From a virus: a stretch of 64,000 bases of DNA. The translations under genes were made by a program, and so were the position numbers. This document shows, one piece after another, positions 1 through 64,000 of the stretch. The notes under the pieces were generated by a model. That model did no database searches. It saw only the letters and a program-made list of their open reading frames with translations, and was not told where the DNA came from. Each line of letters starts with the position of its first letter. Position 1 is the first letter of the stretch. The stretch is from the IMG/VR virus record IMGVR_UViG_3300032236_000643, positions 6,411 to 70,410 of that record; one strand, written 5' to 3'.

Positions 1-2
1 CT

Positions 3-860
3 CGTGTGGCTCGTGTGGCTCGTGTTCGTCGCGCCCAAGATGCTAAGCCAGCGGAAAGACCTGTTGAGAAGCCGGCTATGTCGCTTGCTGATGCTATGGC
101 TGCTTTGCGCCCTGAACGCGAGAACGTTGTTTTTCAACGTAATCCGATAACGCTTAATCCAATGATTGCAAATCCGATGATTGCAAATCCGACGGCGTCT
201 GAGGCTGTTAAGCCTGAACGTAAGGCGAAGCCTGTATCGGATGTGGTTGAAGAGAAACATTTGAAGTATGGGACGGCTCAGTCGATCCGTATGACGGATG
301 CTCACTTGCAGTACTTGTTGGATGAGGCTGCGTTCCAAGATATTTCAGGTAACAGCAAAGATTTCATCATTGAAATGTCTGCAAGTAAAAACGCGTTGAC
401 GATGCTGCGTGGATTGACGAAGGCATCGTTCAAAGATGCGTTTGAAGAGTACGCGAACCAGGGTGTTGAATCGTCGACGGTTGCAGAGTACAACTTTGAT
501 CCTGATGATGCGTCGAGTTATGTGGACGCGATGAAGCGTGCGAAGTCTCATCAAGAACAGTGGGAAAACCATACGGGTGATACGGGTAGAGCTGGTGGTG
601 CAAGCCATTCATATGGGTTGACCATTGGTTTCAATAAGATCACGTTGAATCAGGTGGATTATCCGCCTGATCCTGATGTGTTCCTCACGGGTGATGCGAA
701 AGCATTGGCCGCGTTGGAGCGTGGCGACAATGTCGTCATGCGGATTGTGGATCGTCAGCCTGTGCCGGAAACTCTGGCTGGCTTGTTTGGTATGCCTACG
801 AGTGCGTGGCGTGGGTTGGATGTTCCCGCGACAATTGTGATTGTTGAACTGCCGTACTAA
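3..860 (+). CDS. hypothetical head-module protein, 5' truncated by the window edge
   Basis: Frame open from position 3; RVA and NPMIA tandem repeats; lies directly upstream of the protease gene. Confidence 0.75.
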   Translation, partial: RVARVARVRRAQDAKPAERPVEKPAMSLADAMAALRPERENVVFQRNPITLNPMIANPMIANPTASEAVKPERKAKPVSDVVEEKHLKYGTAQSIRMTDAHLQYLLDEAAFQDISGNSKDFIIEMSASKNALTMLRGLTKASFKDAFEEYANQGVESSTVAEYNFDPDDASSYVDAMKRAKSHQEQWENHTGDTGRAGGASHSYGLTIGFNKITLNQVDYPPDPDVFLTGDAKALAALERGDNVVMRIVDRQPVPETLAGLFGMPTSAWRGLDVPATIVIVELPY

Positions 861-938
861 TTGGCCTCGTTTCACAGTGGCACTTGTTTCATCTGTTTGG
901 GATGATGAAAACAGGTGTAGCCCGCGTGGAGGTTAGTT

Positions 939-1637
939 GTGGATTCGTTAGATGTCGTGAAGGCACTGCGCGAAATCGATCCTGGTTTCGTTGCTTTGTG
1001 TGACACGTTGTTTGGTGCGAATGTTGATGCGGCTGACGTGTGGGCGTTCATGTATGACCGTGACGCGGTGTCGAAGATGAGTCCGACGCCGTCTGACGTG
1101 TCGTCGCCTGCTCCTGCGCCGGGTCGTAAGGGTGTGTTGATTCCGAAGCCTTTGCCGCCTGTTGCTCCGAGTGTGCCTGCGCCGAAGAAGCCGATGCCGG
1201 TGATGAAGTCTGATGATGAGCTGGCTGTTGTGTGGTCTGGCGAGTTTTCGAAGATGGATACGGATAAGCGTCAGGCGTTTGGTTGGGCGTCTGTTGTTGA
1301 GGTTGATGGTCAGCCTGTTGTTGATTTGCAGGGTGATTGGATTACGCCGGATGAGATTGAGAAGGCTGCGTATTCGTATGTGCGTAAGTCTCGTATTGGT
1401 GGGACTCAGCATCAGCGTGATGAGGATGGTGCGCCGGTTAAGGCTGGTGACATGATTGAGTCTTTTGTGGTGACCCCGGAGAAGATTGAGAAGATGGGTT
1501 TGCCGTCTGATTTCCCGGTTGGTTGGTGGGTTGGGTATCAGTATGACGATGATGCGACGTGGGCTGATATTAAAGAGGGTCGTAAGACTGGTTTCTCGGT
1601 TCATGGTCGTGGTAAGCGCGTCCCAGCGGAGATCTGA
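939..1637 (+). CDS. XkdF-like capsid maturation (prohead) protease
   Basis: Motifs FSKMDTDKRQAFGWASV, VDLQGD, ESF, GWWVG and GFSVHGRG are typical of the XkdF family; GGAGG RBS. Confidence 0.8.
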   Translation: MDSLDVVKALREIDPGFVALCDTLFGANVDAADVWAFMYDRDAVSKMSPTPSDVSSPAPAPGRKGVLIPKPLPPVAPSVPAPKKPMPVMKSDDELAVVWSGEFSKMDTDKRQAFGWASVVEVDGQPVVDLQGDWITPDEIEKAAYSYVRKSRIGGTQHQRDEDGAPVKAGDMIESFVVTPEKIEKMGLPSDFPVGWWVGYQYDDDATWADIKEGRKTGFSVHGRGKRVPAEI

Positions 1638-3019
1638 TGGCTGGGTTGAAAAACGAGCTTGATAACGCTCGCATGCAACGTGACTCACATAAGAGTTACC
1701 GTCAGGCTGATAAGAAAAGGCTTAAAGCTTTCAAGCATGAAGCGATGAGTGCTCGTGCTCTTTATGAATCAGAAGACGCTCGTCATCGTGGTTTCGCTCA
1801 AAGCCGTAACGCTGTTGCTCATGGTAAGCGCACAAACAGTGGGATGTATAACTATGAGAATCATGAAAGATACCGGTTGCTTGATCGTGCGGTGAATGGT
1901 CCTAGTTTGAAGGATCGCATCGAGCACAAGCGTCACCCTGAGCGTCGTCCTGGTGATCGTGAGAGGGCGCAGCAAGATCGGATTCTTGACCGGAATGGTC
2001 TTCGACATTATGACCCTAGCAACGACAAAATCGAGTTTAAGCAAGGGTATGTGTATCGGCCGTTGCGGTCTGCACCTAATGGAAAGTTTTACGCGATGGA
2101 GGGCGGGCACAGGCCGTTGCTTCCGGCGGATAAGAAGGTTCGTAAAGAGCTGTCGTCAGTAAAAGACGTCAGCAAAAAGCTTCCTTCATCGTTGCGCGCT
2201 ATTGGTACTGAGCACGTGCGTGGTATGACTGTCCCGAAGTTTAAGCCAACGTCGAATCCGTACATCAGATCACGTCAAATTGCGGCTGGTATGGGTTATC
2301 CAAAGGTCGTGCGTCAGGTTGAGGATAAGGCGGCGCACGAGGTTGGTACGTATGTTGATGCAATTGACACTGCTCGTACACATCCCGATCCGCACACGCG
2401 GCAAACGTTTGCTTCGTTGGTAAACCGCAAGACAGGCGGTCCTACGGGTGGCATGCCTGGTTCTATTTGGGACAGAAAAGAACTTCCTCTTGTAGTTCCC
2501 AAAGGGTATGACAAGAAAACTCCGTGGCAGCACATGCGGAGCGCAGCGGATAACGCTCGAAAAACTCAGATAGCGACGGCGCGTAGCGTTCGTGACGAGT
2601 CGCGTTCACGTTTGTCTAAAAGCGAGATTGACGCAATCGTGGATGTTGAGAAGAAGTTGTCACCGGAAAAACTTGCTCAAGCGAAAGCACGTGCGCGTGC
2701 AGCTGGGCGTCCGTATCCGAACGCGTACGACAACATGATTGCTGGTGGCGCTGATTGGCGTAAGGGCAGTCATGTGAAGAAGGAAGCCGAGTTCGAATTA
2801 CCTTCGTGGTATCAGGTTGGTATACCGCCAACGCGTGTTGAGTCAGATCCGATTAATCCGTTGGCGATGGCTGCTTCAAGCCGGATCATGCTTGATAATT
2901 CTGCGGCGTTGTTGGGTCGTAATTTGTCACGTAAGCAGAAGAAGCGTGCGGAGAAGAACGTGTATCAGATTGCTGGTGCGCGTGGTTTGTTGTATTCACC
3001 GTTGGGGATGTTGGGATGA
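1637..3019 (+). CDS. basic modular hypothetical protein (putative protease-processed head cargo)
   Basis: 460-aa ORF coupled by TGATG to the protease gene; very Arg/Lys-rich; VSKK, LSKS and VEKK motifs. Confidence 0.75.
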   Translation: MAGLKNELDNARMQRDSHKSYRQADKKRLKAFKHEAMSARALYESEDARHRGFAQSRNAVAHGKRTNSGMYNYENHERYRLLDRAVNGPSLKDRIEHKRHPERRPGDRERAQQDRILDRNGLRHYDPSNDKIEFKQGYVYRPLRSAPNGKFYAMEGGHRPLLPADKKVRKELSSVKDVSKKLPSSLRAIGTEHVRGMTVPKFKPTSNPYIRSRQIAAGMGYPKVVRQVEDKAAHEVGTYVDAIDTARTHPDPHTRQTFASLVNRKTGGPTGGMPGSIWDRKELPLVVPKGYDKKTPWQHMRSAADNARKTQIATARSVRDESRSRLSKSEIDAIVDVEKKLSPEKLAQAKARARAAGRPYPNAYDNMIAGGADWRKGSHVKKEAEFELPSWYQVGIPPTRVESDPINPLAMAASSRIMLDNSAALLGRNLSRKQKKRAEKNVYQIAGARGLLYSPLGMLG

Positions 3020-4476
3020 GCGAGATGCAACCGGGGAATGATCGTACTCAGCGTGCGATTACTGCTGGCTTGTCGGCTACTGGCGCTGCTGCTGGTGTGG
3101 GTGGTTTGGCGTATGCGGCTCATGATGCGGTGAATACGGTTCGTGCGGGTAAGAAGATTCCGTTGAAAACGAAGGCTTTGATTCCGCTTGAGACTGCGGG
3201 TCTTGCGGGTGAGGTCATGGCTACGAAAATTCTTCATAACGATGCGAAGCGTGATAAGCAACTTTCGGGCAACGTGGCGAAGCGAGATTTTTCTGCGGGT
3301 CAACGTCGTAAGTTGGCGTCCAAGGGTGATGCGTTGCCTGATGGTTCTTTTCCGATTAAAAACCGTTCGGATCTTGCTAACGCGAAACGGCTTGTCGGTC
3401 GTTCTAAGCATCCTGAGGAAGCACGTGAGTTTATTGCTCGTCGAGAATCGGAGTTGAGTAAAGCGATGTCGCGTATGGATGTTGATCCGAAGAATGGTAA
3501 GGGTCGCCGTATCGTTGTTGAGAATGCTGAGTCGGCGGAAGAGAACAAGGAAGAGAATTCTGTTCCTGTGACGCGTAAGAAGTTGCTTGCGATGGCTGTT
3601 GATGTTAAGAACGGCGCGTCGATAAAGGAGGAAGTAGGCAAGGGGTTAAATCCTTCACAACTTGAGGCTGCGACGCGGATCTATTCCGGTGGTGGCAACA
3701 AGGGAGCGCGAGCCTGGAAATTGCTACAACGGAATTCACGAGGGCCGCAAGGAAATGCAATTCTTGGATCGGAAAATAGCCACCGTCTTATGGCGGACAT
3801 GGCTGGCGCTGATCGGGTTCCACGTGCAATGCGCCGTCGAGGTTACACGCCAGACGATTTTTATCATCAGATTAGCCAGTCAACTCTGCGTCATGGTCGC
3901 GCATTACTTGAAAACCCTGATAAACCACGTGGGCTTAGTGCAGTCATGAAGTCCGAAGTGGACAAGGGTCTTCCTTCTGCTCTGCGCCCGGCACGTCTAA
4001 CCGCATCAGGTCTGCGTCCGCCAGGAAAGTCACGTATTTCTTTGATGGGTAACGATAGTTCTGTTCGTGACCGCATTATGGCTAACCACAATGGACGTTT
4101 GGCGGCTCGTGATCAGGAAGGTTCATCTTTCGAGGGCATGGTTTCTCGGTCACGTTCGCGGGACAAGTTTCCTCGACCATCCAAAATCGGTAAGGCTCGT
4201 TACTTCGATCCTGAAGCCGATCGTCAACGCCGTTTAGGTTTGTACTCTGGTGCTGCACTTGGTGGTGCTATCGCTGCGGGTTCTGTCGCGCATAGCAAGG
4301 GCGAGTTCGGTTTTGAACGCGAAGCAGGAGATGCTGCGAAGAAAATGTCACCAAAGTACACGTTGCGTGCGAACCGTAAAGGTGTCGCAGCTGCTGGAGC
4401 GTCACTTGGTTTGGCTGCGTTAGCAGCTGGAACGTACAAGCGTGGCATTTCGCATCGTAATCAGCCGTGGAACTAA
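3016..4476 (+). CDS. modular polyprotein with DUF6582-like module and Gly-rich hydrophobic peptides
   Basis: ATGA overlap with upstream gene; ALPDGSFPIKNRSDLANA motif; six hydrophobic-x-K motifs; hydrophobic Gly/Ala segments at both ends. Confidence 0.75.
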   Translation: MSEMQPGNDRTQRAITAGLSATGAAAGVGGLAYAAHDAVNTVRAGKKIPLKTKALIPLETAGLAGEVMATKILHNDAKRDKQLSGNVAKRDFSAGQRRKLASKGDALPDGSFPIKNRSDLANAKRLVGRSKHPEEAREFIARRESELSKAMSRMDVDPKNGKGRRIVVENAESAEENKEENSVPVTRKKLLAMAVDVKNGASIKEEVGKGLNPSQLEAATRIYSGGGNKGARAWKLLQRNSRGPQGNAILGSENSHRLMADMAGADRVPRAMRRRGYTPDDFYHQISQSTLRHGRALLENPDKPRGLSAVMKSEVDKGLPSALRPARLTASGLRPPGKSRISLMGNDSSVRDRIMANHNGRLAARDQEGSSFEGMVSRSRSRDKFPRPSKIGKARYFDPEADRQRRLGLYSGAALGGAIAAGSVAHSKGEFGFEREAGDAAKKMSPKYTLRANRKGVAAAGASLGLAALAAGTYKRGISHRNQPWN

Positions 4477-4536
4477 GTACCTAAAAAATCGTTAAGGTCT
4501 CTCGCATATACCTGTTTTCTGCTAGATCATGGGTAC

Positions 4537-5475
4537 ATGGGTAGAAAAGTCAATAAACTTTTTGACCTCGAATTCGACGAGGTTTCATCAGTCGACCGTC
4601 CTGCTAACCAGCACGGCCTGATTGCATTCTCCAAGTCTGCCAATGGTGTTGGCGTGTTTGACCTTGAGGATTCAATGACTGAAATTTACACAGAAACTGG
4701 TCTACCAGTTTACGAAGATGACCTCGAACACGGTGACGTTGTTTTCGATGAAGAAGGAAACGAGTACGTCTGGGTCATCCAAGACGAGATTGATTCCTCC
4801 GTCGATAAGGCAATGGCGATTACCGCTGGTGACGAAGCCGAAAACGTCGGATCAACTCTTGCTCGCCGTTCTGGCGGTCTTTTCAACAAGAAAGCAAAGA
4901 TTGCGGCCGGTGCTGTTGCCGGTGCATTGGGTGTCGGCGGTGCTGGCGCTTACATGATGAATCGAAAGGATAAAGACGTGGAGAAGTCGCTCGGCGACTC
5001 AGTCCTCGAGCAGCTCTCCAAGGCTGTTACCGAGGCTGACCGCGAAGCAGTTATCGCTAAGGCCCTTGACGAAGTTGAGGTCGCTAAGGCTCAGGCACAG
5101 GCCGCTCAGGAAGAGTTGGCTTACTTGCAGGATCAGCGTGTAACGGAGGCGTTCATTTCGAAGGCCGCTGAGTACAACCTTCCTGTCGCACCGGAGGTTT
5201 TCGGCCCGATTCTTAAGGCCGCAGCCACCGTTCTCACGGACGAAGAGTTGGACGTGCTTGATCACGTTCTGACTGCTGCTGGGGATGCGATCTATGAAGA
5301 GATCGGCATGTCCGGTGGAGCGTCTAACAGCATTCTCGACCATATCAATGGTTATGCCTCTGAGATGGTTACAAAGTCCGCTGGTGATTTCTCAATCGAG
5401 CAGGCCTCGACGGCGATGTTCACCGCTAACCCTGACGCGTATGACGCGTACATTGCAGAACAGAACGGACGGTAA
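4537..5475 (+). CDS. scaffolding protein with N-terminal protease-like EVSxVDxPAN segment
   Basis: Acidic and helical; lies before decoration and capsid genes; N-terminal DEVSSVDRPAN; C-terminal NPDAYDAY. Confidence 0.7.
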   Translation: MGRKVNKLFDLEFDEVSSVDRPANQHGLIAFSKSANGVGVFDLEDSMTEIYTETGLPVYEDDLEHGDVVFDEEGNEYVWVIQDEIDSSVDKAMAITAGDEAENVGSTLARRSGGLFNKKAKIAAGAVAGALGVGGAGAYMMNRKDKDVEKSLGDSVLEQLSKAVTEADREAVIAKALDEVEVAKAQAQAAQEELAYLQDQRVTEAFISKAAEYNLPVAPEVFGPILKAAATVLTDEELDVLDHVLTAAGDAIYEEIGMSGGASNSILDHINGYASEMVTKSAGDFSIEQASTAMFTANPDAYDAYIAEQNGR

Positions 5476-5480
5476 TTTCA

Positions 5481-6161
5481 ATGTCCTTTGAAGAGGGACT
5501 TAAGTCCATCTCCCTTCTCGCGGATTCCAGCCTGTACGTGTACACGGGTGTTCCTGGCGCGCTGGGTTCACCGTCTGGCTCGGGTAATCTTGGTCCTGCC
5601 GGCAACCTTTACCGTTTTGTGAAGCCCACTGGTTCTAAGACGGTTGGTCTGGCTGTGTCTAGCGCTGACTCTGTGATTGGTGTTCTTCAGAACAAGCCGC
5701 AGGTTAGTAATCAGGCTGCGACGGTTGCCATTCATGGTGTTTCCAACGTGGTTTCAGGTGCTGGTTCGTCTGGTAATGGCACAAACATTGCCGCTGGTGA
5801 TCTCGTGACTGTTGACAATTACGGTCGCGCTATCAAGGCTGCCACGCTCGCATCTGCTGTGACCCTATCGGGAAGCATCACGAAGTCAAGCGCGAACGTT
5901 ACGTACCCCGCTACAGCTAATGGTTTCGTCGTTGGTGACATTGTCACTGTCGCCGGTGCTACTAGTGCGGCGAATAACGGAACGTTTGTTGTTTCGGCTG
6001 CTGCCACGAACACGTTCACTGTGGTGAACGCGCTTGGTGTCGCTGAGACAGCTGCTGGTACTGCAACTAAGCAGAGCCTTAGCGGTCGAGTTGTTGGTGT
6101 TGCGCTTCAGGCGTCAAGCACTGTCAACGAGATCATCCCTGTTCTACTCCGAGTTTCCTAA
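5481..6161 (+). CDS. capsid decoration/cement protein with inserted beta domain
   Basis: YRFVK...VIGVLQNKP...AGDLVTVDNYGRA...VGVALQ pattern; directly upstream of the major capsid gene. Confidence 0.7.
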   Translation: MSFEEGLKSISLLADSSLYVYTGVPGALGSPSGSGNLGPAGNLYRFVKPTGSKTVGLAVSSADSVIGVLQNKPQVSNQAATVAIHGVSNVVSGAGSSGNGTNIAAGDLVTVDNYGRAIKAATLASAVTLSGSITKSSANVTYPATANGFVVGDIVTVAGATSAANNGTFVVSAAATNTFTVVNALGVAETAAGTATKQSLSGRVVGVALQASSTVNEIIPVLLRVS

Positions 6162-6190
6162 GCCGGGCTGAGCGAGAGAGGAAATAACAG

Positions 6191-7171
6191 ATGCCCACGC
6201 CCACTCAGTCCGATCTTCACGTAAACGTACCGCTGACTAATGTCAGCGTTGCGTACATGCAGTCGGCTAGTACCTATATCGCTGACAAGGTGTTCCCTAA
6301 GGTTCCTGTCAGCAAGCAGTCCAACATGTACTGGAAGTATTCGAAGTCCGATTGGCGTCGTTCTGACGTTAAGCGTCGCGCTCCGGGTACTGAGTCACCT
6401 GGTTCTGGTTGGAATCTGAACACGGATACGTATTTCGCGCACGTGTACGCGATTCACAAGGATATTGATGATCAGCTGCGTTCCAACGCTGATTCGAACT
6501 TCAACCTTGATCGCGATGCTACTGAGTTCATTACGAACCAGTTGCTGCTTCAGCGTGACATTGATTGGAATGCGAAGTACTTCACCACTGGTGTTTGGGC
6601 TACGAACAAGGTTGGTACGACTGACTTTGTTAAGTGGTCGGATGCTGGTTCTGATCCGATTTCGGATGTTGCGGATATCGTTGTTCAGTTCCGTAAGTTG
6701 ACTGGTTTTAAGCCGAACATTTGTGTCATGGGCGCGAGTGTTATGAAGGCTTTGAAGCAGCACCCGGACATCATCGATCGTATTAAGTACACGCAGAAGG
6801 GCATCGTTTCCGAGGATCTTATTGCGACCCTCTTCGATGTTGATGAGTTGTACACGTCGTATGCGACGCAGGCAACGGGTGTTCAGATGCCTGATGCTGT
6901 TGCTCAGGATGCGGCTGCTACGTTCGATTTCATCTCGGATTCAAAGAGCGTCTTGTTTGCGTACGCTCCGTCTGGTCCGTCTCTGATGACTCCGTCGGCT
7001 GGTTACACGTTCACGTGGAACGGTTACGTCGGTGGTAATAATCAGGGTATTAAGGTGAAGCGTTTCCGCATGGAGCATATTGCTGCTGATCGTATTGAGG
7101 CTGAGGCTACGTACGACATGAAGGTTGTTGCTTCGGATCTTGGTTACTTCTTGTCGCAGGTCGTGGCTTAA
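6191..7171 (+). CDS. major capsid protein
   Basis: 326 aa; LTNVSVAY, IADKVFPKVPV, WSDAGSDPI and ALKQHPDI motifs of gpE-like capsid proteins; strong RBS. Confidence 0.9.
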   Translation: MPTPTQSDLHVNVPLTNVSVAYMQSASTYIADKVFPKVPVSKQSNMYWKYSKSDWRRSDVKRRAPGTESPGSGWNLNTDTYFAHVYAIHKDIDDQLRSNADSNFNLDRDATEFITNQLLLQRDIDWNAKYFTTGVWATNKVGTTDFVKWSDAGSDPISDVADIVVQFRKLTGFKPNICVMGASVMKALKQHPDIIDRIKYTQKGIVSEDLIATLFDVDELYTSYATQATGVQMPDAVAQDAAATFDFISDSKSVLFAYAPSGPSLMTPSAGYTFTWNGYVGGNNQGIKVKRFRMEHIAADRIEAEATYDMKVVASDLGYFLSQVVA

Positions 7172-7173
7172 TC

Positions 7174-7458
7174 ATGGCGTATTACAAGACTCCTTTGGTT
7201 GTTAAGGCTGCTAAGGCCGTGACGTTGTATGACCGTAGTTCGTCTACGAATGTGACGTATGCCAAGGATCAGCAGTTGTCTTCGGCCCAGGCTAAGGCTT
7301 TTCCGAAGTTGGGTGTGTTGATCTCTAAGGGAATCTTGTATACGGCTGCGTCGTCTGGTGGTGCGGTGACTGATATTCAGGGTCGTCGTGTGAAGCCGGG
7401 TAAGACGACGATGATGAAGCCAACGCACGTGTCTTCGAGTGTGTTCAAGGTTTTGTGA
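7174..7458 (+). CDS. hypothetical protein
   Basis: Tightly packed after the capsid gene with matching codon usage. Confidence 0.6.
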   Translation: MAYYKTPLVVKAAKAVTLYDRSSSTNVTYAKDQQLSSAQAKAFPKLGVLISKGILYTAASSGGAVTDIQGRRVKPGKTTMMKPTHVSSSVFKVL

Positions 7459-7649
7459 TGCCTCCGAAGAAGAAGCTGGTGGACGGCCCGGTTTACCGGG
7501 CCGTCACACTGCTGACGGTTGGTGAGAAGGTTTTTAAGCCGGGGGATGTTGTTCCTGGTGCTGCGTCGTGGCCACGTGTTGATTCGTGGGTGCGTGCTCG
7601 TCGTATTGAACGTGTTGAGTCTGAGGTGGTGTCTGGTGGACGTGTCTAA
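7455..7649 (+). CDS. hypothetical protein
   Basis: GTGA overlap with upstream gene; small post-capsid ORF. Confidence 0.55.
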   Translation: MMPPKKKLVDGPVYRAVTLLTVGEKVFKPGDVVPGAASWPRVDSWVRARRIERVESEVVSGGRV

Positions 7650-8037
7650 GTCGTTGTCGGAGTTCGCTAATGAGGCGTTCGCTGCGACGTATCTTGAGGT
7701 CGCAAAGGCTTACAAGGATGAAAGTTTTACGAACAAGTATCTTGTTCGTCAGCCGGGTGAAACGAAGGCCATTTTGCGTGATCGTGGTGCTCAGGCCGGT
7801 GCTGCTGGATATGTTGCGGGACATGTCGGCGCGATGGGTTTGAATATGAAAGGTCACGGGAAGGCTGCGATAGCTGCTGACGCGGGTGCTCTTGGTAGCG
7901 GTATTTACGCCATGGTTCGTGGACATCGCGCGGCTAACAAATGGCGTACGGAGAACGGTTACGCGCCACGTCACGCGATTACCGGTATGCCGAAGAAGGA
8001 TAAGAAGTCTGACAGCACGCCTGACGGCGAAGACTAA
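7636..8037 (+). CDS. small membrane-peptide cargo-like protein
   Basis: GTG start after GAGGTGG; VSKS and VAKA motifs followed by two Gly-rich hydrophobic segments and a basic tail. Confidence 0.6.
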   Translation: MDVSKSLSEFANEAFAATYLEVAKAYKDESFTNKYLVRQPGETKAILRDRGAQAGAAGYVAGHVGAMGLNMKGHGKAAIAADAGALGSGIYAMVRGHRAANKWRTENGYAPRHAITGMPKKDKKSDSTPDGED

Positions 8038-8049
8038 GAGTTAACTGTC

Positions 8050-8526
8050 GTGTCATGGACGTACTCGGGAACACCTGGTTCAAGTGATTTGGATCAGGTT
8101 CGTTTCTATGTCCAAGACACAGATTCAGCGCGGCAACTGTTAACTGATGAAGAGATCACGTTTCTTCTAACTCAATGGGCTGATGCTTTTAACTCGCCTT
8201 TGTACGTGGCAGCTGTTGCGGCGGAAGTGATTGGTGCGAAGTTCGTCCCGGAAGTGAATGTTTCCGGTGATGGGATCAACGTTGATCAGGGTTCGTTGCA
8301 GCAGCGTTATAACGAATTGGCGTCTTCGTTGCGTGATCAGTACAAGGCGTTGTATCAGAATCAAGGTCCGGATTTGTCAACGATCTTGTTGGACGAGTTC
8401 CCTGATACGACGATTAAACCGTTGTCGTTTGGTGTTGGTATGCATGACAACGTGTGGGCTGGTCAGCAGAACTATGGTGGCGAAAAGTTTCCGGTGTTGC
8501 CGGGTTTGCTGGATGGTCCAGCGTGA
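8050..8526 (+). CDS. head-to-tail adaptor
   Basis: WTYSG..DQVRFYVQDTD..LLTDEEI motif and position. Confidence 0.75.
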   Translation: MSWTYSGTPGSSDLDQVRFYVQDTDSARQLLTDEEITFLLTQWADAFNSPLYVAAVAAEVIGAKFVPEVNVSGDGINVDQGSLQQRYNELASSLRDQYKALYQNQGPDLSTILLDEFPDTTIKPLSFGVGMHDNVWAGQQNYGGEKFPVLPGLLDGPA

Positions 8527-8553
8527 TTATGTGTACGGAAGGTAAGTGATCTC

Positions 8554-8679
8554 ATGTCTGAACCGCTCCCTGAGATCGGTTGGCAGGTCATTGATGCTGC
8601 TGGAAATATTGTTGATTCTGGTCCGATCACTATCGCTGAGTTCGTCGGCGATGTGTCTCAACTCTCTAACCCTGTTTAA
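8554..8679 (+). CDS. small hypothetical protein (41 aa, MSEPLPEIGWQVIDAAG...)
   Basis: Read manually; ATG after GAAGGT; fills the intergenic gap. Confidence 0.5.
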   Translation: MSEPLPEIGWQVIDAAGNIVDSGPITIAEFVGDVSQLSNPV

Positions 8680-8694
8680 GAAAGGTACGTTGTC

Positions 8695-9141
8695 ATGGCT
8701 GCTATCGCTAACAACCTCATTACGAACATTCTGACTGCAACTCTTCCGACTGGTACTAGCGGTGCACCTGGCTCGTTCACGGCTCTGGCTGCTGGTGCTA
8801 TGAAGGTTCGTCTGAATTCGACTGCATCTACTGGTGCTGCTGCTGGTACGGAAATTGGTTCTGGTGGTGGTTACACGACTGGTGGTACTGCGTTGGCTAA
8901 CGCGATTACCTTGTCAGGTACTCCGTCAACGGGTGCGCTTCCTGCGACGACTGCTTTGTCGTGGACTAACTCGTCAGCTGGTACTTGGTCGGTTATGTCG
9001 TTTGATCTGACTGATTCTGCTGGTACTCGCACGTGGTACGGAAACTTCAATGGCACGACGAACGGTACTGTCGCGATCAGTGTTGCTGTCGGTAACACGT
9101 TCCAGATCGCCGTTGGTGGTATCACCGTTTCACTGACCTAA
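8695..9141 (+). CDS. virion structural protein (neck/collar region)
   Basis: Gly/Thr-rich beta protein; AAAGG RBS; position in structural operon. Confidence 0.7.
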   Translation: MAAIANNLITNILTATLPTGTSGAPGSFTALAAGAMKVRLNSTASTGAAAGTEIGSGGGYTTGGTALANAITLSGTPSTGALPATTALSWTNSSAGTWSVMSFDLTDSAGTRTWYGNFNGTTNGTVAISVAVGNTFQIAVGGITVSLT

Positions 9142-9187
9142 TTGTTTCGTGTCGTCGTATCAATACTTGTAACTGGGAAGGTGTGCT

Positions 9188-10204
9188 GTGGCTGACTCCG
9201 CTGTAGCTATAACTGCTGGCACTGGTACAAGTATTGATACGCGCACGGAAGCAACGAATGGTGATCACCGTCAAGTTGTCGTAATTGGTGATCCGTCTGT
9301 CACTGCGGGTGTTGCCACGGTGAGCACGTTTGGTGAAGTTGGTGCGACAACAGTTGATCGTTCATCTAGTTTCACTGCGACAACGAACGCGACAGCGTAT
9401 GGTGCGATCACTGGTTTAAGCGGTGCGAATACGGCGATTATTAACGTAACGGCAATCACGGGCTCTGTATCAGTCAACGCTCAAGTTACCGCTGATGGGA
9501 CGAACTGGGTTTCGTTAACTTCGCCAACTGCTGTTTTTAACGTCGGTACAGGTACGTCGTTGACGTCTGGTGTCATTTCATCGACTGGTGTTTACGCTAT
9601 CTCCATCGCTGGTTTTACGGGCATTCGTGTTATTACGACTGCTGTAACAACAGGTCCGATGGTTGGGACTATCAACGTTTCAGCGCGGCCAATGCAACCA
9701 GCTTTTAGCACGTTGTCTCCTGGCGATTTTGACCCCGTTGCGACGGTTCAACGTTTAAGCACTCTTCCTCAAATTTATAATGGTGCTTCGTATGAGCGTC
9801 AGCGTGCCGCAACGTTTACTATTAACTCTGATACGTCATCTGCGCGAACTGCAACGGGTAACGGTACAGCAACAAATAATAATTCTGGCGCTAAGAATCT
9901 TGTGGTTTGGATTAACGTCACGGCTGTTTCAGGAACGTCACCGACGTGTGTGTTCAAACTTCAATGGTCACCGGATAACGGTACGACGTGGATTGACTGG
10001 GATACGACGAACCTTCAGACCACGAACGTGACAACCGTGTCAACGGTTTTGTTCAGGGCGGGTATTAACGCGACAACAGCTGCTGGTACGGCTACGTCGG
10101 GTGCTAAGCAGGACATTATCTATAAGCAGATACGTCTTGTGTGGACGATTGGTGGTACGACTCCGTCGTTTACGTTTGCCTCTTGGTATACGTTTACCGG
10201 TTGA
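9188..10204 (+). CDS. virion structural protein (two beta-sandwich-like repeats)
   Basis: Thr-rich; two INVTA...Q.S.D..NW units. Confidence 0.7.
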   Translation: MADSAVAITAGTGTSIDTRTEATNGDHRQVVVIGDPSVTAGVATVSTFGEVGATTVDRSSSFTATTNATAYGAITGLSGANTAIINVTAITGSVSVNAQVTADGTNWVSLTSPTAVFNVGTGTSLTSGVISSTGVYAISIAGFTGIRVITTAVTTGPMVGTINVSARPMQPAFSTLSPGDFDPVATVQRLSTLPQIYNGASYERQRAATFTINSDTSSARTATGNGTATNNNSGAKNLVVWINVTAVSGTSPTCVFKLQWSPDNGTTWIDWDTTNLQTTNVTTVSTVLFRAGINATTAAGTATSGAKQDIIYKQIRLVWTIGGTTPSFTFASWYTFTG

Positions 10205-10219
10205 TCAGGGGGTTAGCTG

Positions 10220-13200
10220 ATGCTGTTAACCCTGCTGCGTAATACGACGTCAGCGGCCGTCCCTGCTGTTCGTGGGTTTGCGTCTGGTTCTGCTGGTGGT
10301 AATACCACTGGGTCTATCACGATTAACGCGTCATCGCTGTCTACTCTGCCTGTGGCAGGGGATTTGTTGTTAGCGTTTGTTAATTACAACAACGGCAATA
10401 GCAACACAGGTCCAACGTTTGGTCCGACAACTCCTACGGGGTGGACGGTTGGTAGTGCGTCCACCTCGGGTGCTTCGACTGCTGACTGGTCGATTGTGTA
10501 TCGACGTACTGCTACAGCAACAACTGCTGACAATTTTGTTTTTAATTACGCTGGTGATGGTTCCGGTTTTGAGGCTAACGCAACGGCGATTGTGGTTGCG
10601 GTTCAGTCCGCGGGCACGCCAACGTTCGGCACGGTGACGAGTGCTTTCTCAACATCAACCGTTACTGTGCCAAGCCAAGGCAATACGAACGATTTGTTGC
10701 TCATTAACGCGGGTAACTTTGTCAATGGTGGCGGTGTAACTGCGTTCACGACGGTTCCTACGGGGATGTCGTCTATCACGTCTGCAACATCAGCTGGGTC
10801 GGACCAAGAAACCGGCATTCTTTACAAGCAATTGTTGGGTACTCCTGGTACGCGCACGATTACCACGGCATCGCTGGCTGCGATCATGGCCGTTGGCGTG
10901 TCTGTCCCGTACGCTGCGGCAAGTACGGCAGGCACTGGCACGTTAACGGGCTTAGGTGTTGCCGGTGCGAATGCAACAATGGTCGCGGGATCAGCGCTGA
11001 TGGGTGCCGGTGTTGCTACGAGCGGCCCTGCGACATCATCGGCATCATCGATATTAGGTGCTGGTGTTGTTGCCAACGGGTCGATTACGGCTAGTGCTGG
11101 CGCGAGTGCTATTGGTGCTGGTGCTGCCGTCAGTGGTCTCACGTCGACAACAGCTGCATCGTTAACTGGACTAGGTGTTGTTAGCGCAAACGCTACGGTC
11201 GGTGTGACAAGCCCTGTACCCGGTATTGGCGCAACAACGGGTAATACGACACTCATTGTCACAGGTCAGGTTGTTGGTTCTGGAAACCTGTCTACTGCGA
11301 ACGTCACAACTGTTTCTTCTAGTGGTGTCGTGGGTGCAGGTGTTTCGGGCAGTGGTCAAGCGACATCGAGTGCATCGTCGTTAACTGGTCTTGGTGTCGT
11401 TTCTGTATCGCCGACTGTTGTCGTTCAAGCAACAGCGACTGGCGTTGGCACGGCGGCTAACGCGTCCATTACGAACATCTCTGCCGGGGCGTTGTCAGGT
11501 GCAAGTGTGGCTGCTAGCGGTCTTACCGTGTCAAACGCAGCGTCACTTGTTGGATCTGGCGTTGCTGTAAATAGTCAAACGATTCTTAACTCAGGTGCTC
11601 CTGTCACAGGTAACGGTGTGGCAAACGGTGTCGTTGTCCAAAATGCGACGTCTGTTGTAACAGCGGCCGGCGTAACTAATTCTGGTCAAATAGCCACAAG
11701 TGCTGCGTCAAGCGTTGGTGTCGGCGTTGCAGCGAACAATCAAGTAATTGTCCTTGTTGCTGCGAACGTTGTAGGCGTTGGTGTTGCGTCGAACGTCAAC
11801 ATTATTAGGGCTATCTCGTCCGCTACGGGTCAAGGTTCTGCGACATCGGGTCAAGCATCGTCAAGCGCATCAACGAGTGCTGGTCTTGGGGTTGTTAACG
11901 CTAATCCGATTGTGAGCGCGCCCAGCGCACTGACAAGTACTGGTTCAGCAACGGGCAACAACACGAGTACGGTTAACGCGTCGTTTGTCGTGGGTGCTGG
12001 TGCTGTGAGTGCGAACGCTAACGGCTCACAATCCCTGACAGCCACAGCTACTGGTCTTGGTGTTGCTAATTCAACTGCAACTGTTTCTACTAGTTCAGCG
12101 TTAACTAGCGCGGGTATTGCTGGCGCGAAGTACGCGTCTGTCGCACCAAGTTCTATCTCCGGACAAGGAAGTGTCAACGCTAACGCCGCAATTGTCGCAA
12201 CCGCTACAAGCGCGGGCGCGGGTAGTATCGGTGGTGCGAGTGGCACAGGAACATTCGGGACCGCGACGGTTACCGGCTCTGGTAGTGCAACCGCCAACGC
12301 AAACCATGTCATTACCAGCCTTGTACAGGGCGTAGGTACTGCCACCGGTGCGTTCACGAATATTGTTAAAGCAACATCGAATGGTGTTGGTGTTAGCTCG
12401 GGCAACATTGTCATTGTCGCAACATCGACAATCGCCGGGGTTGGTGTCGCAGGATCAGGCCAAGCAACACTAATTGCCGCGTCCGCTACAGGAACATCCA
12501 GTGTTTCTGCGACAGGACAAATCCTTCAAGGTGCAGCTGCTGTTGGCAATGGCAGTGCTGCCGCGATGGCTACTGTTATCGCATCCGCGACAATTGCAAG
12601 CGCAACGTCCACGTCAACACGATCGTCAACGATCGTTAATGCAGGTATTGCTGCCGCAAGTATGAGTGTCGCTGCTGCGAATGTTTTGTCGGATTACATC
12701 GCGACAACGACGCTGCCTGTGACGAACTCTGTCAAGATTGCACGTCGGGCGATCAGTAAGGCGCGTGATCGTGCGCGTAGCAATTTTGAAGCGCTAATGG
12801 TTTCTCAAATTGTGATTACACGACGATCCGTTGGCAATCTGGATGCAGCATCAGGTCAAATCACGGCTCATACTGATCTGGGTGTGTATCAAGGCCCAGC
12901 GCGACTTGTGACCGCGTCTGGTCCTGTCACATACACGTACGGGGAAGAAGTGAACTATTTCTCCACTTCGTACGCATATATTCCTATTGATGATAATGGT
13001 CAGCCGATCGTTGTTGATGTAAATGACTTCTTGCAGGTCACGGCTCATGATGATCCAGGTATGACGGGGCGACGGTTCCGTATCGTTGATGTCGAATCAA
13101 CGGGAGTTTTAGCGACAACGAGGCGTTTACAACTTGTGGGTGCACAAGTATCACCGTCGTGGGTTGATGCGACTGCTCGTCACCCAGCATCAGGTTTCTC

Positions 13201-13234
13201 CGTGGACACTGTTCCACCGGAATGGACTGTGTGA
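10220..13234 (+). CDS. long A/G/S/T/V repeat fibre fused to a C-terminal head-to-tail stopper-like domain
   Basis: About 600 aa of GxG repeats; C-terminal VYQGPARL...DDPGMTGRRFRIVDV...TTRRL resembles DUF6093 stoppers. Confidence 0.7.
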   Translation: MLLTLLRNTTSAAVPAVRGFASGSAGGNTTGSITINASSLSTLPVAGDLLLAFVNYNNGNSNTGPTFGPTTPTGWTVGSASTSGASTADWSIVYRRTATATTADNFVFNYAGDGSGFEANATAIVVAVQSAGTPTFGTVTSAFSTSTVTVPSQGNTNDLLLINAGNFVNGGGVTAFTTVPTGMSSITSATSAGSDQETGILYKQLLGTPGTRTITTASLAAIMAVGVSVPYAAASTAGTGTLTGLGVAGANATMVAGSALMGAGVATSGPATSSASSILGAGVVANGSITASAGASAIGAGAAVSGLTSTTAASLTGLGVVSANATVGVTSPVPGIGATTGNTTLIVTGQVVGSGNLSTANVTTVSSSGVVGAGVSGSGQATSSASSLTGLGVVSVSPTVVVQATATGVGTAANASITNISAGALSGASVAASGLTVSNAASLVGSGVAVNSQTILNSGAPVTGNGVANGVVVQNATSVVTAAGVTNSGQIATSAASSVGVGVAANNQVIVLVAANVVGVGVASNVNIIRAISSATGQGSATSGQASSSASTSAGLGVVNANPIVSAPSALTSTGSATGNNTSTVNASFVVGAGAVSANANGSQSLTATATGLGVANSTATVSTSSALTSAGIAGAKYASVAPSSISGQGSVNANAAIVATATSAGAGSIGGASGTGTFGTATVTGSGSATANANHVITSLVQGVGTATGAFTNIVKATSNGVGVSSGNIVIVATSTIAGVGVAGSGQATLIAASATGTSSVSATGQILQGAAAVGNGSAAAMATVIASATIASATSTSTRSSTIVNAGIAAASMSVAAANVLSDYIATTTLPVTNSVKIARRAISKARDRARSNFEALMVSQIVITRRSVGNLDAASGQITAHTDLGVYQGPARLVTASGPVTYTYGEEVNYFSTSYAYIPIDDNGQPIVVDVNDFLQVTAHDDPGMTGRRFRIVDVESTGVLATTRRLQLVGAQVSPSWVDATARHPASGFSVDTVPPEWTV

Positions 13235-13692
13235 TGTTGGATCATAATGCGCTGACGACAGCGCTTGTGGCGCACATGAACGCGGAGTTTTCGGCTCGGA
13301 TTTCCAGTTCAGCTTTACCACTGGTCAGTGTTGGTATCGCTCCGCAGGCTGGTGGCTGGTTAAACGGTCAACCAGGTGATGGCATTTATCGTCCGTATAC
13401 CGTGATTGTGGCTGGGGGAGCAGCACCCCGTTACTTGGATCTGTCTAGTTTTGATCCGGAGTGGGCTGTGTCGTTTTCGCTGCGTTCGTTCGGTGGATCG
13501 TACGACCAGTGCGAGTGGATGGCCGCGTTGGCTCGTAACTCGGTGAGCACGATCGCCCATAAGACGTTTGATACGAACTGGTCAATCATTGGTTACGAGT
13601 GGGATTCTTTAGGACCTGTTTCTAGGTTAGATTCGACCGCTCCACCATCATGGCAAGTGTTTGATAATTTAACACTCGTAACGGCTTCCTAG
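13234..13692 (+). CDS. tail terminator
   Basis: Position before the major tail gene; VGIAPQAGGW, PYTVI and QCEWMA pattern. Confidence 0.7.
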   Translation: MLDHNALTTALVAHMNAEFSARISSSALPLVSVGIAPQAGGWLNGQPGDGIYRPYTVIVAGGAAPRYLDLSSFDPEWAVSFSLRSFGGSYDQCEWMAALARNSVSTIAHKTFDTNWSIIGYEWDSLGPVSRLDSTAPPSWQVFDNLTLVTAS

Positions 13693-13755
13693 ACGTTTCA
13701 CGCGTTCTGGTCTACTATTTTAATGTAGGGAACAGGTTAATTTAAGGAGGCCCTA

Positions 13756-14598
13756 GTGGCAAAGATCATTCCCAATCAGAACTCGTGGATCGGGTTCACT
13801 GCAACAGCCCCTGCTGGGTACAGTTCGTCAGCCGCGATTGCTGGTTCGGGTGTGACCGTCACTGAGCTGGAACTGGATGCTTCAACAAACCTCACTCCGT
13901 TTGTTGTATCTCTCACTGCCTCGGCGCAGGGTAATACCGTTCCGATTCCTTCTCTGGATTCAACCTTTGACCGTTCCATTTATGGTACGACTCAGGCGAC
14001 TTTTCAGGGTGACTTCTACCGCGATACGACGGCTGATACTGCATGGACCACTCTTACGCGTGGTACGTCGGGTTACATGCTCGTGTCACGTTTCGGTGGA
14101 ACGGGCACGAACAAGGTTCCGCGTGCTGGCCAGACTGTTGAAGTATGGCCGATTCAAATCACGCAGCGCGCTGGCTCACAGTTGACATCCAACCAGGCTC
14201 AAACGTTCACTGTGAACGCTGCTGTGTTCGATCCGGCTGCTGAAAGCGCTGCTGTTACCGCTAGCACGGGTGTTCCAAGCACTCCGCTTAACTTCGCAGC
14301 GACGAAGGAAGCTAACGGTATCGCTGTTCTTGACTGGAATGTTCCTGTGTTCCTTGGCACGGGTGGCCTTAATGCGACCACGCCGTACAAGGTGTACCAG
14401 TCAGCTGCTGGTGCTGCTCAGTCGACTATTGCCACGGGTGGTACTGCTCTGACTGTTGGTACTGGATTTACCTTGAGTGGTACGACGGCTCGTATCTCTA
14501 CGGGTCTGACCACTGGTCAGACGTACTGGTTCGGCCTTGAGGCTGTGAACAACGCTGGCACGTCAGGTGCTCGCGTGTTCGCATCTGTGACTGTCTAG
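13756..14598 (+). CDS. major tail protein with C-terminal fibronectin-III-like domain
   Basis: AAGGAGG RBS; GQTVEVWP motif; PSTPLNF..LDW..YKVY..YWFGLEAVN is FN3-like. Confidence 0.85.
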   Translation: MAKIIPNQNSWIGFTATAPAGYSSSAAIAGSGVTVTELELDASTNLTPFVVSLTASAQGNTVPIPSLDSTFDRSIYGTTQATFQGDFYRDTTADTAWTTLTRGTSGYMLVSRFGGTGTNKVPRAGQTVEVWPIQITQRAGSQLTSNQAQTFTVNAAVFDPAAESAAVTASTGVPSTPLNFAATKEANGIAVLDWNVPVFLGTGGLNATTPYKVYQSAAGAAQSTIATGGTALTVGTGFTLSGTTARISTGLTTGQTYWFGLEAVNNAGTSGARVFASVTV

Positions 14599-14616
14599 TC
14601 AAACGGTGTAAGCCAC

Positions 14617-14648
14617 GTGGGGCGTTCAGGTTCGCCTGAGCGCCCCAC
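14617..14648 (+). terminator. hairpin after the major tail gene
   Basis: GTGGGGCGTTCAGG-TTCG-CCTGAGCGCCCCAC; only a weak U tract follows. Confidence 0.55.
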
Positions 14649-14684
14649 ACTCTTAACTACGATGTTTGTGAAGGAAGGTTTGTT

Positions 14685-15074
14685 ATGGCATCTCGCCGCC
14701 GCCCGGCAACTGCCGCAGATTTGCTAGGTAAGCCCGCACGCACTCAAGACATTACGATCACTGTTCCTGGTGAGAAAGATGATGTTGAGTTCACTCTTAA
14801 ACTTCGTGCGGTTTCTGCGACAACGTATGACAAGTTGCTCGCTGATCATCCACCGACGAAGGAACAAACAGCGGATGGTGCGGGGTATAACGCAGACACG
14901 TTTGCACCAGCGATCATTTCTGCTGTTGTTGTTGAACCGTCGTTGACGGTTGAGCAGGCAGCGGAGATTTGGACAGGTGATACGTGGTCTCGTGGCGAGT
15001 TACGTGACTTGTTCATGGCGTGTGTGAATTTGTGTGCTCGGGGACTTGATGTCCCTTTCACACGCGCCGACTGA
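14685..15074 (+). CDS. tail assembly chaperone (G)
   Basis: Between major tail and tape measure genes; slippery CCCTTTC at 15053-15059. Confidence 0.85.
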   Translation: MASRRRPATAADLLGKPARTQDITITVPGEKDDVEFTLKLRAVSATTYDKLLADHPPTKEQTADGAGYNADTFAPAIISAVVVEPSLTVEQAAEIWTGDTWSRGELRDLFMACVNLCARGLDVPFTRAD

Positions 15075-15409
15075 GGTACGACCCGGCTTTCGCTATGGAA
15101 GTGGCGTGGTGTTCCGATCACGGATTACCACATTCCACGTTACTTTCTTGGTCGCCGGAGGATCGAGCGAAGCTGACAGCGCATTTGCTTGAGTCGGCAG
15201 CGAAATGTCAGATGTGTGGGACGGCGGCGTGGGAGTGGGAAGTTGATCGCAATGCGTACGAACCAGCCGTCGATCAATGCTGGGGTTGTTACGTCAAGGA
15301 CGCCGCTAATGAGGATGCCCCTGACCTACCAGGCTCACGCATCGTTCTCATCCCGGCGAAGGTCGCTGAGCAGCGTCGTGAAAGCGGTCAAAGTTTTGAG
15401 TGGGACTGA
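15053..15409 (+). CDS. tail assembly chaperone (T), reached by -1 frameshift
   Basis: The -1 frame from CCCTTTC is open into the 15095..15409 ORF. Confidence 0.8.
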   Translation, partial: PFHTRRLRYDPAFAMEVAWCSDHGLPHSTLLSWSPEDRAKLTAHLLESAAKCQMCGTAAWEWEVDRNAYEPAVDQCWGCYVKDAANEDAPDLPGSRIVLIPAKVAEQRRESGQSFEWD

Positions 15410-15415
15410 TAGTCG

Positions 15416-18400
15416 ATGACTGATATGACGTTCGACGTTAACGTTGGCGGGAATTTCTCTGCCACGTTGAATCAAATGCTGGCTGAGGCTGATCAGTTTT
15501 CGAAACAGACAGATGGTCTTGTTGGTCAGATTGGCCGGTTGAATCAGGTCACTGTTGGTTTGATTAATTCAACGACTGGTTTGACTGGGGCTAATAAGGT
15601 TGCGACCGCTCAGGCTGCTGCGTATCAGGAAGCCATGGCGGGCATTGATGCGTCAACGAAGGTCACGCATCAATCGTTTGAAGAGTTGCGTTCGATCACG
15701 TTGGAGTTGGCTCGTAGCCTGCCTGGTGGTTTGAGTGAGGCGGTTCATATTGTTGAATCGTTACAAAAGTCTGGTGTCACGGCTGAAGCGTCGATCCGTA
15801 AACTGTCGACAACGTTCGCTGATTTGGGTCATGCAAACGGTTTGGATGGTGCTGCGCTCGGCAAAGAACTGTTGTCGTTGAATCGTGTTTTCGGCAACTC
15901 ACAAGATCAGATCAGTGGTTTTGGTGATTCGTTAACGTCACTGTCCAAAAAGTATGGTGCGTCTGCGGATGGTGCGCTTGCGTTCGCTAAAGCGTTGTCA
16001 CCGGTTGCTGCTCAGGCTGGTTTGTCTGAAGGTGCTGTTCTCGGTTTGGGTACGGCAGCTGCACGTCTTGGTGAGGATGGTACGGCCGGCGCGACAGCGA
16101 TTAACAAGGTCCTGTTGGATTTGACGCGTTCTGTGCGTGATGGCACGCCAGAGATTCGCGAGTATGCGCGCATGTTAAACGTGTCCGCATCCTCGCTGAC
16201 ACAAATGTTCAAGTCTGATCCGACTGATGTTGTCGTCCGTTTCACAGAAGCCATTAAGAAGGGCGGCCCGGACGCTCAACGTTCGTTGGAAGCGTTAGGT
16301 TTTGATGCAACGCGTACGGTGCGTTCCCTTCAAGCGTTGTCTTCTGAAGGTAATCTGCGTCAGATCATTTCGGATTCCACAAAAGCGTATGGGGATGGTT
16401 CCACGGCGACGGCTGCTGAGACAGCGATCGGTGGCGTTAACGACCAAGTACGCAAACTATCCGAATCGTTATCTCAGACCGTTGCTGCCGCTGGTACACC
16501 ATTCTTAGGTTTTTTGAATGCTGTTTTGAAGGCTGCTAACGCTGTTTCTGGTGCTATCGCGGGTATCGCTCAATCGAAACCAGTTCAAACGTTGGGTGGC
16601 CTTGGCGCTGTTGCTGGTTTCGTTGGTGGCGCAGCAATTCAAGCGTTGGGCGCTGTTTCAACCATTGCGTTAGGTCGCCGTGCGTTCAATTTTGGTCGGC
16701 GTACGATCAATGGCACAGAGGGTGTCGAAGGTAGCGGCATCGGTGAATCATTTTACCGTGGCCAAACGGAGGGCACGTTACGTGAGAACGCGACGATTGC
16801 TGAACGGACTGCGTTCTTTGTTGGTCGTCAAGCACCCAAAACGCCCACCGGTCAGGGCTTTGCAGTTAATGCTGAAGGCGAAACTGTTCGTACAAACTTT
16901 TACGCTCCGCGTACGCAAAGGGAACTTAATCTCGGGCGCACGATTACTGGTGCGGCTAAGAACACATTAGGTCTTGGCGCGAATGTTGTTGAGGCTGCTG
17001 CGAACTTTTATGCACGTGATTTTGCGTCTGCGGATCAGAATGGTCGCGGACCAATCCGTGATATACCCAGGACACCTGCTGGTCAAGTATTTGGTTATGC
17101 TCAAACGCGTGCATCTGAACAGTCAGAAGCAGCTCGTGCCACGCGGACGCAAGCACGTGAAGTTCTTAAGACCGATGGTGTTAGTGAAGCGGGCAAGGTT
17201 TACGCTCGATCACTAACAGAGTCAGCTGCTGCAACACGGACCATGATTGTTGGTACGAAGGATGCTACGCGTGCGTTCCTGAATACGTCTGAGTCTGGTA
17301 ATCGTGCGGCTAAAGCATTGGGTCGTGTCGCTTTTGAAGCGACTGCGTATACCGGTCGTGAACTTAAGAGTGCGGGTAAAGCAGCGTTCAGCGGCGTTAA
17401 GGGTCTTGCTGGGACGATCGCTGAAACAGCGGAGGGCGCAGGTCCGCTTGTTGTCGCGTCCGTTGCCGCTGGCATTGGCCTTAAAATCATTGACACGGTT
17501 AAGTCCGCGACGAATGCGACTACGGATGCCGCAGCTAAAGGTAAAACTGATATTTATGGTCAGTTCAATGATTTTGCTGCGGCTGCGGGCATTGCCGGTA
17601 AGGGGTTGCAGTCTTTTACTGAGCAACTGGCGTTAACCACGACACAGATCAGTAATCAGAACACGACTGTTAAGCAAGCGACAACTCTGACGAAGCAAGA
17701 GTTGGATAATGCTGCTAGCCCTGGTTATCAGCGCGCGTTCAATGGCTTGCAAGCGAACGGTACTGCTGAGGGTTTGACGACTCAGGCACGGTTGATGCTC
17801 GGTCCAAATGCTGCTCCGCAGGCTATCGCTCGCGTCTTGTCTGACATTCAAAACCAGTACGGGAACACGACACTCACAACCAATGTGGGTAGTTCTCTTG
17901 CGACTCAGAACAGTAAGCCGATTGATTACGGTGCGTCACTTAAGCTTGCTGGTCAGCAGAACGATTGGAAGAACACGCTTTTTGGTACGTTGAATGATGC
18001 GCAGAACTCTGTTGTTCAGGGTGTTGTGTCGCAAGCATCTGCGGCTGTTAATCAGAAAACTGATACGTATGGTGGCGAAGCTACGGCGACGGCTAAGTTC
18101 GCTGAGGCGAAAAAGATTTACGACGAGGGTGTTAAGAAGTTCCAAGCCGGTGATTTTCAAGGCGCTGAGGCGGCAAAGGCATCTGTCGCTCAACTTCTAA
18201 ACACGAACAAGACGGTCTTGTCGTTCGCTGGTAACACTCCATTTGAGAGTGGAAGCCAGAACTTCGAACAGGAAATTAAGCGCGTCAGGGATAGCGAAAC
18301 CGGTGGTATTAATGGTTTCTTCGACCGGTTAAGTGGTGTTAACCCGGACACGGACTTCGCTTTCTTAGACCAGTACAAGAATCTTCCTTCTGGTACTGAC

Positions 18401-21400
18401 CTATCGAAGCCGAACTATAACGCGCTGGCTAAGCCATCTGAGTTAGAGAACGCGTCGGTCAAGATGTCGAACGCGTTCAAGAGCGTTTCCCAAGATGTGT
18501 CTCGATCAGGGCATGATATTTCTGAAGCGTTCTTTGGTGTCGCACGTGAAACGCGTGGTGGCCCAAAAGCATCGCAATTGGCTCTTGATGTTAATACGGC
18601 TATAACTAATCCTGGTGATCTGACGGCGCAAGAGACTGCTGGTCGTGGTTTGGCTGCTCGGTCGTTGACGCAGTTCGGATCACCTGAGATGGCTAACTTG
18701 TCGTTGGTTGCTCAGCAGGACCAGTTTGGTGTGAATTCGCCGCAGCGCGGATTGCTTGCTCGCGCTCAGCAACAGTTACAAGCAGCTGCGACGATCACGC
18801 AGGCTGGTTCGTCAACGTATGACAATACGGCGCGTCAGATTTTTGCGGCCCGTCAAGCTAAGTCAATTGGCCCATTGGCTGATCAAGGGTTGGAGCAGCA
18901 ACGCCAGCAAGTCATTGCGGGTGAGGCGCAAGGGTACGCGACCCGTCTGCAAATGATGAAGCAGTTCGTTATGGCTTCACGCCAGTTGAACTTGCAGTTG
19001 GCTCGTCAGGATCAGGATGCTGCGCGTGATCGTGCTCGCGCGAACGAAGATTTTAATCGTCAGACAGATCATGCGAATCAGGATTACAACCGTCAACGTG
19101 CGAACGCTGAGTTTGATTACAACGAGGGTGTTAAGCGTTCGAAGGCTGATTATCACGAGGCGGTGTTCCGTCAAACACGTGATTTTAACAAGTCGATAAC
19201 TCGCGCTGAGGCTGATTTTGATACGCAGCGTATGCGTTCTCAGCGTGATTTCAATAAGCAGATGAAGCGCATGGTTGAGGATGCTGCGAAGGATCTGTAC
19301 GACCCGTATAAGCGTATTCAAGCGCAGCAAGTGTGGGATGCGAAGTCACTGCTGACGAACTTGAAGGAACAGAACGCTGCTATCACGAAGCAAACGTCTG
19401 AGTTGGCTCAGGCTCAATCGTTGGGCTTGTCTCAGAAGGTCATTGACCAGTTAAAATTGTCGAACCCTGAGAACGCTCAACAGTTGGATCGTTTGATTCA
19501 GGATTTGAAGAACGATCCGTCTCTGGTGAATCAGTACAACCAGTCAGCTGATACGCGGCAGACGGCCGCTCAGGGTCTTGTTGAGAATAATGCGAACGAC
19601 ACGTATCGCAGGTCTGTTGAAGACTTTAAGCAGTCTCAGGCTGATGCTACGGCCGATTTTGAGAAGTCTATTAAGCGTTCGAAGGCTGATTTTGCGGTTT
19701 CACTCGCGGACGAGTCGAAAGATTTTGCGAAGAACTTGTCGCGTGGTGAAGCCGATTTTAAGAAGGCTATGGCTCGTAACGCGACTGAGTTCTCTATTTC
19801 TATGTCGCGTGCCGCGGACGAGTTCAAGCGGACGATGTCACGTATGGCAACAGATTTGACGACTGCGCGTGCGCGTGCGTTGCAAGATTTGGGTTTGTTC
19901 GCTGATGATGTGACTGGTGGACCGCAGGGTATTTTGACTGCGTTCAATAAGGCGATTAACACGTTCAACATTCAGTTGACGAAGATCCCGGCAAAGATTC
20001 GACCCACGATGGGTGCGAATCTGAAGCAACTGTGGATCGATGCTGGTACGGACCTTAAAACGTATCTTGATGCGACGTTGAAACCGTATGGTTTGGATTC
20101 GTCAATTTTTACTTCGAAACCAAAATCATCGTCACAGCAGGTTACCGGTGGTGGATCAGAACATTCAGGTCATGGCGCATCAACGGGTGGAACGTCTCAG
20201 CAAACGACGGGTAATGGTACCGAGCATTCGGGGCAAGGCCGATCAAACGACCAAAACACGTCTCGCGCGAATGCTCACGCAGCTGGTGCTATCGTCCGAG
20301 GGCCTGAGGTAGCACTTATTGGTGAGGCTGGTCCTGAGGCTGTTCTCCCGTTGAATGCCACTGGATCAAAGTTTATTGCGGACATGCTGATCAGGTACAT
20401 CGGCCAGATCACTGTACCTGGCTCGTCAGCGCGAACGACAACGAGTGAGCATACGTCTAGTTCGGATGTTTCGCGTCAGTCGATGTCTGAGCGGGTTCGC
20501 GAGTTATCTCATACGCGTGTCGAATCGTCTGTTCAAGATCGTCGTTTAAGTGAAGCGTTTGCACGAACGGAACAGATTTTCACTCAATTCTTATCTCGTG
20601 ATGAGTCACGTGTTGAGCATAGAAATGTTGATACGACAACTACGTCAGCGACGCATACAAACAGTCATACGTCACATCGGGAGCGGACCGTTGAACGCAT
20701 GCTGGCAGACACGTTGTCGCAAGTTAACCGAACCTATGAAAAGTTTTTGACGTCAACTGAGTCTTTGGTACGTCAAGAGATGCGTGTTTTAGAGTCACAT
20801 ACGACTAGTAGTTCGACGAACGTTTCTACATCGAACACGCTTACCACTGTTAACCCGTCCGAACCGTCCAACCCGTCCGTGACGCATTCGACGGGGAACA
20901 GCGGCGTTAATGGTAATCCGACAGCATCACCGCATCCAGTTGCGACCGTCCACCATCAACACCGTCAGTACGAAAGTCACCGTCAGTACACGGAATCGAT
21001 GGTGAATCGAAAGTTTGACGAAATCATTAAGCGCAGTGAACTAGCGCTTATGCGCAAGCATGAAGACACGGTATATACGCGCACACGGTCACGTGACGTG
21101 TCACGCGTGGATGAGGCGAAGCTCGTCACGGAAATCATGCGTCGCGCTGTGGAATCGTTGTCACATCGGGAAACATCGTCACATCACGAGTCGCGTTATG
21201 AACGTACGACGACGCACACGCGAGTAGATCCAGTGACGGAACGTTTGCGTATGGAACGTAAACAGCGCGATGAAATTTTGTTGTTCGATCGTTCGTACGC
21301 GAACACGTTACGACGAACTCCTGATTACTCGTCACGCGCTCAACACGTTCAAGGTCAACATGTGCGCACACAACGTGCAATGGAGTACGCGTCTGTTATT

Positions 21401-21559
21401 ACGCACAACGCGTTTAATTATGATCAACGCACCCAGATCACCGGTCCTGTGACAGTTAAGGCTGATGATCCGAACAAGATGTTGAGAGATTTGCGTAAAA
21501 AGGTCGCTCTGTCGCGCCTTGTTCAGCCGGCACGCGCTTCAATACCGACGAGCTGGTGA
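15416..21559 (+). CDS. tape measure protein
   Basis: 2047 aa; N-terminal TP901-like Ala/Gly-rich region, 11-residue DF..R coiled-coil repeats, GEAGPEAVLPL motif. Confidence 0.92.
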   Translation: MTDMTFDVNVGGNFSATLNQMLAEADQFSKQTDGLVGQIGRLNQVTVGLINSTTGLTGANKVATAQAAAYQEAMAGIDASTKVTHQSFEELRSITLELARSLPGGLSEAVHIVESLQKSGVTAEASIRKLSTTFADLGHANGLDGAALGKELLSLNRVFGNSQDQISGFGDSLTSLSKKYGASADGALAFAKALSPVAAQAGLSEGAVLGLGTAAARLGEDGTAGATAINKVLLDLTRSVRDGTPEIREYARMLNVSASSLTQMFKSDPTDVVVRFTEAIKKGGPDAQRSLEALGFDATRTVRSLQALSSEGNLRQIISDSTKAYGDGSTATAAETAIGGVNDQVRKLSESLSQTVAAAGTPFLGFLNAVLKAANAVSGAIAGIAQSKPVQTLGGLGAVAGFVGGAAIQALGAVSTIALGRRAFNFGRRTINGTEGVEGSGIGESFYRGQTEGTLRENATIAERTAFFVGRQAPKTPTGQGFAVNAEGETVRTNFYAPRTQRELNLGRTITGAAKNTLGLGANVVEAAANFYARDFASADQNGRGPIRDIPRTPAGQVFGYAQTRASEQSEAARATRTQAREVLKTDGVSEAGKVYARSLTESAAATRTMIVGTKDATRAFLNTSESGNRAAKALGRVAFEATAYTGRELKSAGKAAFSGVKGLAGTIAETAEGAGPLVVASVAAGIGLKIIDTVKSATNATTDAAAKGKTDIYGQFNDFAAAAGIAGKGLQSFTEQLALTTTQISNQNTTVKQATTLTKQELDNAASPGYQRAFNGLQANGTAEGLTTQARLMLGPNAAPQAIARVLSDIQNQYGNTTLTTNVGSSLATQNSKPIDYGASLKLAGQQNDWKNTLFGTLNDAQNSVVQGVVSQASAAVNQKTDTYGGEATATAKFAEAKKIYDEGVKKFQAGDFQGAEAAKASVAQLLNTNKTVLSFAGNTPFESGSQNFEQEIKRVRDSETGGINGFFDRLSGVNPDTDFAFLDQYKNLPSGTDLSKPNYNALAKPSELENASVKMSNAFKSVSQDVSRSGHDISEAFFGVARETRGGPKASQLALDVNTAITNPGDLTAQETAGRGLAARSLTQFGSPEMANLSLVAQQDQFGVNSPQRGLLARAQQQLQAAATITQAGSSTYDNTARQIFAARQAKSIGPLADQGLEQQRQQVIAGEAQGYATRLQMMKQFVMASRQLNLQLARQDQDAARDRARANEDFNRQTDHANQDYNRQRANAEFDYNEGVKRSKADYHEAVFRQTRDFNKSITRAEADFDTQRMRSQRDFNKQMKRMVEDAAKDLYDPYKRIQAQQVWDAKSLLTNLKEQNAAITKQTSELAQAQSLGLSQKVIDQLKLSNPENAQQLDRLIQDLKNDPSLVNQYNQSADTRQTAAQGLVENNANDTYRRSVEDFKQSQADATADFEKSIKRSKADFAVSLADESKDFAKNLSRGEADFKKAMARNATEFSISMSRAADEFKRTMSRMATDLTTARARALQDLGLFADDVTGGPQGILTAFNKAINTFNIQLTKIPAKIRPTMGANLKQLWIDAGTDLKTYLDATLKPYGLDSSIFTSKPKSSSQQVTGGGSEHSGHGASTGGTSQQTTGNGTEHSGQGRSNDQNTSRANAHAAGAIVRGPEVALIGEAGPEAVLPLNATGSKFIADMLIRYIGQITVPGSSARTTTSEHTSSSDVSRQSMSERVRELSHTRVESSVQDRRLSEAFARTEQIFTQFLSRDESRVEHRNVDTTTTSATHTNSHTSHRERTVERMLADTLSQVNRTYEKFLTSTESLVRQEMRVLESHTTSSSTNVSTSNTLTTVNPSEPSNPSVTHSTGNSGVNGNPTASPHPVATVHHQHRQYESHRQYTESMVNRKFDEIIKRSELALMRKHEDTVYTRTRSRDVSRVDEAKLVTEIMRRAVESLSHRETSSHHESRYERTTTHTRVDPVTERLRMERKQRDEILLFDRSYANTLRRTPDYSSRAQHVQGQHVRTQRAMEYASVITHNAFNYDQRTQITGPVTVKADDPNKMLRDLRKKVALSRLVQPARASIPTSW

Positions 21560-21565
21560 TCAAGC

Positions 21566-22120
21566 ATGGTTGATACATGGGCAAGTGTTACCTCGACGTG
21601 GGGCGGTCTGGCAACGTGGGCTGGCACCGGTAGTGGTGCTGTTGTTACGCCAGGTGGCGGTGTACCCAGTGTTAGTAGTTCGCAAAGCCTTGCTTTGTCG
21701 GTTCGGTTGTATGTAGGCCCGTCTACGTATATTGAGTTGAATGATAATTCGACGTATCGGATTGCTGACGGTTCGTTTGAGAATCAGGCAGTGACGCATC
21801 GTCGTAAAACGGCGATGAGTCCGTACGTGGAGGGCACGTATGTGGTGTCGTCGTTGCGTGAAAACGTGACTGAGCAGATGAACGTGTATGTGATGGGTAA
21901 GACGTCGTACGCAACACGATCGGCGTTGACGACGTTGCAAACGGCGTTAGAGCAACCCATGTTCACGATCGTTCGGACGATAAATAACTGGCAGACAGTG
22001 TGGACGTGTTTTGCCAGCGATTATTCGATGTATTCGTCGAAACCGTTGATGATGGCAAGCATGGTTCGTGTTGATATTCAGTTACAGCGCAGTCCGTCCG
22101 AGATCGTGTCATTGGTGTAA
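21566..22120 (+). CDS. minor tail protein (distal tail-like)
   Basis: Immediately after the tape measure gene; size; SPYVEG motif. Confidence 0.65.
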   Translation: MVDTWASVTSTWGGLATWAGTGSGAVVTPGGGVPSVSSSQSLALSVRLYVGPSTYIELNDNSTYRIADGSFENQAVTHRRKTAMSPYVEGTYVVSSLRENVTEQMNVYVMGKTSYATRSALTTLQTALEQPMFTIVRTINNWQTVWTCFASDYSMYSSKPLMMASMVRVDIQLQRSPSEIVSLV

Positions 22121-22128
22121 GGATCATC

Positions 22129-22653
22129 ATGGGTGTTGTTAATTTCGGTCAAGCATCAGACTCACTGTCTAGTCTCCCGGCGTGGGCGCAATCAGTATCA
22201 ACTGCACTAGACAGTTCGGACGTCACGGTCAATACGCGTATAAATACTGTCGTTCCTGCGACATGGACTGCGTACACGTGCACATACTCGGGCGTAGGTA
22301 CGGTGTTAGGTGCGGGTGGGACACAAAACGGCCGCTACATCAGGCTTAACGGGAAAACCATTCTGGTTCGCGGTGTCGTCACGCTCGGCACATCACCAAC
22401 CATGGGCACGACACAAACTATCTTGTTACCGACTGCTGCGAACGCGACGATAGGCCCGCAAACACTACAACTCACGTTTTACAACGGGACAAGTTTCTTC
22501 AAGGGTTTAGGCGTGATTTCCGCGAACGCGTCACTTATCTCAGTGTTCGGCATTGGAACGAACGGTGTGCAAACAAGTGTGACGTCTTTGGTCCCGTTCA
22601 CGTGGGCTGCGGGTAACACGATCATTTTTGAAGGCATGTATGAGGCGGCATGA
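22129..22653 (+). CDS. minor tail protein
   Basis: WTAYT..GRYIRL..I.FEGMYE fibre-tip-like pattern. Confidence 0.65.
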   Translation: MGVVNFGQASDSLSSLPAWAQSVSTALDSSDVTVNTRINTVVPATWTAYTCTYSGVGTVLGAGGTQNGRYIRLNGKTILVRGVVTLGTSPTMGTTQTILLPTAANATIGPQTLQLTFYNGTSFFKGLGVISANASLISVFGIGTNGVQTSVTSLVPFTWAAGNTIIFEGMYEAA

Positions 22654-25133
22654 GCGCGCGGACATCTGCACGTTTATGGGGTGATACGAATACGACCTGG
22701 GGGAGTAGTACTGTCTCATGGTCTGGGTTTCGTGTACCCACGTACACGCCCATGCAATACGTGACATGGTCTGTTGAATCATACACGATGCTCGACGGAG
22801 TTCCCGTTGCCGCATCTGACACGTCACGCCCACCGACAGTCGCTCGATCATCAGCTGGTGATTCCGGATACTGGATGATGTACGCATACTTACCGCCAGG
22901 AGCAGTGCATGGTGGTACGAAGATTGATGTGACGACGGTGCGTGGAGCGCCGACAACAGTGTCAAACATTTCAACAACTGACCCATTCGGACCAGCGGCC
23001 GCCACCTTAGAGTTCCCAAGTATCACGATGCTGGATGCCATCGGAACTGGTGACTTGTACTGGTTGCAACCTGAATACGATGTGGACATTGTTTGGGTGA
23101 GTTCCACGGGTCATTCATACACGTGGGAAGGTTTTTTCACATCGTTTGAGTACACGTCTGAAGAGTCAGGGTCAACGCTGACTGTGACGTGTGCTGGTGC
23201 GATGAAACAACTGGATTATTATTTGGCGAAGCCTGAGTATCCTCGGTATCCGATCCCGTACGAGCATGCAATTCGTAACCAATTTTTGGATCGCCCTGAT
23301 CTGCGTATGGCAACACCCCCGGTTGCAACGGCTGCGTTCCCTGACTGGTGGACCACAACATTCAACTCGTTAGCGTACGACTCGTCACAGCCGTGGACTG
23401 TTCCCTCGTATGTATTGAATGGGGATAAATGGTCAGGTTTGGTCACGCGAGACACCGGTAACTTTTCTCCGGCTTTATCTGAGTACATCGCTGGTTTGCT
23501 GTCGAACATGCAAACCCCGTTAGGTCAGTTCACATTATTGCTACAGCCTGGTCGTAAGCCAACGATGTCTCATCGGACGATCATGAGAACGGTTGATTCG
23601 TCAACGCTGAGTGTTGATTTGTTGTGGCCGGGTGTCACGTTTGAAGCATCCAAGGATTATTCACAACGAGCGTCCGTTGTGTATACGCATGGTCAGTCAC
23701 GTGCTGGTCTTGCGTATACAGGTATGGAAGTTTCATCGAATATGTCGTTGAACCAGTTCACGACGTATTACGATCCGTCCGCGTACAGTTACGCGGTTCA
23801 CCCTCAACTAGCATCGAACCTTGACTGGGATACGACAGTCATGCGCAAAGAGGTGAAAGCTGATTTTGGTGACGGGCTCACACCAAAGGAAGCACGCGTT
23901 GCTGCTCAGAATTATTTGAGTCGTGTTACCGATCCGGGCATCACCGGGACGTTGACGCTGAACACTGATCCTGTGATGAGTGTTGGTAGCGCACCGTATC
24001 CGCGTCAAATCATTCAAGCTGGTCAAAGCATTCTGATTAAGGGTTTGTTTGGTGACACGACAGGTGTCTTGTTTCATGTAACGGAAACTCAAACGTCAGA
24101 GGACGGTTCTACGACGTTGACGGTTGACTCGTTGTACCGCGATCATTTAACGGTTGATCAGGTGCGTTTCCGCGGCCGTGACGCGCTAATTCCGTTCCGG
24201 TCGATCAGTACCGCTGGTACGTATTCACCCGCTGTGCCAGATCAGTTGTATCCGTGGAGTCAGGGTGCATCTGGAGTAATCCCTGATTGGTCCACGCGTA
24301 CAACCGGTGATTTGGGGATTTTCCGCAACTCAGCTGCTCGTCTTGCGAACGATCAAGCCGCTGGATTGTATTTAGGTGATCCAGATAACGTGCCGTTCCC
24401 ATGGACAGATATCACGACACGGTTCCCACCGAAAAATTATCCGCAGTACTACATCACGGTTCATCCTGCTTCTCGTACGAACCCTGAGCCTTCGTGGGCG
24501 AACGCAGCATGGGTGTCGTCTAATACTGAAGCGCAGAACTTGGCGGCTTTCGTCCCGTACAAGATTCTGATGGCTCAAGCTGGCGAGATCAAACTGTTGC
24601 AGATGGCTGCATATGACGCGAACGGGAACGTGAAAAACGTTCCATTCCACGTGTCTATCTATTCAACGTCTGGGGTGACGCCTCAGTTCATGCCGTTGGT
24701 CCCATCTGATGCTGTAATGCCGGCTGATTCGCGTTATACGACAGCCGTGGCGAACGGTAAGCACTACCCGTTTTTCGCGACAGCGTGGGAAAAGATCAAC
24801 CCGAACGGGACTGTTCCAACGAACACGCAACAAGATTTACCTGCGACGTCTGATCAGTTCATGATTGGTTACGGGTCGTATTACGAGAAAGCTGGGTATT
24901 GGCCGGGTTCGTCAGCGAAACCAAGTGATAAGCCGACAGGGTTGTTGGTGGATGAGGCTGGGTTTTCGTGGGATTGGACAGGGACGACAAAAATTGATCC
25001 TCAGAAAACATTCGCGCAGCAAGCATCAACGGCTAATCCGTACGCGTACATCATGGTGTACTGCGATGCGGATGTTGCGGCGAACACCTACTTTTTGGGT
25101 CGCATGTTCCGAAAAGAACTATCAGGCATGTAA
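22650..25133 (+). CDS. minor tail protein (baseplate hub-like)
   Basis: 827 aa in the tail module; ATGA overlap with upstream gene. Confidence 0.7.
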   Translation: MSARTSARLWGDTNTTWGSSTVSWSGFRVPTYTPMQYVTWSVESYTMLDGVPVAASDTSRPPTVARSSAGDSGYWMMYAYLPPGAVHGGTKIDVTTVRGAPTTVSNISTTDPFGPAAATLEFPSITMLDAIGTGDLYWLQPEYDVDIVWVSSTGHSYTWEGFFTSFEYTSEESGSTLTVTCAGAMKQLDYYLAKPEYPRYPIPYEHAIRNQFLDRPDLRMATPPVATAAFPDWWTTTFNSLAYDSSQPWTVPSYVLNGDKWSGLVTRDTGNFSPALSEYIAGLLSNMQTPLGQFTLLLQPGRKPTMSHRTIMRTVDSSTLSVDLLWPGVTFEASKDYSQRASVVYTHGQSRAGLAYTGMEVSSNMSLNQFTTYYDPSAYSYAVHPQLASNLDWDTTVMRKEVKADFGDGLTPKEARVAAQNYLSRVTDPGITGTLTLNTDPVMSVGSAPYPRQIIQAGQSILIKGLFGDTTGVLFHVTETQTSEDGSTTLTVDSLYRDHLTVDQVRFRGRDALIPFRSISTAGTYSPAVPDQLYPWSQGASGVIPDWSTRTTGDLGIFRNSAARLANDQAAGLYLGDPDNVPFPWTDITTRFPPKNYPQYYITVHPASRTNPEPSWANAAWVSSNTEAQNLAAFVPYKILMAQAGEIKLLQMAAYDANGNVKNVPFHVSIYSTSGVTPQFMPLVPSDAVMPADSRYTTAVANGKHYPFFATAWEKINPNGTVPTNTQQDLPATSDQFMIGYGSYYEKAGYWPGSSAKPSDKPTGLLVDEAGFSWDWTGTTKIDPQKTFAQQASTANPYAYIMVYCDADVAANTYFLGRMFRKELSGM

Positions 25134-25273
25134 CCACCGTTCGTAAATAAACAGGTATGTTGTGCGGCATTACAACATGTAAGAAAGTGACGAAACATGT
25201 TGCTGTCCATACACTTACAAGACGCGGTATTCTTAAACAGTAAACCTGTTTTCTGTTTTCGAAAGGTCACACC

Positions 25274-25525
25274 GTGGGCATCCTTGATCGCATCCCAGCA
25301 CCGGTCCGTCACGCACTCATCGGTCTGGCAGCAGCATTCATTTCGTACGCTGCCGCTAACTACACCACGTGGGGAATCGCACCCGCCGTTTACCCAGTGC
25401 TCGGAGCTCTCATCACGGTCTTGGGCCTGTGGATCACTCCGCTTACCGTTCAATACGGCGTAGGCTCATCCACCGCTGTTGTCGACGAGCCTACTGAAAC
25501 GCCGAGTGTAGAAGCTGGCGCGTGA
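25274..25525 (+). CDS. holin
   Basis: Two hydrophobic helices, acidic tail, adjacent to the endolysin. Confidence 0.7.
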   Translation: MGILDRIPAPVRHALIGLAAAFISYAAANYTTWGIAPAVYPVLGALITVLGLWITPLTVQYGVGSSTAVVDEPTETPSVEAGA

Positions 25526-26352
25526 TGGCAACATCACTTAACGGATGGCCAGTCATCCCACACAGCACCGATTCACGACTTGTCACCATTCTTGTTCCTG
25601 GCACGAAGAAGAAGGTTCAGGTTCGTAAGGAAGCAGCACCGTTGTTTGCGTGCGCGCTAGCTGAAATTAACAAGCGCATCATCCCGTTAAACCCTGGTCC
25701 GCTTGATGGTTACGAATACCGTATGGCGCGACTCAGCAATAACTGGAGCAACCATTCGTCCGCGACCGCGTGCGATTTTCGCTATGACGTTTTACTGGCC
25801 GATCATGGCACACACTTGCCTGCATCTAAGCATGCAGAGATGCACAAAATCCTTGACATGTTCGTTACCACCAAAGGCAAGCGAGTTTTTGGATGGGGAG
25901 GGGATTGGTCTCCGGGGCGAGCGGAAGACGAAATGCATCTCGAGCTCATCCAAAGCTGGTCCCCAGGGGCTCAGGGTCGTGATTGCACACTAGATGATGT
26001 TGCGAACGTGATTAAGCGTCTCGGTATTAAGCCGAATGGTACGCGTAGCGTTGCGTCGAAGGTGATTTCAGTTCTGAAACCATCACCGGTTGTGTCGAGG
26101 GCTCAGTACATTCGTGCATCTAATCTTGTACCGGGTAAGCACAACGGATCTGTATCGATCCTTCAGCATTGGTTGAAGGAAGAGAACTTGTATACCGGTC
26201 CGATTGACGGGATTTTTGGTGGTCTTACTCAGTCTGCGTATGCCGCATGGCAGAGATCACTGAAGTATGCCGGTAAGGATGCGAATGGTATTCCTGGTGT
26301 TAAGTCACTAGCCGTGTTGGCTAAGAAGCACGAGTTTACGGCACTCGGATGA
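25522..26352 (+). CDS. endolysin (M15-type peptidase plus peptidoglycan-binding domain)
   Basis: SLNGW, SNHSSATACD, WGGDW and DEMHLE motifs; C-terminal IDGIFGGLT..WQ..GIPG. Confidence 0.88.
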   Translation: MMATSLNGWPVIPHSTDSRLVTILVPGTKKKVQVRKEAAPLFACALAEINKRIIPLNPGPLDGYEYRMARLSNNWSNHSSATACDFRYDVLLADHGTHLPASKHAEMHKILDMFVTTKGKRVFGWGGDWSPGRAEDEMHLELIQSWSPGAQGRDCTLDDVANVIKRLGIKPNGTRSVASKVISVLKPSPVVSRAQYIRASNLVPGKHNGSVSILQHWLKEENLYTGPIDGIFGGLTQSAYAAWQRSLKYAGKDANGIPGVKSLAVLAKKHEFTALG

Positions 26353-26480
26353 GCATTCTTCTGGGTATCGGTGTCTTGGGCATGTTTTATGTCATCGGGT
26401 TAGGCGCGTTGTGCGTGTATCGCATGTTAACGAGCAACGATGTTTATGACGTGTGTGGTACTGATGAGCCAGACGAATGA
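26349..26480 (+). CDS. small membrane protein (43 aa)
   Basis: Read manually; ATGA overlap with endolysin; one hydrophobic helix and acidic tail. Confidence 0.45.
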   Translation: MSILLGIGVLGMFYVIGLGALCVYRMLTSNDVYDVCGTDEPDE

Positions 26481-26844
26481 TCAATGGGAGATCGTTTTAC
26501 CTTTTACGCGAGCATTAAGCTTGAACGATCGCATGCATCACATGGTGAAAGCGAAAACTGTTGCGTTGTGGCGTAAGGCTGCAAAAGAGGGTCTGCTTGC
26601 TGCTGATGTGCCAGCGTGCACACGCGTGAAAGCAGAACTGATCTACATTCCTGCTCAGAACCGTCGCAGAGACCCCGACAATCTTGTCGCGGCAATGAAA
26701 CCTATTGTTGACGCTCTTGTTGACGCAGGTGTTGTACCAGACGATACGCAAGAGTATGTGGAACGTGTGTGGCCGATTATCACCGAGCCTGAACCAAAGC
26801 GAACGGACTTTCGTTTCATTTTCAGAGTGACCAGGCTCGCATGA
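26464..26844 (+). CDS. rusA: RusA-like Holliday junction resolvase
   Basis: RRRDPDNL..K..VDALVDAGVVPDD motif. Confidence 0.85.
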   Translation: MSQTNDQWEIVLPFTRALSLNDRMHHMVKAKTVALWRKAAKEGLLAADVPACTRVKAELIYIPAQNRRRDPDNLVAAMKPIVDALVDAGVVPDDTQEYVERVWPIITEPEPKRTDFRFIFRVTRLA

Positions 26845-27176
26845 TCAACACGCAACAGGTCACTTTGAAAACAACGTTTGAGTGGGAAGATGACGCTGCC
26901 TGCAAAGGCATGCCACTGGAATTGTTTTTTGGTTCTGACGAGTTCCCTATGACAAACGTTCAAGCACGAGCTGGACGGATGGTGTGTGCTTCGTGCCCTG
27001 TTCGACGAGATTGTCTCGTCGACGCGCTGATCAAAAAAGAGTCCAATGGTATGCGTGGCGGTTATTTAGGTCATGAGCGTCGCACAGCTGTTATTCAGCA
27101 TGGCGGGTCGTTAATGGCTGCGATGGAAGCGTTTGATGAGGGCTGGTTTTATGTGCCGCGTCGGAGGAAACGATGA
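26841..27176 (+). CDS. whiB: WhiB family transcription factor
   Basis: W...AAC..FF..C..CPVR..C four-Cys pattern; GMRGG turn. Confidence 0.85.
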   Translation: MINTQQVTLKTTFEWEDDAACKGMPLELFFGSDEFPMTNVQARAGRMVCASCPVRRDCLVDALIKKESNGMRGGYLGHERRTAVIQHGGSLMAAMEAFDEGWFYVPRRRKR

Positions 27177-27634
27177 CCAGTACAGGACGCGTCGCTAAGG
27201 CGAAGAAGGCTGCTGACGTGCTCGAAGAGCAGGGTAAGCAGGCTCGTGAAGCGTATGAGTTACGCCAGCAGGGTATGTCATGGTGGGATATCGCTGAGCG
27301 TTTGAAAATTTCGGAACGTCAAGCGATGCTCCGTGTTGATGAGGCCATGTCTGTTGCGGCTGCGATGGTTGATGAGGCGTTGAAACGTCAATTGTTGACG
27401 ATGGAAGTGTCTCGTTTGGACGCGTTGCAGAGCGCGTATTGGTCAGCTGCTGTCACGGGTGATGTTCGTTCCGCTGAGTTGGTGTTGAAGATCAGTGGTC
27501 AGCGTTCGAAATTGCTTGGTTTGGATAATATTCAAGTGCAGTCTGGTACGTCTCATACGGTGATTGTTGCGGGTACGTCAGCGGAGTACATTAACGCGTT
27601 GCAGTCCGCAAGTCAGCCACGTGAGTTGACCTGA
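27173..27634 (+). CDS. helix-turn-helix DNA-binding protein (possibly terminase small subunit-like)
   Basis: LRQQGMSWWDIAERLKIS helix-turn-helix; RLDALQ..RSKLLGLD. Confidence 0.7.
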   Translation: MTSTGRVAKAKKAADVLEEQGKQAREAYELRQQGMSWWDIAERLKISERQAMLRVDEAMSVAAAMVDEALKRQLLTMEVSRLDALQSAYWSAAVTGDVRSAELVLKISGQRSKLLGLDNIQVQSGTSHTVIVAGTSAEYINALQSASQPRELT

Positions 27635-30432
27635 TGGTTACGCAGAATACGGGTGGGCGGATCATCCCACCAGCAGCATCCACGGTCCCTGTGCATAAGC
27701 ACAGTGTTTCGGATTTGATTGGCTTGGGCTCAGCGACACCAGTCAACGGTGGCGTCCCTGTTTATAATTCTGGCACGGGGACGTGGACGATCACTGTTCC
27801 ATCGTCTGCTACGTCACCTGTTGTGACGCCAAACGCTCCAACGATCGCGTCGATCACGTCAACCGCATATTTTGTGACGGATCAGATTAACGCTGCGACA
27901 TCTGTCACGGTAACGATTACTGATCCGACGACAAACATGGATGGGACTGCGTATTACGGTACGTCGTTTTATGCGATTCGTTGGAGGTATGAGGATAAAA
28001 ATTTGACGACTGCTGCTGGTACGTCATCGGCGACTAACCCGTCAGCATGGACCGTCGTCCAATCGCTCGTTGGATCTAACGTGATCACGTTCTACAACGT
28101 GAAACCAGCGACAACGATCTCCGTCCAAGCAATGGTGTTAGACAAGTACAACAATCCTTCCGGTTGGACTGTCACGTCAAGCGCATCAACGTATATTGAT
28201 CCAGTTGCTCCAGGGCAACCAACATCCCCGACGCTTGTCTCAAAACTTGGTGGAATCCTTGTTGCATGGGACGGGAACATTGTTTCGGGTGCGTCAACAG
28301 CTCCGCAACCAAATGATTACGTGTACACCGATATTCATATTGGTACGTCATCGGCGTTTACGCCGACGGCCGCGACGAAAGTTGGCCGGCTTGTTCGCGC
28401 TGGATCGTATCTCGTGTTACGTGACGGTTCCGGGAACCTGCTGACGAACGGGTCTACTTATTACTTAACGCTTATTTCATACGATGCCGTGTTACAGCCA
28501 TCGGTTGCGTCTACGCCAGTCGCAGCTACCGTATCGTCGTTACCGTCAACTGATATTGGTTTGAATAGTATCGCTGGCGCACAGATCGCTGATTTAAGTG
28601 TCGGTAAGTTAACTGCTGGCAACTTCACAGCCATTAACCGTATTTCTACGGGTGGTTCGATCCGAGCGTTGACGTCTGGTTCTTATGCGATCGTGAAGAT
28701 CGATGGAACATCATCTCCGTGGACTGTGACGGTTACTGGAACGCACTATTTTACGTCTGGTCAGACAGTCACGATCAGTGGTTCGTCCACTACTGCGAAC
28801 AACATTGAACTACTTGTTGGTTCGATTGGTACTCCGTCCGGTGGTCAATCGTCGTTCACGACGACAACTCCGCTTGTTGCACAACCTTCGTCGCAGGCGA
28901 CTCAGGGCACGGTTACTGGGTTGCAGGATGATTTTGGGCAGCGTGTCATTTTTGATGCTGATGGTATTCGTGCTTATAACGCGACGGGTCAAACGTTCAG
29001 GCTTGATACGGCAGGGAATCTTGTTCTGAACACGTCAGGTAGTTTGACTGGTGCGCGTATTGTTTTAAATACCGTTGGTATGACCGCATATGACGCTAGT
29101 AATCAGCCGACGTTTCAGATTGATTCTGCTGGTAACGCTAGTTTTAACGGGAAGATCAAGGGTGGCACGGTTGAGGGTACGAGCACGGTTGTTGGTGGCA
29201 AGATTGTCACTGGTGCGAGTCCTGGAGCACGTGTTGAGATCACTCCGCTTGGGTTGACTGCGTATAACGCGTCGAACTCATCCATTTTTGATATCAGCAC
29301 AACGAAGTCAACGATTACAGGCGGCGATTTCGCGTCCGGAAACATCAACGGTACAAAAATTACTGGTAGTGCCATCGCCGGTTCATTTTTTACCACCGGC
29401 TCAACGCTTGTATACGATGCGATCAACGGTTGGTCATCGTCCGGTGCTCGTATTGAAATGGACGGTTCGTCTGGCCCGAACGCAAATACGTTGCTGATTA
29501 ATGGCATCACCAACGCATCGTTTGAACAATACAGTGGCTCTCTCATATTTTCATCAGTAACAGCTACGGCCGCGCCAAACCCATCTACACTTAAAACAAT
29601 TTTAAGATCGCCTGCATCTAGTCTTACAACTCAAGCAGCCATAACCCTTACCGGAGAAGGCAGCGGAAATCTATATCTGACCGCCAGTGAAGCTAACCCC
29701 GGCACAACAAACGGTGATCAAGTTTGGGCAGCAAGTCCTTACATCAAACTTCAAACAACACAAGGCTTGCAAGCGTGGTATTTCGGTCCGTGGATGCGAT
29801 CCGGCTTTACATCTCCAAACACAGCAGCAGCTGGTCCTGCGGCAGAAATTAAACGTAGCGATAACTACACAGGCATCATGAACTCGTACGGGTACTACCT
29901 CATGATGCAAGACATCAACTCAGCGACAACGTTCATCGGTGCGGGTTATAACGGAAGCGTTATTTTGCGCCCACACGCAAACACACTTGGTGTTGCAATT
30001 AACGCTGCAACAGACTTCTATCCAGAGGCCAACAACGGCTCAAACCTTGGTAGATCGGCGAACAAATGGACTGCTGTATACGCCGTCAATGGGACGATAC
30101 AAACCTCAGATGCAACTCTTAAAACGCTACACGGCTCAACTCATAGCGTTGGTCTTGGAATTGATTTTGTCCGAAAACTACGCCCTGTCGCGTATACGTG
30201 GACTGACACTCCCAACGACCGTATGCATACGGGGTTCATTGCCCAAGACGTCAAAAAATTACTTGATGAAAATCACCAAGACTGGTTTGGCTGGAATCAA
30301 GGCGCTGACGACGATCAGAGCCATCAGTCACTTTCGTATACAGAATTCATTGCACCTATCGTTGCTGCCATCCAAGACGTGGATACGCGTTTGTCTACCT
30401 TAGAAACCCGCCAAACAAGGAGTAAAAAGTGA
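27634..30432 (+). CDS. tail fibre/spike with C-terminal intramolecular chaperone (peptidase S74-like)
   Basis: FN3-like N-terminus, repeats, TIQTSD..LRPVAYTW..GFIAQDV..LSY.EFIAP motif. Confidence 0.85.
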   Translation: MVTQNTGGRIIPPAASTVPVHKHSVSDLIGLGSATPVNGGVPVYNSGTGTWTITVPSSATSPVVTPNAPTIASITSTAYFVTDQINAATSVTVTITDPTTNMDGTAYYGTSFYAIRWRYEDKNLTTAAGTSSATNPSAWTVVQSLVGSNVITFYNVKPATTISVQAMVLDKYNNPSGWTVTSSASTYIDPVAPGQPTSPTLVSKLGGILVAWDGNIVSGASTAPQPNDYVYTDIHIGTSSAFTPTAATKVGRLVRAGSYLVLRDGSGNLLTNGSTYYLTLISYDAVLQPSVASTPVAATVSSLPSTDIGLNSIAGAQIADLSVGKLTAGNFTAINRISTGGSIRALTSGSYAIVKIDGTSSPWTVTVTGTHYFTSGQTVTISGSSTTANNIELLVGSIGTPSGGQSSFTTTTPLVAQPSSQATQGTVTGLQDDFGQRVIFDADGIRAYNATGQTFRLDTAGNLVLNTSGSLTGARIVLNTVGMTAYDASNQPTFQIDSAGNASFNGKIKGGTVEGTSTVVGGKIVTGASPGARVEITPLGLTAYNASNSSIFDISTTKSTITGGDFASGNINGTKITGSAIAGSFFTTGSTLVYDAINGWSSSGARIEMDGSSGPNANTLLINGITNASFEQYSGSLIFSSVTATAAPNPSTLKTILRSPASSLTTQAAITLTGEGSGNLYLTASEANPGTTNGDQVWAASPYIKLQTTQGLQAWYFGPWMRSGFTSPNTAAAGPAAEIKRSDNYTGIMNSYGYYLMMQDINSATTFIGAGYNGSVILRPHANTLGVAINAATDFYPEANNGSNLGRSANKWTAVYAVNGTIQTSDATLKTLHGSTHSVGLGIDFVRKLRPVAYTWTDTPNDRMHTGFIAQDVKKLLDENHQDWFGWNQGADDDQSHQSLSYTEFIAPIVAAIQDVDTRLSTLETRQTRSKK

Positions 30433-30611
30433 GCGACCAAGCAAAAGTTGATGAGTACATCCTTGCTAGTACACGTCAGCAGCTAGCCCAGGTGATGGCT
30501 GTGAACGCTGAACTTTCAGCGTTACTTCTCGTCGCGCAAGACAAGATCGCTGAGTTAGAAGTACCTGTCAAGGGTGAGTCTCAGAAAGTGGATAAGCCGT
30601 CTACCGTGTGA
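30429..30611 (+). CDS. small coiled-coil protein
   Basis: AAGGAG RBS; GTGA overlap with the fibre gene. Confidence 0.6.
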   Translation: MSDQAKVDEYILASTRQQLAQVMAVNAELSALLLVAQDKIAELEVPVKGESQKVDKPSTV

Positions 30612-30660
30612 GACGTGGACGCGGGATCATTGTGTAAAGACGCTTCTTTACGAGGATACG

Positions 30661-31023
30661 ATGACACCCGACACTATTGCTCTCTTCTCAGAATGGGCAC
30701 AGATCTTATCTGTCGCAGCAGCTTTGATCTTCGGGTTATATCGGATACGAAAAGCGTTAGATAGTCGTGACAACGAGTTGGAGAAGCGTCTCCTTGTCGG
30801 TGACATGGAACGTGACCAGATCCTGAAAGAGATCGCTGGTTTTAAGTCTGATTTGCGTAAAGAGTTCAGTGGTAACAGTGGTGGTATGCGTGAAGCGATC
30901 AACCGCATCTCAGATACTGTTGAACGTGTTGATGAGAAAACTCAAGCGTTAGCGGTTGAGGTCGCTGATTTGCGTGGTCGCTTTGAACAGCACGTTGATA
31001 CGGGTCGTTCGATTCGTTCGTAG
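30661..31023 (+). CDS. membrane protein with coiled-coil tail
   Basis: GAGG RBS; one hydrophobic helix; NSGGMREAINRI motif common in actinophage lysis-associated proteins. Confidence 0.65.
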   Translation: MTPDTIALFSEWAQILSVAAALIFGLYRIRKALDSRDNELEKRLLVGDMERDQILKEIAGFKSDLRKEFSGNSGGMREAINRISDTVERVDEKTQALAVEVADLRGRFEQHVDTGRSIRS

Positions 31024-31459
31024 CGTTCTGTGCATGATCGTGCGTATGATTCGTGTATTTTTTGCCAAATCTGAACTGTACTTTTTGTTGTACGAAACGT
31101 ACAGAAACATGTGCAAATATCAGCACATCAGCGGCATCTGATTCGTTGTGCTGATATGAACACATGTGATGTGTAGTGTTCATGGCGTGTGGACTGTACG
31201 GTTGACCGTTTGTCACGTTCAAACGTGTCCATGTGTAAGGTACGCACGGAACCTTACGTATGCTTCTGTGAGCATGTAACTATCGCAGTAGTTGAAAATG
31301 GTCGGTAAAACTACCTTTCAGTAGCGTTTTGGCGTGCTTAACGACCATCCAAAAAGCTCATCCGCGAGCCTCCAAAAAGCTCACGTGTAGCAGCCTGCTA
31401 CACGCCGTAAACAGGAATATCTGTACCGATATTCCTGTTTAACGCGTCTCCTGAAACGC

Positions 31460-31510
31460 AAAAAAGAACCAGAAGCCCCTGCCACGCCCACGAAGGGCAT
31501 GACAGGGGCT
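31460..31510 (-). terminator. intrinsic terminator ending the leftward arm
   Basis: AGCCCCTGTCATGCCC-TTCGT-GGGCGTGGCAGGGGCT followed by a T tract on the minus strand. Confidence 0.65.
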
Positions 31511-31534
31511 CAACAGGTTGAGGGACAGGCAAGA

Positions 31535-31855
31535 CTAAATACCGATACCGTTGACGAACGTTGACGGATCGGTTACATCCATCCGATTAGGAACTAATCG
31601 AGACGGTTGTGATGCTGGCTTCGTTGAGAACTGTGAAGCAGCTGGACTTGGAACGGTCAACGGACCGTGTCCTGGTTGGCCACTGTTGAACCAGGCTGCG
31701 ACGAGCCGGATGCTATCGAACAGTGTCAAGACACGCGTGAGAATTCCTGCTGCTTGCGAGAACTGGTCAAAAGTTCTGATTGTTTCAGCAGATGCTGTTG
31801 TAGCGTATGCAAATCCCGATAGGGCGATTGCTGTTGCCATAATGAGAAATACCAT
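31535..31855 (-). CDS. hypothetical protein with signal/membrane N-terminus
   Basis: AAGGTGG RBS; hydrophobic N-terminus; overlaps the upstream ORF by 130 nt. Confidence 0.45.
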   Translation of the reverse strand: MVFLIMATAIALSGFAYATTASAETIRTFDQFSQAAGILTRVLTLFDSIRLVAAWFNSGQPGHGPLTVPSPAASQFSTKPASQPSRLVPNRMDVTDPSTFVNGIGI

Positions 31856-32847
31856 GCCTGATCGTCCACCTTAATCAATTCATCGTTGTGTGACAGGTTG
31901 TAGAGGTCTTGTAGACCGTTGAGGTAGCGGTGCACTGCGTAGTCCCACACGTAGTGGTAGTCGGACTCTAAGATATGGTCGGGGACTGTGAACATGCCGT
32001 CGTAGATAGCATCTCTTAGAGCCATATAGTCCAAAAAGAACCGTCGATCGTCGCTACCACATTCACACGTCGCTGTGTGAACAGGCCAGTCGCATGGGCA
32101 CTCGCCTGTGAATTGACATGACGCTTGTGTGTTTAAAACAACGATGTCGCAACTCTCGTCACGACTAATGCGTATTTTTTGTTTTTCTTCACGCGTCTCA
32201 GGCGGACAATGACAAGCAGCCCGCTCTGTTCCGATGTTTTCTTCTGACTCGTCGGCGATCCAACCATTCCATGTTTCTTCATTGACGTTGAGCGTCCACG
32301 GTGATCGGTTGACACGGTTCGCGTAACTGATGAGTGATGAAATGGATGTTGCTGCATCGTCAGATAACGGTGTCAGTAGGTATGTTGGAGCGTATGACGT
32401 TAAATCGTCCATCGTTTCGCAACAACTTGACTCGTGTGCAATGGACTGATTTGGGTAAACCATGTTCACAAGTTGTGGGGTTTCCACCGTGTAACCATGC
32501 GAGCCGAACCATGCTGATTTTCCGCGTATTGCCACGGGCGGTCCCGCAACCTGACGGCCTTCCGCTTCCGCATGGTCTAAATCTTCCCGCGCCCAAGCGT
32601 ATAACTGACCATTTTCATCGAACACGGACCACCAGCGAACAACAGCTGGTGCGAACCATACTTCGTTAAAATAATATCGATCATCGCCATGACCGACAGT
32701 GACGTAAAAGGAGTAACCTTTTTCTTCAGTCTCGTACAAGGCAGGTAGTAATGCGTATCCTGACGCCCCAGGGGACGTCAGGTGCGCATTCATACCACTG
32801 TCAGGAAGAAGGTTGATCACGTCACGGCTGCGATACCACGGGTTCAC
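31726..32847 (-). CDS. hypothetical protein (acidic, Cys-containing)
   Basis: 373-aa ORF; GTGA overlap with the upstream gene. Confidence 0.65.
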   Translation of the reverse strand: MNPWYRSRDVINLLPDSGMNAHLTSPGASGYALLPALYETEEKGYSFYVTVGHGDDRYYFNEVWFAPAVVRWWSVFDENGQLYAWAREDLDHAEAEGRQVAGPPVAIRGKSAWFGSHGYTVETPQLVNMVYPNQSIAHESSCCETMDDLTSYAPTYLLTPLSDDAATSISSLISYANRVNRSPWTLNVNEETWNGWIADESEENIGTERAACHCPPETREEKQKIRISRDESCDIVVLNTQASCQFTGECPCDWPVHTATCECGSDDRRFFLDYMALRDAIYDGMFTVPDHILESDYHYVWDYAVHRYLNGLQDLYNLSHNDELIKVDDQAWYFSLWQQQSPYRDLHTLQQHLLKQSELLTSSRKQQEFSRVS

Positions 32848-33797
32848 CGGTTGGAACGCTTTGCACGAGACTTGTTCGCTGATGAACCGTGGACCTTTTT
32901 CACCTCGTCCATGATCTTGTCGGCCTCAACGCGCAACGGATCAACAGCGTCCTCGGCAACCTGCTCAGTAACACCATTAGCCGATACCTTGAAATCGCTC
33001 GTCTTGTTCGCGTTCTTCTTGACAACGATGTTCACTGTCGTGTCTTCAGCAGAAGCCTTGAAGTCGCGTGCTCCGCGTGCCCATGACGAATCAGAAAGCA
33101 AATTGTATGCGGTGAACGCGAGGAAGATGGTGGCTACGACGGCGAGTGGTGCGTAGCCTGTTCCGGAGAGTTGCCTGACGGTCTTTCCGTAAACTGGGAT
33201 CTTGCACGCGACGCTGATGACGGGACCGCACACGCGGTTCACGTAGGGCGTGTACTTACCGATTTGTAGTAAGTAACCAGCGTAGGCGGCGTTTGAGGTC
33301 CAGCGAAGGGTACTGTCCGCGCGGGTTGCTGCGGATAACCGCCAGAACGCGTTCTCAACAGTGTCACCGATCGCGTTCACGCCGCTTTCGTAGCCGCGGA
33401 AGAATGCAACGAATCTTTCATCATCGTTGATAGCTTGTTCTTCTGTCTTCTGACCGCAGGCGACTTGTTCATCATTGTGACGCACCCACATGTCTTCAAG
33501 TTTGTTGTTTGGCGCGTGAGCGGCTTTGCGCGTGTTACGGCCAACGAACCGCGCACCTGCTTCAACTTTCTTCAGACCACTGTTGATGAGGTTTTTGTCG
33601 GATAGTACGCCGAGCAACAAGATTCGCCCTGAGGTTGATCGTGCGAACGAATCAACTTGACTGGTACGTGCCTTAACGAACGTGGGTACGCGGTGAGCGT
33701 CAGCTGCGATGTCTCCGGCCGTGGACTTAACCACCGTGTTTGCCTTGTTGAGGATGGTTGACAGTTGCGGGCGTGCGAGCGTGAACGTGATGGACAT
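32844..33797 (-). CDS. hypothetical membrane protein
   Basis: Start at MSITFTL after GGAAGGGA; hydrophobic segment LAVVATIFLAFTAY. Confidence 0.7.
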   Translation of the reverse strand: MSITFTLARPQLSTILNKANTVVKSTAGDIAADAHRVPTFVKARTSQVDSFARSTSGRILLLGVLSDKNLINSGLKKVEAGARFVGRNTRKAAHAPNNKLEDMWVRHNDEQVACGQKTEEQAINDDERFVAFFRGYESGVNAIGDTVENAFWRLSAATRADSTLRWTSNAAYAGYLLQIGKYTPYVNRVCGPVISVACKIPVYGKTVRQLSGTGYAPLAVVATIFLAFTAYNLLSDSSWARGARDFKASAEDTTVNIVVKKNANKTSDFKVSANGVTEQVAEDAVDPLRVEADKIMDEVKKVHGSSANKSRAKRSNR

Positions 33798-34056
33798 GAT
33801 GTCCCTTCCTGTTTGTGTGGGCGGAGGTGGATGTCCCAAAACTCCACAAGCCACACCAAGAATGTTGGTGTGGCTTGTGCAATCGGGGGGCGTGTGTAAA
33901 GACAGGGCACTCGCCTGGGCCAAGGTGACGAGTGCCCTGTCTTATGGGGATGCTGTGTTGCGCAGGTACGCCTAACGCTAGAAAGGAGGCGCGTATCGTG
34001 AGCGTCCTTGACTGTGAAATGCAGACAGCTTTCACGCAGCACAGCGACGCATTATG

Positions 34057-34087
34057 AAAAACCCCCTACCTGATTGGTAAGGGGGTT
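34057..34087 (-). terminator. intrinsic terminator
   Basis: AACCCCCTTACC-AATCA-GGTAGGGGGTTTTT. Confidence 0.7.
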
Positions 34088-34192
34088 AGGTCTTGCACGA
34101 GGTTTCTTGCTCAGTGTTACGTCTTATATCCCTAACGTGCTGCGGGATGAGGTCTTAATTTTGAGCAGGAGGTGTTTCGTGCTGATGTATTA

Positions 34193-34222
34193 ATTATACA
34201 TCTGAAAGTGCTTCTGCTGCAA
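34193..34222 (-). promoter_or_regulatory. sigma-A-like promoter
   Basis: TTGCAG-18 nt-TATAAT. Confidence 0.6.
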
Positions 34223-34232
34223 GGGTTTTCGG

Positions 34233-34595
34233 TCAACACTCCGAGCCAAAAGACATGGCATGCATATACACAACGGCAGCGAACCCTAGTGCACTACGAA
34301 CGTCCATAGCACTCGCCTTGTCTGAGCAAAACGCTCTGATGCCTTTAGAACTATATGGGTCGTCACCAAGTTCAATCATGACTGGAGGGTTGCAACCATC
34401 AAACCCAAGTGAGTCGATGACAACGAAGTGTGGAAGGCCGGGGGCTTTCTTAGATATGACACCTTCGATGTTGTGGATTTCTCTGATCCACAATGTTCCG
34501 AGCAAATACCGCTCGTCTTTGGGGTATGCCGCGACGATGACGTAGTACTTGCCGAACGCGAGACTGTCTTCACTGTGTTCGTGTTTAACCGACAT
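34233..34595 (-). CDS. hypothetical protein
   Basis: ORF in the leftward operon; start uncertain. Confidence 0.55.
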   Translation of the reverse strand: MSVKHEHSEDSLAFGKYYVIVAAYPKDERYLLGTLWIREIHNIEGVISKKAPGLPHFVVIDSLGFDGCNPPVMIELGDDPYSSKGIRAFCSDKASAMDVRSALGFAAVVYMHAMSFGSEC

Positions 34596-34977
34596 AGATG
34601 TCACCTACTGACAAGAACGACATGAACTTCACGTACTCGTCAGGAACGGTGATCACGTCATCGCAACCAACACACTCAAGTGTCATTTCTTTCGTTCTGA
34701 ACGAAACGTACCCATACGGAAGACGTGCCGGCTTCGCTGGCTTAGGGAAGAACCAATGCCAGAAACGTGTTAACGCTGACTCGGGTTTCTCTTGTGCTCG
34801 CATCATGTCTGCAACGTGCGAAGCGGACACATACTTTATTGGTGCAAAAAGCAATAGTTCGTTGCTACCGCAGCTGGGGCACGCGAGCATGAACGAATCA
34901 TCAGAGATAAACACTGATGCTGTGTTGAGTTCACGGGGCGTGAGGTAGTGCGTGATGTCCCATTCTTGTTCTGACAT
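34585..34977 (-). CDS. hypothetical protein with two CxxC motifs
   Basis: AAGGAG RBS; CPSC and CVGC. Confidence 0.7.
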   Translation of the reverse strand: MSEQEWDITHYLTPRELNTASVFISDDSFMLACPSCGSNELLLFAPIKYVSASHVADMMRAQEKPESALTRFWHWFFPKPAKPARLPYGYVSFRTKEMTLECVGCDDVITVPDEYVKFMSFLSVGDIYVG

Positions 34978-35009
34978 GATGTTTGCTCCTTCGTGTGGTT
35001 ACGGGCGGT

Positions 35010-35183
35010 TTATTTGATGAGTTCGAGCAACTGACGTGCGCAGTCGCAGTCAAGGATGTGTTCTTTGGTGACTGGTATGGGGAAGATGCTGCGGTGTTTC
35101 TCGCAGTCCCAGTCGTGATTGATTTTTGCTTCATCAATCGACGAGTAGAGAGCTAGATATTCTTTGACTTTGTACTCGGCCAT
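35010..35183 (-). CDS. small hypothetical protein (57 aa)
   Basis: Read manually; AGGAG RBS; MAEYKVKEY... Confidence 0.55.
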   Translation of the reverse strand: MAEYKVKEYLALYSSIDEAKINHDWDCEKHRSIFPIPVTKEHILDCDCARQLLELIK

Positions 35184-35192
35184 GCTGCTCTC

Positions 35193-35309
35193 CTAGTGCG
35201 GGTAGGTGAGGCCGTCGATGAACGAGATCGCGGCGATGACAGTTGGCGTGAGTACCCAGGCGAGAACTGTGACGCCTCGATCTGTGAGCCGGATGGGTCG
35301 GCGGTTCAT
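35193..35309 (-). CDS. small membrane protein (38 aa)
   Basis: Read manually; AAGGAG RBS; RLTDRG followed by a hydrophobic helix. Confidence 0.6.
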   Translation of the reverse strand: MNRRPIRLTDRGVTVLAWVLTPTVIAAISFIDGLTYPH

Positions 35310-35339
35310 TGTTTGCTCCTTTGTGTGGTTACGGGCAAT

Positions 35340-35371
35340 AAAAAAAGTCCCAACCTGTTTGGTTGGAACTT
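35340..35371 (-). terminator. intrinsic terminator
   Basis: AGTTCCAACC-AAACA-GGTTGGGACT followed by TTTTTT. Confidence 0.75.
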
Positions 35372-35474
35372 GGTTTTCTTACTGACGATTCGCACCTCGG
35401 AACCACTCTGGGTTCGTCTTCGTGTGTGAATCTGGGTGGAAAGTGAGCACAGTGCGTCCTTTTCACTTACCTTT

Positions 35475-35504
35475 AGTATACGTGACTCTGTGTAATTATG
35501 TCAA
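35475..35504 (-). promoter_or_regulatory. sigma-A-like promoter
   Basis: TTGACA-18 nt-TATACT. Confidence 0.75.
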
Positions 35505-35605
35505 CGATTTTTGTTACTGGGAGTAGTGATTTCGGCGTTTGTGTAAGGAAAGGGTGACAGTAGCAAGGGGTGGGTTACTGCCACCCTTTCCAGCACACGG
35601 GACGC

Positions 35606-36445
35606 CTACATCAATCCACGCTTACGCGCCCAATCAAGAACATGAGCAGCAGCAAGCCGATTAGCACCCCAATGTGGTGCTTTCGCCCATGACTTCAAAT
35701 CCAGCCACAACGACGCGTCCACATCGTCAACAGGTGACGGTGTAGGAGCAGGTGGGGTGGGAACTGGCGTAGGCGCTGGTTTCGTAACAGGAACAAAAAC
35801 GGTTACGTCACCTTGTTCGGCCAGTAATCGTTGCAAGGTTGCATACGACATGTAGCCACGACCATTAATACCCCACGATGAGCCCCATGAGTTAGTGAAA
35901 CCAACACGACCGTTCGCCGTATCAATCTCATCAAGCACGTACTCGTGACCACCTTGAACCGTTGAACCCGGATCAATCGAAATCTCACCATTGGTTGACG
36001 GGTTAAAGAACGAGTCATACCAAACCGTTCCAATGATGACTGGCTGATTCGTCAGAGCTTTAAGGCAATCCGTGAACGTGAACGTGTGCTGATAACCACT
36101 AATCAGACCGCGCGACTTCAGCACCTTCGCGATACTTAAACCATCCGATCCAGTGTCATCAGGTGGATATTGTCCTGGTGCGCTGTCAATGACAGTTGCT
36201 GCGGAATACAAATCAACAGCAGCTGCTTCATCTAGTTTCGTACCAGTGGGAAGTGTTGCGTAGAACGGATCAGTGGACAGGCAGCCGATACCAGCATTAC
36301 CAGTGCACGAGCCAAGGTTGCCTTGGTCAAATACTGGTACTTCACGCTTCCAACGCACAGACGTTACCTGCGTACCTGTCGTGTCGTACGCGTAGTTGAA
36401 TGATCGTGGATCGTGGTTAACGTTCCGACCGAGCGTGTACACCAT
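35606..36445 (-). CDS. papain-like (C1) cysteine protease
   Basis: DQGNLGSCTG (Cys), GGHEY (His) and NSWGSSWG (Asn) catalytic motifs. Confidence 0.85.
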   Translation of the reverse strand: MVYTLGRNVNHDPRSFNYAYDTTGTQVTSVRWKREVPVFDQGNLGSCTGNAGIGCLSTDPFYATLPTGTKLDEAAAVDLYSAATVIDSAPGQYPPDDTGSDGLSIAKVLKSRGLISGYQHTFTFTDCLKALTNQPVIIGTVWYDSFFNPSTNGEISIDPGSTVQGGHEYVLDEIDTANGRVGFTNSWGSSWGINGRGYMSYATLQRLLAEQGDVTVFVPVTKPAPTPVPTPPAPTPSPVDDVDASLWLDLKSWAKAPHWGANRLAAAHVLDWARKRGLM

Positions 36446-36446
36446 T

Positions 36447-37328
36447 TTAGTAACCTGCCATCGTGAGTGCGGATGCGAGTGATTTAGAAAAACCGGTGGA
36501 TGTGTATGTCGCACCTGAAATAGCAGCAATGTTTGCTGTGTTACCAACGATGGCCTCGTAGATCATCGTTGGATTGGTCGGATCATTGTTGAGCCCGGCC
36601 ATCGTTGCAACGTTGTACTTAAGAATGTTTTTACTTGTGGAGTCCGTAGGTGCAAGCGGCGTCGCAAATGTGATCGCCGTGATCTTGCCGCCTGTGATCG
36701 TTGCTCCAACTTGAACTGAATAGGTTTCGTTCGCATCAGGAATGAAAACTGTTTGCACAGATCCTGCGTACGTTCCGTCAACGACAGTTTTCTGCGTTAC
36801 AGACGGTGTAGGAGTGGGCGTGGACGTTACAACAGGTGATGGAGTGGGTGTGACGGTTGCAGCCGGATTAACAACGGCCTTAGCTGTTACCTTCGCATTA
36901 TTCTGCTGGTCCTTAAGAATCGTGGTTGTACACGTGTACTTCCACGATTCACCAACGCTGAGCTGCTTGTCAGAATTCGTATCACCGGTCTGGAAAACAA
37001 CATTCGAGCACTTGTCATCCGTCACGTTCACGTTAGTAAACGACGTGTCGGACGAGAGGTTAGAAACCGTATACGAATACGTAATCTTTGACCCCGGCGT
37101 CACCGTGACGGGTGAAACACTGGTTGTGAGCGACAGTTGGGGCGACCTCGCGTACGCCCAAGTCCCCGCTGAGGCTTCTACCTGAACGGGAGTGTCCAGA
37201 TTTGTGTCTGGTGGTAATGGTGCTGACGGATCAGCTAACGCTGAGTGCATTAAGTTGTAGGACAGGAGCGCGCCGAAACCAACAGTCGTACCTACTACTG
37301 CTGATACGGCGCGCCCCACGTTTGACAT
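36447..37328 (-). CDS. exported Ig-like (DUF11-type) plus FMN-binding domain protein
   Basis: N-terminal hydrophobic segment; ITYSYTVSN..V.VTDD; Pro/Thr linker; DGTYAGS..GGKITAI..ISGATYTS. Confidence 0.78.
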   Translation of the reverse strand: MSNVGRAVSAVVGTTVGFGALLSYNLMHSALADPSAPLPPDTNLDTPVQVEASAGTWAYARSPQLSLTTSVSPVTVTPGSKITYSYTVSNLSSDTSFTNVNVTDDKCSNVVFQTGDTNSDKQLSVGESWKYTCTTTILKDQQNNAKVTAKAVVNPAATVTPTPSPVVTSTPTPTPSVTQKTVVDGTYAGSVQTVFIPDANETYSVQVGATITGGKITAITFATPLAPTDSTSKNILKYNVATMAGLNNDPTNPTMIYEAIVGNTANIAAISGATYTSTGFSKSLASALTMAGY

Positions 37329-37434
37329 ACCTTTTCCGCTCACGGTGACCCTTCTTAAACGTGTGTTGACGCTTATTATTGTCCCATTAAGCGGAATCAT
37401 AACCAATGATGCGCGTTATATTCGAGTGTTTCTC

Positions 37435-37857
37435 TTAAGTTCCGTAGCCACAGTGAGTGCCCCACCACGCCCGTTGCGCATGTTTGTAGTACACGTTGTA
37501 CGCAAATACAGCGACCTGTACTTTGGCTGGGGCGTACATCGCTTTACGGTACTGAGTGCCGATGTGGGCTCGTTGAGCGTGAACACGCCATGTTGAGTCA
37601 AGGTACTGAAACGCTCCAGACGCGCCTGAGCCGGACCACTGGTTCAGCGCAGTCCATAATCCGGCGTTCCATGATTCATGATGCGCTACGCACAATCCGA
37701 ATGTGTGCACCCACTTTGGGTAATGCGACCATACGCTCATCGTTGAATTCCATGAACGCTGCGTTGAAACGGACGTGGCATGAATTGGTGTATGCGTTGG
37801 TGCTTGAACGGGTGAAAGTGTGAGTGTTGCTGCCATAAGTAAGTTTGTGATGAACAT
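37435..37857 (-). CDS. Rpf-like secreted lytic transglycosylase
   Basis: Signal peptide; CVAHHES..ASGAFQYLDSTW..AP..Q..AW lysozyme-like motifs; AAGGA RBS. Confidence 0.78.
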   Translation of the reverse strand: MFITNLLMAATLTLSPVQAPTHTPIHATSVSTQRSWNSTMSVWSHYPKWVHTFGLCVAHHESWNAGLWTALNQWSGSGASGAFQYLDSTWRVHAQRAHIGTQYRKAMYAPAKVQVAVFAYNVYYKHAQRAWWGTHCGYGT

Positions 37858-37880
37858 TTGAGTCCTTGTCTGTGTTGTAG

Positions 37881-37923
37881 AAAAGGGAAAACCCCAGCAG
37901 CCAGGGGGAGCTGCTGGGGTTTT
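37881..37923 (-). terminator. intrinsic terminator in the leader of the Rpf-like gene
   Basis: AAAACCCCAGCAGC/GCTGCTGGGGTTTT 14-bp stem followed by CCCTTTT. Confidence 0.7.
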
Positions 37924-38037
37924 ACCCACACACGCCGAAAGGGCGGCGACAAGTAATACGCAACTCACCCCTGTTAACGCTTAGGGAACCGGGGCTATCG
38001 GTATTCACATGTCGCTTAATTGTATCACAATGCGTAT

Positions 38038-38445
38038 TTATGCTCTGTGATGTGTGTTGATGGCGTGTTCAGATCGCATTCGCGCATCTTTAGTCACTGT
38101 TGGTGCTGTTGTGACCTTGCTTTCGTTCCATAGCGTTTCAATGTTCTTCTCTGTACGAGCTACAGCGTCTAAACACAACGCGTACTGAACGATGCCAACG
38201 ATGTTGTCTCGTGTGTGTTCGTTTGTTTCAGCGACAAGTTTGAGTGCGATCAACGCAATCGAAATGTCTTCAGGTTTGACGTGCCATGCGAACAACGCAC
38301 TCCACACTTCTGCGATACGCGTGTGATAGTCACTGGGATGGTCTGAGAGAGTTCGAATGTTGTCGTGATTGACGAGACTGAGTGCTTCATCGGCAATCGT
38401 CGGGTCTATGTCCTCACGAACATAGATGGATGATCTAAGAGACAT
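38038..38445 (-). CDS. DUF6378-like protein
   Basis: EALSLV..RIAEVWSA..LK..DNIV..YA pattern. Confidence 0.6.
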   Translation of the reverse strand: MSLRSSIYVREDIDPTIADEALSLVNHDNIRTLSDHPSDYHTRIAEVWSALFAWHVKPEDISIALIALKLVAETNEHTRDNIVGIVQYALCLDAVARTEKNIETLWNESKVTTAPTVTKDARMRSEHAINTHHRA

Positions 38446-38475
38446 GTGTTCTCCTGGTTACTGGTCGGATGAGGA

Positions 38476-38814
38476 TCATCCCCATTTCCGTTCCCATTCG
38501 TTGAAAATTTCTTGCTTACCTGACGGTGTGATGACGTGAACTAGTTGTAATCGTCCGGATGATCCACGTCGACTTTCTCCGTTGTGTTCGATGTGTTCAA
38601 GGCGCAGTAGATCGGACACACGCTTATACGCTTGTTCCTTGACGTATTGGCATTCCACAGCTGCTTGTTCAGCAGTTAAGCCACGCTCACCTGCTTTTAA
38701 GAACGCCCGGAGCAACGTTGATGTCATTGCAGTTTTAGCGTTGGTTTGTGCTGCTGCTGCGTGAGAGGTGAAAGGATCTGTTTTCCGCGCGTTGTAGAAC
38801 AACTGGTCCGTCAT
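38476..38814 (-). CDS. winged helix-turn-helix protein
   Basis: ARKTDPFTSHAAA and KRVSDL motifs. Confidence 0.7.
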   Translation of the reverse strand: MTDQLFYNARKTDPFTSHAAAAQTNAKTAMTSTLLRAFLKAGERGLTAEQAAVECQYVKEQAYKRVSDLLRLEHIEHNGESRRGSSGRLQLVHVITPSGKQEIFNEWERKWG

Positions 38815-38821
38815 CGCAATC

Positions 38822-39808
38822 TCACAAAGAAGCGAGGATCTTTAGGGCACGCGGCTTAGCCTCATCGCCCCGCAGCAAGATACGACTGATAAGCGCATCG
38901 TCTTTACGTGATTCTGAATAATGGTCACGTAATTCAATGGCTGCTTGGTACACGCCCCATTTCGTGTCGCGAATGCCTTCCATCGTGATCTCACCATCAA
39001 CACCGCGATAGATACTCCAGAAACGGGAACGGCGTTCCATCACGTTTGCCATTTGCCGTTCGGTCATATCCGTTGAGTAAGGAATCCACCGGTCCACAAA
39101 CTCCTCAACCTGAGTGTCACCGATGCGTGATACGGCAAGATCGCATGCCATAGCCATGAACACGTCATGTGAACCGACGGCCATTGTGATGTTGTCGCGT
39201 ACAAGGTCGACGCGGTCTTTCCAGTTAGCAGTGTGTTTGAACTTGGAGTCCATGCCTGTTCGACGAAATTCTTCGTCGGCCGCTCGTTGTGTATTGGCAC
39301 ATACGACACGGACACTGTTAGGCCCGCAACGGAACGCATAGGAACCGTCATGACTGGTGTAGAACACGACGTATTGTGCGATAGGGGATGGGTCGCCTGG
39401 TACGCGGCCGACGCCAGTGATCATTGTTGCAGCGATGACACGACCTCCGCGCAAACTAACAAGTGCATCGAACTTTGGTGCGTGCCCTGTTGCGCCAGAC
39501 ATGACCATTTCAATCACGTCACCGAAATCACGATTAGTGATGGGGTGATACGTGTCAGGCATGACACTGAGAAGGTCGTGGTTGTCGCTGCGTCGAATGG
39601 ACTTATAACCCGGAATTTCTTCCAAGTTGAGTGTGCCATCTGGGTTTGCAGGCCGTGCATCATAAACGGGGAGTACGTCTAGGTCCCAGTCGATGCCGGC
39701 TTCTTTGGCTGCTAGTTCCCATGATCCTGGCCAATCAAAGAGCAGTTTCCCTTTGCCATGCCATGCTGGTTGGTTGACGAACATTCCTGAATTGACTTCG
39801 TCGCTCAT
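38822..39808 (-). CDS. DUF932-family protein
   Basis: PAWHGKG, AGIDW, SHDGS, VRVVCANT, KHT and TKWGVYQA motifs. Confidence 0.88.
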   Translation of the reverse strand: MSDEVNSGMFVNQPAWHGKGKLLFDWPGSWELAAKEAGIDWDLDVLPVYDARPANPDGTLNLEEIPGYKSIRRSDNHDLLSVMPDTYHPITNRDFGDVIEMVMSGATGHAPKFDALVSLRGGRVIAATMITGVGRVPGDPSPIAQYVVFYTSHDGSYAFRCGPNSVRVVCANTQRAADEEFRRTGMDSKFKHTANWKDRVDLVRDNITMAVGSHDVFMAMACDLAVSRIGDTQVEEFVDRWIPYSTDMTERQMANVMERRSRFWSIYRGVDGEITMEGIRDTKWGVYQAAIELRDHYSESRKDDALISRILLRGDEAKPRALKILASL

Positions 39809-39832
39809 TGCACTGCCTTTCGTTTCGTGTGG

Positions 39833-39988
39833 TTACGGGCGGTTGAGTTCGGTGTGATCGTTGATGAACTTGGTCCACTGTCCGGTTGTGACGGAATTGT
39901 CATCGAGTAGTTCAAGTGCTAGTGCTAGGAAAAACGTTCCGCTGAGCATGAGTACAGCTGCTTGTTTTGGTGTGAGTTTTTTAGGCAC
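39833..39988 (-). CDS. small hypothetical protein
   Basis: GTG start; ends RP-stop inside the 13-bp repeat. Confidence 0.5.
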   Translation of the reverse strand: MPKKLTPKQAAVLMLSGTFFLALALELLDDNSVTTGQWTKFINDHTELNRP

Positions 39989-39998
39989 GTTTGTCCAT

Positions 39999-40184
39999 TC
40001 ATATGGTTGCTTTGGATACGAACTGGTCCACGGACGTCTTGGTGATACGTATGGACGCTCGGTGCTGTCCTGTTGTGCCGATGTTGATTCCCTGTAACCT
40101 CCCTCGTGCGACAAGTTGGTAAACGTAGGCACGGCTACATTTGAGTAGTTCCGCTACCTCTAACGGGGTGTAGTAGGTGTCCAT
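39999..40184 (-). CDS. xis: excisionase/Cro-like HTH protein
   Basis: YYTPLEVAELLKCSRAYVYQLVARGRL..RI HTH_17-like; divergent from the repressor. Confidence 0.8.
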   Translation of the reverse strand: MDTYYTPLEVAELLKCSRAYVYQLVARGRLQGINIGTTGQHRASIRITKTSVDQFVSKATI

Positions 40185-40386
40185 GGCATTTTTGTAGCAC
40201 AGTGTCCATGAATGTGTCACGTTGTGTGACATTGTGTCTCGTTTCAACTGTTCGTTATGTAATCGTGACCAAAAGATGATCATGATTGACCTCTTTTCGG
40301 TTGCGTGAACGTTCCGAGACGGGCAATAGTGCATACATACACGCACGTTGCGCCGCAATTTAACGCTAAATAGCTTTGGAGCTCAC

Positions 40387-40761
40387 ATGTCACGCGGAAC
40401 CGTCGAACTAGACAATGAGCAAGCCGGAAAACTAGCTGGTGAACTAGCACATCGACGCATCTCCATGGGATACCGATCCGCTCGCTCACTCGCACGCGAA
40501 ACAGGATTGGATTACAGAACCATCACTGGGCTGGAATCCGGAACACCCAGGTCAGTCGATCGCAACACGCTCGTCACCCTTGAAATCGGCCTCAATTGGC
40601 CCGCAGGAACCATCGACCGAATGATCAACCAAAGCAACGTCACCATAAAAGAGGTCACGTTGCTTGTCGCCGATGACGTCGCATCTGACATCGTTGATCG
40701 CGCAAAAGGAATCGCACAAGCTGCGTTTGACGCATACATAAACCAGAGCAGGGTGGACTGA
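40387..40761 (+). CDS. immunity repressor (XRE helix-turn-helix)
   Basis: RRISMGY.SARSLARETGL..TITGLESG..LE.GLNW.AG. Confidence 0.8.
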   Translation: MSRGTVELDNEQAGKLAGELAHRRISMGYRSARSLARETGLDYRTITGLESGTPRSVDRNTLVTLEIGLNWPAGTIDRMINQSNVTIKEVTLLVADDVASDIVDRAKGIAQAAFDAYINQSRVD

Positions 40762-41876
40762 TGGCGTACATCCGTCGCTTAGAGTCTGGCAAATGGCAAG
40801 GCTACGTCCGCTTACCGAACGGTAAGAAACTGACAAAATCGGCAACCCTTAAAGGGACGATTGTTGACTGGGCGAAAGAGAAGGAAAGCGAAATCGCTCG
40901 GGGCGAGTACGTCGAACCACATGAGATCACTACTCACACGTATAAGACGTGGCGTGAGTACTTCATGAGTATTCGAACCGTCGAGCCCGAAACCTTACGC
41001 GGGGATAAGGCGATCATGAGCACGCATATCGCTCCGTTCTTTGATTCGTTTGATCTGAAAAACATCAAGCCTTCCACGGTTAAAGCGTGGACTGCTCGGA
41101 TGCAGAAAGATGAAGTGGGCTTGTCTGCTCAGGTGCGTGCGTTTAACTTGTTTCGCACGTCAATGAAACTTGCAGTCTCAGACGAGTTGATACCGTCCAA
41201 TCCCGCCGAGCAGGTTTCGTCACCTAAGGTACAGAAGACAAGCGTTGAATGGTTTAACCGTGAACAAGTTGAGGCGATCCTTGTTGAGTTAAGTGAACGC
41301 GATAAGGCGATGACGTTGCTCATGGCGTGGGTTGGTTTGCGTTGGGGTGAGTGTGCCGGGTTGCGTGTTCAAGACGTTGATTGGTTGCGTCGGTACATTT
41401 CTGTCAATCAAGTGGTCACACAAGGATCTCGGATTAAGGATTATCCAAAGTCCAGTGCGTCCCGCCGTGACGTACCTGTTCCCTCGCATGTGGTGGATGC
41501 GTTGTCTCCGTTTGCGATGGGGAAGAAACCTGAAGATTTATTGTTCGTGACACCTCGCACGGGTAAGCCATTGAATGGTCCTAATTGGCGTCGAACGTTC
41601 AGCGAGGCGATTGAACGAGCCAACGTGACTGCTAAGAAGAACAAGTCTGCGTTGGTTATTCCTGATTACACGCCTCATTCGTTGCGTCACACAGCTGCAT
41701 CATGGTTAGTGCAGGCTGGGGTTCCTTTGATGGAAGTTCAGCGTCTGTTGGGCCATTCAACACCGACGATGACGAATCGTTATGCGCATTTAGCGCCTGG
41801 TGCTCATTCAGCGGTGGAGAACGCGTGGAAGGCGTTGAATCCTATTGGAACGATGCCTTCTACGCTAGAACATTAA
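40761..41876 (+). CDS. int: tyrosine integrase
   Basis: GLRWGE, HSLRHT, LGHS and RY catalytic motifs. Confidence 0.95.
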   Translation: MAYIRRLESGKWQGYVRLPNGKKLTKSATLKGTIVDWAKEKESEIARGEYVEPHEITTHTYKTWREYFMSIRTVEPETLRGDKAIMSTHIAPFFDSFDLKNIKPSTVKAWTARMQKDEVGLSAQVRAFNLFRTSMKLAVSDELIPSNPAEQVSSPKVQKTSVEWFNREQVEAILVELSERDKAMTLLMAWVGLRWGECAGLRVQDVDWLRRYISVNQVVTQGSRIKDYPKSSASRRDVPVPSHVVDALSPFAMGKKPEDLLFVTPRTGKPLNGPNWRRTFSEAIERANVTAKKNKSALVIPDYTPHSLRHTAASWLVQAGVPLMEVQRLLGHSTPTMTNRYAHLAPGAHSAVENAWKALNPIGTMPSTLEH

Positions 41877-41879
41877 CTC

Positions 41880-42137
41880 GCGGCGCTGGAGCGGCGCTGG
41901 AGATGTCAGAGGCCCTTCAGCGTGGAGTCTGAAAGGGCCTCTGACCTGCGGTCTTACAGTGGGCGATACAGGAATCGAACCTGTGACCTCTTCCGTGTCA
42001 AACAACGATTAAAGTATCACCCAGTTGTATCACGTTACATTCATAGACAGCATGAATGCTTATGATGCAAGAAATCGTGTCTACAGTTAGCAGGGATCAC
42101 ATGGACGTAACTGCTGGCGGCGCTGGAGCGGCGCTGG
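41880..42137. mobile_element. attP site: core is the 3' half of tRNA-Val(GAC) at 41959-42000, flanked by arm-type repeats
   Basis: Minus strand TGACACGGAAGAGGTCACAGGTTCGATTCCTGTATCGCCCA; GCGGCGCTGGAGCGGCGCTGG at 41880-41900 and 42117-42137; hairpin at 41905-41945. Confidence 0.85.
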
Positions 42138-42320
42138 CTAATACCCCATTCGATCAAGTGCGTTCCCGATTACGTCAGGCATCTCCTTAATCATCCGCTC
42201 CACGTGTTCGTCAACGTTTCCGTGAATAGTGACAACGACGCGGGCGTCCGTCTTCAAACTATCTATCGTGATAGTCAGCGTCTCCCCTTCGGTGATGGCG
42301 TAGATCGCCTCCCCTCTCAC
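42138..42320 (-). CDS. hypothetical protein
   Basis: GTGA overlap; last gene of the leftward replication operon. Confidence 0.5.
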   Translation of the reverse strand: MRGEAIYAITEGETLTITIDSLKTDARVVVTIHGNVDEHVERMIKEMPDVIGNALDRMGY

Positions 42321-42676
42321 GACAAGTCCATGGATGATTTGATTAACGATCCTTGTGATCGAGCAATATCGATCTGCACGCGCAACCGTTCACAGTTACG
42401 CCTGCTTGCCATGATCCGTGCCTTACTTTCCGCATGAGCGATGATCAGATCAGACGTTTCCGAAATAGTCTTTGCCTTCTTCTCATCCACAGTGATTTTC
42501 CTGTCAGTCGGATCGATAGACAGGAAGGATCTAGCTTTAGCGACTTCAAGTTTCGCCTCAGCGAGATGAAACGCATACTCATGATCCGCGCACTCAATAG
42601 TCGCCAGGTCCAACTCCAAAGACAGTTCATACAAACGAGCCTCAATATCGATGAGGGTCAACGGTCGTTCACTCAC
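42317..42676 (-). CDS. coiled-coil hypothetical protein
   Basis: GAGAGG RBS; helical composition. Confidence 0.65.
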   Translation of the reverse strand: MSERPLTLIDIEARLYELSLELDLATIECADHEYAFHLAEAKLEVAKARSFLSIDPTDRKITVDEKKAKTISETSDLIIAHAESKARIMASRRNCERLRVQIDIARSQGSLIKSSMDLS

Positions 42677-43062
42677 GATGCATCCTCTCTCATGCACACA
42701 CATGGGATCTCAAATGTTTGGCAGTTAAAGCAATACTCAACGTTGGTGTACGTTCCATCCGACGCGAGTAATACAGGTCGACGACCGTGCAAGAACACTG
42801 GCTTAGCAGTTGGATCTTCAAAAGATCGAACGATCCACCCGTACTTTGCGGCGTGACCTGGTTTCAGGTGAACACTGTTTGTTCCAAGGTTGTGACACGC
42901 GTGGTCTAAACACACCAGATTGGTTGTCGTGTCATCTCCGCCTTGGCTACGTAGTTTGCGGTGATGTACAGCCATGTTGTCGTACGTGATGGCGGTTCCA
43001 CATCGTTCACAGCGCGCTTGGCTACGAAAGAACACTTGGGCTCGAAGTGTCGAGTCCACCAT
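42673..43062 (-). CDS. HNH endonuclease
   Basis: CERC..HHRKLRSQGG..NLVCLDHACH. Confidence 0.85.
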   Translation of the reverse strand: MVDSTLRAQVFFRSQARCERCGTAITYDNMAVHHRKLRSQGGDDTTTNLVCLDHACHNLGTNSVHLKPGHAAKYGWIVRSFEDPTAKPVFLHGRRPVLLASDGTYTNVEYCFNCQTFEIPCVCMREDAS

Positions 43063-43237
43063 CTGCTCCTTTGTTGCTGATAGTAATGCGACACGTGATG
43101 TCTAACTCTGTGCCTGCTAAGGGATTGGAACTGAGGGAGAGCGTGAACGCGTTAACGAAATCAAGCAGCCCTTGAACGGTGTCGTGGTGTATGCCGAGGA
43201 CTTCACCGTCTGTATCGATCGTGGTTGTTATTGACAC
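43022..43237 (-). CDS. hypothetical protein
   Basis: AAGGAG RBS before GTG. Confidence 0.55.
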   Translation of the reverse strand: MSITTTIDTDGEVLGIHHDTVQGLLDFVNAFTLSLSSNPLAGTELDITCRITISNKGADGGLDTSSPSVLS

Positions 43238-43245
43238 GTCACTCC

Positions 43246-44016
43246 TTAGAATTTTGCGTGTGGGCAGATCTTGTCGAAAGAACACCAGCTCTTGCACTCT
43301 TTGATGCTGGGGTAACCAGGCAGCATGGGTGGCAAGAGTTCATGGCGCTCATAATCAAGCAACGCTTCAATGTTGTTCCGAGTAAGCGCTTTAAGCTCAT
43401 CGTCATAGAAGACGACGTATTCAACCCAATCAACTTTGTATGAACGGCTCTCATACACGACGGAGAACCAGTCAAGGTTCGCGGCTTCGCAGTACGCGCC
43501 GATCTGTTTGAGGTGTTTTTCAAGCGGTTTCTTGTTTGAAAGAACTTGAGCGTATGTCGCCTCGTTCGTGGTCTTTAACTCAAAACCGCCGACACCACCG
43601 AACTCTTCAACAGGTGACATGAGACCGTCTAGTTGTCCTCCAAAATGCCACGGTTCATACGTGACGTAATGCTCAATTTCAAGGAGGAACCCTGCGGACA
43701 GTCCAACTTCTTGCCAGAAGTAGTGACGGTACGTTCCGTCACGCATGATCTCCCTGCTTGTCGTCTTTGCGTCCTCACCGATGTAGCCACGATAAGAAAG
43801 CATTTGTTGGCGATGACACGAACCAAGCAGTGAACCACGGAAACGTCCCTCACCATCGGAACGATCACCGGACAAATCTTTTAACCGTTGTTCGTTCACA
43901 CGTTTCACTGCGGATTCGGTGATCACTCCATCCCATCGGACCAAGGCTTTTGTGATTGGACCAGCAGCGGAACCTTGTGAAACGTCACGTCTTAGTTGAG
44001 CGTAATCTTTTGTCAC
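43246..44016 (-). CDS. Cas4/RecB-like PD-(D/E)xK exonuclease
   Basis: GSC.R, GT..H, G.LDG, ELKT, Q..AY and terminal C..C.F..C motifs. Confidence 0.8.
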   Translation of the reverse strand: MTKDYAQLRRDVSQGSAAGPITKALVRWDGVITESAVKRVNEQRLKDLSGDRSDGEGRFRGSLLGSCHRQQMLSYRGYIGEDAKTTSREIMRDGTYRHYFWQEVGLSAGFLLEIEHYVTYEPWHFGGQLDGLMSPVEEFGGVGGFELKTTNEATYAQVLSNKKPLEKHLKQIGAYCEAANLDWFSVVYESRSYKVDWVEYVVFYDDELKALTRNNIEALLDYERHELLPPMLPGYPSIKECKSWCSFDKICPHAKF

Positions 44017-46808
44017 AGGGACTCCTTGTTCTTCTCAGCACGGAGCGCGGCCTTCGCAGCTCGTTCAGCTTTCTTCAGCGCGGCTTGAGCGGCTTTCTCT
44101 TCTTTAAGTTTGCGAGCATGCTCACGCTCCGCCTGAATGATGGGATCTCGTTCTAAACCAGAAAGTGCCCCTACTTTGTCTAACTGAGCGATAACCCCAC
44201 CGCACGCAGCTGGTGAGTGACCGATGCCAAGTGATTTTGCGCCTGATACTGCGCTAGATACGCGCATCGCTAGATCATCCAATGACGTGTAGGGCTGGTG
44301 GAGGACGATCTCGTTAGCTACAGCACCACCAATTCTGTCAACGCTCTCTAAGCCGCGACGTATCGCGTTTAATGCGGGTTCGACTGTCCAGGATCGTTTT
44401 GACCGGTTGACGTGAACGGGCAATATTTTTACGCCGTCTTCTTTTGCGGCCAAAGGATAGGCTTCCTTGTGTTTAAGTTCTGCCCTGTTTGGCCCGCGTC
44501 CCCACCAGATTTTTCCGTCTGACTCTCCGTACGCATCTAGCACGCCAGCCCAAAACTCAAGTGGATAGTTGGCGCGCAAGTATGCGGTCACGTAAGCAAT
44601 GACCGCGTATGAGGTTGAGTGTGCTTTGTTGAAACCGTAATCCGCGTACGCGTTCACAGCTTCGTTCAACCATGCAATGTCCTCTGCGGACATGCCTGCA
44701 TCAAACGCGTGTTGCTGGATCTTCTTTTGCAACTCGGCCATCGTTTTACGGGCAGCAGCAACGTTGTCGTTGGATGATTTGATGGCTTTACGTGCCTTCT
44801 CGATCTCTTCAACCGTCAAACCAAGTTTCTTCAAAATGTTGAGAACTTGTTCTTGGTACAGGACAACGCCATACGTGTCTGACGTTTCATCCATAATCAT
44901 TTTGTGTCGCGTAGGTATGGTCTCCTTGCCGATGCGTCGGTTGATGAATCGTTCCGTTGCACCTGAGTTGATGACTGCTGGACGGTATAAAGCCATTGCG
45001 GCGATCAGATCCGTGAACTTGTTTGGTTTCAGTTGTTTCATCCCGCGGGCCATCGCTCCGCCTTCTAACTGGAAAAGCGCAGTGGTGTCTTTTGTGCAAA
45101 TGAACCGGAACGTTTTAGTGTCATTGAACGGGATCTCGTCGAACGTCAACCCAGCAAGTTCTAACGTGATTTTGATTGCCGTCATCGTCATACCGTTGAG
45201 CAGGTCAAGTTTCACAAACCCAAGTTTTTCGACGTCGTTCATCTCAAACTGGGTGACAAACTTTTCACCTGATTTTGAGTACATGATGGGTACGACAGCA
45301 GCTGTTGCTTCATCGGGTGTGATCATCAGACCGGCAGCGTGAACACCATATGCTTTGAGGGGCTTGTGTTCAGCGAGGCGCTTCAAACGTTCTAGTTCAC
45401 GTGCTGGTGGTTGTGCTTTGAGGTCACCTCCTTTTTTAGCGTTCAGGCTTTGCCACTTTCGTAACAGTGTGCCTTTTGCATCTTCGCTGCCATCATCGTT
45501 AATTCCCATGCGCTGCCATGTTCCGATGCGTATGGTGTGGTGGCGTGATGAGATCCAGTCGATAACTTCATCTCGACGACGGTGCTCAATATCCAAGTCG
45601 ATGTCCGGTGGTTTAGTCCGATCGCGTGATAGGAACCGGTCGAACGGTAGGTTCCATTTAACGGAATCCATCGTGGTGATACCGAGTAGCCAACAAAGCA
45701 AACTGCCTGATGCTGATCCTCGTACGCCGAAGAAAATGTCTGACTCTCGCATGAAGTCACACACTGTTTGAGTGAGCAGTAGATAACCGGAAAACCCTGC
45801 TCCGATCACAACAGTGAGTTCTTCCTCGATGCGATCCTCGTAGACCTTACGTTTCGATACGGGAATCAGACCAGATTCAACTTTGCTCGCGAACCCTGCT
45901 GTCACAGCTTCACGTAGCAACCGGTCAGGGTTACCACCCGTGTCAGGGATGTGAAGTTTGTACGTGTCCAATTCGGGGATAGTCACACTGGCAATGGACT
46001 CTAAATGCGCCAATCCCTCAAGTCCACGGTTCAGTTGATCTGGTGTGTAACGAGTTTCTAGCCAAGATCTGTCGACCATGTGGTAGCCGTCACCAGGGAA
46101 GATCGCATCATCTGCGTCATCACTCCAACTAGACAACAATTTGAGCATGTCATGGTCTTCACGATCTTTCTCATGACAATAATGCGAGTCCTGCGTGATG
46201 ATCGTTGGAATGCCTAACGATTTCGCTATCGCATCCAACTGTGCAACATGCGCATCCTCGTTTTGCTTATCAATGTTGTGATGCTGCAACTCGATGTACA
46301 AACCTGAACCAAACCACGAGTCAAGGCTGGCAAGGACGTTCCGCACAGATCGCGTATCACCTTCACGTAACAGTTTCGGCAAGACACCAAACCAGCAACC
46401 AGACAGGGCAGCCACGCCTTCAAGGCGTCCGTCACGTGCAGCTTGAGCAAAGTCAGCAAAATCCAAGACTGGCTTGTAATAGAACTGTTTGTTTGATTGA
46501 GATACAAGGCTGACGAGATTGCGGTAACCGATGGTGCTGGTGGCTAACATGCCCATGTGCATGGTGTTTCGTGACTTCTCACGACGGTTCACGTGAATGT
46601 ACGCTTCAACACCTGGTAAGGGTTTGATGTCCGCTTTCTTACATGCAACGTACAGTTGTGCCGCACCGCCCATGTTTCCGTGGTCTGTTAGTCCAAGGGC
46701 TGGGTAGTTGAGTTCCACTGCTCGGTCAACGATTTGTTGCGGAGTTGGTAACGCATCGCCGATTGAGTATTTGGAGTGCGTGTGAGCGGACCAAAATGTG
46801 GTGTTCAT
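44013..46808 (-). CDS. dnaE: DnaE-like DNA polymerase III alpha subunit
   Basis: PHP domain (HTHS, LTDHG, DSHY), RGSASGS, PDIDLD, HAAG, KLDLL, YQEQ and FNKAHS motifs. Confidence 0.95.
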   Translation of the reverse strand: MNTTFWSAHTHSKYSIGDALPTPQQIVDRAVELNYPALGLTDHGNMGGAAQLYVACKKADIKPLPGVEAYIHVNRREKSRNTMHMGMLATSTIGYRNLVSLVSQSNKQFYYKPVLDFADFAQAARDGRLEGVAALSGCWFGVLPKLLREGDTRSVRNVLASLDSWFGSGLYIELQHHNIDKQNEDAHVAQLDAIAKSLGIPTIITQDSHYCHEKDREDHDMLKLLSSWSDDADDAIFPGDGYHMVDRSWLETRYTPDQLNRGLEGLAHLESIASVTIPELDTYKLHIPDTGGNPDRLLREAVTAGFASKVESGLIPVSKRKVYEDRIEEELTVVIGAGFSGYLLLTQTVCDFMRESDIFFGVRGSASGSLLCWLLGITTMDSVKWNLPFDRFLSRDRTKPPDIDLDIEHRRRDEVIDWISSRHHTIRIGTWQRMGINDDGSEDAKGTLLRKWQSLNAKKGGDLKAQPPARELERLKRLAEHKPLKAYGVHAAGLMITPDEATAAVVPIMYSKSGEKFVTQFEMNDVEKLGFVKLDLLNGMTMTAIKITLELAGLTFDEIPFNDTKTFRFICTKDTTALFQLEGGAMARGMKQLKPNKFTDLIAAMALYRPAVINSGATERFINRRIGKETIPTRHKMIMDETSDTYGVVLYQEQVLNILKKLGLTVEEIEKARKAIKSSNDNVAAARKTMAELQKKIQQHAFDAGMSAEDIAWLNEAVNAYADYGFNKAHSTSYAVIAYVTAYLRANYPLEFWAGVLDAYGESDGKIWWGRGPNRAELKHKEAYPLAAKEDGVKILPVHVNRSKRSWTVEPALNAIRRGLESVDRIGGAVANEIVLHQPYTSLDDLAMRVSSAVSGAKSLGIGHSPAACGGVIAQLDKVGALSGLERDPIIQAEREHARKLKEEKAAQAALKKAERAAKAALRAEKNKESL

Positions 46809-47227
46809 ACGCTGCCTCGAACAACATGTCCTGATTGAACGACGGGTCGAATGTTCCCGCGAATCCAATTCTCGGCAAGAACAGCGTCGTTCAATGTCTT
46901 CATGATGACGAGACCGTTTGGATCGTAACTAACAAACTCACCGTCACGTCGTTCGTAGGATGTCCAGTTAGAGAACGCTGATTCGTCTTCCTTATAGAGA
47001 ATCCAATCTCCATCAGTCCACTCGGGCATGTTGTTGCGTTCTTGAAGTTTCATCCACGCTTGTTCAAGGGCACGAATGGTCGCATCTGCAATCGTTGCGT
47101 CTGGCGTGGGAGCGTTTAGTACACGCTCAAGGTGTTCGGATATCTGAACTTTTTCCCCGGAGTAAACAGAGTTCCCACCTGCTTTGTTAACCCCGATTGT
47201 GACCGTTACGTACAGTGTGCTAGACAT
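46805..47227 (-). CDS. hypothetical protein
   Basis: ORF preceded by repeat and RBS; ATGA overlap with dnaE. Confidence 0.65.
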   Translation of the reverse strand: MSSTLYVTVTIGVNKAGGNSVYSGEKVQISEHLERVLNAPTPDATIADATIRALEQAWMKLQERNNMPEWTDGDWILYKEDESAFSNWTSYERRDGEFVSYDPNGLVIMKTLNDAVLAENWIRGNIRPVVQSGHVVRGSV

Positions 47228-47308
47228 GGAACTGCCTTTCGTTTCGTGTGGTTACGGGCGAGGGTATGAGGGGCAGGGACTGCGAATTCCCTGCCCCTCA
47301 TCTGTTTC

Positions 47309-48232
47309 CTACAAACTTGCTGTTGCAAGCCCGATCAACTGAGCGCGTGACAAGCCTGGCTTCACAGGAACGCCGGCCTTCTTCAACAGTTGAGTGATGC
47401 GTGCATCGGTCATGTCATCGAACGATGGTCCTAGCGTGACTTCTTTGACGATCTCAGCGAAATCATCAACACCATCAACGGACACTTCTTCCGCAACGTC
47501 AGGTTCAGCAAACTTCACGTCATCGCGTGCAGCACCAAACGAGACGCCAGACACAGATTCGATGTGGTCCATGAGCTGGTCCCGGCGTAACTGCAACAGC
47601 AATGGAATGTTGTACGGTTGCGGTAGGTCGATGGGCAGGGAGTCGCGTGCAATCTGAAGTACTGGTGGTTGCATCTTCGGAAACGAAAGCATGAACTTAC
47701 GTCCCAAGAGACTGAAATTCTCGGATACGTCACGCCATCCGTTGATGATCTGAATGATTGCCTTGTAACGAGCCTCAGATACGACCAAAATCCGATGCGA
47801 CTCTTGCACACCGTTATCAGTGTTTTCGATCTGAACAATGTTGAAACCAACCTTCGTTTCAACAGGACGGATCGGTCGAGGATGATCACCGAAACGAGGA
47901 ATGTACGGTTCAACGAGCGCTAGCAGTGGATCTGAGTCTGGTCCGTGGCTGTCGTCAACGGGTACGCCGCGTAGGCCACCTGGAACGTCAGTGATCCCGC
48001 CAACGAAACCGTTTTGTGCAAAAATTTCTCGCCATCCGTACCACCCGAAATCCTCATGCTTTGTCCACGGGTCGGTCACAAAATAGAACGTGTACGAGGT
48101 GTCTTGCTTAGCGTTCCAGAACGCGTAACGGCCATCTGATGATGAACTCATGGCAGGCTTAGGTGCGAGTAAGGCGTCCAAATCAACGGCGCGGAAGTCC
48201 ACGGAAAAACCTGTGTTGTTGTCAATTGACAT
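47309..48232 (-). CDS. hypothetical replication protein (possibly ssDNA-binding)
   Basis: AAGGAG RBS; acidic C-terminal region; replication operon context. Confidence 0.6.
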   Translation of the reverse strand: MSIDNNTGFSVDFRAVDLDALLAPKPAMSSSSDGRYAFWNAKQDTSYTFYFVTDPWTKHEDFGWYGWREIFAQNGFVGGITDVPGGLRGVPVDDSHGPDSDPLLALVEPYIPRFGDHPRPIRPVETKVGFNIVQIENTDNGVQESHRILVVSEARYKAIIQIINGWRDVSENFSLLGRKFMLSFPKMQPPVLQIARDSLPIDLPQPYNIPLLLQLRRDQLMDHIESVSGVSFGAARDDVKFAEPDVAEEVSVDGVDDFAEIVKEVTLGPSFDDMTDARITQLLKKAGVPVKPGLSRAQLIGLATASL

Positions 48233-48268
48233 AGCGGGTATTACTCCTTGGGTTGTGTGGTTACGGGA

Positions 48269-48580
48269 TTAAAACGCTTTTTGCTGCTCACGACGTGCTT
48301 CCGCGTCAGCAGCTGCACGATCAGTGACGTCTTTCTTCATGCGAGCAATCATTTCCGCATGGATCTGGTGTGCAGATTCAGTGATCCGGTAAAAGAACTG
48401 GTCACTGGTCTCAACTTGTGTTTCCCCTTCCTCGTCGATGTATGCGGCGGGACTGTCTTCAAGCATGACTTTTGGCCAATGCTGCTGACCGTTCCATGTG
48501 AACGTTGATCCAACCGAGATGGTGAGTCGCCCTTCGCTCGTGATGAATGGTTGGAAAACTTGTTCCTCATCAGTACTCAT
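48269..48580 (-). CDS. hypothetical protein
   Basis: GGAG RBS; packed in operon; start uncertain. Confidence 0.6.
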   Translation of the reverse strand: MSTDEEQVFQPFITSEGRLTISVGSTFTWNGQQHWPKVMLEDSPAAYIDEEGETQVETSDQFFYRITESAHQIHAEMIARMKKDVTDRAAADAEARREQQKAF

Positions 48581-48986
48581 CTGAAGCATCTCCAAGCTGC
48601 TTGAACATGATGTACGGAGCGTTCTGCTTCACGTACTCAACCTGTGTGGCGATATCAGGAGTGATATTGCCGAGGATCTTAAGGTTCCCCCACGCTTCCG
48701 TATCGATGACACGTTTCGTCGCATCGATGTACAAGTCCTCGTCCAATTCGCGCAAAAGGTCAAGGTTCACGATGCTCTGATTCCGGCGAACCGTACTTAC
48801 CTTCCACTGACGACCGTAATCATCGGTGTAATTAACAGGCTTATCGATGAGTAGCGTGAGGTGAGCGTTGAGATCAGCGATCTCTTGTTCTAGTTCAGTC
48901 TTACGATCACGGAGTGATTTGAGGATTCGAATGGTGGCCTCAAGCCCTTCCATTTGACCTGTTTTCTCATCTGCAAGATGAGTCAT
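48570..48986 (-). CDS. hypothetical coiled-coil protein
   Basis: AAGGAG RBS preceded by the repeat. Confidence 0.65.
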   Translation of the reverse strand: MTHLADEKTGQMEGLEATIRILKSLRDRKTELEQEIADLNAHLTLLIDKPVNYTDDYGRQWKVSTVRRNQSIVNLDLLRELDEDLYIDATKRVIDTEAWGNLKILGNITPDIATQVEYVKQNAPYIMFKQLGDASDEY

Positions 48987-49008
48987 AGTAGAACTCCTTA
49001 CTGTGTGG

Positions 49009-49818
49009 TTACGGGCGGTATCCGGATTCGATTAACGTTTCACGCAAGGCGGGTATGCGTGCATCTTTCGCAATTTCACCGGGATCTTTACCTCCAACTG
49101 TAAGCCAGAGGTGTGACAGTGTACGAACATAATCGTCCAACATGTCCATAGTGCGTGCTTGAGCTGCGCGTCCCGCTGGATCATCATCAAACGCTGCGAT
49201 GACAATCTTGGGACTCATATTCGCAACTAGTTCTACCTGTGGATAATGCAGACCAGCGCCAAAAACACCAACTGCATTCCAATCTTCCGGTAACCCTCCT
49301 TCTTGAAGTGCCATCACATCACCCGCCCCTTCAACGAGGATGAGAACATCACACTTCTTAATCGGCCCATACAAGGTACGTGATGTGCTCACACCGTATG
49401 GGTATTTATATTTCGGATCGGCGTTGTGCCTGGTCACAACGCCGACGACACGACCCGCGTTATCTCTGATTGGATACGTGGGACTGGCTGTGAGGATGTC
49501 TGTGCCACACCTGTTAGCGGATGCAACATTTAAGCCAACTCGTTTCACCCAGTACGGGGACACGTAATCAGCATCAAACAGGTCTAACCATTCCTCTGCG
49601 TAAGTACGCGGTGGCTCAGTACCAGCCAAGACGGCTATAGCCTCATCGACTGTGGGTACATAGTCGTTAACTTTTCCGTGTGCGTTACACGAATAGCAGT
49701 ACCAGACACCTTTCATCACGTTCACGGACGCTGTGATGCTGTGATTGTCGTGCGCAGCACACGTAAAAGGTCGCTCCATTCCGCGGCCTGTCGCCAGCGC
49801 GGATTCAAGCGTGATCAT
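49009..49818 (-). CDS. DNA primase (zinc finger plus TOPRIM)
   Basis: C..H.....S..WYCYSC; LVEGAGDV; FDDDPAG. Confidence 0.88.
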   Translation of the reverse strand: MITLESALATGRGMERPFTCAAHDNHSITASVNVMKGVWYCYSCNAHGKVNDYVPTVDEAIAVLAGTEPPRTYAEEWLDLFDADYVSPYWVKRVGLNVASANRCGTDILTASPTYPIRDNAGRVVGVVTRHNADPKYKYPYGVSTSRTLYGPIKKCDVLILVEGAGDVMALQEGGLPEDWNAVGVFGAGLHYPQVELVANMSPKIVIAAFDDDPAGRAAQARTMDMLDDYVRTLSHLWLTVGGKDPGEIAKDARIPALRETLIESGYRP

Positions 49819-49931
49819 GCGTGACACTGATGGCAGTGCAAACACTTCGTCGCGTGTTTGCCACGTTCACTGATGATTTTGCATTGGTATTGCTCATCTA
49901 AGGCACAGTGAATACAACATGGAATGAACAT
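49815..49931 (-). CDS. small Cys/His-rich protein (38 aa)
   Basis: Read manually; GAGGGG RBS; ATGA overlap with primase. Confidence 0.5.
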   Translation of the reverse strand: MFIPCCIHCALDEQYQCKIISERGKHATKCLHCHQCHA

Positions 49932-50051
49932 GTTCCCCTCTGATTCGTGTGGTTACGGGCGGGTAGCGTACATCTAACTTTTTGAACAAGAAACGCGCAA
50001 GATTTCTTGCACAAATTTACCTAGTGTTCACAACGATTTTGATCGAAATGA

Positions 50052-51269
50052 CTATATGGTTGAAGCTTCTTCACGTATCTTCCGCTCAACAGCCTCATCG
50101 GGCGTAATGTCAGGGAAACGGCCGTTGATCGGGTCAAATAGCGTAAACCAATGACCTCCGGATGCCGTGTTACGTGACTTTTTAATCGTGTTTTTACGTA
50201 CTGAATCACACGCTTCTGACAATCGAGACATTTCGACAATCACATGTGGATCGCGCTCAAGTTCCATGGAACCAGCCAACTGGCCAGAACGATTCAACTG
50301 AGCAGCTGCAAGAACAGGAATGTTCAACATGCCGGCGATCTCACACAACTCACGTGAAATAGCAGCAACAGACTTGTAATCCTCAGTCGCAGGTGACCCA
50401 GACACCGAATACATACGACCCACATAGTCAACGACAACAAGAGTCTTCTCATGCTCCACGGATGCCGAAATAACAGACGCATCCACGCGACCGTGTGACG
50501 GGCCAAACACCTTTAAATCACCACACGACGCATACCATGCGGTCAGTGCATTTCTACGCTCATGATCAGGTAACAAAGATGCAGTAGTCACATGGTTGCG
50601 TAACGCGACCTGGTGTAACCGCTTCAAAATGTCAGCAGGACTCATCTCAAGGGAAAAGAACTTGACATCCCAACCGTGCTCCAAAGCTGTCACTGCGTGT
50701 TCGATGAGCTTCCATGATTTACCGCATCCCCACAGGGCTGCGATCAACCACATTTCACTGGCCGGATGACCACCAGTTAACCGGGACAAGTAACCATCAG
50801 GTACTGGACATGTTTGTGATGCGCTGTGTAGGTCAAGTAACGAGAAATCGAGAGCGTCCACACCTTGGGCATGCTCTGATTTGTACGACCGGATGGCATC
50901 TGTCATGTGAGAGATTGCTTCACCATGTGAGTGCAATGCGATCGCGTTAGAGATTTTTGACAATGACTTACGCAACTCACGATTCGCTTGTGCTTTGTTC
51001 ACTTCACCGGATGCCCACGTGGGGCTGATCCCGGAGATGAAAGAGAAGTTCGGGAACTTCTCTTCAACAAGGTGCGCAGGTGGTGCTTCTCCAGCTTTGG
51101 ACTGGTACGACATACAAAACTCGTGAACTGTCCTGTGCGCGTGGATGGCTGAGTCGTTTACGTTGTAGCGACGTGGATCGTATTGACCTGATTCGATGAG
51201 TGCTGAAATGAACAGTTCTTCAGGTCCTGCGTTCTGTTCATGGTCAGCAGTAGCCAGAGTGATAGCCAT
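50052..51269 (-). CDS. DnaB-like replicative helicase
   Basis: Walker A ALWGCGKS, FFSLEM, VVVDY and AAQLNR motifs. Confidence 0.88.
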   Translation of the reverse strand: MAITLATADHEQNAGPEELFISALIESGQYDPRRYNVNDSAIHAHRTVHEFCMSYQSKAGEAPPAHLVEEKFPNFSFISGISPTWASGEVNKAQANRELRKSLSKISNAIALHSHGEAISHMTDAIRSYKSEHAQGVDALDFSLLDLHSASQTCPVPDGYLSRLTGGHPASEMWLIAALWGCGKSWKLIEHAVTALEHGWDVKFFSLEMSPADILKRLHQVALRNHVTTASLLPDHERRNALTAWYASCGDLKVFGPSHGRVDASVISASVEHEKTLVVVDYVGRMYSVSGSPATEDYKSVAAISRELCEIAGMLNIPVLAAAQLNRSGQLAGSMELERDPHVIVEMSRLSEACDSVRKNTIKKSRNTASGGHWFTLFDPINGRFPDITPDEAVERKIREEASTI

Positions 51270-51790
51270 GGTGGTCCTTTGGGTGTGGGCGGTAATAAAA
51301 AGAACCCCGAGACAGCCAATGTGTGACTGGTTCAGGGTTCTGAGTGTGTTACGGGTGCGAGGTCATAAGTACCTTTTTACGGCAGGCTGCTCCCTCCTCG
51401 CAATAGTGGTTATTTTAGCAGGTAAATGTATCAAAGACAAACAACGAATAGTATCCATGTGAACCATAGACACCCGTAGACATGAAAAACCCGAGCTAGA
51501 CAACCAGCGAACCAGACAACCAAACCAGACAAAACACTCAGACCAGCCAATAAAGACCAAAATAATGGTTCATAACGATTCAGTAACAACAAACTTGACA
51601 CAGTGTGATACCCTTGGCTTCTTGAGCAGTTACAAAGACTCAACACAAACACAGATAAGCGCCCCCTAAAGGGGCGCTACTGCGTAAGAAGCAATACACA
51701 GTAAAAAGAAAAAATCGACAAAAAATAAAAAACGATGCACAACGCATCACAGTGCACAGCGAACACAACCCAACAGTTACGCTGAAACAC

Positions 51791-53317
51791 ATGACAGCCA
51801 CCACACTGCAACTACACAGACCACCCACCACAAAAGAAGAACTCTGGTGGGTGGTCAAAGCCATGTTCGGAATCGAACTACCACGCGTCAAAGTATGCGA
51901 CGACCACACATCACCCTTCGACGCATTCGCAGACGCATACTTCGGAAACGACTTCAACTGGGCCTTGTGGTACGGCAGCCGAGGAACAGGCAAAAGCTAC
52001 ATGCTCGCCCTCCTCGCACTCGTCAAAGCATCACTACTAGAAATCGACGTCACACTCCTCGGTGGCTCAATGGCCCAATCAAACAACGTACGAGAACACG
52101 TCGAAAAACTCATGGACCGACCCAACGCTCCACGAGACATGATCGAACAAATGATCCAAACCGAAATCCGATTCAAACCAGGTAACTGGATTCGCCCACT
52201 GCCGGCATCGCAGAAGACCGTCCGTGGCCCACACCCTGCCATGACATTGCTCGACGAGATCGACGAAATGGAAAAGAAAATCTACGACGCAGCCATGGGA
52301 CAAGCACTCATGCAACCCAACAAACGCGGCATCGTCGTCCAAGAAATGGTCGTCGCCTCATCAACATGGCAGAACCCCATTGGAACATTCCAAGAAGTCA
52401 TCGACGATGCACGACGCAAAGGCATGCCCATCTTCACCTGGTGCTGGCGTGAAGTCATCTCACCCAACGGATGGATGCCCGCAGACTTCATCGAACGTAA
52501 ACGAGCATCCGTCCCCGCAGAAATGTTCCGAGTCGAATACGAACTCGGCGAACCCGCAGGTGATCAACGAGCCTTCGACCTAACAAAGGTCAACCAATAC
52601 TTCGTACCCATGACACCTGTGTTTGAGCGTCACGCAGCTGACGATGATCTATGGGTATATGAGAAGCCTGAGCCTGCGGGTGTGTATGCGGCTGGTGCTG
52701 ACTGGGCAAAGATGAACGATAAGACCGTCATCATCGTGTCACGCATTGATGTTGAACCAAAGCAGGTCGTGTATCTCCGCCGTGTGAATCGTCGGCCATG
52801 GCCAGACATGATTGAAATGTTCAATCAGACCGTAAACGAATATCAGGCTGTTTCTGCGCATGACGCGACAGGCTTAGGCAACGTTGTGCATGACCTTGTG
52901 GATGAACGAACGTTGAAAGTTGAACTAGTAAAAACAAAACGAACGAAACTGCTCAACGAGTACATTTCGGACTTTGAGCAAGGCGCATATATCATGCCTC
53001 GTAACACCCCACTTCATGATGCGCATCGTGCAGCCACTGTGGATGACGTGTATGGGGGAGCGAGCGCATCGTATAAGGCTCATTTGCCTGATGATGTGGC
53101 AGCTGCGGCGATCATGCATCGCGCTGTCAAACGCCTTGCACCTGCTACAGCAGCGCAGGGCGTGCCGAAAACTAATGAAGTTGCACGTCAACACTTACCC
53201 CTGGCTAGTGAACGTTATGAGGGTGATGTTCGTGTGAAAGATAGTGATACTGGAATCAGTGTCACATGGCTACCTCAGGAAGATACAAACGTTTCTTCTG
53301 GTTATTTTCACCTGTAA
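51791..53317 (+). CDS. terminase large subunit
   Basis: GSRGTGKS, VRGPH, LLDEIDE, SST, GADWAK..D.T and HDATG motifs. Confidence 0.9.
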   Translation: MTATTLQLHRPPTTKEELWWVVKAMFGIELPRVKVCDDHTSPFDAFADAYFGNDFNWALWYGSRGTGKSYMLALLALVKASLLEIDVTLLGGSMAQSNNVREHVEKLMDRPNAPRDMIEQMIQTEIRFKPGNWIRPLPASQKTVRGPHPAMTLLDEIDEMEKKIYDAAMGQALMQPNKRGIVVQEMVVASSTWQNPIGTFQEVIDDARRKGMPIFTWCWREVISPNGWMPADFIERKRASVPAEMFRVEYELGEPAGDQRAFDLTKVNQYFVPMTPVFERHAADDDLWVYEKPEPAGVYAAGADWAKMNDKTVIIVSRIDVEPKQVVYLRRVNRRPWPDMIEMFNQTVNEYQAVSAHDATGLGNVVHDLVDERTLKVELVKTKRTKLLNEYISDFEQGAYIMPRNTPLHDAHRAATVDDVYGGASASYKAHLPDDVAAAAIMHRAVKRLAPATAAQGVPKTNEVARQHLPLASERYEGDVRVKDSDTGISVTWLPQEDTNVSSGYFHL

Positions 53318-53381
53318 CTCTCGGTGTATGTTTTGTCGGTGTGTCGTTTACAAAACAGGTGAACATTTGTACGCTGTGTAC

Positions 53382-53555
53382 ATGTTCATTAAGCGCATCT
53401 CAACCTCTGCGGTCTATTTGTTGCACAACGGGAAACTCGTGTTGATGCACCCATCATCATGGCAAGCACAAAAAACACCCATGATTTCAGTAGATGAAGC
53501 CACCTGGGCGAATCTCACGCTCACTGGCGCATTTGGAACACCTGTAGGCACGTGA
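53382..53555 (+). CDS. hypothetical protein
   Basis: Short ORF overlapping the next start; weak RBS. Confidence 0.4.
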   Translation: MFIKRISTSAVYLLHNGKLVLMHPSSWQAQKTPMISVDEATWANLTLTGAFGTPVGT

Positions 53556-53797
53556 TGGCGTTACTTGACCAACTCAAGGAAGCGCAACGAACGTCCATTC
53601 GTGGCCCACGCTGCGCATTCAAGAACGTGTACGACAAACTGAGCAAAGACGATGCTGTCGTGTTATCCGAATGGATACACAATATGGAGATCCCCGCAAC
53701 GGTTATCTCTGTGGCATTGCGTGCAGAAGGACACCAGGTCAGCGCGGATAGTGTTCAGCGACATCGACGACGCGTGTGTCGGTGTGACGACGTATGA
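53552..53797 (+). CDS. small Cys/His protein
   Basis: C...RHRR..C.C motif of the kind often found before phage phosphoesterases. Confidence 0.65.
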   Translation: MMALLDQLKEAQRTSIRGPRCAFKNVYDKLSKDDAVVLSEWIHNMEIPATVISVALRAEGHQVSADSVQRHRRRVCRCDDV

Positions 53798-54840
53798 GTT
53801 TGAAAGCCTCGCTTGACAATGTCGCAGCAGAATCCGATAAGGATGTTCAGATTGCTGCGTTGATGTCCGCGTTGGCTCGCACGAAGAAAGAACTCATCAA
53901 GACGAAAGCACGTGATGAGGCGTTAGTTGCAGCGGTCTATCAAGGTGCTTATGACGCTCATTTGCTGGTGAAGCCTGAGAAGATCAAGCCACCTGCGAAG
54001 GACACGCGTAAGCGTGGTGAGCATGTTGTTTTGTGGGATTTGGGGGACTGGCAAGGCACGAAAGTTACGCCGTCGTATAACACGCGTGTCATGCAAGACC
54101 GTGTGCGTTTGTTTTTGAAGAAGGCGACATATTTCACTCAAGAGCAGCGAGTGTCACGTCCTGTGCGCGAGTGTCACGTTGTTTTCGGTGGTGACATGAT
54201 CGAAGGATTATGGAACTATCCGACGCAAGTGTGGGAAGTTGAAGAAGAACCCATCAACCAGGTTGTGATTGTCGCCGGTTTAATGGCAGAAGTTGTTCTC
54301 ACTGCTCTCACGGATTTTGCAAAGGTTACTGTTACGGCTGAGTGGGGTAACCATGGTCGTATTGGTTCTAAGCGTGATGCTGTGCCTGCGGCAACGAACC
54401 TTGACCGCATGGCTTTCTTACTTGCTCGTCAGCAGCTTATGGAGCATGTCACGTCAGGCCGGCTGATCTGGGAAGACTCCATTGAGGATATTCAGCGTTT
54501 AGAGATTGGCGCGTATCGAGCACTCGTGATTCACGGTGATGAGATCGGTCGAACCGGTTACGCGTCACCATCAACGATCGTGAATCACGTGAACCGATGG
54601 AGAACATCGTTCCCCTGGTCTTTCCAAGATGTGTATTGCCATCACTATCACACGCCAATGGAGATGACGTTGGCTGATGGGAAGGGCCGCGTCTATTTCA
54701 ATGGTGCGACTGAGTCTGATAACCGGTACGCGTTGGTCGGCATGGCTGCATCTGGTGTTCCAACGCAGCGTTTGCATTTCATTGACCCCGATAAGGGTTT
54801 GGTTGTTCAGCGTGTCGATGTTCTCTTGGAGGATGCATGA
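53794..54840 (+). CDS. calcineurin-like metallophosphoesterase
   Basis: GDWQ, GGDMIEG, GNHGR, HGD and HHYHT motifs. Confidence 0.85.
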   Translation: MSLKASLDNVAAESDKDVQIAALMSALARTKKELIKTKARDEALVAAVYQGAYDAHLLVKPEKIKPPAKDTRKRGEHVVLWDLGDWQGTKVTPSYNTRVMQDRVRLFLKKATYFTQEQRVSRPVRECHVVFGGDMIEGLWNYPTQVWEVEEEPINQVVIVAGLMAEVVLTALTDFAKVTVTAEWGNHGRIGSKRDAVPAATNLDRMAFLLARQQLMEHVTSGRLIWEDSIEDIQRLEIGAYRALVIHGDEIGRTGYASPSTIVNHVNRWRTSFPWSFQDVYCHHYHTPMEMTLADGKGRVYFNGATESDNRYALVGMAASGVPTQRLHFIDPDKGLVVQRVDVLLEDA

Positions 54841-54921
54841 TTCCCTGTGACTGTCCACAGTGTTTCTTGTCTAATGTCAGGGGCGACCCTGATGAAGACA
54901 AGCGTATTAAGCGAGTAGCAC

Positions 54922-55086
54922 ATGTGCGTTATTTGTAACCGTCAAATAGCGATGATGGTATCTAAGGGCTCGTTGTTCTGTTCTGGTAACTGTGAGAAGG
55001 CCTCGTACATCATTGGCGTGTCACAAATGTTGGACAAGGCAAGCAGTTCTACGACAATGAAGAAGTCTCGTGCTAGAGCACGGTGA
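54922..55086 (+). CDS. small zinc-finger-like protein
   Basis: Read manually; CVIC...FCSGNC. Confidence 0.5.
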   Translation: MCVICNRQIAMMVSKGSLFCSGNCEKASYIIGVSQMLDKASSSTTMKKSRARAR

Positions 55087-55267
55087 AGCCACGATAAACG
55101 TGGTGATATCAAAAATTCGCGTGTTACATACGTCGTTTCGTTGCGAGTGCGGCAAGTATCACTGTGAGTCGTGTGCTCATACTCAAGATTATCCGTGTCC
55201 AACGATGCGTGCGTTGGACGAGTTGCTGACGCGGGTTGACTCGACTGAGACCGGTTGGGATTCTTAA
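55070..55267 (+). CDS. small Cys-rich protein
   Basis: LH...CESC....YPCPT motif. Confidence 0.55.
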   Translation: MLEHGEATINVVISKIRVLHTSFRCECGKYHCESCAHTQDYPCPTMRALDELLTRVDSTETGWDS

Positions 55268-55299
55268 AACAGGTCATTAATGCGGGTCTTGAGGAGTTG

Positions 55300-55533
55300 A
55301 TGTTACGCGTGGGCGGCCGAGAGATCACGTTATCGATCGCGTGTGGTGAAATGCAGGTCACGTTGAACGCTGAGGGCGTTTCATGGTCACCTGACGTGGC
55401 ATCTGACATGGTAACGCGGGCTGTTCAAGCGTTTCGTGAAGTGTGGGAGATCGCTGGCGAGTTCGCTGTGGCTGATGAATCTGATGAGACTGCGTCTGCT
55501 GATGAGGCAGCTGGGGACGCGTCAGATTCTTAG
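55300..55533 (+). CDS. hypothetical acidic protein
   Basis: GAGGAG RBS; SWSPDV..DM motif. Confidence 0.6.
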   Translation: MLRVGGREITLSIACGEMQVTLNAEGVSWSPDVASDMVTRAVQAFREVWEIAGEFAVADESDETASADEAAGDASDS

Positions 55534-55587
55534 TTTTATGCTTGTCCGTCTACCTTTTTTGTGTGGTTATGCGGCATCATTAGATGT

Positions 55588-56289
55588 ATGACGCCTAACC
55601 CTCGCTACGGTAATGGCGCTGCTGTCGGGCGGCGTCCTTCTTCGTCTGAGAAGAAGCGAAATGCTGCGTATGGGGTTGCTGGTGCGGGCGCAATCACTGC
55701 TGGTGTTGGCTATGGTGCTGCTCAGTATGGTCGTAAGCGCGTTGCTGGGGCTAAGGGCGCTGACGACCAGCGTTTATCTCATTTGAATGATCGTCGTGAA
55801 ACGAAGATGACGACCGCGAATGTTGCTGAGCAGAACGCTAAGGCGTCTATGCGTCGTGCTGGTCGGGCGTCTCAAGCGCGATCTGATATTGAAAACTGGA
55901 AGCAGGGCCGCGGTCCTGAGACCAAGCAGATCCCCAATCCTGAACAGCATCCGAATACTCGGGGCGGTAAGCAGTGGTACAACGCGAACCGTGTCCATCC
56001 AGGTGACGTGACGCGTATCGCTGACACGATGGATTATTTGGCGAATGAACAAAAGCATCATCTTGGTGAGCAGGTATCGCATCAGGCTACGGCTGACAAG
56101 ATTCGCAATAAAGAACTCCCTGATCTTGAGGACAAGATTAAGAATTTCAAGCCGACTGCACCTGTTGTTGAGGCTAAGTATGGGCGTGTGGCTCGAACTG
56201 GGCGTCGAGGCATGATCGTGGGTGGTCTGACTGCTTTGGGTGGTCTTGTGGCTGCTGAACGTATGCGTCATACGCATAGGGCATCCTGA
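55588..56289 (+). CDS. basic protein with two Gly-rich hydrophobic segments
   Basis: TGATG-coupled to the portal gene; AYGVAGAGAITAGVGYG and IVGGLTALGGLVA. Confidence 0.7.
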   Translation: MTPNPRYGNGAAVGRRPSSSEKKRNAAYGVAGAGAITAGVGYGAAQYGRKRVAGAKGADDQRLSHLNDRRETKMTTANVAEQNAKASMRRAGRASQARSDIENWKQGRGPETKQIPNPEQHPNTRGGKQWYNANRVHPGDVTRIADTMDYLANEQKHHLGEQVSHQATADKIRNKELPDLEDKIKNFKPTAPVVEAKYGRVARTGRRGMIVGGLTALGGLVAAERMRHTHRAS

Positions 56290-57848
56290 TGGCTGATGAT
56301 GTGACATTGCGTGCCAGGCAGGGCACGTATGACCAGTCGAACACGTCGTCTGATGATGTGTTGTTGAAGGAGTCCGAGCGGGCTGGCGCATTTCAGGAAC
56401 TTGGTGCTCTTGGTTTACGCCGCGCAGCTGGTTACATCGATGAAGAGTTCTTACCCCAGATTCGTGGGCGTAAGGGCGTTGAAGTTTTCAAGGAGATGTC
56501 GCAGAACGATCCCATCGTGTCTGCGCTGTTGTTTTCCATTGACCGATTGTTGCGTAACGTTGATTGGCGTGTTGATCCGGCTGGTAAGTCTAAAGAGGAT
56601 GCGAACGCTGCCAAGTTGTTAGAGACGTGTATGGAAGATATGTCTCACACGTGGGATGACTTCATTTCTGAGGTTTTGTCCATGTTGGTGTATGGCTGGT
56701 CTTGGCATGAGATTGTGTATAAGCGTCGTGGTGGTCCGTGGGCGTCTGATGGGCGTTCTCGTTCGCAGTACAACGATGGCATGGTGGGTTGGCGGAAGAT
56801 GCCGATCCGTTCACAGGACACCATGTTGCGTTGGGTGTTTAACGATGATGGGTCAACGAAGGGCATGGTGCAGATCGCACCGCCGCGTTATCAGACGATC
56901 GCTATTCCGATTGAGCGTTCTGTTTTGTTCCGTTATCGGCATTACAAGGATTCGCCTGAGGGCGTGTCGATGTTGCGTGGCGCGTATCGGCCGTGGTTTT
57001 TCAAGAAGCGCATTGAAGAGTTTGAGTCCATTGGTGTTGAGCGGGATCTTGCGGGTTTGCCTTTGGTGAAGGTTCCTGCGGAGATGCTGCGTGCGAAGCC
57101 TGGTACTGATCAGGCTAAGAGTGTGGACGCGTTTAAGAAGCTTGTTAAGTCTGTTCGTCGTAATGATCAGGAGGGAATGGTTTTCCCGTCTGCGTACGAT
57201 CAGGAGACGAAGCAGCCGTTGTATTCGTTTGAGCTTCTTGGCGGCGGTGGTGCTCGCCAGTTCAACACGTCTGAGATCATTCAACGGTATGAGCAACGCA
57301 TTTTGATGACTGTGTTGGCTGATTTCATTCTTGTGGGCCATGAGGGTAGTGGCTCGTATTCGATGCATACGGATAAGACGGGTATTTTCCGTACGTCGTT
57401 GAATTCGATTACTCAGTCGATCGCGGACACGTTGAACAGGCATGCTGTTCCGAAGTTGTTTTTGGCTAATGGGTGGAAGCCTGCTGAGTTGCCGAAGATT
57501 GTTCCGGATGATGTGGATTCTCCGGATATTACGGTGTTGTCGTCGTTCATGTCGTCTATGGCATCTATGGGTGTGACGTGGTTTCCTGACGGTAATTTGG
57601 AGAACTTTTTGCGTTCGGCTGCTCGGTTGCCTGAGTTGGATGATGACCAGTTGGAGCAGCGTCGTCAGATGCAGATGCGGTCGGAGGCGACACAGTTCGC
57701 TGAGGCCAATTCGTTGTATGTGCAAACGGAGAACTCGTTGCAGGCTGCTATGCGTGGCGAAATGCCGGGTGAGCAGGCGACAGCTCAAGATAAGAAATCG
57801 GCCGATAAGGCTCAGTCTTCGAAGAAGGCTGGTGGGTCGCGTGAGTGA
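56289..57848 (+). CDS. portal protein (DUF935-like)
   Basis: ELG..G, EEFLPQ.RG, YGWSWHEIVYK, SPEG.S.LR, ERDLAGLP and GSYS motifs. Confidence 0.9.
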   Translation: MADDVTLRARQGTYDQSNTSSDDVLLKESERAGAFQELGALGLRRAAGYIDEEFLPQIRGRKGVEVFKEMSQNDPIVSALLFSIDRLLRNVDWRVDPAGKSKEDANAAKLLETCMEDMSHTWDDFISEVLSMLVYGWSWHEIVYKRRGGPWASDGRSRSQYNDGMVGWRKMPIRSQDTMLRWVFNDDGSTKGMVQIAPPRYQTIAIPIERSVLFRYRHYKDSPEGVSMLRGAYRPWFFKKRIEEFESIGVERDLAGLPLVKVPAEMLRAKPGTDQAKSVDAFKKLVKSVRRNDQEGMVFPSAYDQETKQPLYSFELLGGGGARQFNTSEIIQRYEQRILMTVLADFILVGHEGSGSYSMHTDKTGIFRTSLNSITQSIADTLNRHAVPKLFLANGWKPAELPKIVPDDVDSPDITVLSSFMSSMASMGVTWFPDGNLENFLRSAARLPELDDDQLEQRRQMQMRSEATQFAEANSLYVQTENSLQAAMRGEMPGEQATAQDKKSADKAQSSKKAGGSRE

Positions 57849-57849
57849 C

Positions 57850-58098
57850 ATGTTGGACGCTAAGGCACGTTCAGCAGCTGCTGGTGCGTGTGCATTGTTG
57901 GCTGCTAATGATGAGGCGTCAGCTCGGGAAATGTTGCGTTTGTATCTTGCTGATGCGATGCCACAGGTTGGTCCGATGTTGGCGATGCAGCGTTTGGTGT
58001 CCGCGATGTTGCATGTGGCTGTGAAGACAACGCCTGATCCGGTGAAGTTTCGTAAGGTTGCTGAGGCGCTTGCTATTTCGGATGGTGAGTGGGTGTGA
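57850..58098 (+). CDS. hypothetical protein
   Basis: Fills the gap between portal and the next gene with start/stop overlaps. Confidence 0.6.
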   Translation: MLDAKARSAAAGACALLAANDEASAREMLRLYLADAMPQVGPMLAMQRLVSAMLHVAVKTTPDPVKFRKVAEALAISDGEWV

Positions 58099-60200
58099 AC
58101 GAGAATCGTCGTAATGCCGCTCAGTATGTGGGTGCTGGTGCTGCGTTGTTGGCGGCGAGCGCTGGTGGTAACGAGTTGTTGAATACTCGTTTGAAGCGTC
58201 GTATGCCTGATGTGAAGCGTCCTGGTGTTATTGCGTCTGCTGCTCGTTCGGTGGCTGGTAGGCCGAATGGTTTTGTGTCGGGTATTCATGTTCCGCATAT
58301 CGCTGGTAAGGCGGGTGTGCGGGGTGCGCAGGTGTCTGCGTTGCCGTTGTTGGCTGCTGGTGTGAAGCGGTTTGTGACGGGTGAGGATACGCGTAAGTTG
58401 GATGTGAAGTCTGATGTGGTGCGTCCTGTTGTTGAGCATGCGACGTATCAGGATCAGGTGAGGCGTGGGGATAAAAGCATTGCTAAGGCGAAATATGATC
58501 CGTTCTCTCGGTCGTGGAGCGTAACGAAGCCTCTTCTCGCGGATTTGAATAGAACGAAGGCTCGCGATGTGCGCACGGGCGCTGGTGCGAAGAAGTTCGT
58601 TGCTGAGAATCGTCATCTTGCTTCGTTTCGTCATGGAAACAAGTTGGAAGTTATTCGACCGGACATGCCGTCGCAGCGATTACGCATGATTGATTCCAAG
58701 TACGTGTATCGGTACAACCCGCGTGGTGAAGCTGAAGGCTTTAAGAAGTCTTTGACTGAGTCTGATACGAAACGTTTGGATCGGCATAAGAAGGCTGGCA
58801 CGTTACTGTCCTTATCGTCTGGCACGTTGGGTTTGGCTGCGTTGGGTACGCGCGCTCCTGCTGTTGCTCGGTCGTTGAACGGTAAGGGTGTTAAGGGCTT
58901 GTCTCGTTTAGCGTCGCACGAGGCGAAGGCAACATCGTTGTCTAACACGTTGGGTGTAACAGCGTTAGGTGTGGGTTCTGCTGGTTCGTTTAATTATGCG
59001 GCTCAGCAACGCTTGGAACGCAAACGTGATGCTGTCAGTAAAGCGCAGATAATTCCTGGTATTTACCGCCCGATCATGCACATCAGCGAAGAGACCAACA
59101 AACTTGAGACAAGCCGACCTGTAGTTGATGCGTTACGCGCACGACTTAAGGGCGCTCCGGTTTATCACGGTGGAACATCTGCGCGTGTCAACAATTTGCG
59201 ACGCGGTAAGTCTGTTGACATGAAAACTCATATGTTTGGCGACAAGTCTGTTAAAGGTTTGTGGACGACGCCTCGTCGCGATATGGCGAGTCAATATGCC
59301 GTTTCGGGACGCACTCCTGAGAATTTTCATAAGTATGGCGAAGAAACCATGTCTAGCGAAGCAGTCGCGCGCACTAAGAAGGGCAAGGTTGCTGAGTACA
59401 ACATGAAGGGCGTGTGGCCAGAGGCAGGTTGGGTACACGAAGATAAATCTGCATTTGTTTATAAGCCTGAAGACTTAGATGGGCGCTTAGTTCGTGTTCA
59501 TGGTCAAAAAAGAACACGCGATGCTGAGACGCGTCTGCGTGGAACAGAAGATGTCAGCCGCCAATCGACTTTTAACCAGTCCGGTGTTGGCAAAAGTATG
59601 CCTACGTATGGTTGGTTGAAGCGCACTGGTGAGAAAGTCCGCATCATGCGACCACATGGAACCAGTGGTCATTTTCTCGTTGATTCACCACGCGGCACGT
59701 TGATTGCTCACCGTGATGAGATGCGTTTTGCACCAGCGAAACAGACACGTCTTTCGCCAGCATCGCAACGCGCAACTTCGGCTCGTGCTAAGCAGCCAGA
59801 ACAGTTGTCGATGTTTGAAAAGTCATTTTTGAGTCGTTACGGGGATCGTATTTCACCGAACGCTGAGGCTGGTTACCGTCACTTGCGTACGCAGCGCAAT
59901 GAGAATGTTGCGTCTGCGATTGGTAATGGCTCGTTGGCTGGGTTGTCTGCTGGCGTACTAGCTCATGAGGGGCGTCACATGTCACGACCTGCTGCTGGTC
60001 TTACTGCTGCTGGTGGTTTGGCAGCTGCGTATTCGTCGTTGAATGGTGCGCGTACAGCGAAGCGGCGTCAGATAAGTATGAAGAAGATTGAGCAGAAAGC
60101 CCATGCCCGTGCCGTGTTGGGCTTGTATGGACCGGATCGTGGTAAGTCACCGGTTGATATGACGTCTGCTCGTGCTAAGAAGAGTGGAGCAGCATCATGA
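58089..60200 (+). CDS. modular polyprotein: membrane peptides plus ADP-ribosyltransferase-like module
   Basis: IAKA, FKKS, VSKA, VGKS and FEKS delimiters; VYHGGT..GLWTTP...ASQYA. Confidence 0.75.
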   Translation: MGVNENRRNAAQYVGAGAALLAASAGGNELLNTRLKRRMPDVKRPGVIASAARSVAGRPNGFVSGIHVPHIAGKAGVRGAQVSALPLLAAGVKRFVTGEDTRKLDVKSDVVRPVVEHATYQDQVRRGDKSIAKAKYDPFSRSWSVTKPLLADLNRTKARDVRTGAGAKKFVAENRHLASFRHGNKLEVIRPDMPSQRLRMIDSKYVYRYNPRGEAEGFKKSLTESDTKRLDRHKKAGTLLSLSSGTLGLAALGTRAPAVARSLNGKGVKGLSRLASHEAKATSLSNTLGVTALGVGSAGSFNYAAQQRLERKRDAVSKAQIIPGIYRPIMHISEETNKLETSRPVVDALRARLKGAPVYHGGTSARVNNLRRGKSVDMKTHMFGDKSVKGLWTTPRRDMASQYAVSGRTPENFHKYGEETMSSEAVARTKKGKVAEYNMKGVWPEAGWVHEDKSAFVYKPEDLDGRLVRVHGQKRTRDAETRLRGTEDVSRQSTFNQSGVGKSMPTYGWLKRTGEKVRIMRPHGTSGHFLVDSPRGTLIAHRDEMRFAPAKQTRLSPASQRATSARAKQPEQLSMFEKSFLSRYGDRISPNAEAGYRHLRTQRNENVASAIGNGSLAGLSAGVLAHEGRHMSRPAAGLTAAGGLAAAYSSLNGARTAKRRQISMKKIEQKAHARAVLGLYGPDRGKSPVDMTSARAKKSGAAS

Positions 60201-63200
60201 CACGACTTGTTGGTTTGATTGAGAAGGCGTTCGCGGATGATCCGTTGGGCGCTGCGATCTTGCTTGATGAAGCGATGTGTTTGTACGCGTCTGATTTGAT
60301 GGATGAGTATGACTCGCAGATCCAGTCAGCGATTGCGCGTGATACGCATCGTCGTATCAATATTGCGAAGTCAGCGTTGGGTCGCCAGTACGTAGAGACC
60401 ATTAGTAAGGGCGTATATCCATCTCGTGATGTGCGTCAGACTGCTGAATGGTTGGCTGGTTTGTCCGCATATGCAGACGTGGTCAGCAAGGGCGTGATGT
60501 TGGAGTTCTGGGGTAAGAAGCAGGATAAGCGTTACGTTGCTCGTGATTCTGCTGGCCGGTTCACCAAGGTTGTGGATACGAATCGTTCATCGTCAGCTAC
60601 GGGCGCACCGTCCTCGAAATTATCGCCTGCACTGTCCAGTAATGGGCATGTGAGTAATGGTGCGTTGTCTGAGTCGGCTAAAGAGAACGAGTCGACTGTT
60701 AACCGTCACCAGGCACAGTACGAGCAAACGGATCAGCATATTCGTGACTTGTATCGTATGTTTCAGGGCAACTCTAAGGGTGTTGAGGTTGAGATTAATC
60801 GCCTCAAGGAGGGTAATGTCGCTGACCCGTTAGTGTTCCCGTTGATTCAGGGTCGTGATGGGTTCCCGGCTGCGGTTGCATCTCAGATTAACCCGTTGGA
60901 TGAGACGATTTTGTCTGTTGGCGTGAAGGCTAAGAATGACGCTTCACGTGAAACGCAGGAACGTATTGCTCGGTTCAATTCGTTTGGTGTCGTGTCGCCC
61001 AAAATGGCTGATCAGCAGTCGTTGAAAGATGCGTTTGGTTTTTCGTCTGCCACGGAGAGTGGCACGGACGAGTTTTTCCGGCGTATGCGTGGTATTTCGG
61101 GTGTTTTGAATGCGACGGGTAATCAGAAGGCGGCTGCGTTCGCTGAACTGGTTGGTACGCATGGTGCTGAGGCTGAGAAGATTATTGGCCCGTATGTTCG
61201 TCAGTCTGCGTATCGGTATCGGGGTACGGAGAAGTCTCCTGATAAGGAATTGTTAGAAGAATTTTCATCTCAGGATATGAGAAGCGTGCAGGCAGGGCTT
61301 GTCCCAACTGACGCGTTTGGTGTGGTTGCTGGTTCGGCTAAGTATCGTGCGAAGGACCGTCCGTCAAAGGATCAGTTCAAGCTTGAGGTGCAGTCGGATA
61401 CGGCTGCCCAATTCTTGATGAGAACATTGCCGAACGATCTGTTCACAGCCAAGTTATCTGAGAAGTCAGGTCACGTTCTCCCATCTCAGGGTGTGATCAT
61501 CAACGCTGACGGTCAGGTAATCACGCAGGCTGTCGGGTATGCAGACGATCACTATTTACCGTTTGATTTGAAGAACCTTGCTGCGCTTCGCGGCGGTCAG
61601 TACGTGCGCACTCGCGTATCTGGCGGTCTTACGGGTGAGGACATGTATGCGGCTGTCCAGTCTGGTGCTCGTATGGCAACTGTTGTCTCATCGTCTGGAG
61701 TGTTTTCCATCGAGTTTGATCCGAACTTCCGTGGAGCACGCGGTAACTCAGATAAGGCACGCCAAATTTACGGCCGCTATTTGAAGATCCTTGATGCGGT
61801 TGACCAATCAGGTTTGTACTTGAAAGACATTGACCCGTCGATCAAGGACGATATTAAGCGTACTGCTGCTCAGTACTATCCCGGTGATAGTGCAGATGCT
61901 AAGGCGTTGCGTGAGAACTACGAGAACACGCAGATCGAACAGAAGCGCCAAGAAGCCCGTGATGGCATTGATGTGGCTGCTCTTGAGGCTGAGGCTAAGC
62001 AGGCTGCATCGAAGGAACCTGGTTTCGCGCAACGGTCAGCTGCGGATCAAGCTCGTCTGGTTGCTGATTTTTATGATGAGTTGAAGGGTGAACGGCAGCG
62101 TGAGCAAGTTCAAGAACTTGCGTTGAACACTGCTGGGTACGGTAAGGCTTTGGAAACGTTGCAGCAGCAGTTCCCGTATTTCATTCGTAAGGTGTCGTAT
62201 CAGCCGTTGGCTGGTCGTGCTAACGATCCTGATGGTGTTGGCTTCTTGGATGCTTTGGGGTTGAAGAACACTCTTTCGATGGGTCGTAACCGGGTTAATA
62301 CGAAGGATTCGGGTTACGTGTCTCCTGGTGGGTTGCGTCCGCGTTCGGTTCAGTCTGGTTTTTATGAGTCGGCGACGACGACAATTCCTTCGCCTAAACG
62401 GCCTGGTAAGGCTGATGAGTCTACTGCGGAGCGGCAGGGAGCTCAGGGCGGTGAGACTCCTAAGGCCGCGGGCACTGGGGATGCTGGTTCGGCGGGCGGC
62501 GATGTGTCTCCAGTGCCCTCTACGTCTGATTCACCGTTGTTGAAGCGGCTAGCCATGTATGAACCAGCATCTAAAAAAGAGGTTAATGAGTCAGCTCGTG
62601 TTTTGTTTGACGCGTTGCAAACGCTGCCGAAACAATATTCACTGGGCGGCGACATGGGCGAGAGTGCAGCGTTGGCTGACGAAAACCCTAAATCAATTGT
62701 TGAATACCTGTTCACAAACCCAGCTAAGTTGAAAGATCTTGCAACCAATCCGAAGGTCGTATCTGCTTTGAGCGATCCGGGTGTTGTTCGTGGCGCGTTC
62801 CTAAATATTTACGGATTTTCAACTCTTGATGTGACCATAAACGAAAGCAGTGGTATTTCGTCACAATTCAATAATGCAAAAACGCAAAATGAAGCTGTTG
62901 ATTTTGTTGTACAGGCTGCTGCAAAGATTGCTATGAACGCATCGTTGATGTCACCTTTCAGCAGTCCGTCGTCTGATCCGTATGCGGTTGCTGAACTTCC
63001 TCGTCCTGATCAAGAAATCATGCGCCTAGACACGTTAGACAAGATGAAAGCGTGGATGTCACAGGACAGTAACAAGAATGTGGCACGTTTGGCTGGTGAA
63101 CTTGGTGAAAATCCAGCACCCGTTGTAAAACAATCTGTCGAGCTGCTGAAGAAGATGAAAGAGAAGTCTTCTGATGCTGTGAGCGAGTCTGCTGGTAAGC

Positions 63201-63550
63201 CAGAGGAGTACGCGTCACGTCTTGCCACGCTCATTGGCGTGAATCCTGAAACGCTGGCGATGACGTTGGGTACTGATGTGACGCCGGCTACTGTGCAACC
63301 ACTGTTGTTGGATCGTCGTGCTGCTGATTTGCAGCGTGCATGGTCATTGGCTCAAGCAGGCCGTGTTTTGAGCATCATTGATGATCCGTCTGGTGGTGGT
63401 TCCCCAAAAGTTCCACACCCGCAAAGCGGGGTGATGAAGTCACTGGCGCTCTCGTCCCGACGGGTGGACGTCTTGGCGATGGAGCACCCGTTAACGCGTC
63501 GAGTGATGTTGAACAAATCGTTAGGGAAGCCGCTGCTGAGCCAGATCTAA
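60197..63550 (+). CDS. large head-associated protein with RDxxGRF motif and degenerate JAB-like domain
   Basis: 1117 aa; IEKA, IAKS, ISKG and VSKG motifs then ARDSAGRF; ATGA overlap with upstream gene. Confidence 0.75.
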   Translation: MTRLVGLIEKAFADDPLGAAILLDEAMCLYASDLMDEYDSQIQSAIARDTHRRINIAKSALGRQYVETISKGVYPSRDVRQTAEWLAGLSAYADVVSKGVMLEFWGKKQDKRYVARDSAGRFTKVVDTNRSSSATGAPSSKLSPALSSNGHVSNGALSESAKENESTVNRHQAQYEQTDQHIRDLYRMFQGNSKGVEVEINRLKEGNVADPLVFPLIQGRDGFPAAVASQINPLDETILSVGVKAKNDASRETQERIARFNSFGVVSPKMADQQSLKDAFGFSSATESGTDEFFRRMRGISGVLNATGNQKAAAFAELVGTHGAEAEKIIGPYVRQSAYRYRGTEKSPDKELLEEFSSQDMRSVQAGLVPTDAFGVVAGSAKYRAKDRPSKDQFKLEVQSDTAAQFLMRTLPNDLFTAKLSEKSGHVLPSQGVIINADGQVITQAVGYADDHYLPFDLKNLAALRGGQYVRTRVSGGLTGEDMYAAVQSGARMATVVSSSGVFSIEFDPNFRGARGNSDKARQIYGRYLKILDAVDQSGLYLKDIDPSIKDDIKRTAAQYYPGDSADAKALRENYENTQIEQKRQEARDGIDVAALEAEAKQAASKEPGFAQRSAADQARLVADFYDELKGERQREQVQELALNTAGYGKALETLQQQFPYFIRKVSYQPLAGRANDPDGVGFLDALGLKNTLSMGRNRVNTKDSGYVSPGGLRPRSVQSGFYESATTTIPSPKRPGKADESTAERQGAQGGETPKAAGTGDAGSAGGDVSPVPSTSDSPLLKRLAMYEPASKKEVNESARVLFDALQTLPKQYSLGGDMGESAALADENPKSIVEYLFTNPAKLKDLATNPKVVSALSDPGVVRGAFLNIYGFSTLDVTINESSGISSQFNNAKTQNEAVDFVVQAAAKIAMNASLMSPFSSPSSDPYAVAELPRPDQEIMRLDTLDKMKAWMSQDSNKNVARLAGELGENPAPVVKQSVELLKKMKEKSSDAVSESAGKPEEYASRLATLIGVNPETLAMTLGTDVTPATVQPLLLDRRAADLQRAWSLAQAGRVLSIIDDPSGGGSPKVPHPQSGVMKSLALSSRRVDVLAMEHPLTRRVMLNKSLGKPLLSQI

Positions 63551-64000
63551 GTGACATTGATGCGGACAAGGTCACGAAAATCAAGGATGATATTGGTTCG
63601 ATGATTGGCATGCATGCTGTGTCGAATCAGGTGAATGCGTTGATCGCGCAGGGCGTGTACAACCGTCGGCGTGAAGCAGATGGGTTACCTGTTACGAAGG
63701 ATACGAAACACATGGTGTTCGTCGGTAATCCGGGTACGGGTAAGACAGAGGTTGCGAAGAAAATTGCGCCTTTGTATGAGGCTCTTGGTCTCACACCAAA
63801 TGATGTGTTTGTTGCGCCGAAGAAATCTGAGCTGATTGGTACTGTGTTGGGTGAGACGCAAAAACTCATTCAGGAACAGTTTGAGAAGGCTCGTGGTGGT
63901 GTCCTGTTCATTGATGAGGCGTATGCGCTCGTTGAGGGCAAGCAGGACATGTATGGCAAGCAAGCTGTGAACACGTTGCTTGAACTTATGGAGAACCATC
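63403..64000 (+). CDS. AAA+ ATPase (CbxX/SpoVK/EccA type), partial, probably expressed by -1 frameshift
   Basis: Read manually in frame 1: HMVFVGNPGTGKT and GGVLFIDEAYAL; runs off the window edge. Confidence 0.85.

Follow-up and report, generated by a model that had tools for sequence, protein, structure and literature searches.

The window, the 64,000-nucleotide stretch of DNA analysed here, comes from an uncultured siphovirus-like phage, and all features described below lie on its plus strand. It opens within the gene for p781 (genome 4925-7270), a polymorphic head protein of 781 aa whose C-terminal 285 residues are encoded as an open reading frame at 3..860. Directly downstream of the p781 gene is that for an XkdF-type prohead protease of 232 aa (939..1637), which matches Peptidase_S78_2 (PF14550; E 3.9e-17, 62.9 bits against a cut-off of 24) as well as PHROG head maturation protease families. 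There follow the genes for two basic mosaic proteins, ORF1 (1637..3019, 460 aa) and ORF2 (3016..4476, 486 aa), each with a start codon that overlaps the stop codon of the preceding gene (TGATG between protease and ORF1, ATGA between ORF1 and ORF2), and then an acidic protein of 312 aa (4537..5475) that carries no Pfam or PHROG name and is scaffold-like by position and composition. A basic Gly/Ala-rich protein of 133 aa is encoded downstream of the capsid gene (7636..8037; GTG start after GAGGTGG) and has a short leader with EVAK/A at its end (here and below a slash marks the predicted cut). Near the other end of the window lie a portal protein of the Mu type (56289..57848; PF06074, E 1.3e-32; phrog_113, E 1.3e-87), the very basic mosaic head-module protein p703 (58089..60200, 703 aa, five motif sites) and the head-module protein p1117 (60197..63550, 1117 aa), which is conserved in relatives.

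That the two ORFs between protease and scaffold are very basic, as the initial annotation had it, is borne out by a K+R content of 19.6%, a pI of 10.2 and a net charge of +38 in ORF1, and of 18.1%, 10.6 and +38 in ORF2. Every related locus that spans the protease-scaffold interval carries these genes between the two, and a scaffold homologue lies directly 3' of the ORF2-like gene in 20 of 22 related loci. ORF1 and ORF2 are hypervariable beside conserved assembly genes: identity between loci is 67-98% for the major capsid protein (MCP) and 51-96% for the protease, but only 7-39% for ORF2 and 0-85% for ORF1. Conservation of ORF1 in relatives is limited to its last ~80 aa, and ORF2 has single modules in common with 48 relatives. 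Likewise, only the first ~230 aa of p781, which has no Pfam or PHROG match, are conserved in relatives (identity 11-62%).

Both ORFs had been described as strings of modules separated by the motif [VILF]-x-K-[SAGKR], and the nine sites then given are all present at their nucleotides (VSKK 2168, LSKS 2612 and VEKK 2645 in ORF1; VAKR 3274, LSKA 3454, VGKG 3634, VMKS 3943, VDKG 3958 and IGKA 4186 in ORF2). A further match, VPKG at 2495 in ORF1, had been passed over, and HVKK/E (P1 codon 2780-2782) is a likely variant site outside the earlier pattern. The near-identical module starts noticed in the two genes, VSK-KLPSSLR in ORF1 and VDK-GLPSALR in ORF2, are real, and the same LPS-x-LR start recurs in relatives as IDKG-LPSALR (P0011), VNKK-LPSALR (P0051), VEKG-LPSVLR (a protein of L015) and VTKG-LPSALR (a protein of L003).

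ORF1 begins with module A (aa 1-180, 1637..2176; net charge +17), which ends in VSK and has a counterpart only in P0049, a near-identical relative; its sole Pfam match at E≤10, HEPN_Apea (E 0.14), is not meaningful. Module B (aa 181-328, 2177..2620) starts with KLPSSLR, includes the VPKG site, has no match in a Pfam search and aligns from residue 178 with P0051, in which the order of modules differs. Between VEK/K and HVKK/E lies a small module (aa 340-382, 2654..2782) with the core RAAGRPYPNAYDNM, which matches phrog_34011 (E 2.3e-9) and is site-flanked in several unrelated contexts, lying between two sites in P0050, P0052, L002/L003 and L004, and N-terminal with a site after it in P0051. The protein closes with a C-terminal core that is conserved in an alignment of relatives (aa 383-460, 2783..3016) and directly preceded by [IV]-x-K-[GASK] in 11 of 12 of them; this core also occurs as a stand-alone gene of 94-107 aa, where a short leader carries the motif at its end.

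ORF2 starts with a Gly/Ala-rich helical hairpin that ends in VAK (aa 1-89, 3016..3282; helices 9-43 and 50-102 in the AF2 model, pLDDT 64-85 at residues 11-80). In 27 other proteins the same hairpin is fused to the N-terminal side of an XkdF catalytic domain, with at least one site between the two in 24 of them; in these fusions it looks targeting-like. Next comes a "DGSFPI" module (aa 90-149, 3283..3462) between VAK/R and LSK/A, where BLAST matches end at 89 and 150; tblastn finds it in nine phage records, in part under features annotated as capsid maturation protease or portal protein. A homologous module in P0022 carries PF20223, and although ORF2's own copy has no Pfam match, it may be called weakly DUF6582-like. 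The module at aa 150-209 (3463..3642), with a conserved NG-x-G-R-R-I peptide and a VGK end, shares 79% identity with P0004 over residues 143-209 and has motif sites around it in P0002, P0003, P0006 and P0020. It is followed by an orphan module (aa 210-312, 3643..3951; net charge +9, VMK end, AF2 pLDDT mostly <50) and by one that starts with GLPSALR and ends in IGK (aa 318-393, 3967..4194), a Pfam search of aa 210-393 giving no match. The C-terminal anchor (aa 394-486, 4195..4473), recognized by the invariant alignment columns RYFDPEADRQRR ... RNQPW, is modelled with pLDDT 69-83 at residues 401-480 and belongs to a family of 327 clusters at E≤1e-3. The motif lysines of ORF2 are thus residues 89, 149, 209, 312, 317 and 393, of which K89, K209, K312 and K317 fall in 10-residue blocks with a mean pLDDT ≤53, and K149 and K393 at the edges of confident helices; such placement speaks for accessible sites.

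The motif also recurs in the neighbouring assembly genes. Eight scaffold sites had been named and all eight exist, but the list fell short of the ten present, FNKK and ILKA having been missed. The scaffold is where the motif is densest, and in most of 13 scaffold family members it stands at nine alignment positions, where conservation alone could maintain it. The protease has four sites, one of them (VMK/S) just N-terminal of its catalytic domain; two others (IEKA and VRKS) lie inside that domain, which counts against reading the motif as a cleavage site. In the relative P0030 an HK97-type PF04586 protease-scaffold fusion is packed with the same motif.

In a window-only chance test (500 within-protein shuffles, loose [VILF]-x-K-[SAGKR] motif), ORF1 (4 sites against 3.02 expected, p 0.36) and ORF2 (6 against 3.21, p 0.09) are by themselves not above chance, the protease has 4 against 1.27 (p 0.03) and the scaffold 10 against 1.46 (p 0.002). 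The enrichment foreseen for the head module holds for the scaffold and for ten head-internal proteins pooled (50 against 27.4, reached by 0 of 500 shuffles; without the scaffold 40 against 26.6, reached by 4), but not for ORF1 and ORF2 singly. The 55 other proteins pooled give 56 against 44.1 (17 of 500 shuffles), and the shell proteins 2 against 2.7. With the strict motif [VIL]-x-K-[SA], the head-internal proteins of the phage's own genome show 31 sites against 11.4 (0 of 500 shuffles) and its remaining proteins 24 against 19.6 (87 of 500). Across families, strict sites number 91 against 8.4 in scaffolds (10.8x), 20 against 4.6 in proteases and 36 against 13.8 in 12 non-redundant p781 members (2.6x; p781 itself has five loose sites), and since p1117 is enriched only 1.6x, it may fall outside the processed set. 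The ORF2 family has 180 against 68.8 (2.6x, z 14; Arg-substituted, reversed and shifted controls 0.78-1.03x) and a replication set of 120 further 50%-identity cluster representatives 253 against 123.2 (2.05x, z 12.8; controls 0.62-0.94x), z-scores that overstate independence because of kinship among the sequences. Capsid, decoration and p158 proteins show no enrichment of the strict motif (MCP 1 against 3.4, decoration protein 4 against 4.2).

These counts bear on the idea that the motif reflects composition, the surface periodicity of Lys/Ala-rich helices or some other conserved contact, and is no cleavage site at all. The chance-level counts of ORF1 and ORF2 in the window and the conserved positions of the scaffold sites would fit it, as would the 3.4x excess of the reversed pattern in scaffolds (29 against 8.5), a hint that helical periodicity plays some part. 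However, the forward motif reaches 10.8x in the same scaffolds and is alone in being enriched in the ORF2 family, Arg is no substitute for Lys (0.47-0.90x), and the motif occurs in low-confidence linkers too, beyond helices, and marks junctions and short N-terminal leaders. We therefore consider an explanation without cleavage very improbable.

The junctions themselves were approached by BLAST, with neither composition correction nor a low-complexity filter applied. Internal alignment ends fall within 2 aa of a site in 16.1% of 2501 cases against 5.5% expected (controls 1.1-1.35x), although ~84% of the ends lie farther than 2 aa from any site and the excess near sites is only 1.7-1.9x when ends are clustered. 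For ORF2 against its relatives, clusters of at least three ends lie at residues 80, 88, 142, 151, 209, 373 and 391, four of the seven being no more than two residues from a site. Of 72 new family members, 61 have the motif immediately before the anchor, as 24 different tetrapeptides; the loose form is absent there from the other 11, and a by-eye reading of the list finds Lys at the pre-anchor position in 72 of 72 rows. In alignments of the ORF1-type core and of the anchor, the P1 Lys is retained while P2 is free to vary. The initial annotation had proposed to look in related phages for modules that swap exactly at the motif, and such a case exists: the p703-like proteins of L002 and L003 are ~97-100% identical outside one cassette, which is replaced exactly between VTK/G and the next K/[RS] site. 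What p703 itself has in common with the L002, L003 and L004 proteins is its module at aa 221-318, which lies between two sites.

Given the enrichment, the position before the anchor and the cassette exchange in relatives, lysine cleavage by the XkdF-type protease is the best reading, albeit an indirect one, and we put at roughly 60% the probability that ORF1 and ORF2 are internal head polyproteins which this protease would cut after Lys, freeing basic pieces. In the model we propose, conserved cores (the C-terminal domain of ~80 aa in ORF1; the N-terminal hairpin and the C-terminal anchor of ~93 aa in ORF2) would load the polyprotein into the prohead, with lineage-specific basic cassettes of ~40-180 aa inserted onto or between them, each presumably with [VIL]-x-K and a small or basic next residue at its borders. 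Once the prohead had assembled, the serine protease would cut after the motif lysines and release its own catalytic domain; the acidic scaffold would fall into peptides of 9-58 aa, mostly of pI 4-5, able to exit the shell, and ORF1, ORF2 and probably also p703 and p781 would yield small, strongly basic pieces. Predicted fragments longer than 11 aa from ORF1, ORF2 and p703 have pI 8.3-11.9, and p703 (pI 10.8) would give six fragments of pI 9.9-11.2 each. Being cationic, such pieces would tend to remain with the packaged DNA; part of them may exit with it at infection.

It is also conceivable, if unlikely, that ORF1 and ORF2 are merely auxiliary scaffold or core proteins, with cassettes that serve as propeptides or are simply tolerated as filler. 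Like the scaffold, these would be broken down and leave the head ahead of DNA packaging or in its course, so that nothing functional reaches the next host. The invariable location of the genes, conservation confined to the cores and cassettes without recognisable function would all be expected then, and in SPN3US, according to the available part of PMC10052503, propeptides are generally expected to exit the head and long ones are cut repeatedly. Yet strongly cationic fragments (pI ~10-12), as opposed to the acidic ones of the scaffold, would be expected to bind DNA and not to be displaced by it, fragments of 60-180 aa exceed the scaffold pieces in size, and filler is not expected to swap as discrete cassettes with a site at each end.

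The initial annotation went further, taking the released modules for a polymorphic library of effectors delivered to the host. Such effectors could be anti-defence or host-takeover proteins, and their injection would have analogues in polyvalent proteins and in Alt and the other internal proteins of T4. The part of this claim that makes the motif a protease site is supported indirectly, but the effector library finds no support here, and we hold it to be rather unlikely. Hypervariable cassettes beside conserved assembly genes, their exchange between near-identical genes and the small size and basicity of the pieces, suited to DNA retention and tail passage, would agree with it, and packaged, injected phage-head effectors are an established idea (PMC5512222, as far as its available text goes). 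However, a Pfam search of 57 ORF1/ORF2 relatives brought up only DUF6582 and glycine-zipper families, in one member each, and no domain of an enzyme, a toxin or known anti-defence function, nor did it reveal such a domain in 10 p703- or p781-like proteins or in the window's own proteins, for which NCBIfam also gave nothing; Foldseek with the ORF2 model (no match at E≤1e-3) and the ESM Atlas with ORF1 returned nothing usable. The one hint, a match of p703 aa 319-502 to ART-PolyVal (PF18760; E 0.0084, 17.3 bits), is below the cut-off of 31.2, and the AF2 model of that segment is unusable (pLDDT 34.7). A structural or biophysical role would suit many modules equally well, since these are Gly/Ala-rich or helices modelled with low confidence. 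The modules, basic orphans that in part resemble glycine zippers, have a composition that speaks for DNA charge neutralisation and for membrane-active (glycine-zipper) roles rather than for enzymes.

Basic internal head polyproteins cut after lysine would resemble the T4 internal proteins IPI-III and Alt in several respects. The T4 internal-protein locus is hypervariable. Prohead loading via a short conserved part and basic products that stay with the DNA are proposed here as well, and protease trimming at a three-residue-type consensus that is also dense in the scaffold core is predicted. Capsid targeting and internal-protein delivery in T4 are described in the available part of PMC9024508, and gp21 cuts at I/L-x-E (PMC12991175, likewise in part). 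P1 is Glu for gp21 but Lys, by prediction, for the XkdF/S78-like protease here; where T4 has a leader of ~10 aa, the conserved parts here are an N-terminal hairpin and a C-terminal anchor or core; and, unlike in T4, several unrelated cassettes share one polypeptide.

In giant phages (phiKZ, 201phi2-1, Salmonella SPN3US gp245), too, one protease serves many head and ejection proteins through a short motif, with 14 sites in nine substrates and long propeptides cut several times in SPN3US (PMC10052503). That protease, however, is T4-gp21-like and cuts after Glu, its action is mostly the removal of N-terminal propeptides, not the division of cassette strings, and cassette exchange at sites is not described in the portion of that paper available to us. 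Polyvalent proteins are likewise multi-module products of genes in the head/packaging neighbourhood that are proposed to travel with the DNA, and Iyer, Burroughs, Anand, de Souza and Aravind (2017) proposed that embedded peptidases process them, among these assemblin-like (prohead-protease-type) ones that are C-terminal in some and likely process them (PMC5512222). They are defined, however, by recognisable enzymatic and DNA-binding domains, of which Pfam finds none here; the protease of the present phage is a separate gene; and the accessible text of PMC5512222 describes no cleavage motif at junctions.

Our literature search found nothing in print on the specificity of XkdF-type proteases. 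In the sources available to us, the S78 (MEROPS) proteases HK97 gp4 and T5 pb11 are known to act on the capsid delta domain, on the portal and on themselves, but not on cargo polyproteins, and the present enzyme belongs to PF14550, not to PF04586 as the HK97 type does. Nevertheless, by a second-hand statement in the available part of PMC13517437, both cut after lysine and reduce the scaffold or delta domain to small pieces, much as we predict here.

We favour, at a probability of roughly 60%, a model of the head module in which two basic mosaic proteins, ORF1 (460 aa, 1637..3019) and ORF2 (486 aa, 3016..4476), would be loaded into the prohead as polyproteins and cut after the lysine of a short recurrent motif by the head protease, whereupon acidic scaffold peptides would exit the head and cationic cassettes would be retained with the DNA. 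The virus record that contains the window (as its bases 6411-70410) comprises 70,410 bases with 123-base direct terminal repeats, and the gene order of the head module was read around the terminal repeat, with the portal first and the major capsid protein last. The gene for the Mu-type portal (56289..57848; PF06074, E 1.3e-32) is followed by those for p703 (703 aa), p1117 (1117 aa), an AAA-type ATPase, three fibre-like proteins and p781 (781 aa; 3' end at 3..860 of the window), and then by those for the XkdF-type protease (939..1637; PF14550, E 3.9e-17), ORF1, whose start overlaps the protease stop (TGATG), ORF2, whose start overlaps the ORF1 stop (ATGA), an acidic scaffold-like protein (4537..5475), a decoration-like protein and the lambda-E-type major capsid protein (6191..7171; phrog_1005, E 2.6e-87). 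The placement of ORF1, ORF2 and their neighbours between the portal and capsid genes is kept in relatives. A tape measure protein (2047 aa) and a major tail protein are also encoded, and the phage is thus long-tailed. The head module includes the three fibre-like genes at 521-4922 of the genome, between the end and the start of the window (locus L027); these encode proteins of 784 aa, 206 aa (collagen-like, with tail-fibre PHROG matches) and 471 aa; in relatives, by comparison, p1117 is followed by a short gene and then directly by p781.

The initial annotation had described ORF1 and ORF2 as very basic strings of modules separated by [VILF]-x-K-[SAGKR] (the loose motif). Both proteins are indeed very basic (net charge +38 in each case; pI 10.2 for ORF1 and 10.6 for ORF2), all nine sites named for them are present (VSKK near 2168, LSKS near 2612, VEKK near 2645, VAKR at 3274, LSKA at 3454, VGKG at 3634, VMKS at 3943, VDKG at 3958 and IGKA at 4186), and two modules in different genes do begin almost identically, the shared [KG]-LPS-x-LR also occurring after sites in other proteins. 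A further match, VPKG at nt 2495, had gone unlisted, and HVKK/E (P1 codon 2780-2782; here and below the slash marks the supposed cut after Lys) is probably a variant site outside that pattern. When loose-motif counts were compared with 500 within-protein shuffles, those of ORF1 (4 sites versus 3.02 expected, p 0.36) and ORF2 (6 versus 3.21, p 0.09) were not above chance in the window alone; the protease has 4 versus 1.27 (p 0.03) and the scaffold 10 versus 1.46 (p 0.002). Ten head-internal proteins pooled contain 50 sites versus 27.4 expected, a count reached by 0 of 500 shuffles, and 40 versus 26.6 (4 of 500) once the scaffold is removed, the remaining 55 proteins having 56 versus 44.1 (17 of 500) and three shell proteins 2 versus 2.7. 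The suggested enrichment in head over other proteins is thus supported by the pooled test, with much of the signal coming from the scaffold.

Across non-redundant sets of relatives, the strict motif [VIL]-x-K-[SA] is overrepresented in 13 scaffolds (91 versus 8.4 expected, 10.8-fold), 8 proteases (20 versus 4.6, 4.4-fold), 57 ORF2 relatives (180 versus 68.8, 2.6-fold, z 14), 12 p781 relatives (36 versus 13.8, 2.6-fold) and 10 ORF1 relatives (15 versus 7.9, 1.9-fold); the corresponding figures are 1 versus 3.4 (0.29-fold) for capsid proteins and 4 versus 4.2 (0.95-fold) for decoration proteins. Control patterns, in which Arg replaced Lys, the motif was reversed or its spacing was shifted by one, gave 0.78-1.03-fold in the ORF2 family. 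For scaffolds the reversed pattern gave 3.4-fold, and some helical periodicity therefore adds to the scaffold signal. In a replication set of 120 further representatives, none of which had been used to define the pattern, the strict motif occurs 253 times versus 123.2 expected (2.05-fold, z 12.8; both z-scores overstate independence because family members are related to one another), with controls at 0.62-0.94-fold, and the count is still 212 versus 104.5 when the anchor (aa 394-486 at the ORF2 C-terminus) and its adjoining site are left out. The control patterns in the ORF2 family and in these 120 representatives speak against chance or composition as the source of the motif and, given the same controls, it is very improbable that the motif is something other than a cleavage site. 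A signal-peptidase or lipobox site was also considered, and the residues do not fit.

In the protein collection ORF2 has 48 relatives, nearly all sharing single modules only, and ORF1 has 4; the closest, P0002 and P0049, are both encoded on one 43,748-base contig. An ORF2-family profile compared with 1.84 billion representatives matched 327 clusters at E<=1e-3, and still 210 and 103 at the stricter limits of 1e-10 and 1e-30. The phage database held no match to window 1-8000 by megablast or to ORF1 by tblastn, and the tblastn matches of ORF2, in 9 records, were confined to its module at residues 74-160. A locus scan with ORF2 alone returned no relative, and one with ORF1 alone returned 3 loci with one small module in common; an alignment-based scan recovered 22 viral loci, and a metagenome scan 7 more, the closest relative not being among the latter. 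Of the 22 viral loci, 20 have a scaffold homologue directly after the ORF2-like gene, and protease and scaffold homologues were both detected in 13 loci, with variable genes between them. The ORF1-like genes encode 94-435 aa and the ORF2-like genes 212-598 aa, plus one 742-aa call in L013 whose start is uncertain. Identity between loci is 67-98% for the capsid protein, 51-96% for the protease and 43-89% for the scaffold, and only 7-39% for ORF2, 0-85% for ORF1 and 11-62% for p781; the closest locus pair shares 98% in the capsid protein and 96% in the protease, yet 39% in ORF2.

Among 67 family proteins, 16.1% of 2501 internal BLAST ends fall within 2 residues of a site versus 5.5% expected (2.9-fold, with controls at 1.1-1.35-fold and the site excess at 1.7-1.9-fold once ends are clustered), in alignments uncorrected for composition and with most ends lying away from sites. 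The loose motif stands directly upstream of the anchor in 61 of 72 new anchor proteins, in the form of 24 different tetrapeptides; judged by eye, Lys occupies the pre-anchor position in 72 of 72 rows, and P2 varies freely. Similarly, [IV]-x-K-[GASK] directly precedes the ORF1 core (aa 383-460) in 11 of 12 relatives, including stand-alone genes of 94-107 aa, whose leaders of ~11-25 aa end in [IV]-x-K-[GA]; the homologous-protein search returned no short proteins matching this core. Within ORF2 itself the proposed coincidence of junctions and sites is partial, in that ends at 88, 151, 209 and 391 match lysines 89, 149, 209 and 393 and those at 80, 142 and 373 match no site. The small RAAGRPYPNAYDNM module of ORF1 is flanked by sites on both sides in the related proteins P0050 and P0052 and in those of loci L002/L003 and L004, and has moved to the N-terminus in P0051. 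The p703-like proteins of L002 and L003 are 97-100% identical throughout except for one cassette, which is replaced exactly between VTK/G and the next K/[RS] site, just as had been anticipated for modules swapping at the motif. Exchange cassette by cassette, together with the cationic charge of the predicted ORF1, ORF2 and p703 fragments (pI 8.3-11.9 for those of >11 residues, several of them Gly/Ala-rich), argues against an assembly-only role, in which the cassettes would be filler, cut and expelled, and which we hold to be improbable. As a separate observation, an ORF2-like protein at L022:7359-8300 (identical to P0029) carries two Cys-rich cassettes of ~30 aa, each bounded by motif sites, that resemble zinc ribbons (CPKC...CPEC and CPNC...CPMC).

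Several considerations make a cleavage site the best reading of the motif on sequence grounds. First, the XkdF-type enzyme is the sole protease in the head module; its residues 102-227 score 62.9 bits against PF14550 (Peptidase_S78_2), whose cut-off is 24, and stretches of the DMH..R and GFS[IV]HG type are conserved among its relatives. Second, the motif is densest in the scaffold, the protein needing removal, and is without enrichment in proteins that must stay whole; about nine alignment positions carry it in most of the 13 scaffold members, and the predicted scaffold pieces are 9-58 aa long and mostly acidic. Third, 27 other proteins have the ORF2 hairpin (N-terminal aa 1-89) fused ahead of an XkdF catalytic domain, with at least one site separating the two in 24 of them, and VMK/S lies just ahead of the catalytic domain in the window's protease. 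Fourth, the AF2 model of ORF2 (mean pLDDT 60.5) places K89, K209, K312 and K317 in 10-residue blocks with mean pLDDT <=53, and K149 and K393 at the edges of confident helices. Finally, the S78 proteases HK97 gp4 and T5 pb11 cleave after lysine, according to a second-hand statement in an excerpt of PMC13517437; beyond it, a literature search found no published specificity or lysine cleavage consensus for an XkdF-type protease, and the accessible part of the D3 capsid paper yielded no cleavage-site rule. The idea that the XkdF-type protease would cut after Lys is thus favoured by the motif statistics, the junctions, the protease fusions and the second-hand S78 rule, and disfavoured by the counts in the two ORFs alone.

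Some features of the neighbouring genes may be added here. Scaffold aa 1-34 (4537-4640) begin ...EFDEVSSVDRPANQHGLIAFSK/S, closely like the EISIVDRPANPECPFSIAK/S with which the protease part closes in P0030, an HK97-type protease-scaffold fusion; judging from this likeness, a piece found within the protease in other cases may here have its place at the N-terminus of the scaffold. A hypervariable stretch of the scaffold (aa ~92-150, 4801-4992) lies between two conserved motif positions and contains, in most relatives, a Gly/Ala-rich hydrophobic segment, resembling an inserted cassette. Small Lys-rich proteins encoded after the capsid gene (7174-8037; also L005, L008, L023 and L024) vary between relatives and contain 2-6 motif sites each, among them a 352-aa protein of L024 with 6 sites and the window's 133-aa protein (7636..8037) with a ~25-aa leader ending EVAK/A; these, too, may be among the proteins that are processed. 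An Arg-rich 246-aa open frame on the minus strand (948-1688), antisense to the protease gene, is most likely a composition by-product rather than a gene.

As for what the modules are, the initial annotation took them for a polymorphic library of effectors, released and injected into the host, and here the domain searches did not bear it out. Among 57 ORF1/ORF2 relatives Pfam matched DUF6582 and three families of glycine-zipper or membrane type, with one member each, and nothing enzymatic, toxin-like or DNA-binding; it returned 0 families for 10 p703- and p781-like proteins and for the window's ORF1, ORF2, p703, p781 and p1117, as did NCBIfam for 8 head proteins of the window. Neither BFVD nor PDB contained a Foldseek match to the ORF2 AF2 model at E<=1e-3, and the ESM Atlas, whose own model of the protein has a pLDDT of 0.46, gave no usable match for ORF1 residues 1-328. 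The sole hint of module function is a sub-threshold ART-PolyVal (PF18760) match (E 0.0084, 17.3 bits versus a cut-off of 31.2) in p703 aa 319-502 (59043-59594), between AVSK/A and GVGK/S; for this segment the single-sequence AF2 model was unusable (pLDDT 34.7), phmmer found 0 matches among PDB sequences and the viral-contig scan no relatives. We consider an effector library doubtful, about as likely as cassettes that serve assembly only.

If the motif is a cut site, it would allow the cuts of XkdF/S78-type head proteases to be read as a "cleavage code", and for uncultured phages of a large group such a code would make mature virion proteins predictable from the sequence. It would also explain how hypervariable cassettes can be inserted harmlessly into essential head genes, since they would be excised after assembly, and the conserved hairpin and anchor could then be capsid-loading tags. 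A more far-reaching proposal, tentative and rather unlikely in our estimate, is that any short basic module which an anchor protein carries between two [VIL]-x-K/[SA] sites would enter the prohead via the conserved hairpin or anchor, be freed by the XkdF-type protease, be kept on the DNA and be delivered to the next host, in a family of at least 327 protein clusters. Were this true, the motif would be at once a cut site and a joint tolerant of recombination in a polymorphic cargo locus, and the arrangement would be reusable for putting foreign proteins into capsids.

The supposed head processing would follow the same logic as that of the T4 internal proteins by gp21 and as phiKZ/SPN3US head maturation, insofar as the available section of PMC10052503 describes the latter, and a cut site in the window phage would bring siphovirus-like phages of ordinary size into the T4/phiKZ picture, in which a protease processes internal proteins. 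The T4 prohead protease gp21 cuts at I/L-x-E, as stated in an excerpt of PMC12991175, whereas the window protease belongs to PF14550 and [VIL]xE[SA] is not enriched (1.39-fold in the scaffold family, 0.81-fold in the ORF2 family); for the short N-terminal leader of T4 internal proteins, stand-alone ORF1-core relatives have a possible counterpart in their leaders ending in [IV]-x-K-[GA], and window ORF1 and ORF2 have long N-terminal cassettes instead. The idea also overlaps with that of polyvalent proteins, which, according to the accessible part of Iyer et al. 2017 (PMC5512222), assemblin-like peptidases probably process; the window genes lie in the same portal-terminase head-module setting, but the several recognisable effector, enzymatic or DNA-binding domains per chain were not found here by Pfam. 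The N-terminal MuF domain (SPP1 gp7-like) of MuF-based polymorphic toxins was likewise not found in the Pfam/PHROG output for any head-module protein examined. In comparison with T4, phiKZ/SPN3US and polyvalent proteins, the window phage has another protease family and another P1 residue, a C-terminal anchor or core and an N-terminal hairpin in place of a short leader, and several exchangeable, non-enzymatic cassettes strung in one chain. Two features are particular to it: its basic cassettes are orphans, and its anchor proteins form a definable family.

Follow-up and report, generated by a model that had tools for sequence, protein, structure and literature searches.

How does a phage translate an AAA+ ATPase whose reading frame opens inside the preceding gene and offers no start codon until well into the conserved part of the enzyme? 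This question arises at the end of a 64,000-nucleotide stretch of viral DNA (hereafter the window; positions 6,411 to 70,410 of IMG/VR record IMGVR_UViG_3300032236_000643). A reading of the letters alone had suggested that a programmed -1 frameshift fuses a large head protein to the ATPase. Our analysis supports this through the slip heptamers of the relatives, the elements flanking them, and the selection acting on the -1 frame. Very probably, ribosomes are programmed to slip into the -1 frame at C CCA AAA, which fuses an AAA+ ATPase of the EccA/CbbX type to an 1117-aa protein. Sequence comparison shows that the cassette and the open -1 frame, together with the selection on that frame, are conserved across diverse uncultured phages of one family.

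Slip site and reading frames

The upstream gene is a 0-frame ORF (P0002) of 1117 aa at 60197-63550, on the + strand like the elements of the slip cassette and the ATPase motifs described below. The -1 frame that encodes the ATPase is open from 63385, 165 nt before the last base of this ORF, and a scan for ATG, GTG, and TTG found none of them between 63385 and the ATG at 63601. The opening at 63385 and the ATG at 63601, both first given by the sequence-only reading, were reproduced from the letters of the window, as was its slip site. The heptamer C CCA AAA, read directly at 63403-63409, is a putative -1 shift site with the right phase for such a slip, since CCA (63404-63406) and AAA (63407-63409) are 0-frame codons. 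From 63409 to 64000, the -1 frame encodes a linker followed by the ATPase. The window ends within this ORF, whose remainder lies at C1:124-521, up to position 521 of the source record, a 70410-bp contig with a terminal repeat of 123 bp. The continuation adds 329 aa after Lys1071, and the predicted products have 1117 aa and about 1400 aa. Reading across the site predicts the junction peptide GGGSPK/SSTPAK, in agreement with the earlier reading, and the VMKS and LNKS motifs that it had placed in the unshifted tail are indeed found there upon translation of the 0 frame.

The enzyme encoded by the -1 frame

The EccA/CbxX-type assignment of the ATPase is supported by matches in Pfam (AAA, 3.9e-14), in NCBIfam (EccA 8e-37, SpoVK 2e-33, and CbbX 7e-27 for the part within the window), and in the PDB. 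A complete homologue from a related locus (L004) gave NCBIfam E-values of 2e-67, 6e-67, and 2e-57, and PDB matches to EccA1 (6e-49) and CbbX (2e-47). The AAA+ module aligns with the CbbX/SpoVK/EccA group (PDB 3zuh, 3syk, and 9lur) over about 230-250 residues, and both Walker A (GNPGTGKT, 63724-63747) and Walker B (VLFIDE, 63901-63918) are intact and conserved in the alignment of the relatives. The phage enzyme nevertheless differs from this group in several respects. It scores far below the equivalog cut-offs of EccA, SpoVK, and CbbX (228, 225, and 192 bits against 467, 423, and 459), it lacks the TPR part of EccA, since the match covers only positions 261-557 of that profile, and it would be reachable only or mainly through a frameshift. 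Residue 73 of the open -1 frame is encoded by its first ATG (63601-63603), which might serve as a secondary start within the gene, and the family profiles begin at residues 56 (EccA), 61 (CbbX), and 68 (SpoVK). Hence, this ATG lies inside the conserved N-terminal part, which agrees with the earlier view that it falls within the expected first helix.

Conservation of the slip site among relatives

The sequence-only reading had proposed that conservation of the heptamer and the hairpin in related phages be checked. We kept 80 loci of relatives, in 62 of which the homologous ORF closes. In 23 of these 62, the heptamer CCCAAAA occurs in phase and leads into a -1 ORF that is 316-487 codons long and encodes a Walker A motif; these 23 include every locus matching into the C-terminal region of the large protein. 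Metagenomes provided three further ATPase-type loci, and the total came to 23 non-identical ATPase-type sites, window included. The ATPase-type relatives share 31-44% protein identity and range from 44 to 72% GC. All 23 non-identical loci have C CCA AAA in phase and a -1 frame open into an AAA+ ATPase, although such counts are not counts of independent events because the loci are related. A stop closes the -1 frame at most four codons upstream of the heptamer in 14 of the 23, and none interrupts it between the heptamer and the ATPase (0/23).

Among all non-identical slip-site loci, the heptamer is letter-identical in 28 of 29, the exception being G GGA AAA in L037. It is also identical in the 25/25 non-identical CCCAAAA sites tested, despite a codon usage in these ORFs in which CCA makes up 3-59% of the Pro codons and AAA 2-62% of the Lys codons (at 44-72% GC). 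This comparison shows that the heptamer is kept against codon usage, beyond the need of the protein. Because of this invariance over such a range of GC content, the cassette offers a clean natural test case for frameshift predictors. The dipeptide at the site, scored by script in full-length family representatives, is Pro-Lys in 48 and Pro-Phe in 9, one of the latter (P0177) reading FPK on inspection. At the DNA level, these dipeptides correspond to CCN-AAA or CCN-UUY, and the residue before the site proline can end in C in all 57 representatives. We infer that the Pro-Phe variants would have CCCUUUY as their slip site.

Three loci of a sister clade (L033, L034, and L037) have unrelated -1 domains of 190-215 aa behind a slip heptamer and no ATPase. 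These non-ATPase extensions gave no match to a Pfam family and showed no similarity to one another in BLASTP. Searches for close relatives of the ATPase piece by exact peptides in IMG/VR, and for any prophage or host relative across 185,579 species genomes, found none.

Elements flanking the heptamer

Two candidate stimulators flank the heptamer. The hairpin that had been noted 4 nt downstream of it is borne out. After a spacer of 4 nt (63410-63413), the segment CACACCCGC-AAA-GCGGGGTG (63414-63433) is predicted by RNAfold to pair over 8 bp around an AAA loop, leaving A63417 bulged out. At -12.3 kcal/mol, this hairpin ranks within the best 1.4% of the 32-nt windows of the same ORF; taken whole, the 98 nt after the heptamer fold no better than shuffled sequences (z -0.71). 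The relatives have hairpins of differing sequence at the same place, 4-7 nt from the heptamer, which at 18 of 26 sites rank within the best 5% for the ORF concerned and at the other 8 are unremarkable. In the strain of run X2, the only change in the hairpin is at the bulged base.

Upstream of the heptamer, the G-rich tract GGTGGTGG (63392-63399) is a candidate Shine-Dalgarno-like 5' stimulator that also encodes a conserved Gly-Gly-Gly. Its duplex with the anti-Shine-Dalgarno sequence (-11.9 kcal/mol) is within the best 1.6% of the ORF. Such upstream pairing is in the best 5% of the respective ORF in 22/26 sites and outside it in 4/26, and the codon GGT is overused upstream of the heptamer (39 of 66 Gly codons, against 23 expected). 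We regard the stimulatory role of this tract as tentative, because it lies anywhere between 0 and 10 nt from the heptamer, depending on the site, and because it encodes conserved glycines. The comparable tract of dnaX has a fixed spacing of 10 nt.

Selection on the -1 frame in the overlap

Between the heptamer and the 0-frame stop (63410-63550), the DNA is read in two frames, the 0 frame giving the tail VPHPQSGVMKS...LNKSLGKPLLSQI and the -1 frame the linker. The 0-frame tail is conserved as protein among the relatives. Close pairs diverge less in the overlap than upstream of it. Over four such pairs, the values are 0.014-0.14 in the overlap and 0.078-0.188 upstream, with drops to 0.014-0.04 where the upstream values are 0.078-0.143. 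The overlap also lacks the third-position bias, and the codon-position bias moves to the -1 frame past the 0-frame stop, although the 114 nt from this stop to the Met column are too few for a codon-position test to carry weight. Within the linker, the -1-frame motif GALVPTG (63445-63465) is preserved, the nucleotide changes within it being silent in the -1 frame. The codons for LVPTG vary only at -1-frame third positions (CTC/CTT/CTG, CCG/CCA/CCC, ACG/ACA/ACT, and GGT/GGA/GGC), and the 0-frame reading over them changes between relatives (LSSRRVD, RLSRQVR, YWSQQDP, PSLPRVA, and others). These comparisons indicate that the -1 frame is translated and under selection within the overlap. The LVPTG motif lies in the linker in 12/23 loci and at the C terminus of the ATPase in 7/23, 17/23 having it in one place or the other. 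Its significance stems from this conservation in relatives and not from its count in the phage's own genome, where LVPT occurs only twice, close to what is expected by chance alone. LVPT(G) is also seen at the end of the unshifted tail.

Alternative explanations

Could the ATPase simply be a separate gene? It would then start at ATG 63601, either with a ribosome-binding site of its own or through ribosomes that re-initiate once past the stop at 63548-63550, and the heptamer, the hairpin, and the open frame would be incidental. This ATG is preceded by AAGGAT, whose anti-Shine-Dalgarno pairing (-7.1 kcal/mol) equals or betters that of 26 of 37 putative gene starts; 11 of the 37, and 11% of random positions, match or better it. 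An ATG also lies 41 aa ahead of Walker A in 15/23 loci, and a phmmer match to CbbX begins at about the Met of ATG 63601. However, the equivalent ATG in relatives has mostly weak pairing (-0.7 to -7.9 kcal/mol), two loci (L019 and L027) lack an ATG at both Met columns, their first start being a TTG 35 aa before Walker A, and of 21 relatives, 15 have Met in the aligned column, the other 6 having Leu or Tyr. An independent start, which the sequence-only reading had named as a finding that would tell against it, is thus not conserved among the ATPase-type loci. Moreover, the profiles reach 5-17 residues upstream of the Met, in a helix that is conserved among the phage proteins. A separate gene would also leave unexplained an invariant heptamer kept against codon bias, a -1 frame opening at the heptamer, and the selection on LVPTG. 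We therefore judge it improbable as the sole route to the enzyme. As an additional, minor route, initiation at ATG 63601 is possible, and a free ATPase with a slightly shortened N terminus could also be made because of the moderate Shine-Dalgarno match of this codon.

The frame change could also lie in the data or in the RNA rather than in decoding. An indel introduced into the C4A4 run during sequencing or assembly would split one in-frame gene of 1400 aa, and a homopolymer pair in a metagenome assembly is where indel errors are common. Yet the same -1 layout recurs in 23 non-identical loci from many assemblies, and the 0-frame tail past the slip site is conserved as protein. A contig from a second sample, about 92% identical, spans 63311-64000 without gaps and keeps the heptamer, which addresses at the level of contigs the earlier call to exclude an indel. 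In-frame fused homologues, the outcome that would have pointed to such an error, numbered 0/31 and 0 in the best 150 of the 604 family representatives, all of these 150 being 1236 aa or shorter, against 23 of 23 ATPase-type DNA loci with the -1 layout. From the ATPase side, the search for in-frame fusions was dominated by multi-AAA bacterial proteins of at most 45% identity, which crowded out other matches. An indel is thus the least credible of the explanations, and we give it almost no weight. Transcriptional slippage, in which RNA polymerase would change the frame in the A or C run, would have the same outcome, a minority -1-frame product. A search for RNA runs containing the stretch listed none. 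Transcriptional slippage usually needs runs of 7-9 or more, whereas neither the A run nor the C run here exceeds four. The signals present, namely a heptamer in exact X XXY YYZ phase, a hairpin 4-7 nt from it, and the Shine-Dalgarno-like tract, are ribosomal ones. We regard it as very unlikely. Programmed ribosomal frameshifting remains our preferred reading, and gene callers, which break the gene in two and place the start of the ATPase at an internal Met, make the annotation of these phages wrong at the slip site.

The carrier protein and its gene neighborhood

What kind of protein would carry the ATPase? The 1117-aa protein matches no Pfam and no PHROG family, and tblastn of P0002 against 50,697 phage records gave no match. 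Its own family is large (604 representatives at 50% identity, about 50 of them aligned full length). In an AF2 model (pLDDT 72), the slip site is within a disordered stretch (1064-1093). Foldseek with the whole model found nothing in the PDB at E <= 0.001, the only BFVD match being an uncharacterized homologue from an uncultured Caudovirales phage, and a VIA wide search gave only generic helical matches (Z <= 7.1). A core domain at about residues 402-549 may have a JAB/MPN- or deaminase-like fold. The likeness is weak, with Z-scores of 5.4-6.9, all below 8 (DddB deaminase 6.9, RadC 6.2, PfJAMM1 5.9, Cap3 5.5, and AfJAMM 5.4), and a best Foldseek E-value of 9e-3, and nearly all 50 rows of the fold search belong to this fold group. 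A profile search of the core against the PDB gave no match at E <= 1. The zinc-binding His/Cys/Asp motif is absent, the invariant and near-invariant columns (A3) containing no Cys and a single His, H51 of DDHY. Should the fold be real, the core would not be an active enzyme of the usual kind. Of 48 core sequences, 7 match crassvirus cargo protein 2 (PF25712), far from significance (best E-value 0.045).

The gene sits in the head module, between the portal gene and those for protease, scaffold, and capsid. The order is terminase (51752), portal (56289), a 703-aa ORF, and the 1117-aa gene, followed, past the ends of the record, by a protease-like gene (939), a scaffold gene (5481), and the major head protein gene (6191). 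This position suggests that the product is a head or virion protein.

Comparison with known systems

The programmed -1 frameshifts known from tailed phages mostly concern tail chaperones or add small decoration domains to capsid proteins. Here, the same decoding trick would append a complete ATP-driven protein-remodeling enzyme to a giant head-module protein, in a large family without a cultured member. In the literature searched, as far as it was accessible (including PMC10885494, PMC5009743, PMC4066793, PMC6950654, and PMC2147016), we found no frameshift described that links an AAA+ ATPase to a head-module protein of a phage. The closest parallels in decoding come from other phages and from bacteria. 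In the E. coli dnaX gene, whose heptamer is A AAA AAG, the ribosome stops at once after shifting, which results in a shorter protein. The shifted ribosome of the phage would instead read 329 more codons, adding a whole enzyme, and its cassette differs in its heptamer, C CCA AAA, and in the variable spacing of its Shine-Dalgarno-like tract. The two systems are alike in that one gene would have two products at a set ratio and in the build of the signal, an X XXY YYZ heptamer whose last codon is for Lys, with such a tract (a candidate one in the phage) upstream and a stem-loop downstream. The dnaX cassette is reviewed in PMC5009743. C_CCA_AAG is described as highly shift prone in E. coli (PMC5009743).

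The heptamer itself had been called a known phage slip site, and PMC6950654 does name CCCAAAA, the same heptamer as here, as the slippery sequence that phages of the Lactobacillus casei group have in their major head gene. Lactobacillus phage A2 and its relatives, with -1 frameshifts in the genes for the major head and also the tail protein, as well as the 10A/10B capsid proteins of T3/T7, resemble our case in that a tailed-phage morphogenesis gene has a minor, C-terminally extended form (PMC5009743 and PMC6950654). In A2-type phages and T3/T7, the extensions are small structural Ig-like decoration domains on a capsid protein, whereas here an AAA+ ATPase would extend an 1117-aa carrier. The G/GT genes of lambda also have a conserved -1 slip in a morphogenesis gene, with a longer product of low stoichiometry that links two functions (cited in PMC2147016). 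They differ in belonging to the tail module and in encoding small proteins, with no enzyme domain and no sequence relation to the proteins described here. For the enzyme, the nearest phage parallel is the AAA ATPase of Mycobacterium phage Adler (KC960489), an EccA-like module of 33% identity at the C terminus of a longer protein, among large hypothetical genes. In contrast to our case, it is part of an in-frame protein of 633 aa in which no frameshift was seen, and P0002 has no tblastn match in Adler.

A model for the use of the fusion

We propose the following course of events. The cassette would act 141 nt before the stop of the 1117-aa gene. Most ribosomes would stay in frame and produce the 1117-aa protein with its conserved 46-aa tail. 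Some would slip one base back, with tRNA-Pro leaving CCA to pair with CCC and tRNA-Lys exchanging one AAA for another, aided by the hairpin 4 nt downstream and probably also by the upstream G-rich tract, which is able to pair with 16S rRNA. The slipped ribosomes would then translate a linker of about 55 aa and the complete ATPase, giving a trans-frame product of about 1400 aa (residues 1-1071 plus 329). The slip would thereby hold the ATPase-bearing copies at a low, fixed ratio to the plain ones, the former presumably a minority of the molecules, as the sequence-only reading had assumed. The ATPase would be physically tied to the large protein, and therefore the motor would go wherever that protein goes. 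The likeliest destination would be the procapsid or the portal region, as cargo or as an assembly factor. The ATPase is perhaps an unfoldase or a cargo chaperone, and the LVPT(G) motif beside it could be a docking or cleavage site.

Such an arrangement would resemble that of retroviruses, in which the frameshift that yields Gag-Pol beside Gag couples enzymes to a protein of the particle in a low, fixed proportion and hence ensures their co-assembly. Retroviruses are eukaryotic RNA viruses, and the packaging of the phage fusion is a proposal. Were the fusion packaged, it would offer a means to dose an unfoldase and to deliver it with the virion, a bacterial-virus parallel to Gag-Pol. One could extend the parallel, tentatively, to a modular slip junction that provides a fixed small fraction of the carriers with a cargo domain, the AAA+ unfoldase here and the unrelated domains in L033, L034, and L037, to be co-packaged or co-delivered. 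LVPT(G) would then be the docking or cleavage signal, and the ATPase could work with the degenerate JAB/MPN-like core of its carrier. We consider this broader scheme possible, with the odds rather against it. The pairing of an ATPase with a JAB/MPN-like core is reminiscent of the MPN proteins found on AAA+ rings.

A conserved slip site probably joins two reading frames

The large carrier protein (P0002, 1117 aa) is encoded by an ORF at 60197-63550, and the −1 frame, which encodes an AAA+ ATPase, is open from 63385 to the end of the window with no ATG, GTG or TTG before 63601. The heptamer C CCA AAA (63403-63409) lies in the phase required for a tandem −1 slip, and a hairpin of 8 bp with one bulged base (63414-63433) stands 4 nt 3′ of it. 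The open frame, its first start codon, the heptamer and the hairpin are thus all where the sequence-only reading had placed them when it proposed a programmed frameshift here. The predicted products are of 1117 aa and 1071 + 329 = ~1400 aa, with the junction ...GGGSPK/SSTPAK.... The −1-frame ORF carries on at C1:124-521 (C1 being the record's own numbering) and has 337 codons counted from 63385. The record is 70,410 bp long, and the window covers its bases 6411-70410. The record's 123-bp "direct terminal repeat" (window 63878-64000 = C1:1-123) falls within the coding sequence of the ATPase. Its position shows the repeat to be an assembly overlap, the genome being circular or circularly permuted. 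Gene callers will cut the ATPase ORF at the contig end.

A word-indexed search found 30 homologues of the carrier (735-1225 aa), none with an AAA domain, and searching 1.84 billion representatives with a profile yielded 604 family matches, the best 150 of which were all at most 1236 aa. No in-frame carrier-ATPase fusions, the sign of sequencing error named by the sequence-only reading, were seen among them. The carrier had no match in 50,697 deposited phage records (tblastn) or in 185,579 bacterial and archaeal species genomes. We retained 80 IMG/VR loci, 62 of which contain the end of the homologous ORF. In 23/62, CCCAAAA occurs in phase 100-250 nt ahead of the stop, with a −1 ORF of 316-487 codons carrying a Walker A motif; these include every locus whose match reaches the C-terminal region of the carrier. 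Four others (L033, L034, L036, L057) also have an in-phase CCCAAAA, but their −1 ORF is not an ATPase, and the slip site of L037 is G GGA AAA. In the other 34, similarity is confined to the core domain; such a heptamer is absent, and the stop is where the next gene begins. Metagenome contigs added 3 ATPase-type loci. Once identical copies were dropped, 23 ATPase-type sites were left, the window included, and all have the heptamer in phase, so that its conservation in related phages is borne out.

Selection on the heptamer and on both frames

Three results argue that the slip site is selected as RNA and not as protein. The heptamer was identical at 25/25 non-identical CCCAAAA sites tested, in ORFs of 44-72% GC where CCA makes up 3-59% of proline codons and AAA 2-62% of lysine codons; the multiplied probabilities of these synonymous choices come to 10^-63, a value overstated because the loci are related. 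At 14/23 ATPase-type sites the −1 frame has a stop at most 4 codons ahead of the heptamer, and at none of the 23 is there one between heptamer and ATPase. Of the full-length family representatives (n = 70), 48 were assigned Pro-Lys at the site by script and 9 Pro-Phe, although P0177, counted with the 9, reads FPK on inspection; the 13 that the script did not anchor are by eye PK or PF in 11 cases and neither in P0196 and P0227. The residue ahead of the proline can be encoded by a codon ending in C in 57/57. Lysine and phenylalanine are chemically dissimilar, yet each has a slippery triplet among its codons (AAA and UUU). Judged from the protein sequences alone, Pro-Phe at the slip position is as expected for a heptamer C CCU UUY. 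The Pro-Phe members are P0005, P0006, P0024, P0171, P0172, P0248, P0249, P0251 and P0265.

The overlap of the two frames has a pattern that we read as the signature of dual coding. The −1-frame motif LVPTG (63451-63465, within GALVPTG at 63445-63465) occurs 14 times in the overlap of 12 loci, where its codons vary only at −1-frame third positions and the peptide that these bases encode in the 0 frame varies freely. Three close pairs diverge by 0.078-0.143 upstream and by 0.014-0.04 in the overlap; for a fourth the values are 0.188 and 0.14. The strong 0-frame third-position bias is lost in the overlap, and past the 0-frame stop the bias is on the −1-frame third position.

The 3′ hairpins of relatives differ in sequence and begin 4-7 nt past the heptamer; the 32-nt hairpin window is among the top 5% of windows in its ORF at 18/26 sites and not at the remaining 8. 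Upstream, anti-Shine-Dalgarno pairing is in the top 5% at 22/26 sites, and glycine codons are GGT in 39/66 cases versus 23 expected. This tract is only a candidate stimulator, since its distance to the heptamer varies (0-10 nt) and it doubles as code for conserved glycines.

Alternatives: independent initiation or assembly error

Some free ATPase could be started at ATG 63601, which has a moderate Shine-Dalgarno match (-7.1 kcal/mol, equalled or bettered by 11/37 putative gene starts); an ATG 41 aa ahead of Walker A is present in 15/23 loci. However, its anti-Shine-Dalgarno pairing is mostly weak across loci, 6/21 sequences have Leu or Tyr in the aligned column, family profile matches begin 5-17 residues upstream of that Met, and the helix upstream of it is conserved among phage proteins. 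As to an indel error, another sample of the study yielded a ~92% identical contig that spans 63311-64000 without a gap and with the heptamer unchanged; inside the hairpin (63414-63433) this contig differs only at the bulged base, and the spacer has 63412 T>C. The other sequencing run with a contig over the site (X1) probably represents the source sample itself, and it is not independent.

Proposed consequences of frameshifting

Comparison across loci shows a slip cassette that is conserved and correctly phased, with both frames under selection. By frameshifting, a fixed minority of carriers would gain an ATPase, which would go wherever the carrier goes, most likely, from gene position, to the procapsid or portal region. 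The slip signal would work like that of dnaX (PMC5009743) and that of the frameshift at CCCAAAA in the head gene of Lactobacillus casei-group phages (PMC6950654). With an enzyme attached to a protein of the particle module, the result would resemble Gag-Pol. Frameshifting of this kind is itself already known; of the carrier-ATPase arrangement we found no published description in the main texts searched.

An LVPT-type motif, in the form G-x-L-V-P-T-(G/S)-(R/K) by the ATPase, occurs in the linker in 12/23 loci, at the ATPase C terminus in 7/23 (L013, L015, L017, L019, L024, L027, L031) and in either place in 17/23. The unshifted tail often ends in GLP(L/F)VP... (11/23 loci), of the GLP(L/F)VP(T)R type in, e.g., L007 and L010. 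This suggests a possible docking or cleavage signal common to both predicted isoforms. The whole phage genome has just one other LVPT, in AGLVPTD at 61298 (carrier residues ~369-374).

The slip site may also be a junction for the exchange of cargo domains. In a sister clade, CCCAAAA (L033:6130, L034:6307, L036:7045, L057:6526) or GGGAAAA (L037:6157) precedes unrelated −1 extensions of 62-300 aa with no ATPase, no Pfam family and no BLASTP similarity to one another; by its GC1/2/3 pattern, the −1 frame is a coding one in L033, L034 and L037.

Identity of the ATPase and the carrier

The −1 frame contains an AAA domain (Pfam, 3.9e-14) with intact Walker A and Walker B motifs. By similarity, the ATPase is a member of the CbbX/SpoVK/EccA group: its homologue in L004 matches EccA1 (6e-49) and CbbX (2e-47) in the PDB, with NCBIfam scores far under the equivalog cut-offs. 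A 633-aa protein of Mycobacterium phage Adler (KC960489, L197; 5011-6912) has a C-terminal EccA-like AAA module in frame and is possibly a fused counterpart in a cultured phage; its gene is one of several large hypothetical genes in a row, and the record is marked UNVERIFIED_ORG.

In the carrier model (pLDDT 72) helices predominate, with the slip site inside a disordered stretch (1064-1093). The conserved core, aligned over 48 sequences (window 61400-61843, residues ~402-549), contains the stretch DDHYLPF...GGQYVRTR..GGLTGED and is modelled as an alpha/beta domain at pLDDT 79. Its fold matches are nearly all JAB/MPN or (cytidine) deaminase (Z 5.4-6.9; Foldseek E at least 9e-3), and the 48 sequences have no conserved zinc ligands. 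A JAB/MPN- or deaminase-like fold is a weak lead. Pfam crAss_CARGO2 was touched by 7/48 core sequences, not significantly (E at least 0.045).

Upstream of the carrier gene are genes for a terminase-like protein (51752-53317), a Mu-type portal (56289-57848; PHROG, 1.3e-87) and then a protein of 703 aa. Past the record's ends, after large ORFs without an assigned family, stand one for a protease-like protein (939-1637), one for a scaffold-like protein (5481-6161) and one for the major head protein (6191-7171; 2.6e-87). These neighbors place the carrier gene in the head module, and gene position is the sole ground for calling the carrier a "head protein", as the sequence-only reading does. The protease assignment is not clean: the top PHROG of ORF 939-1637 is labelled DNA methyltransferase (8.9e-24), with head maturation protease families at 1e-10 and weaker. 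Finally, a 206-aa ORF (L003 2890-3510, record C1) starts with collagen-like GPQGP(A/Q)GPQ repeats, just after a Ser/Thr/Gly-rich ORF of 784 aa (C1 521-2875) with no PHROG family.
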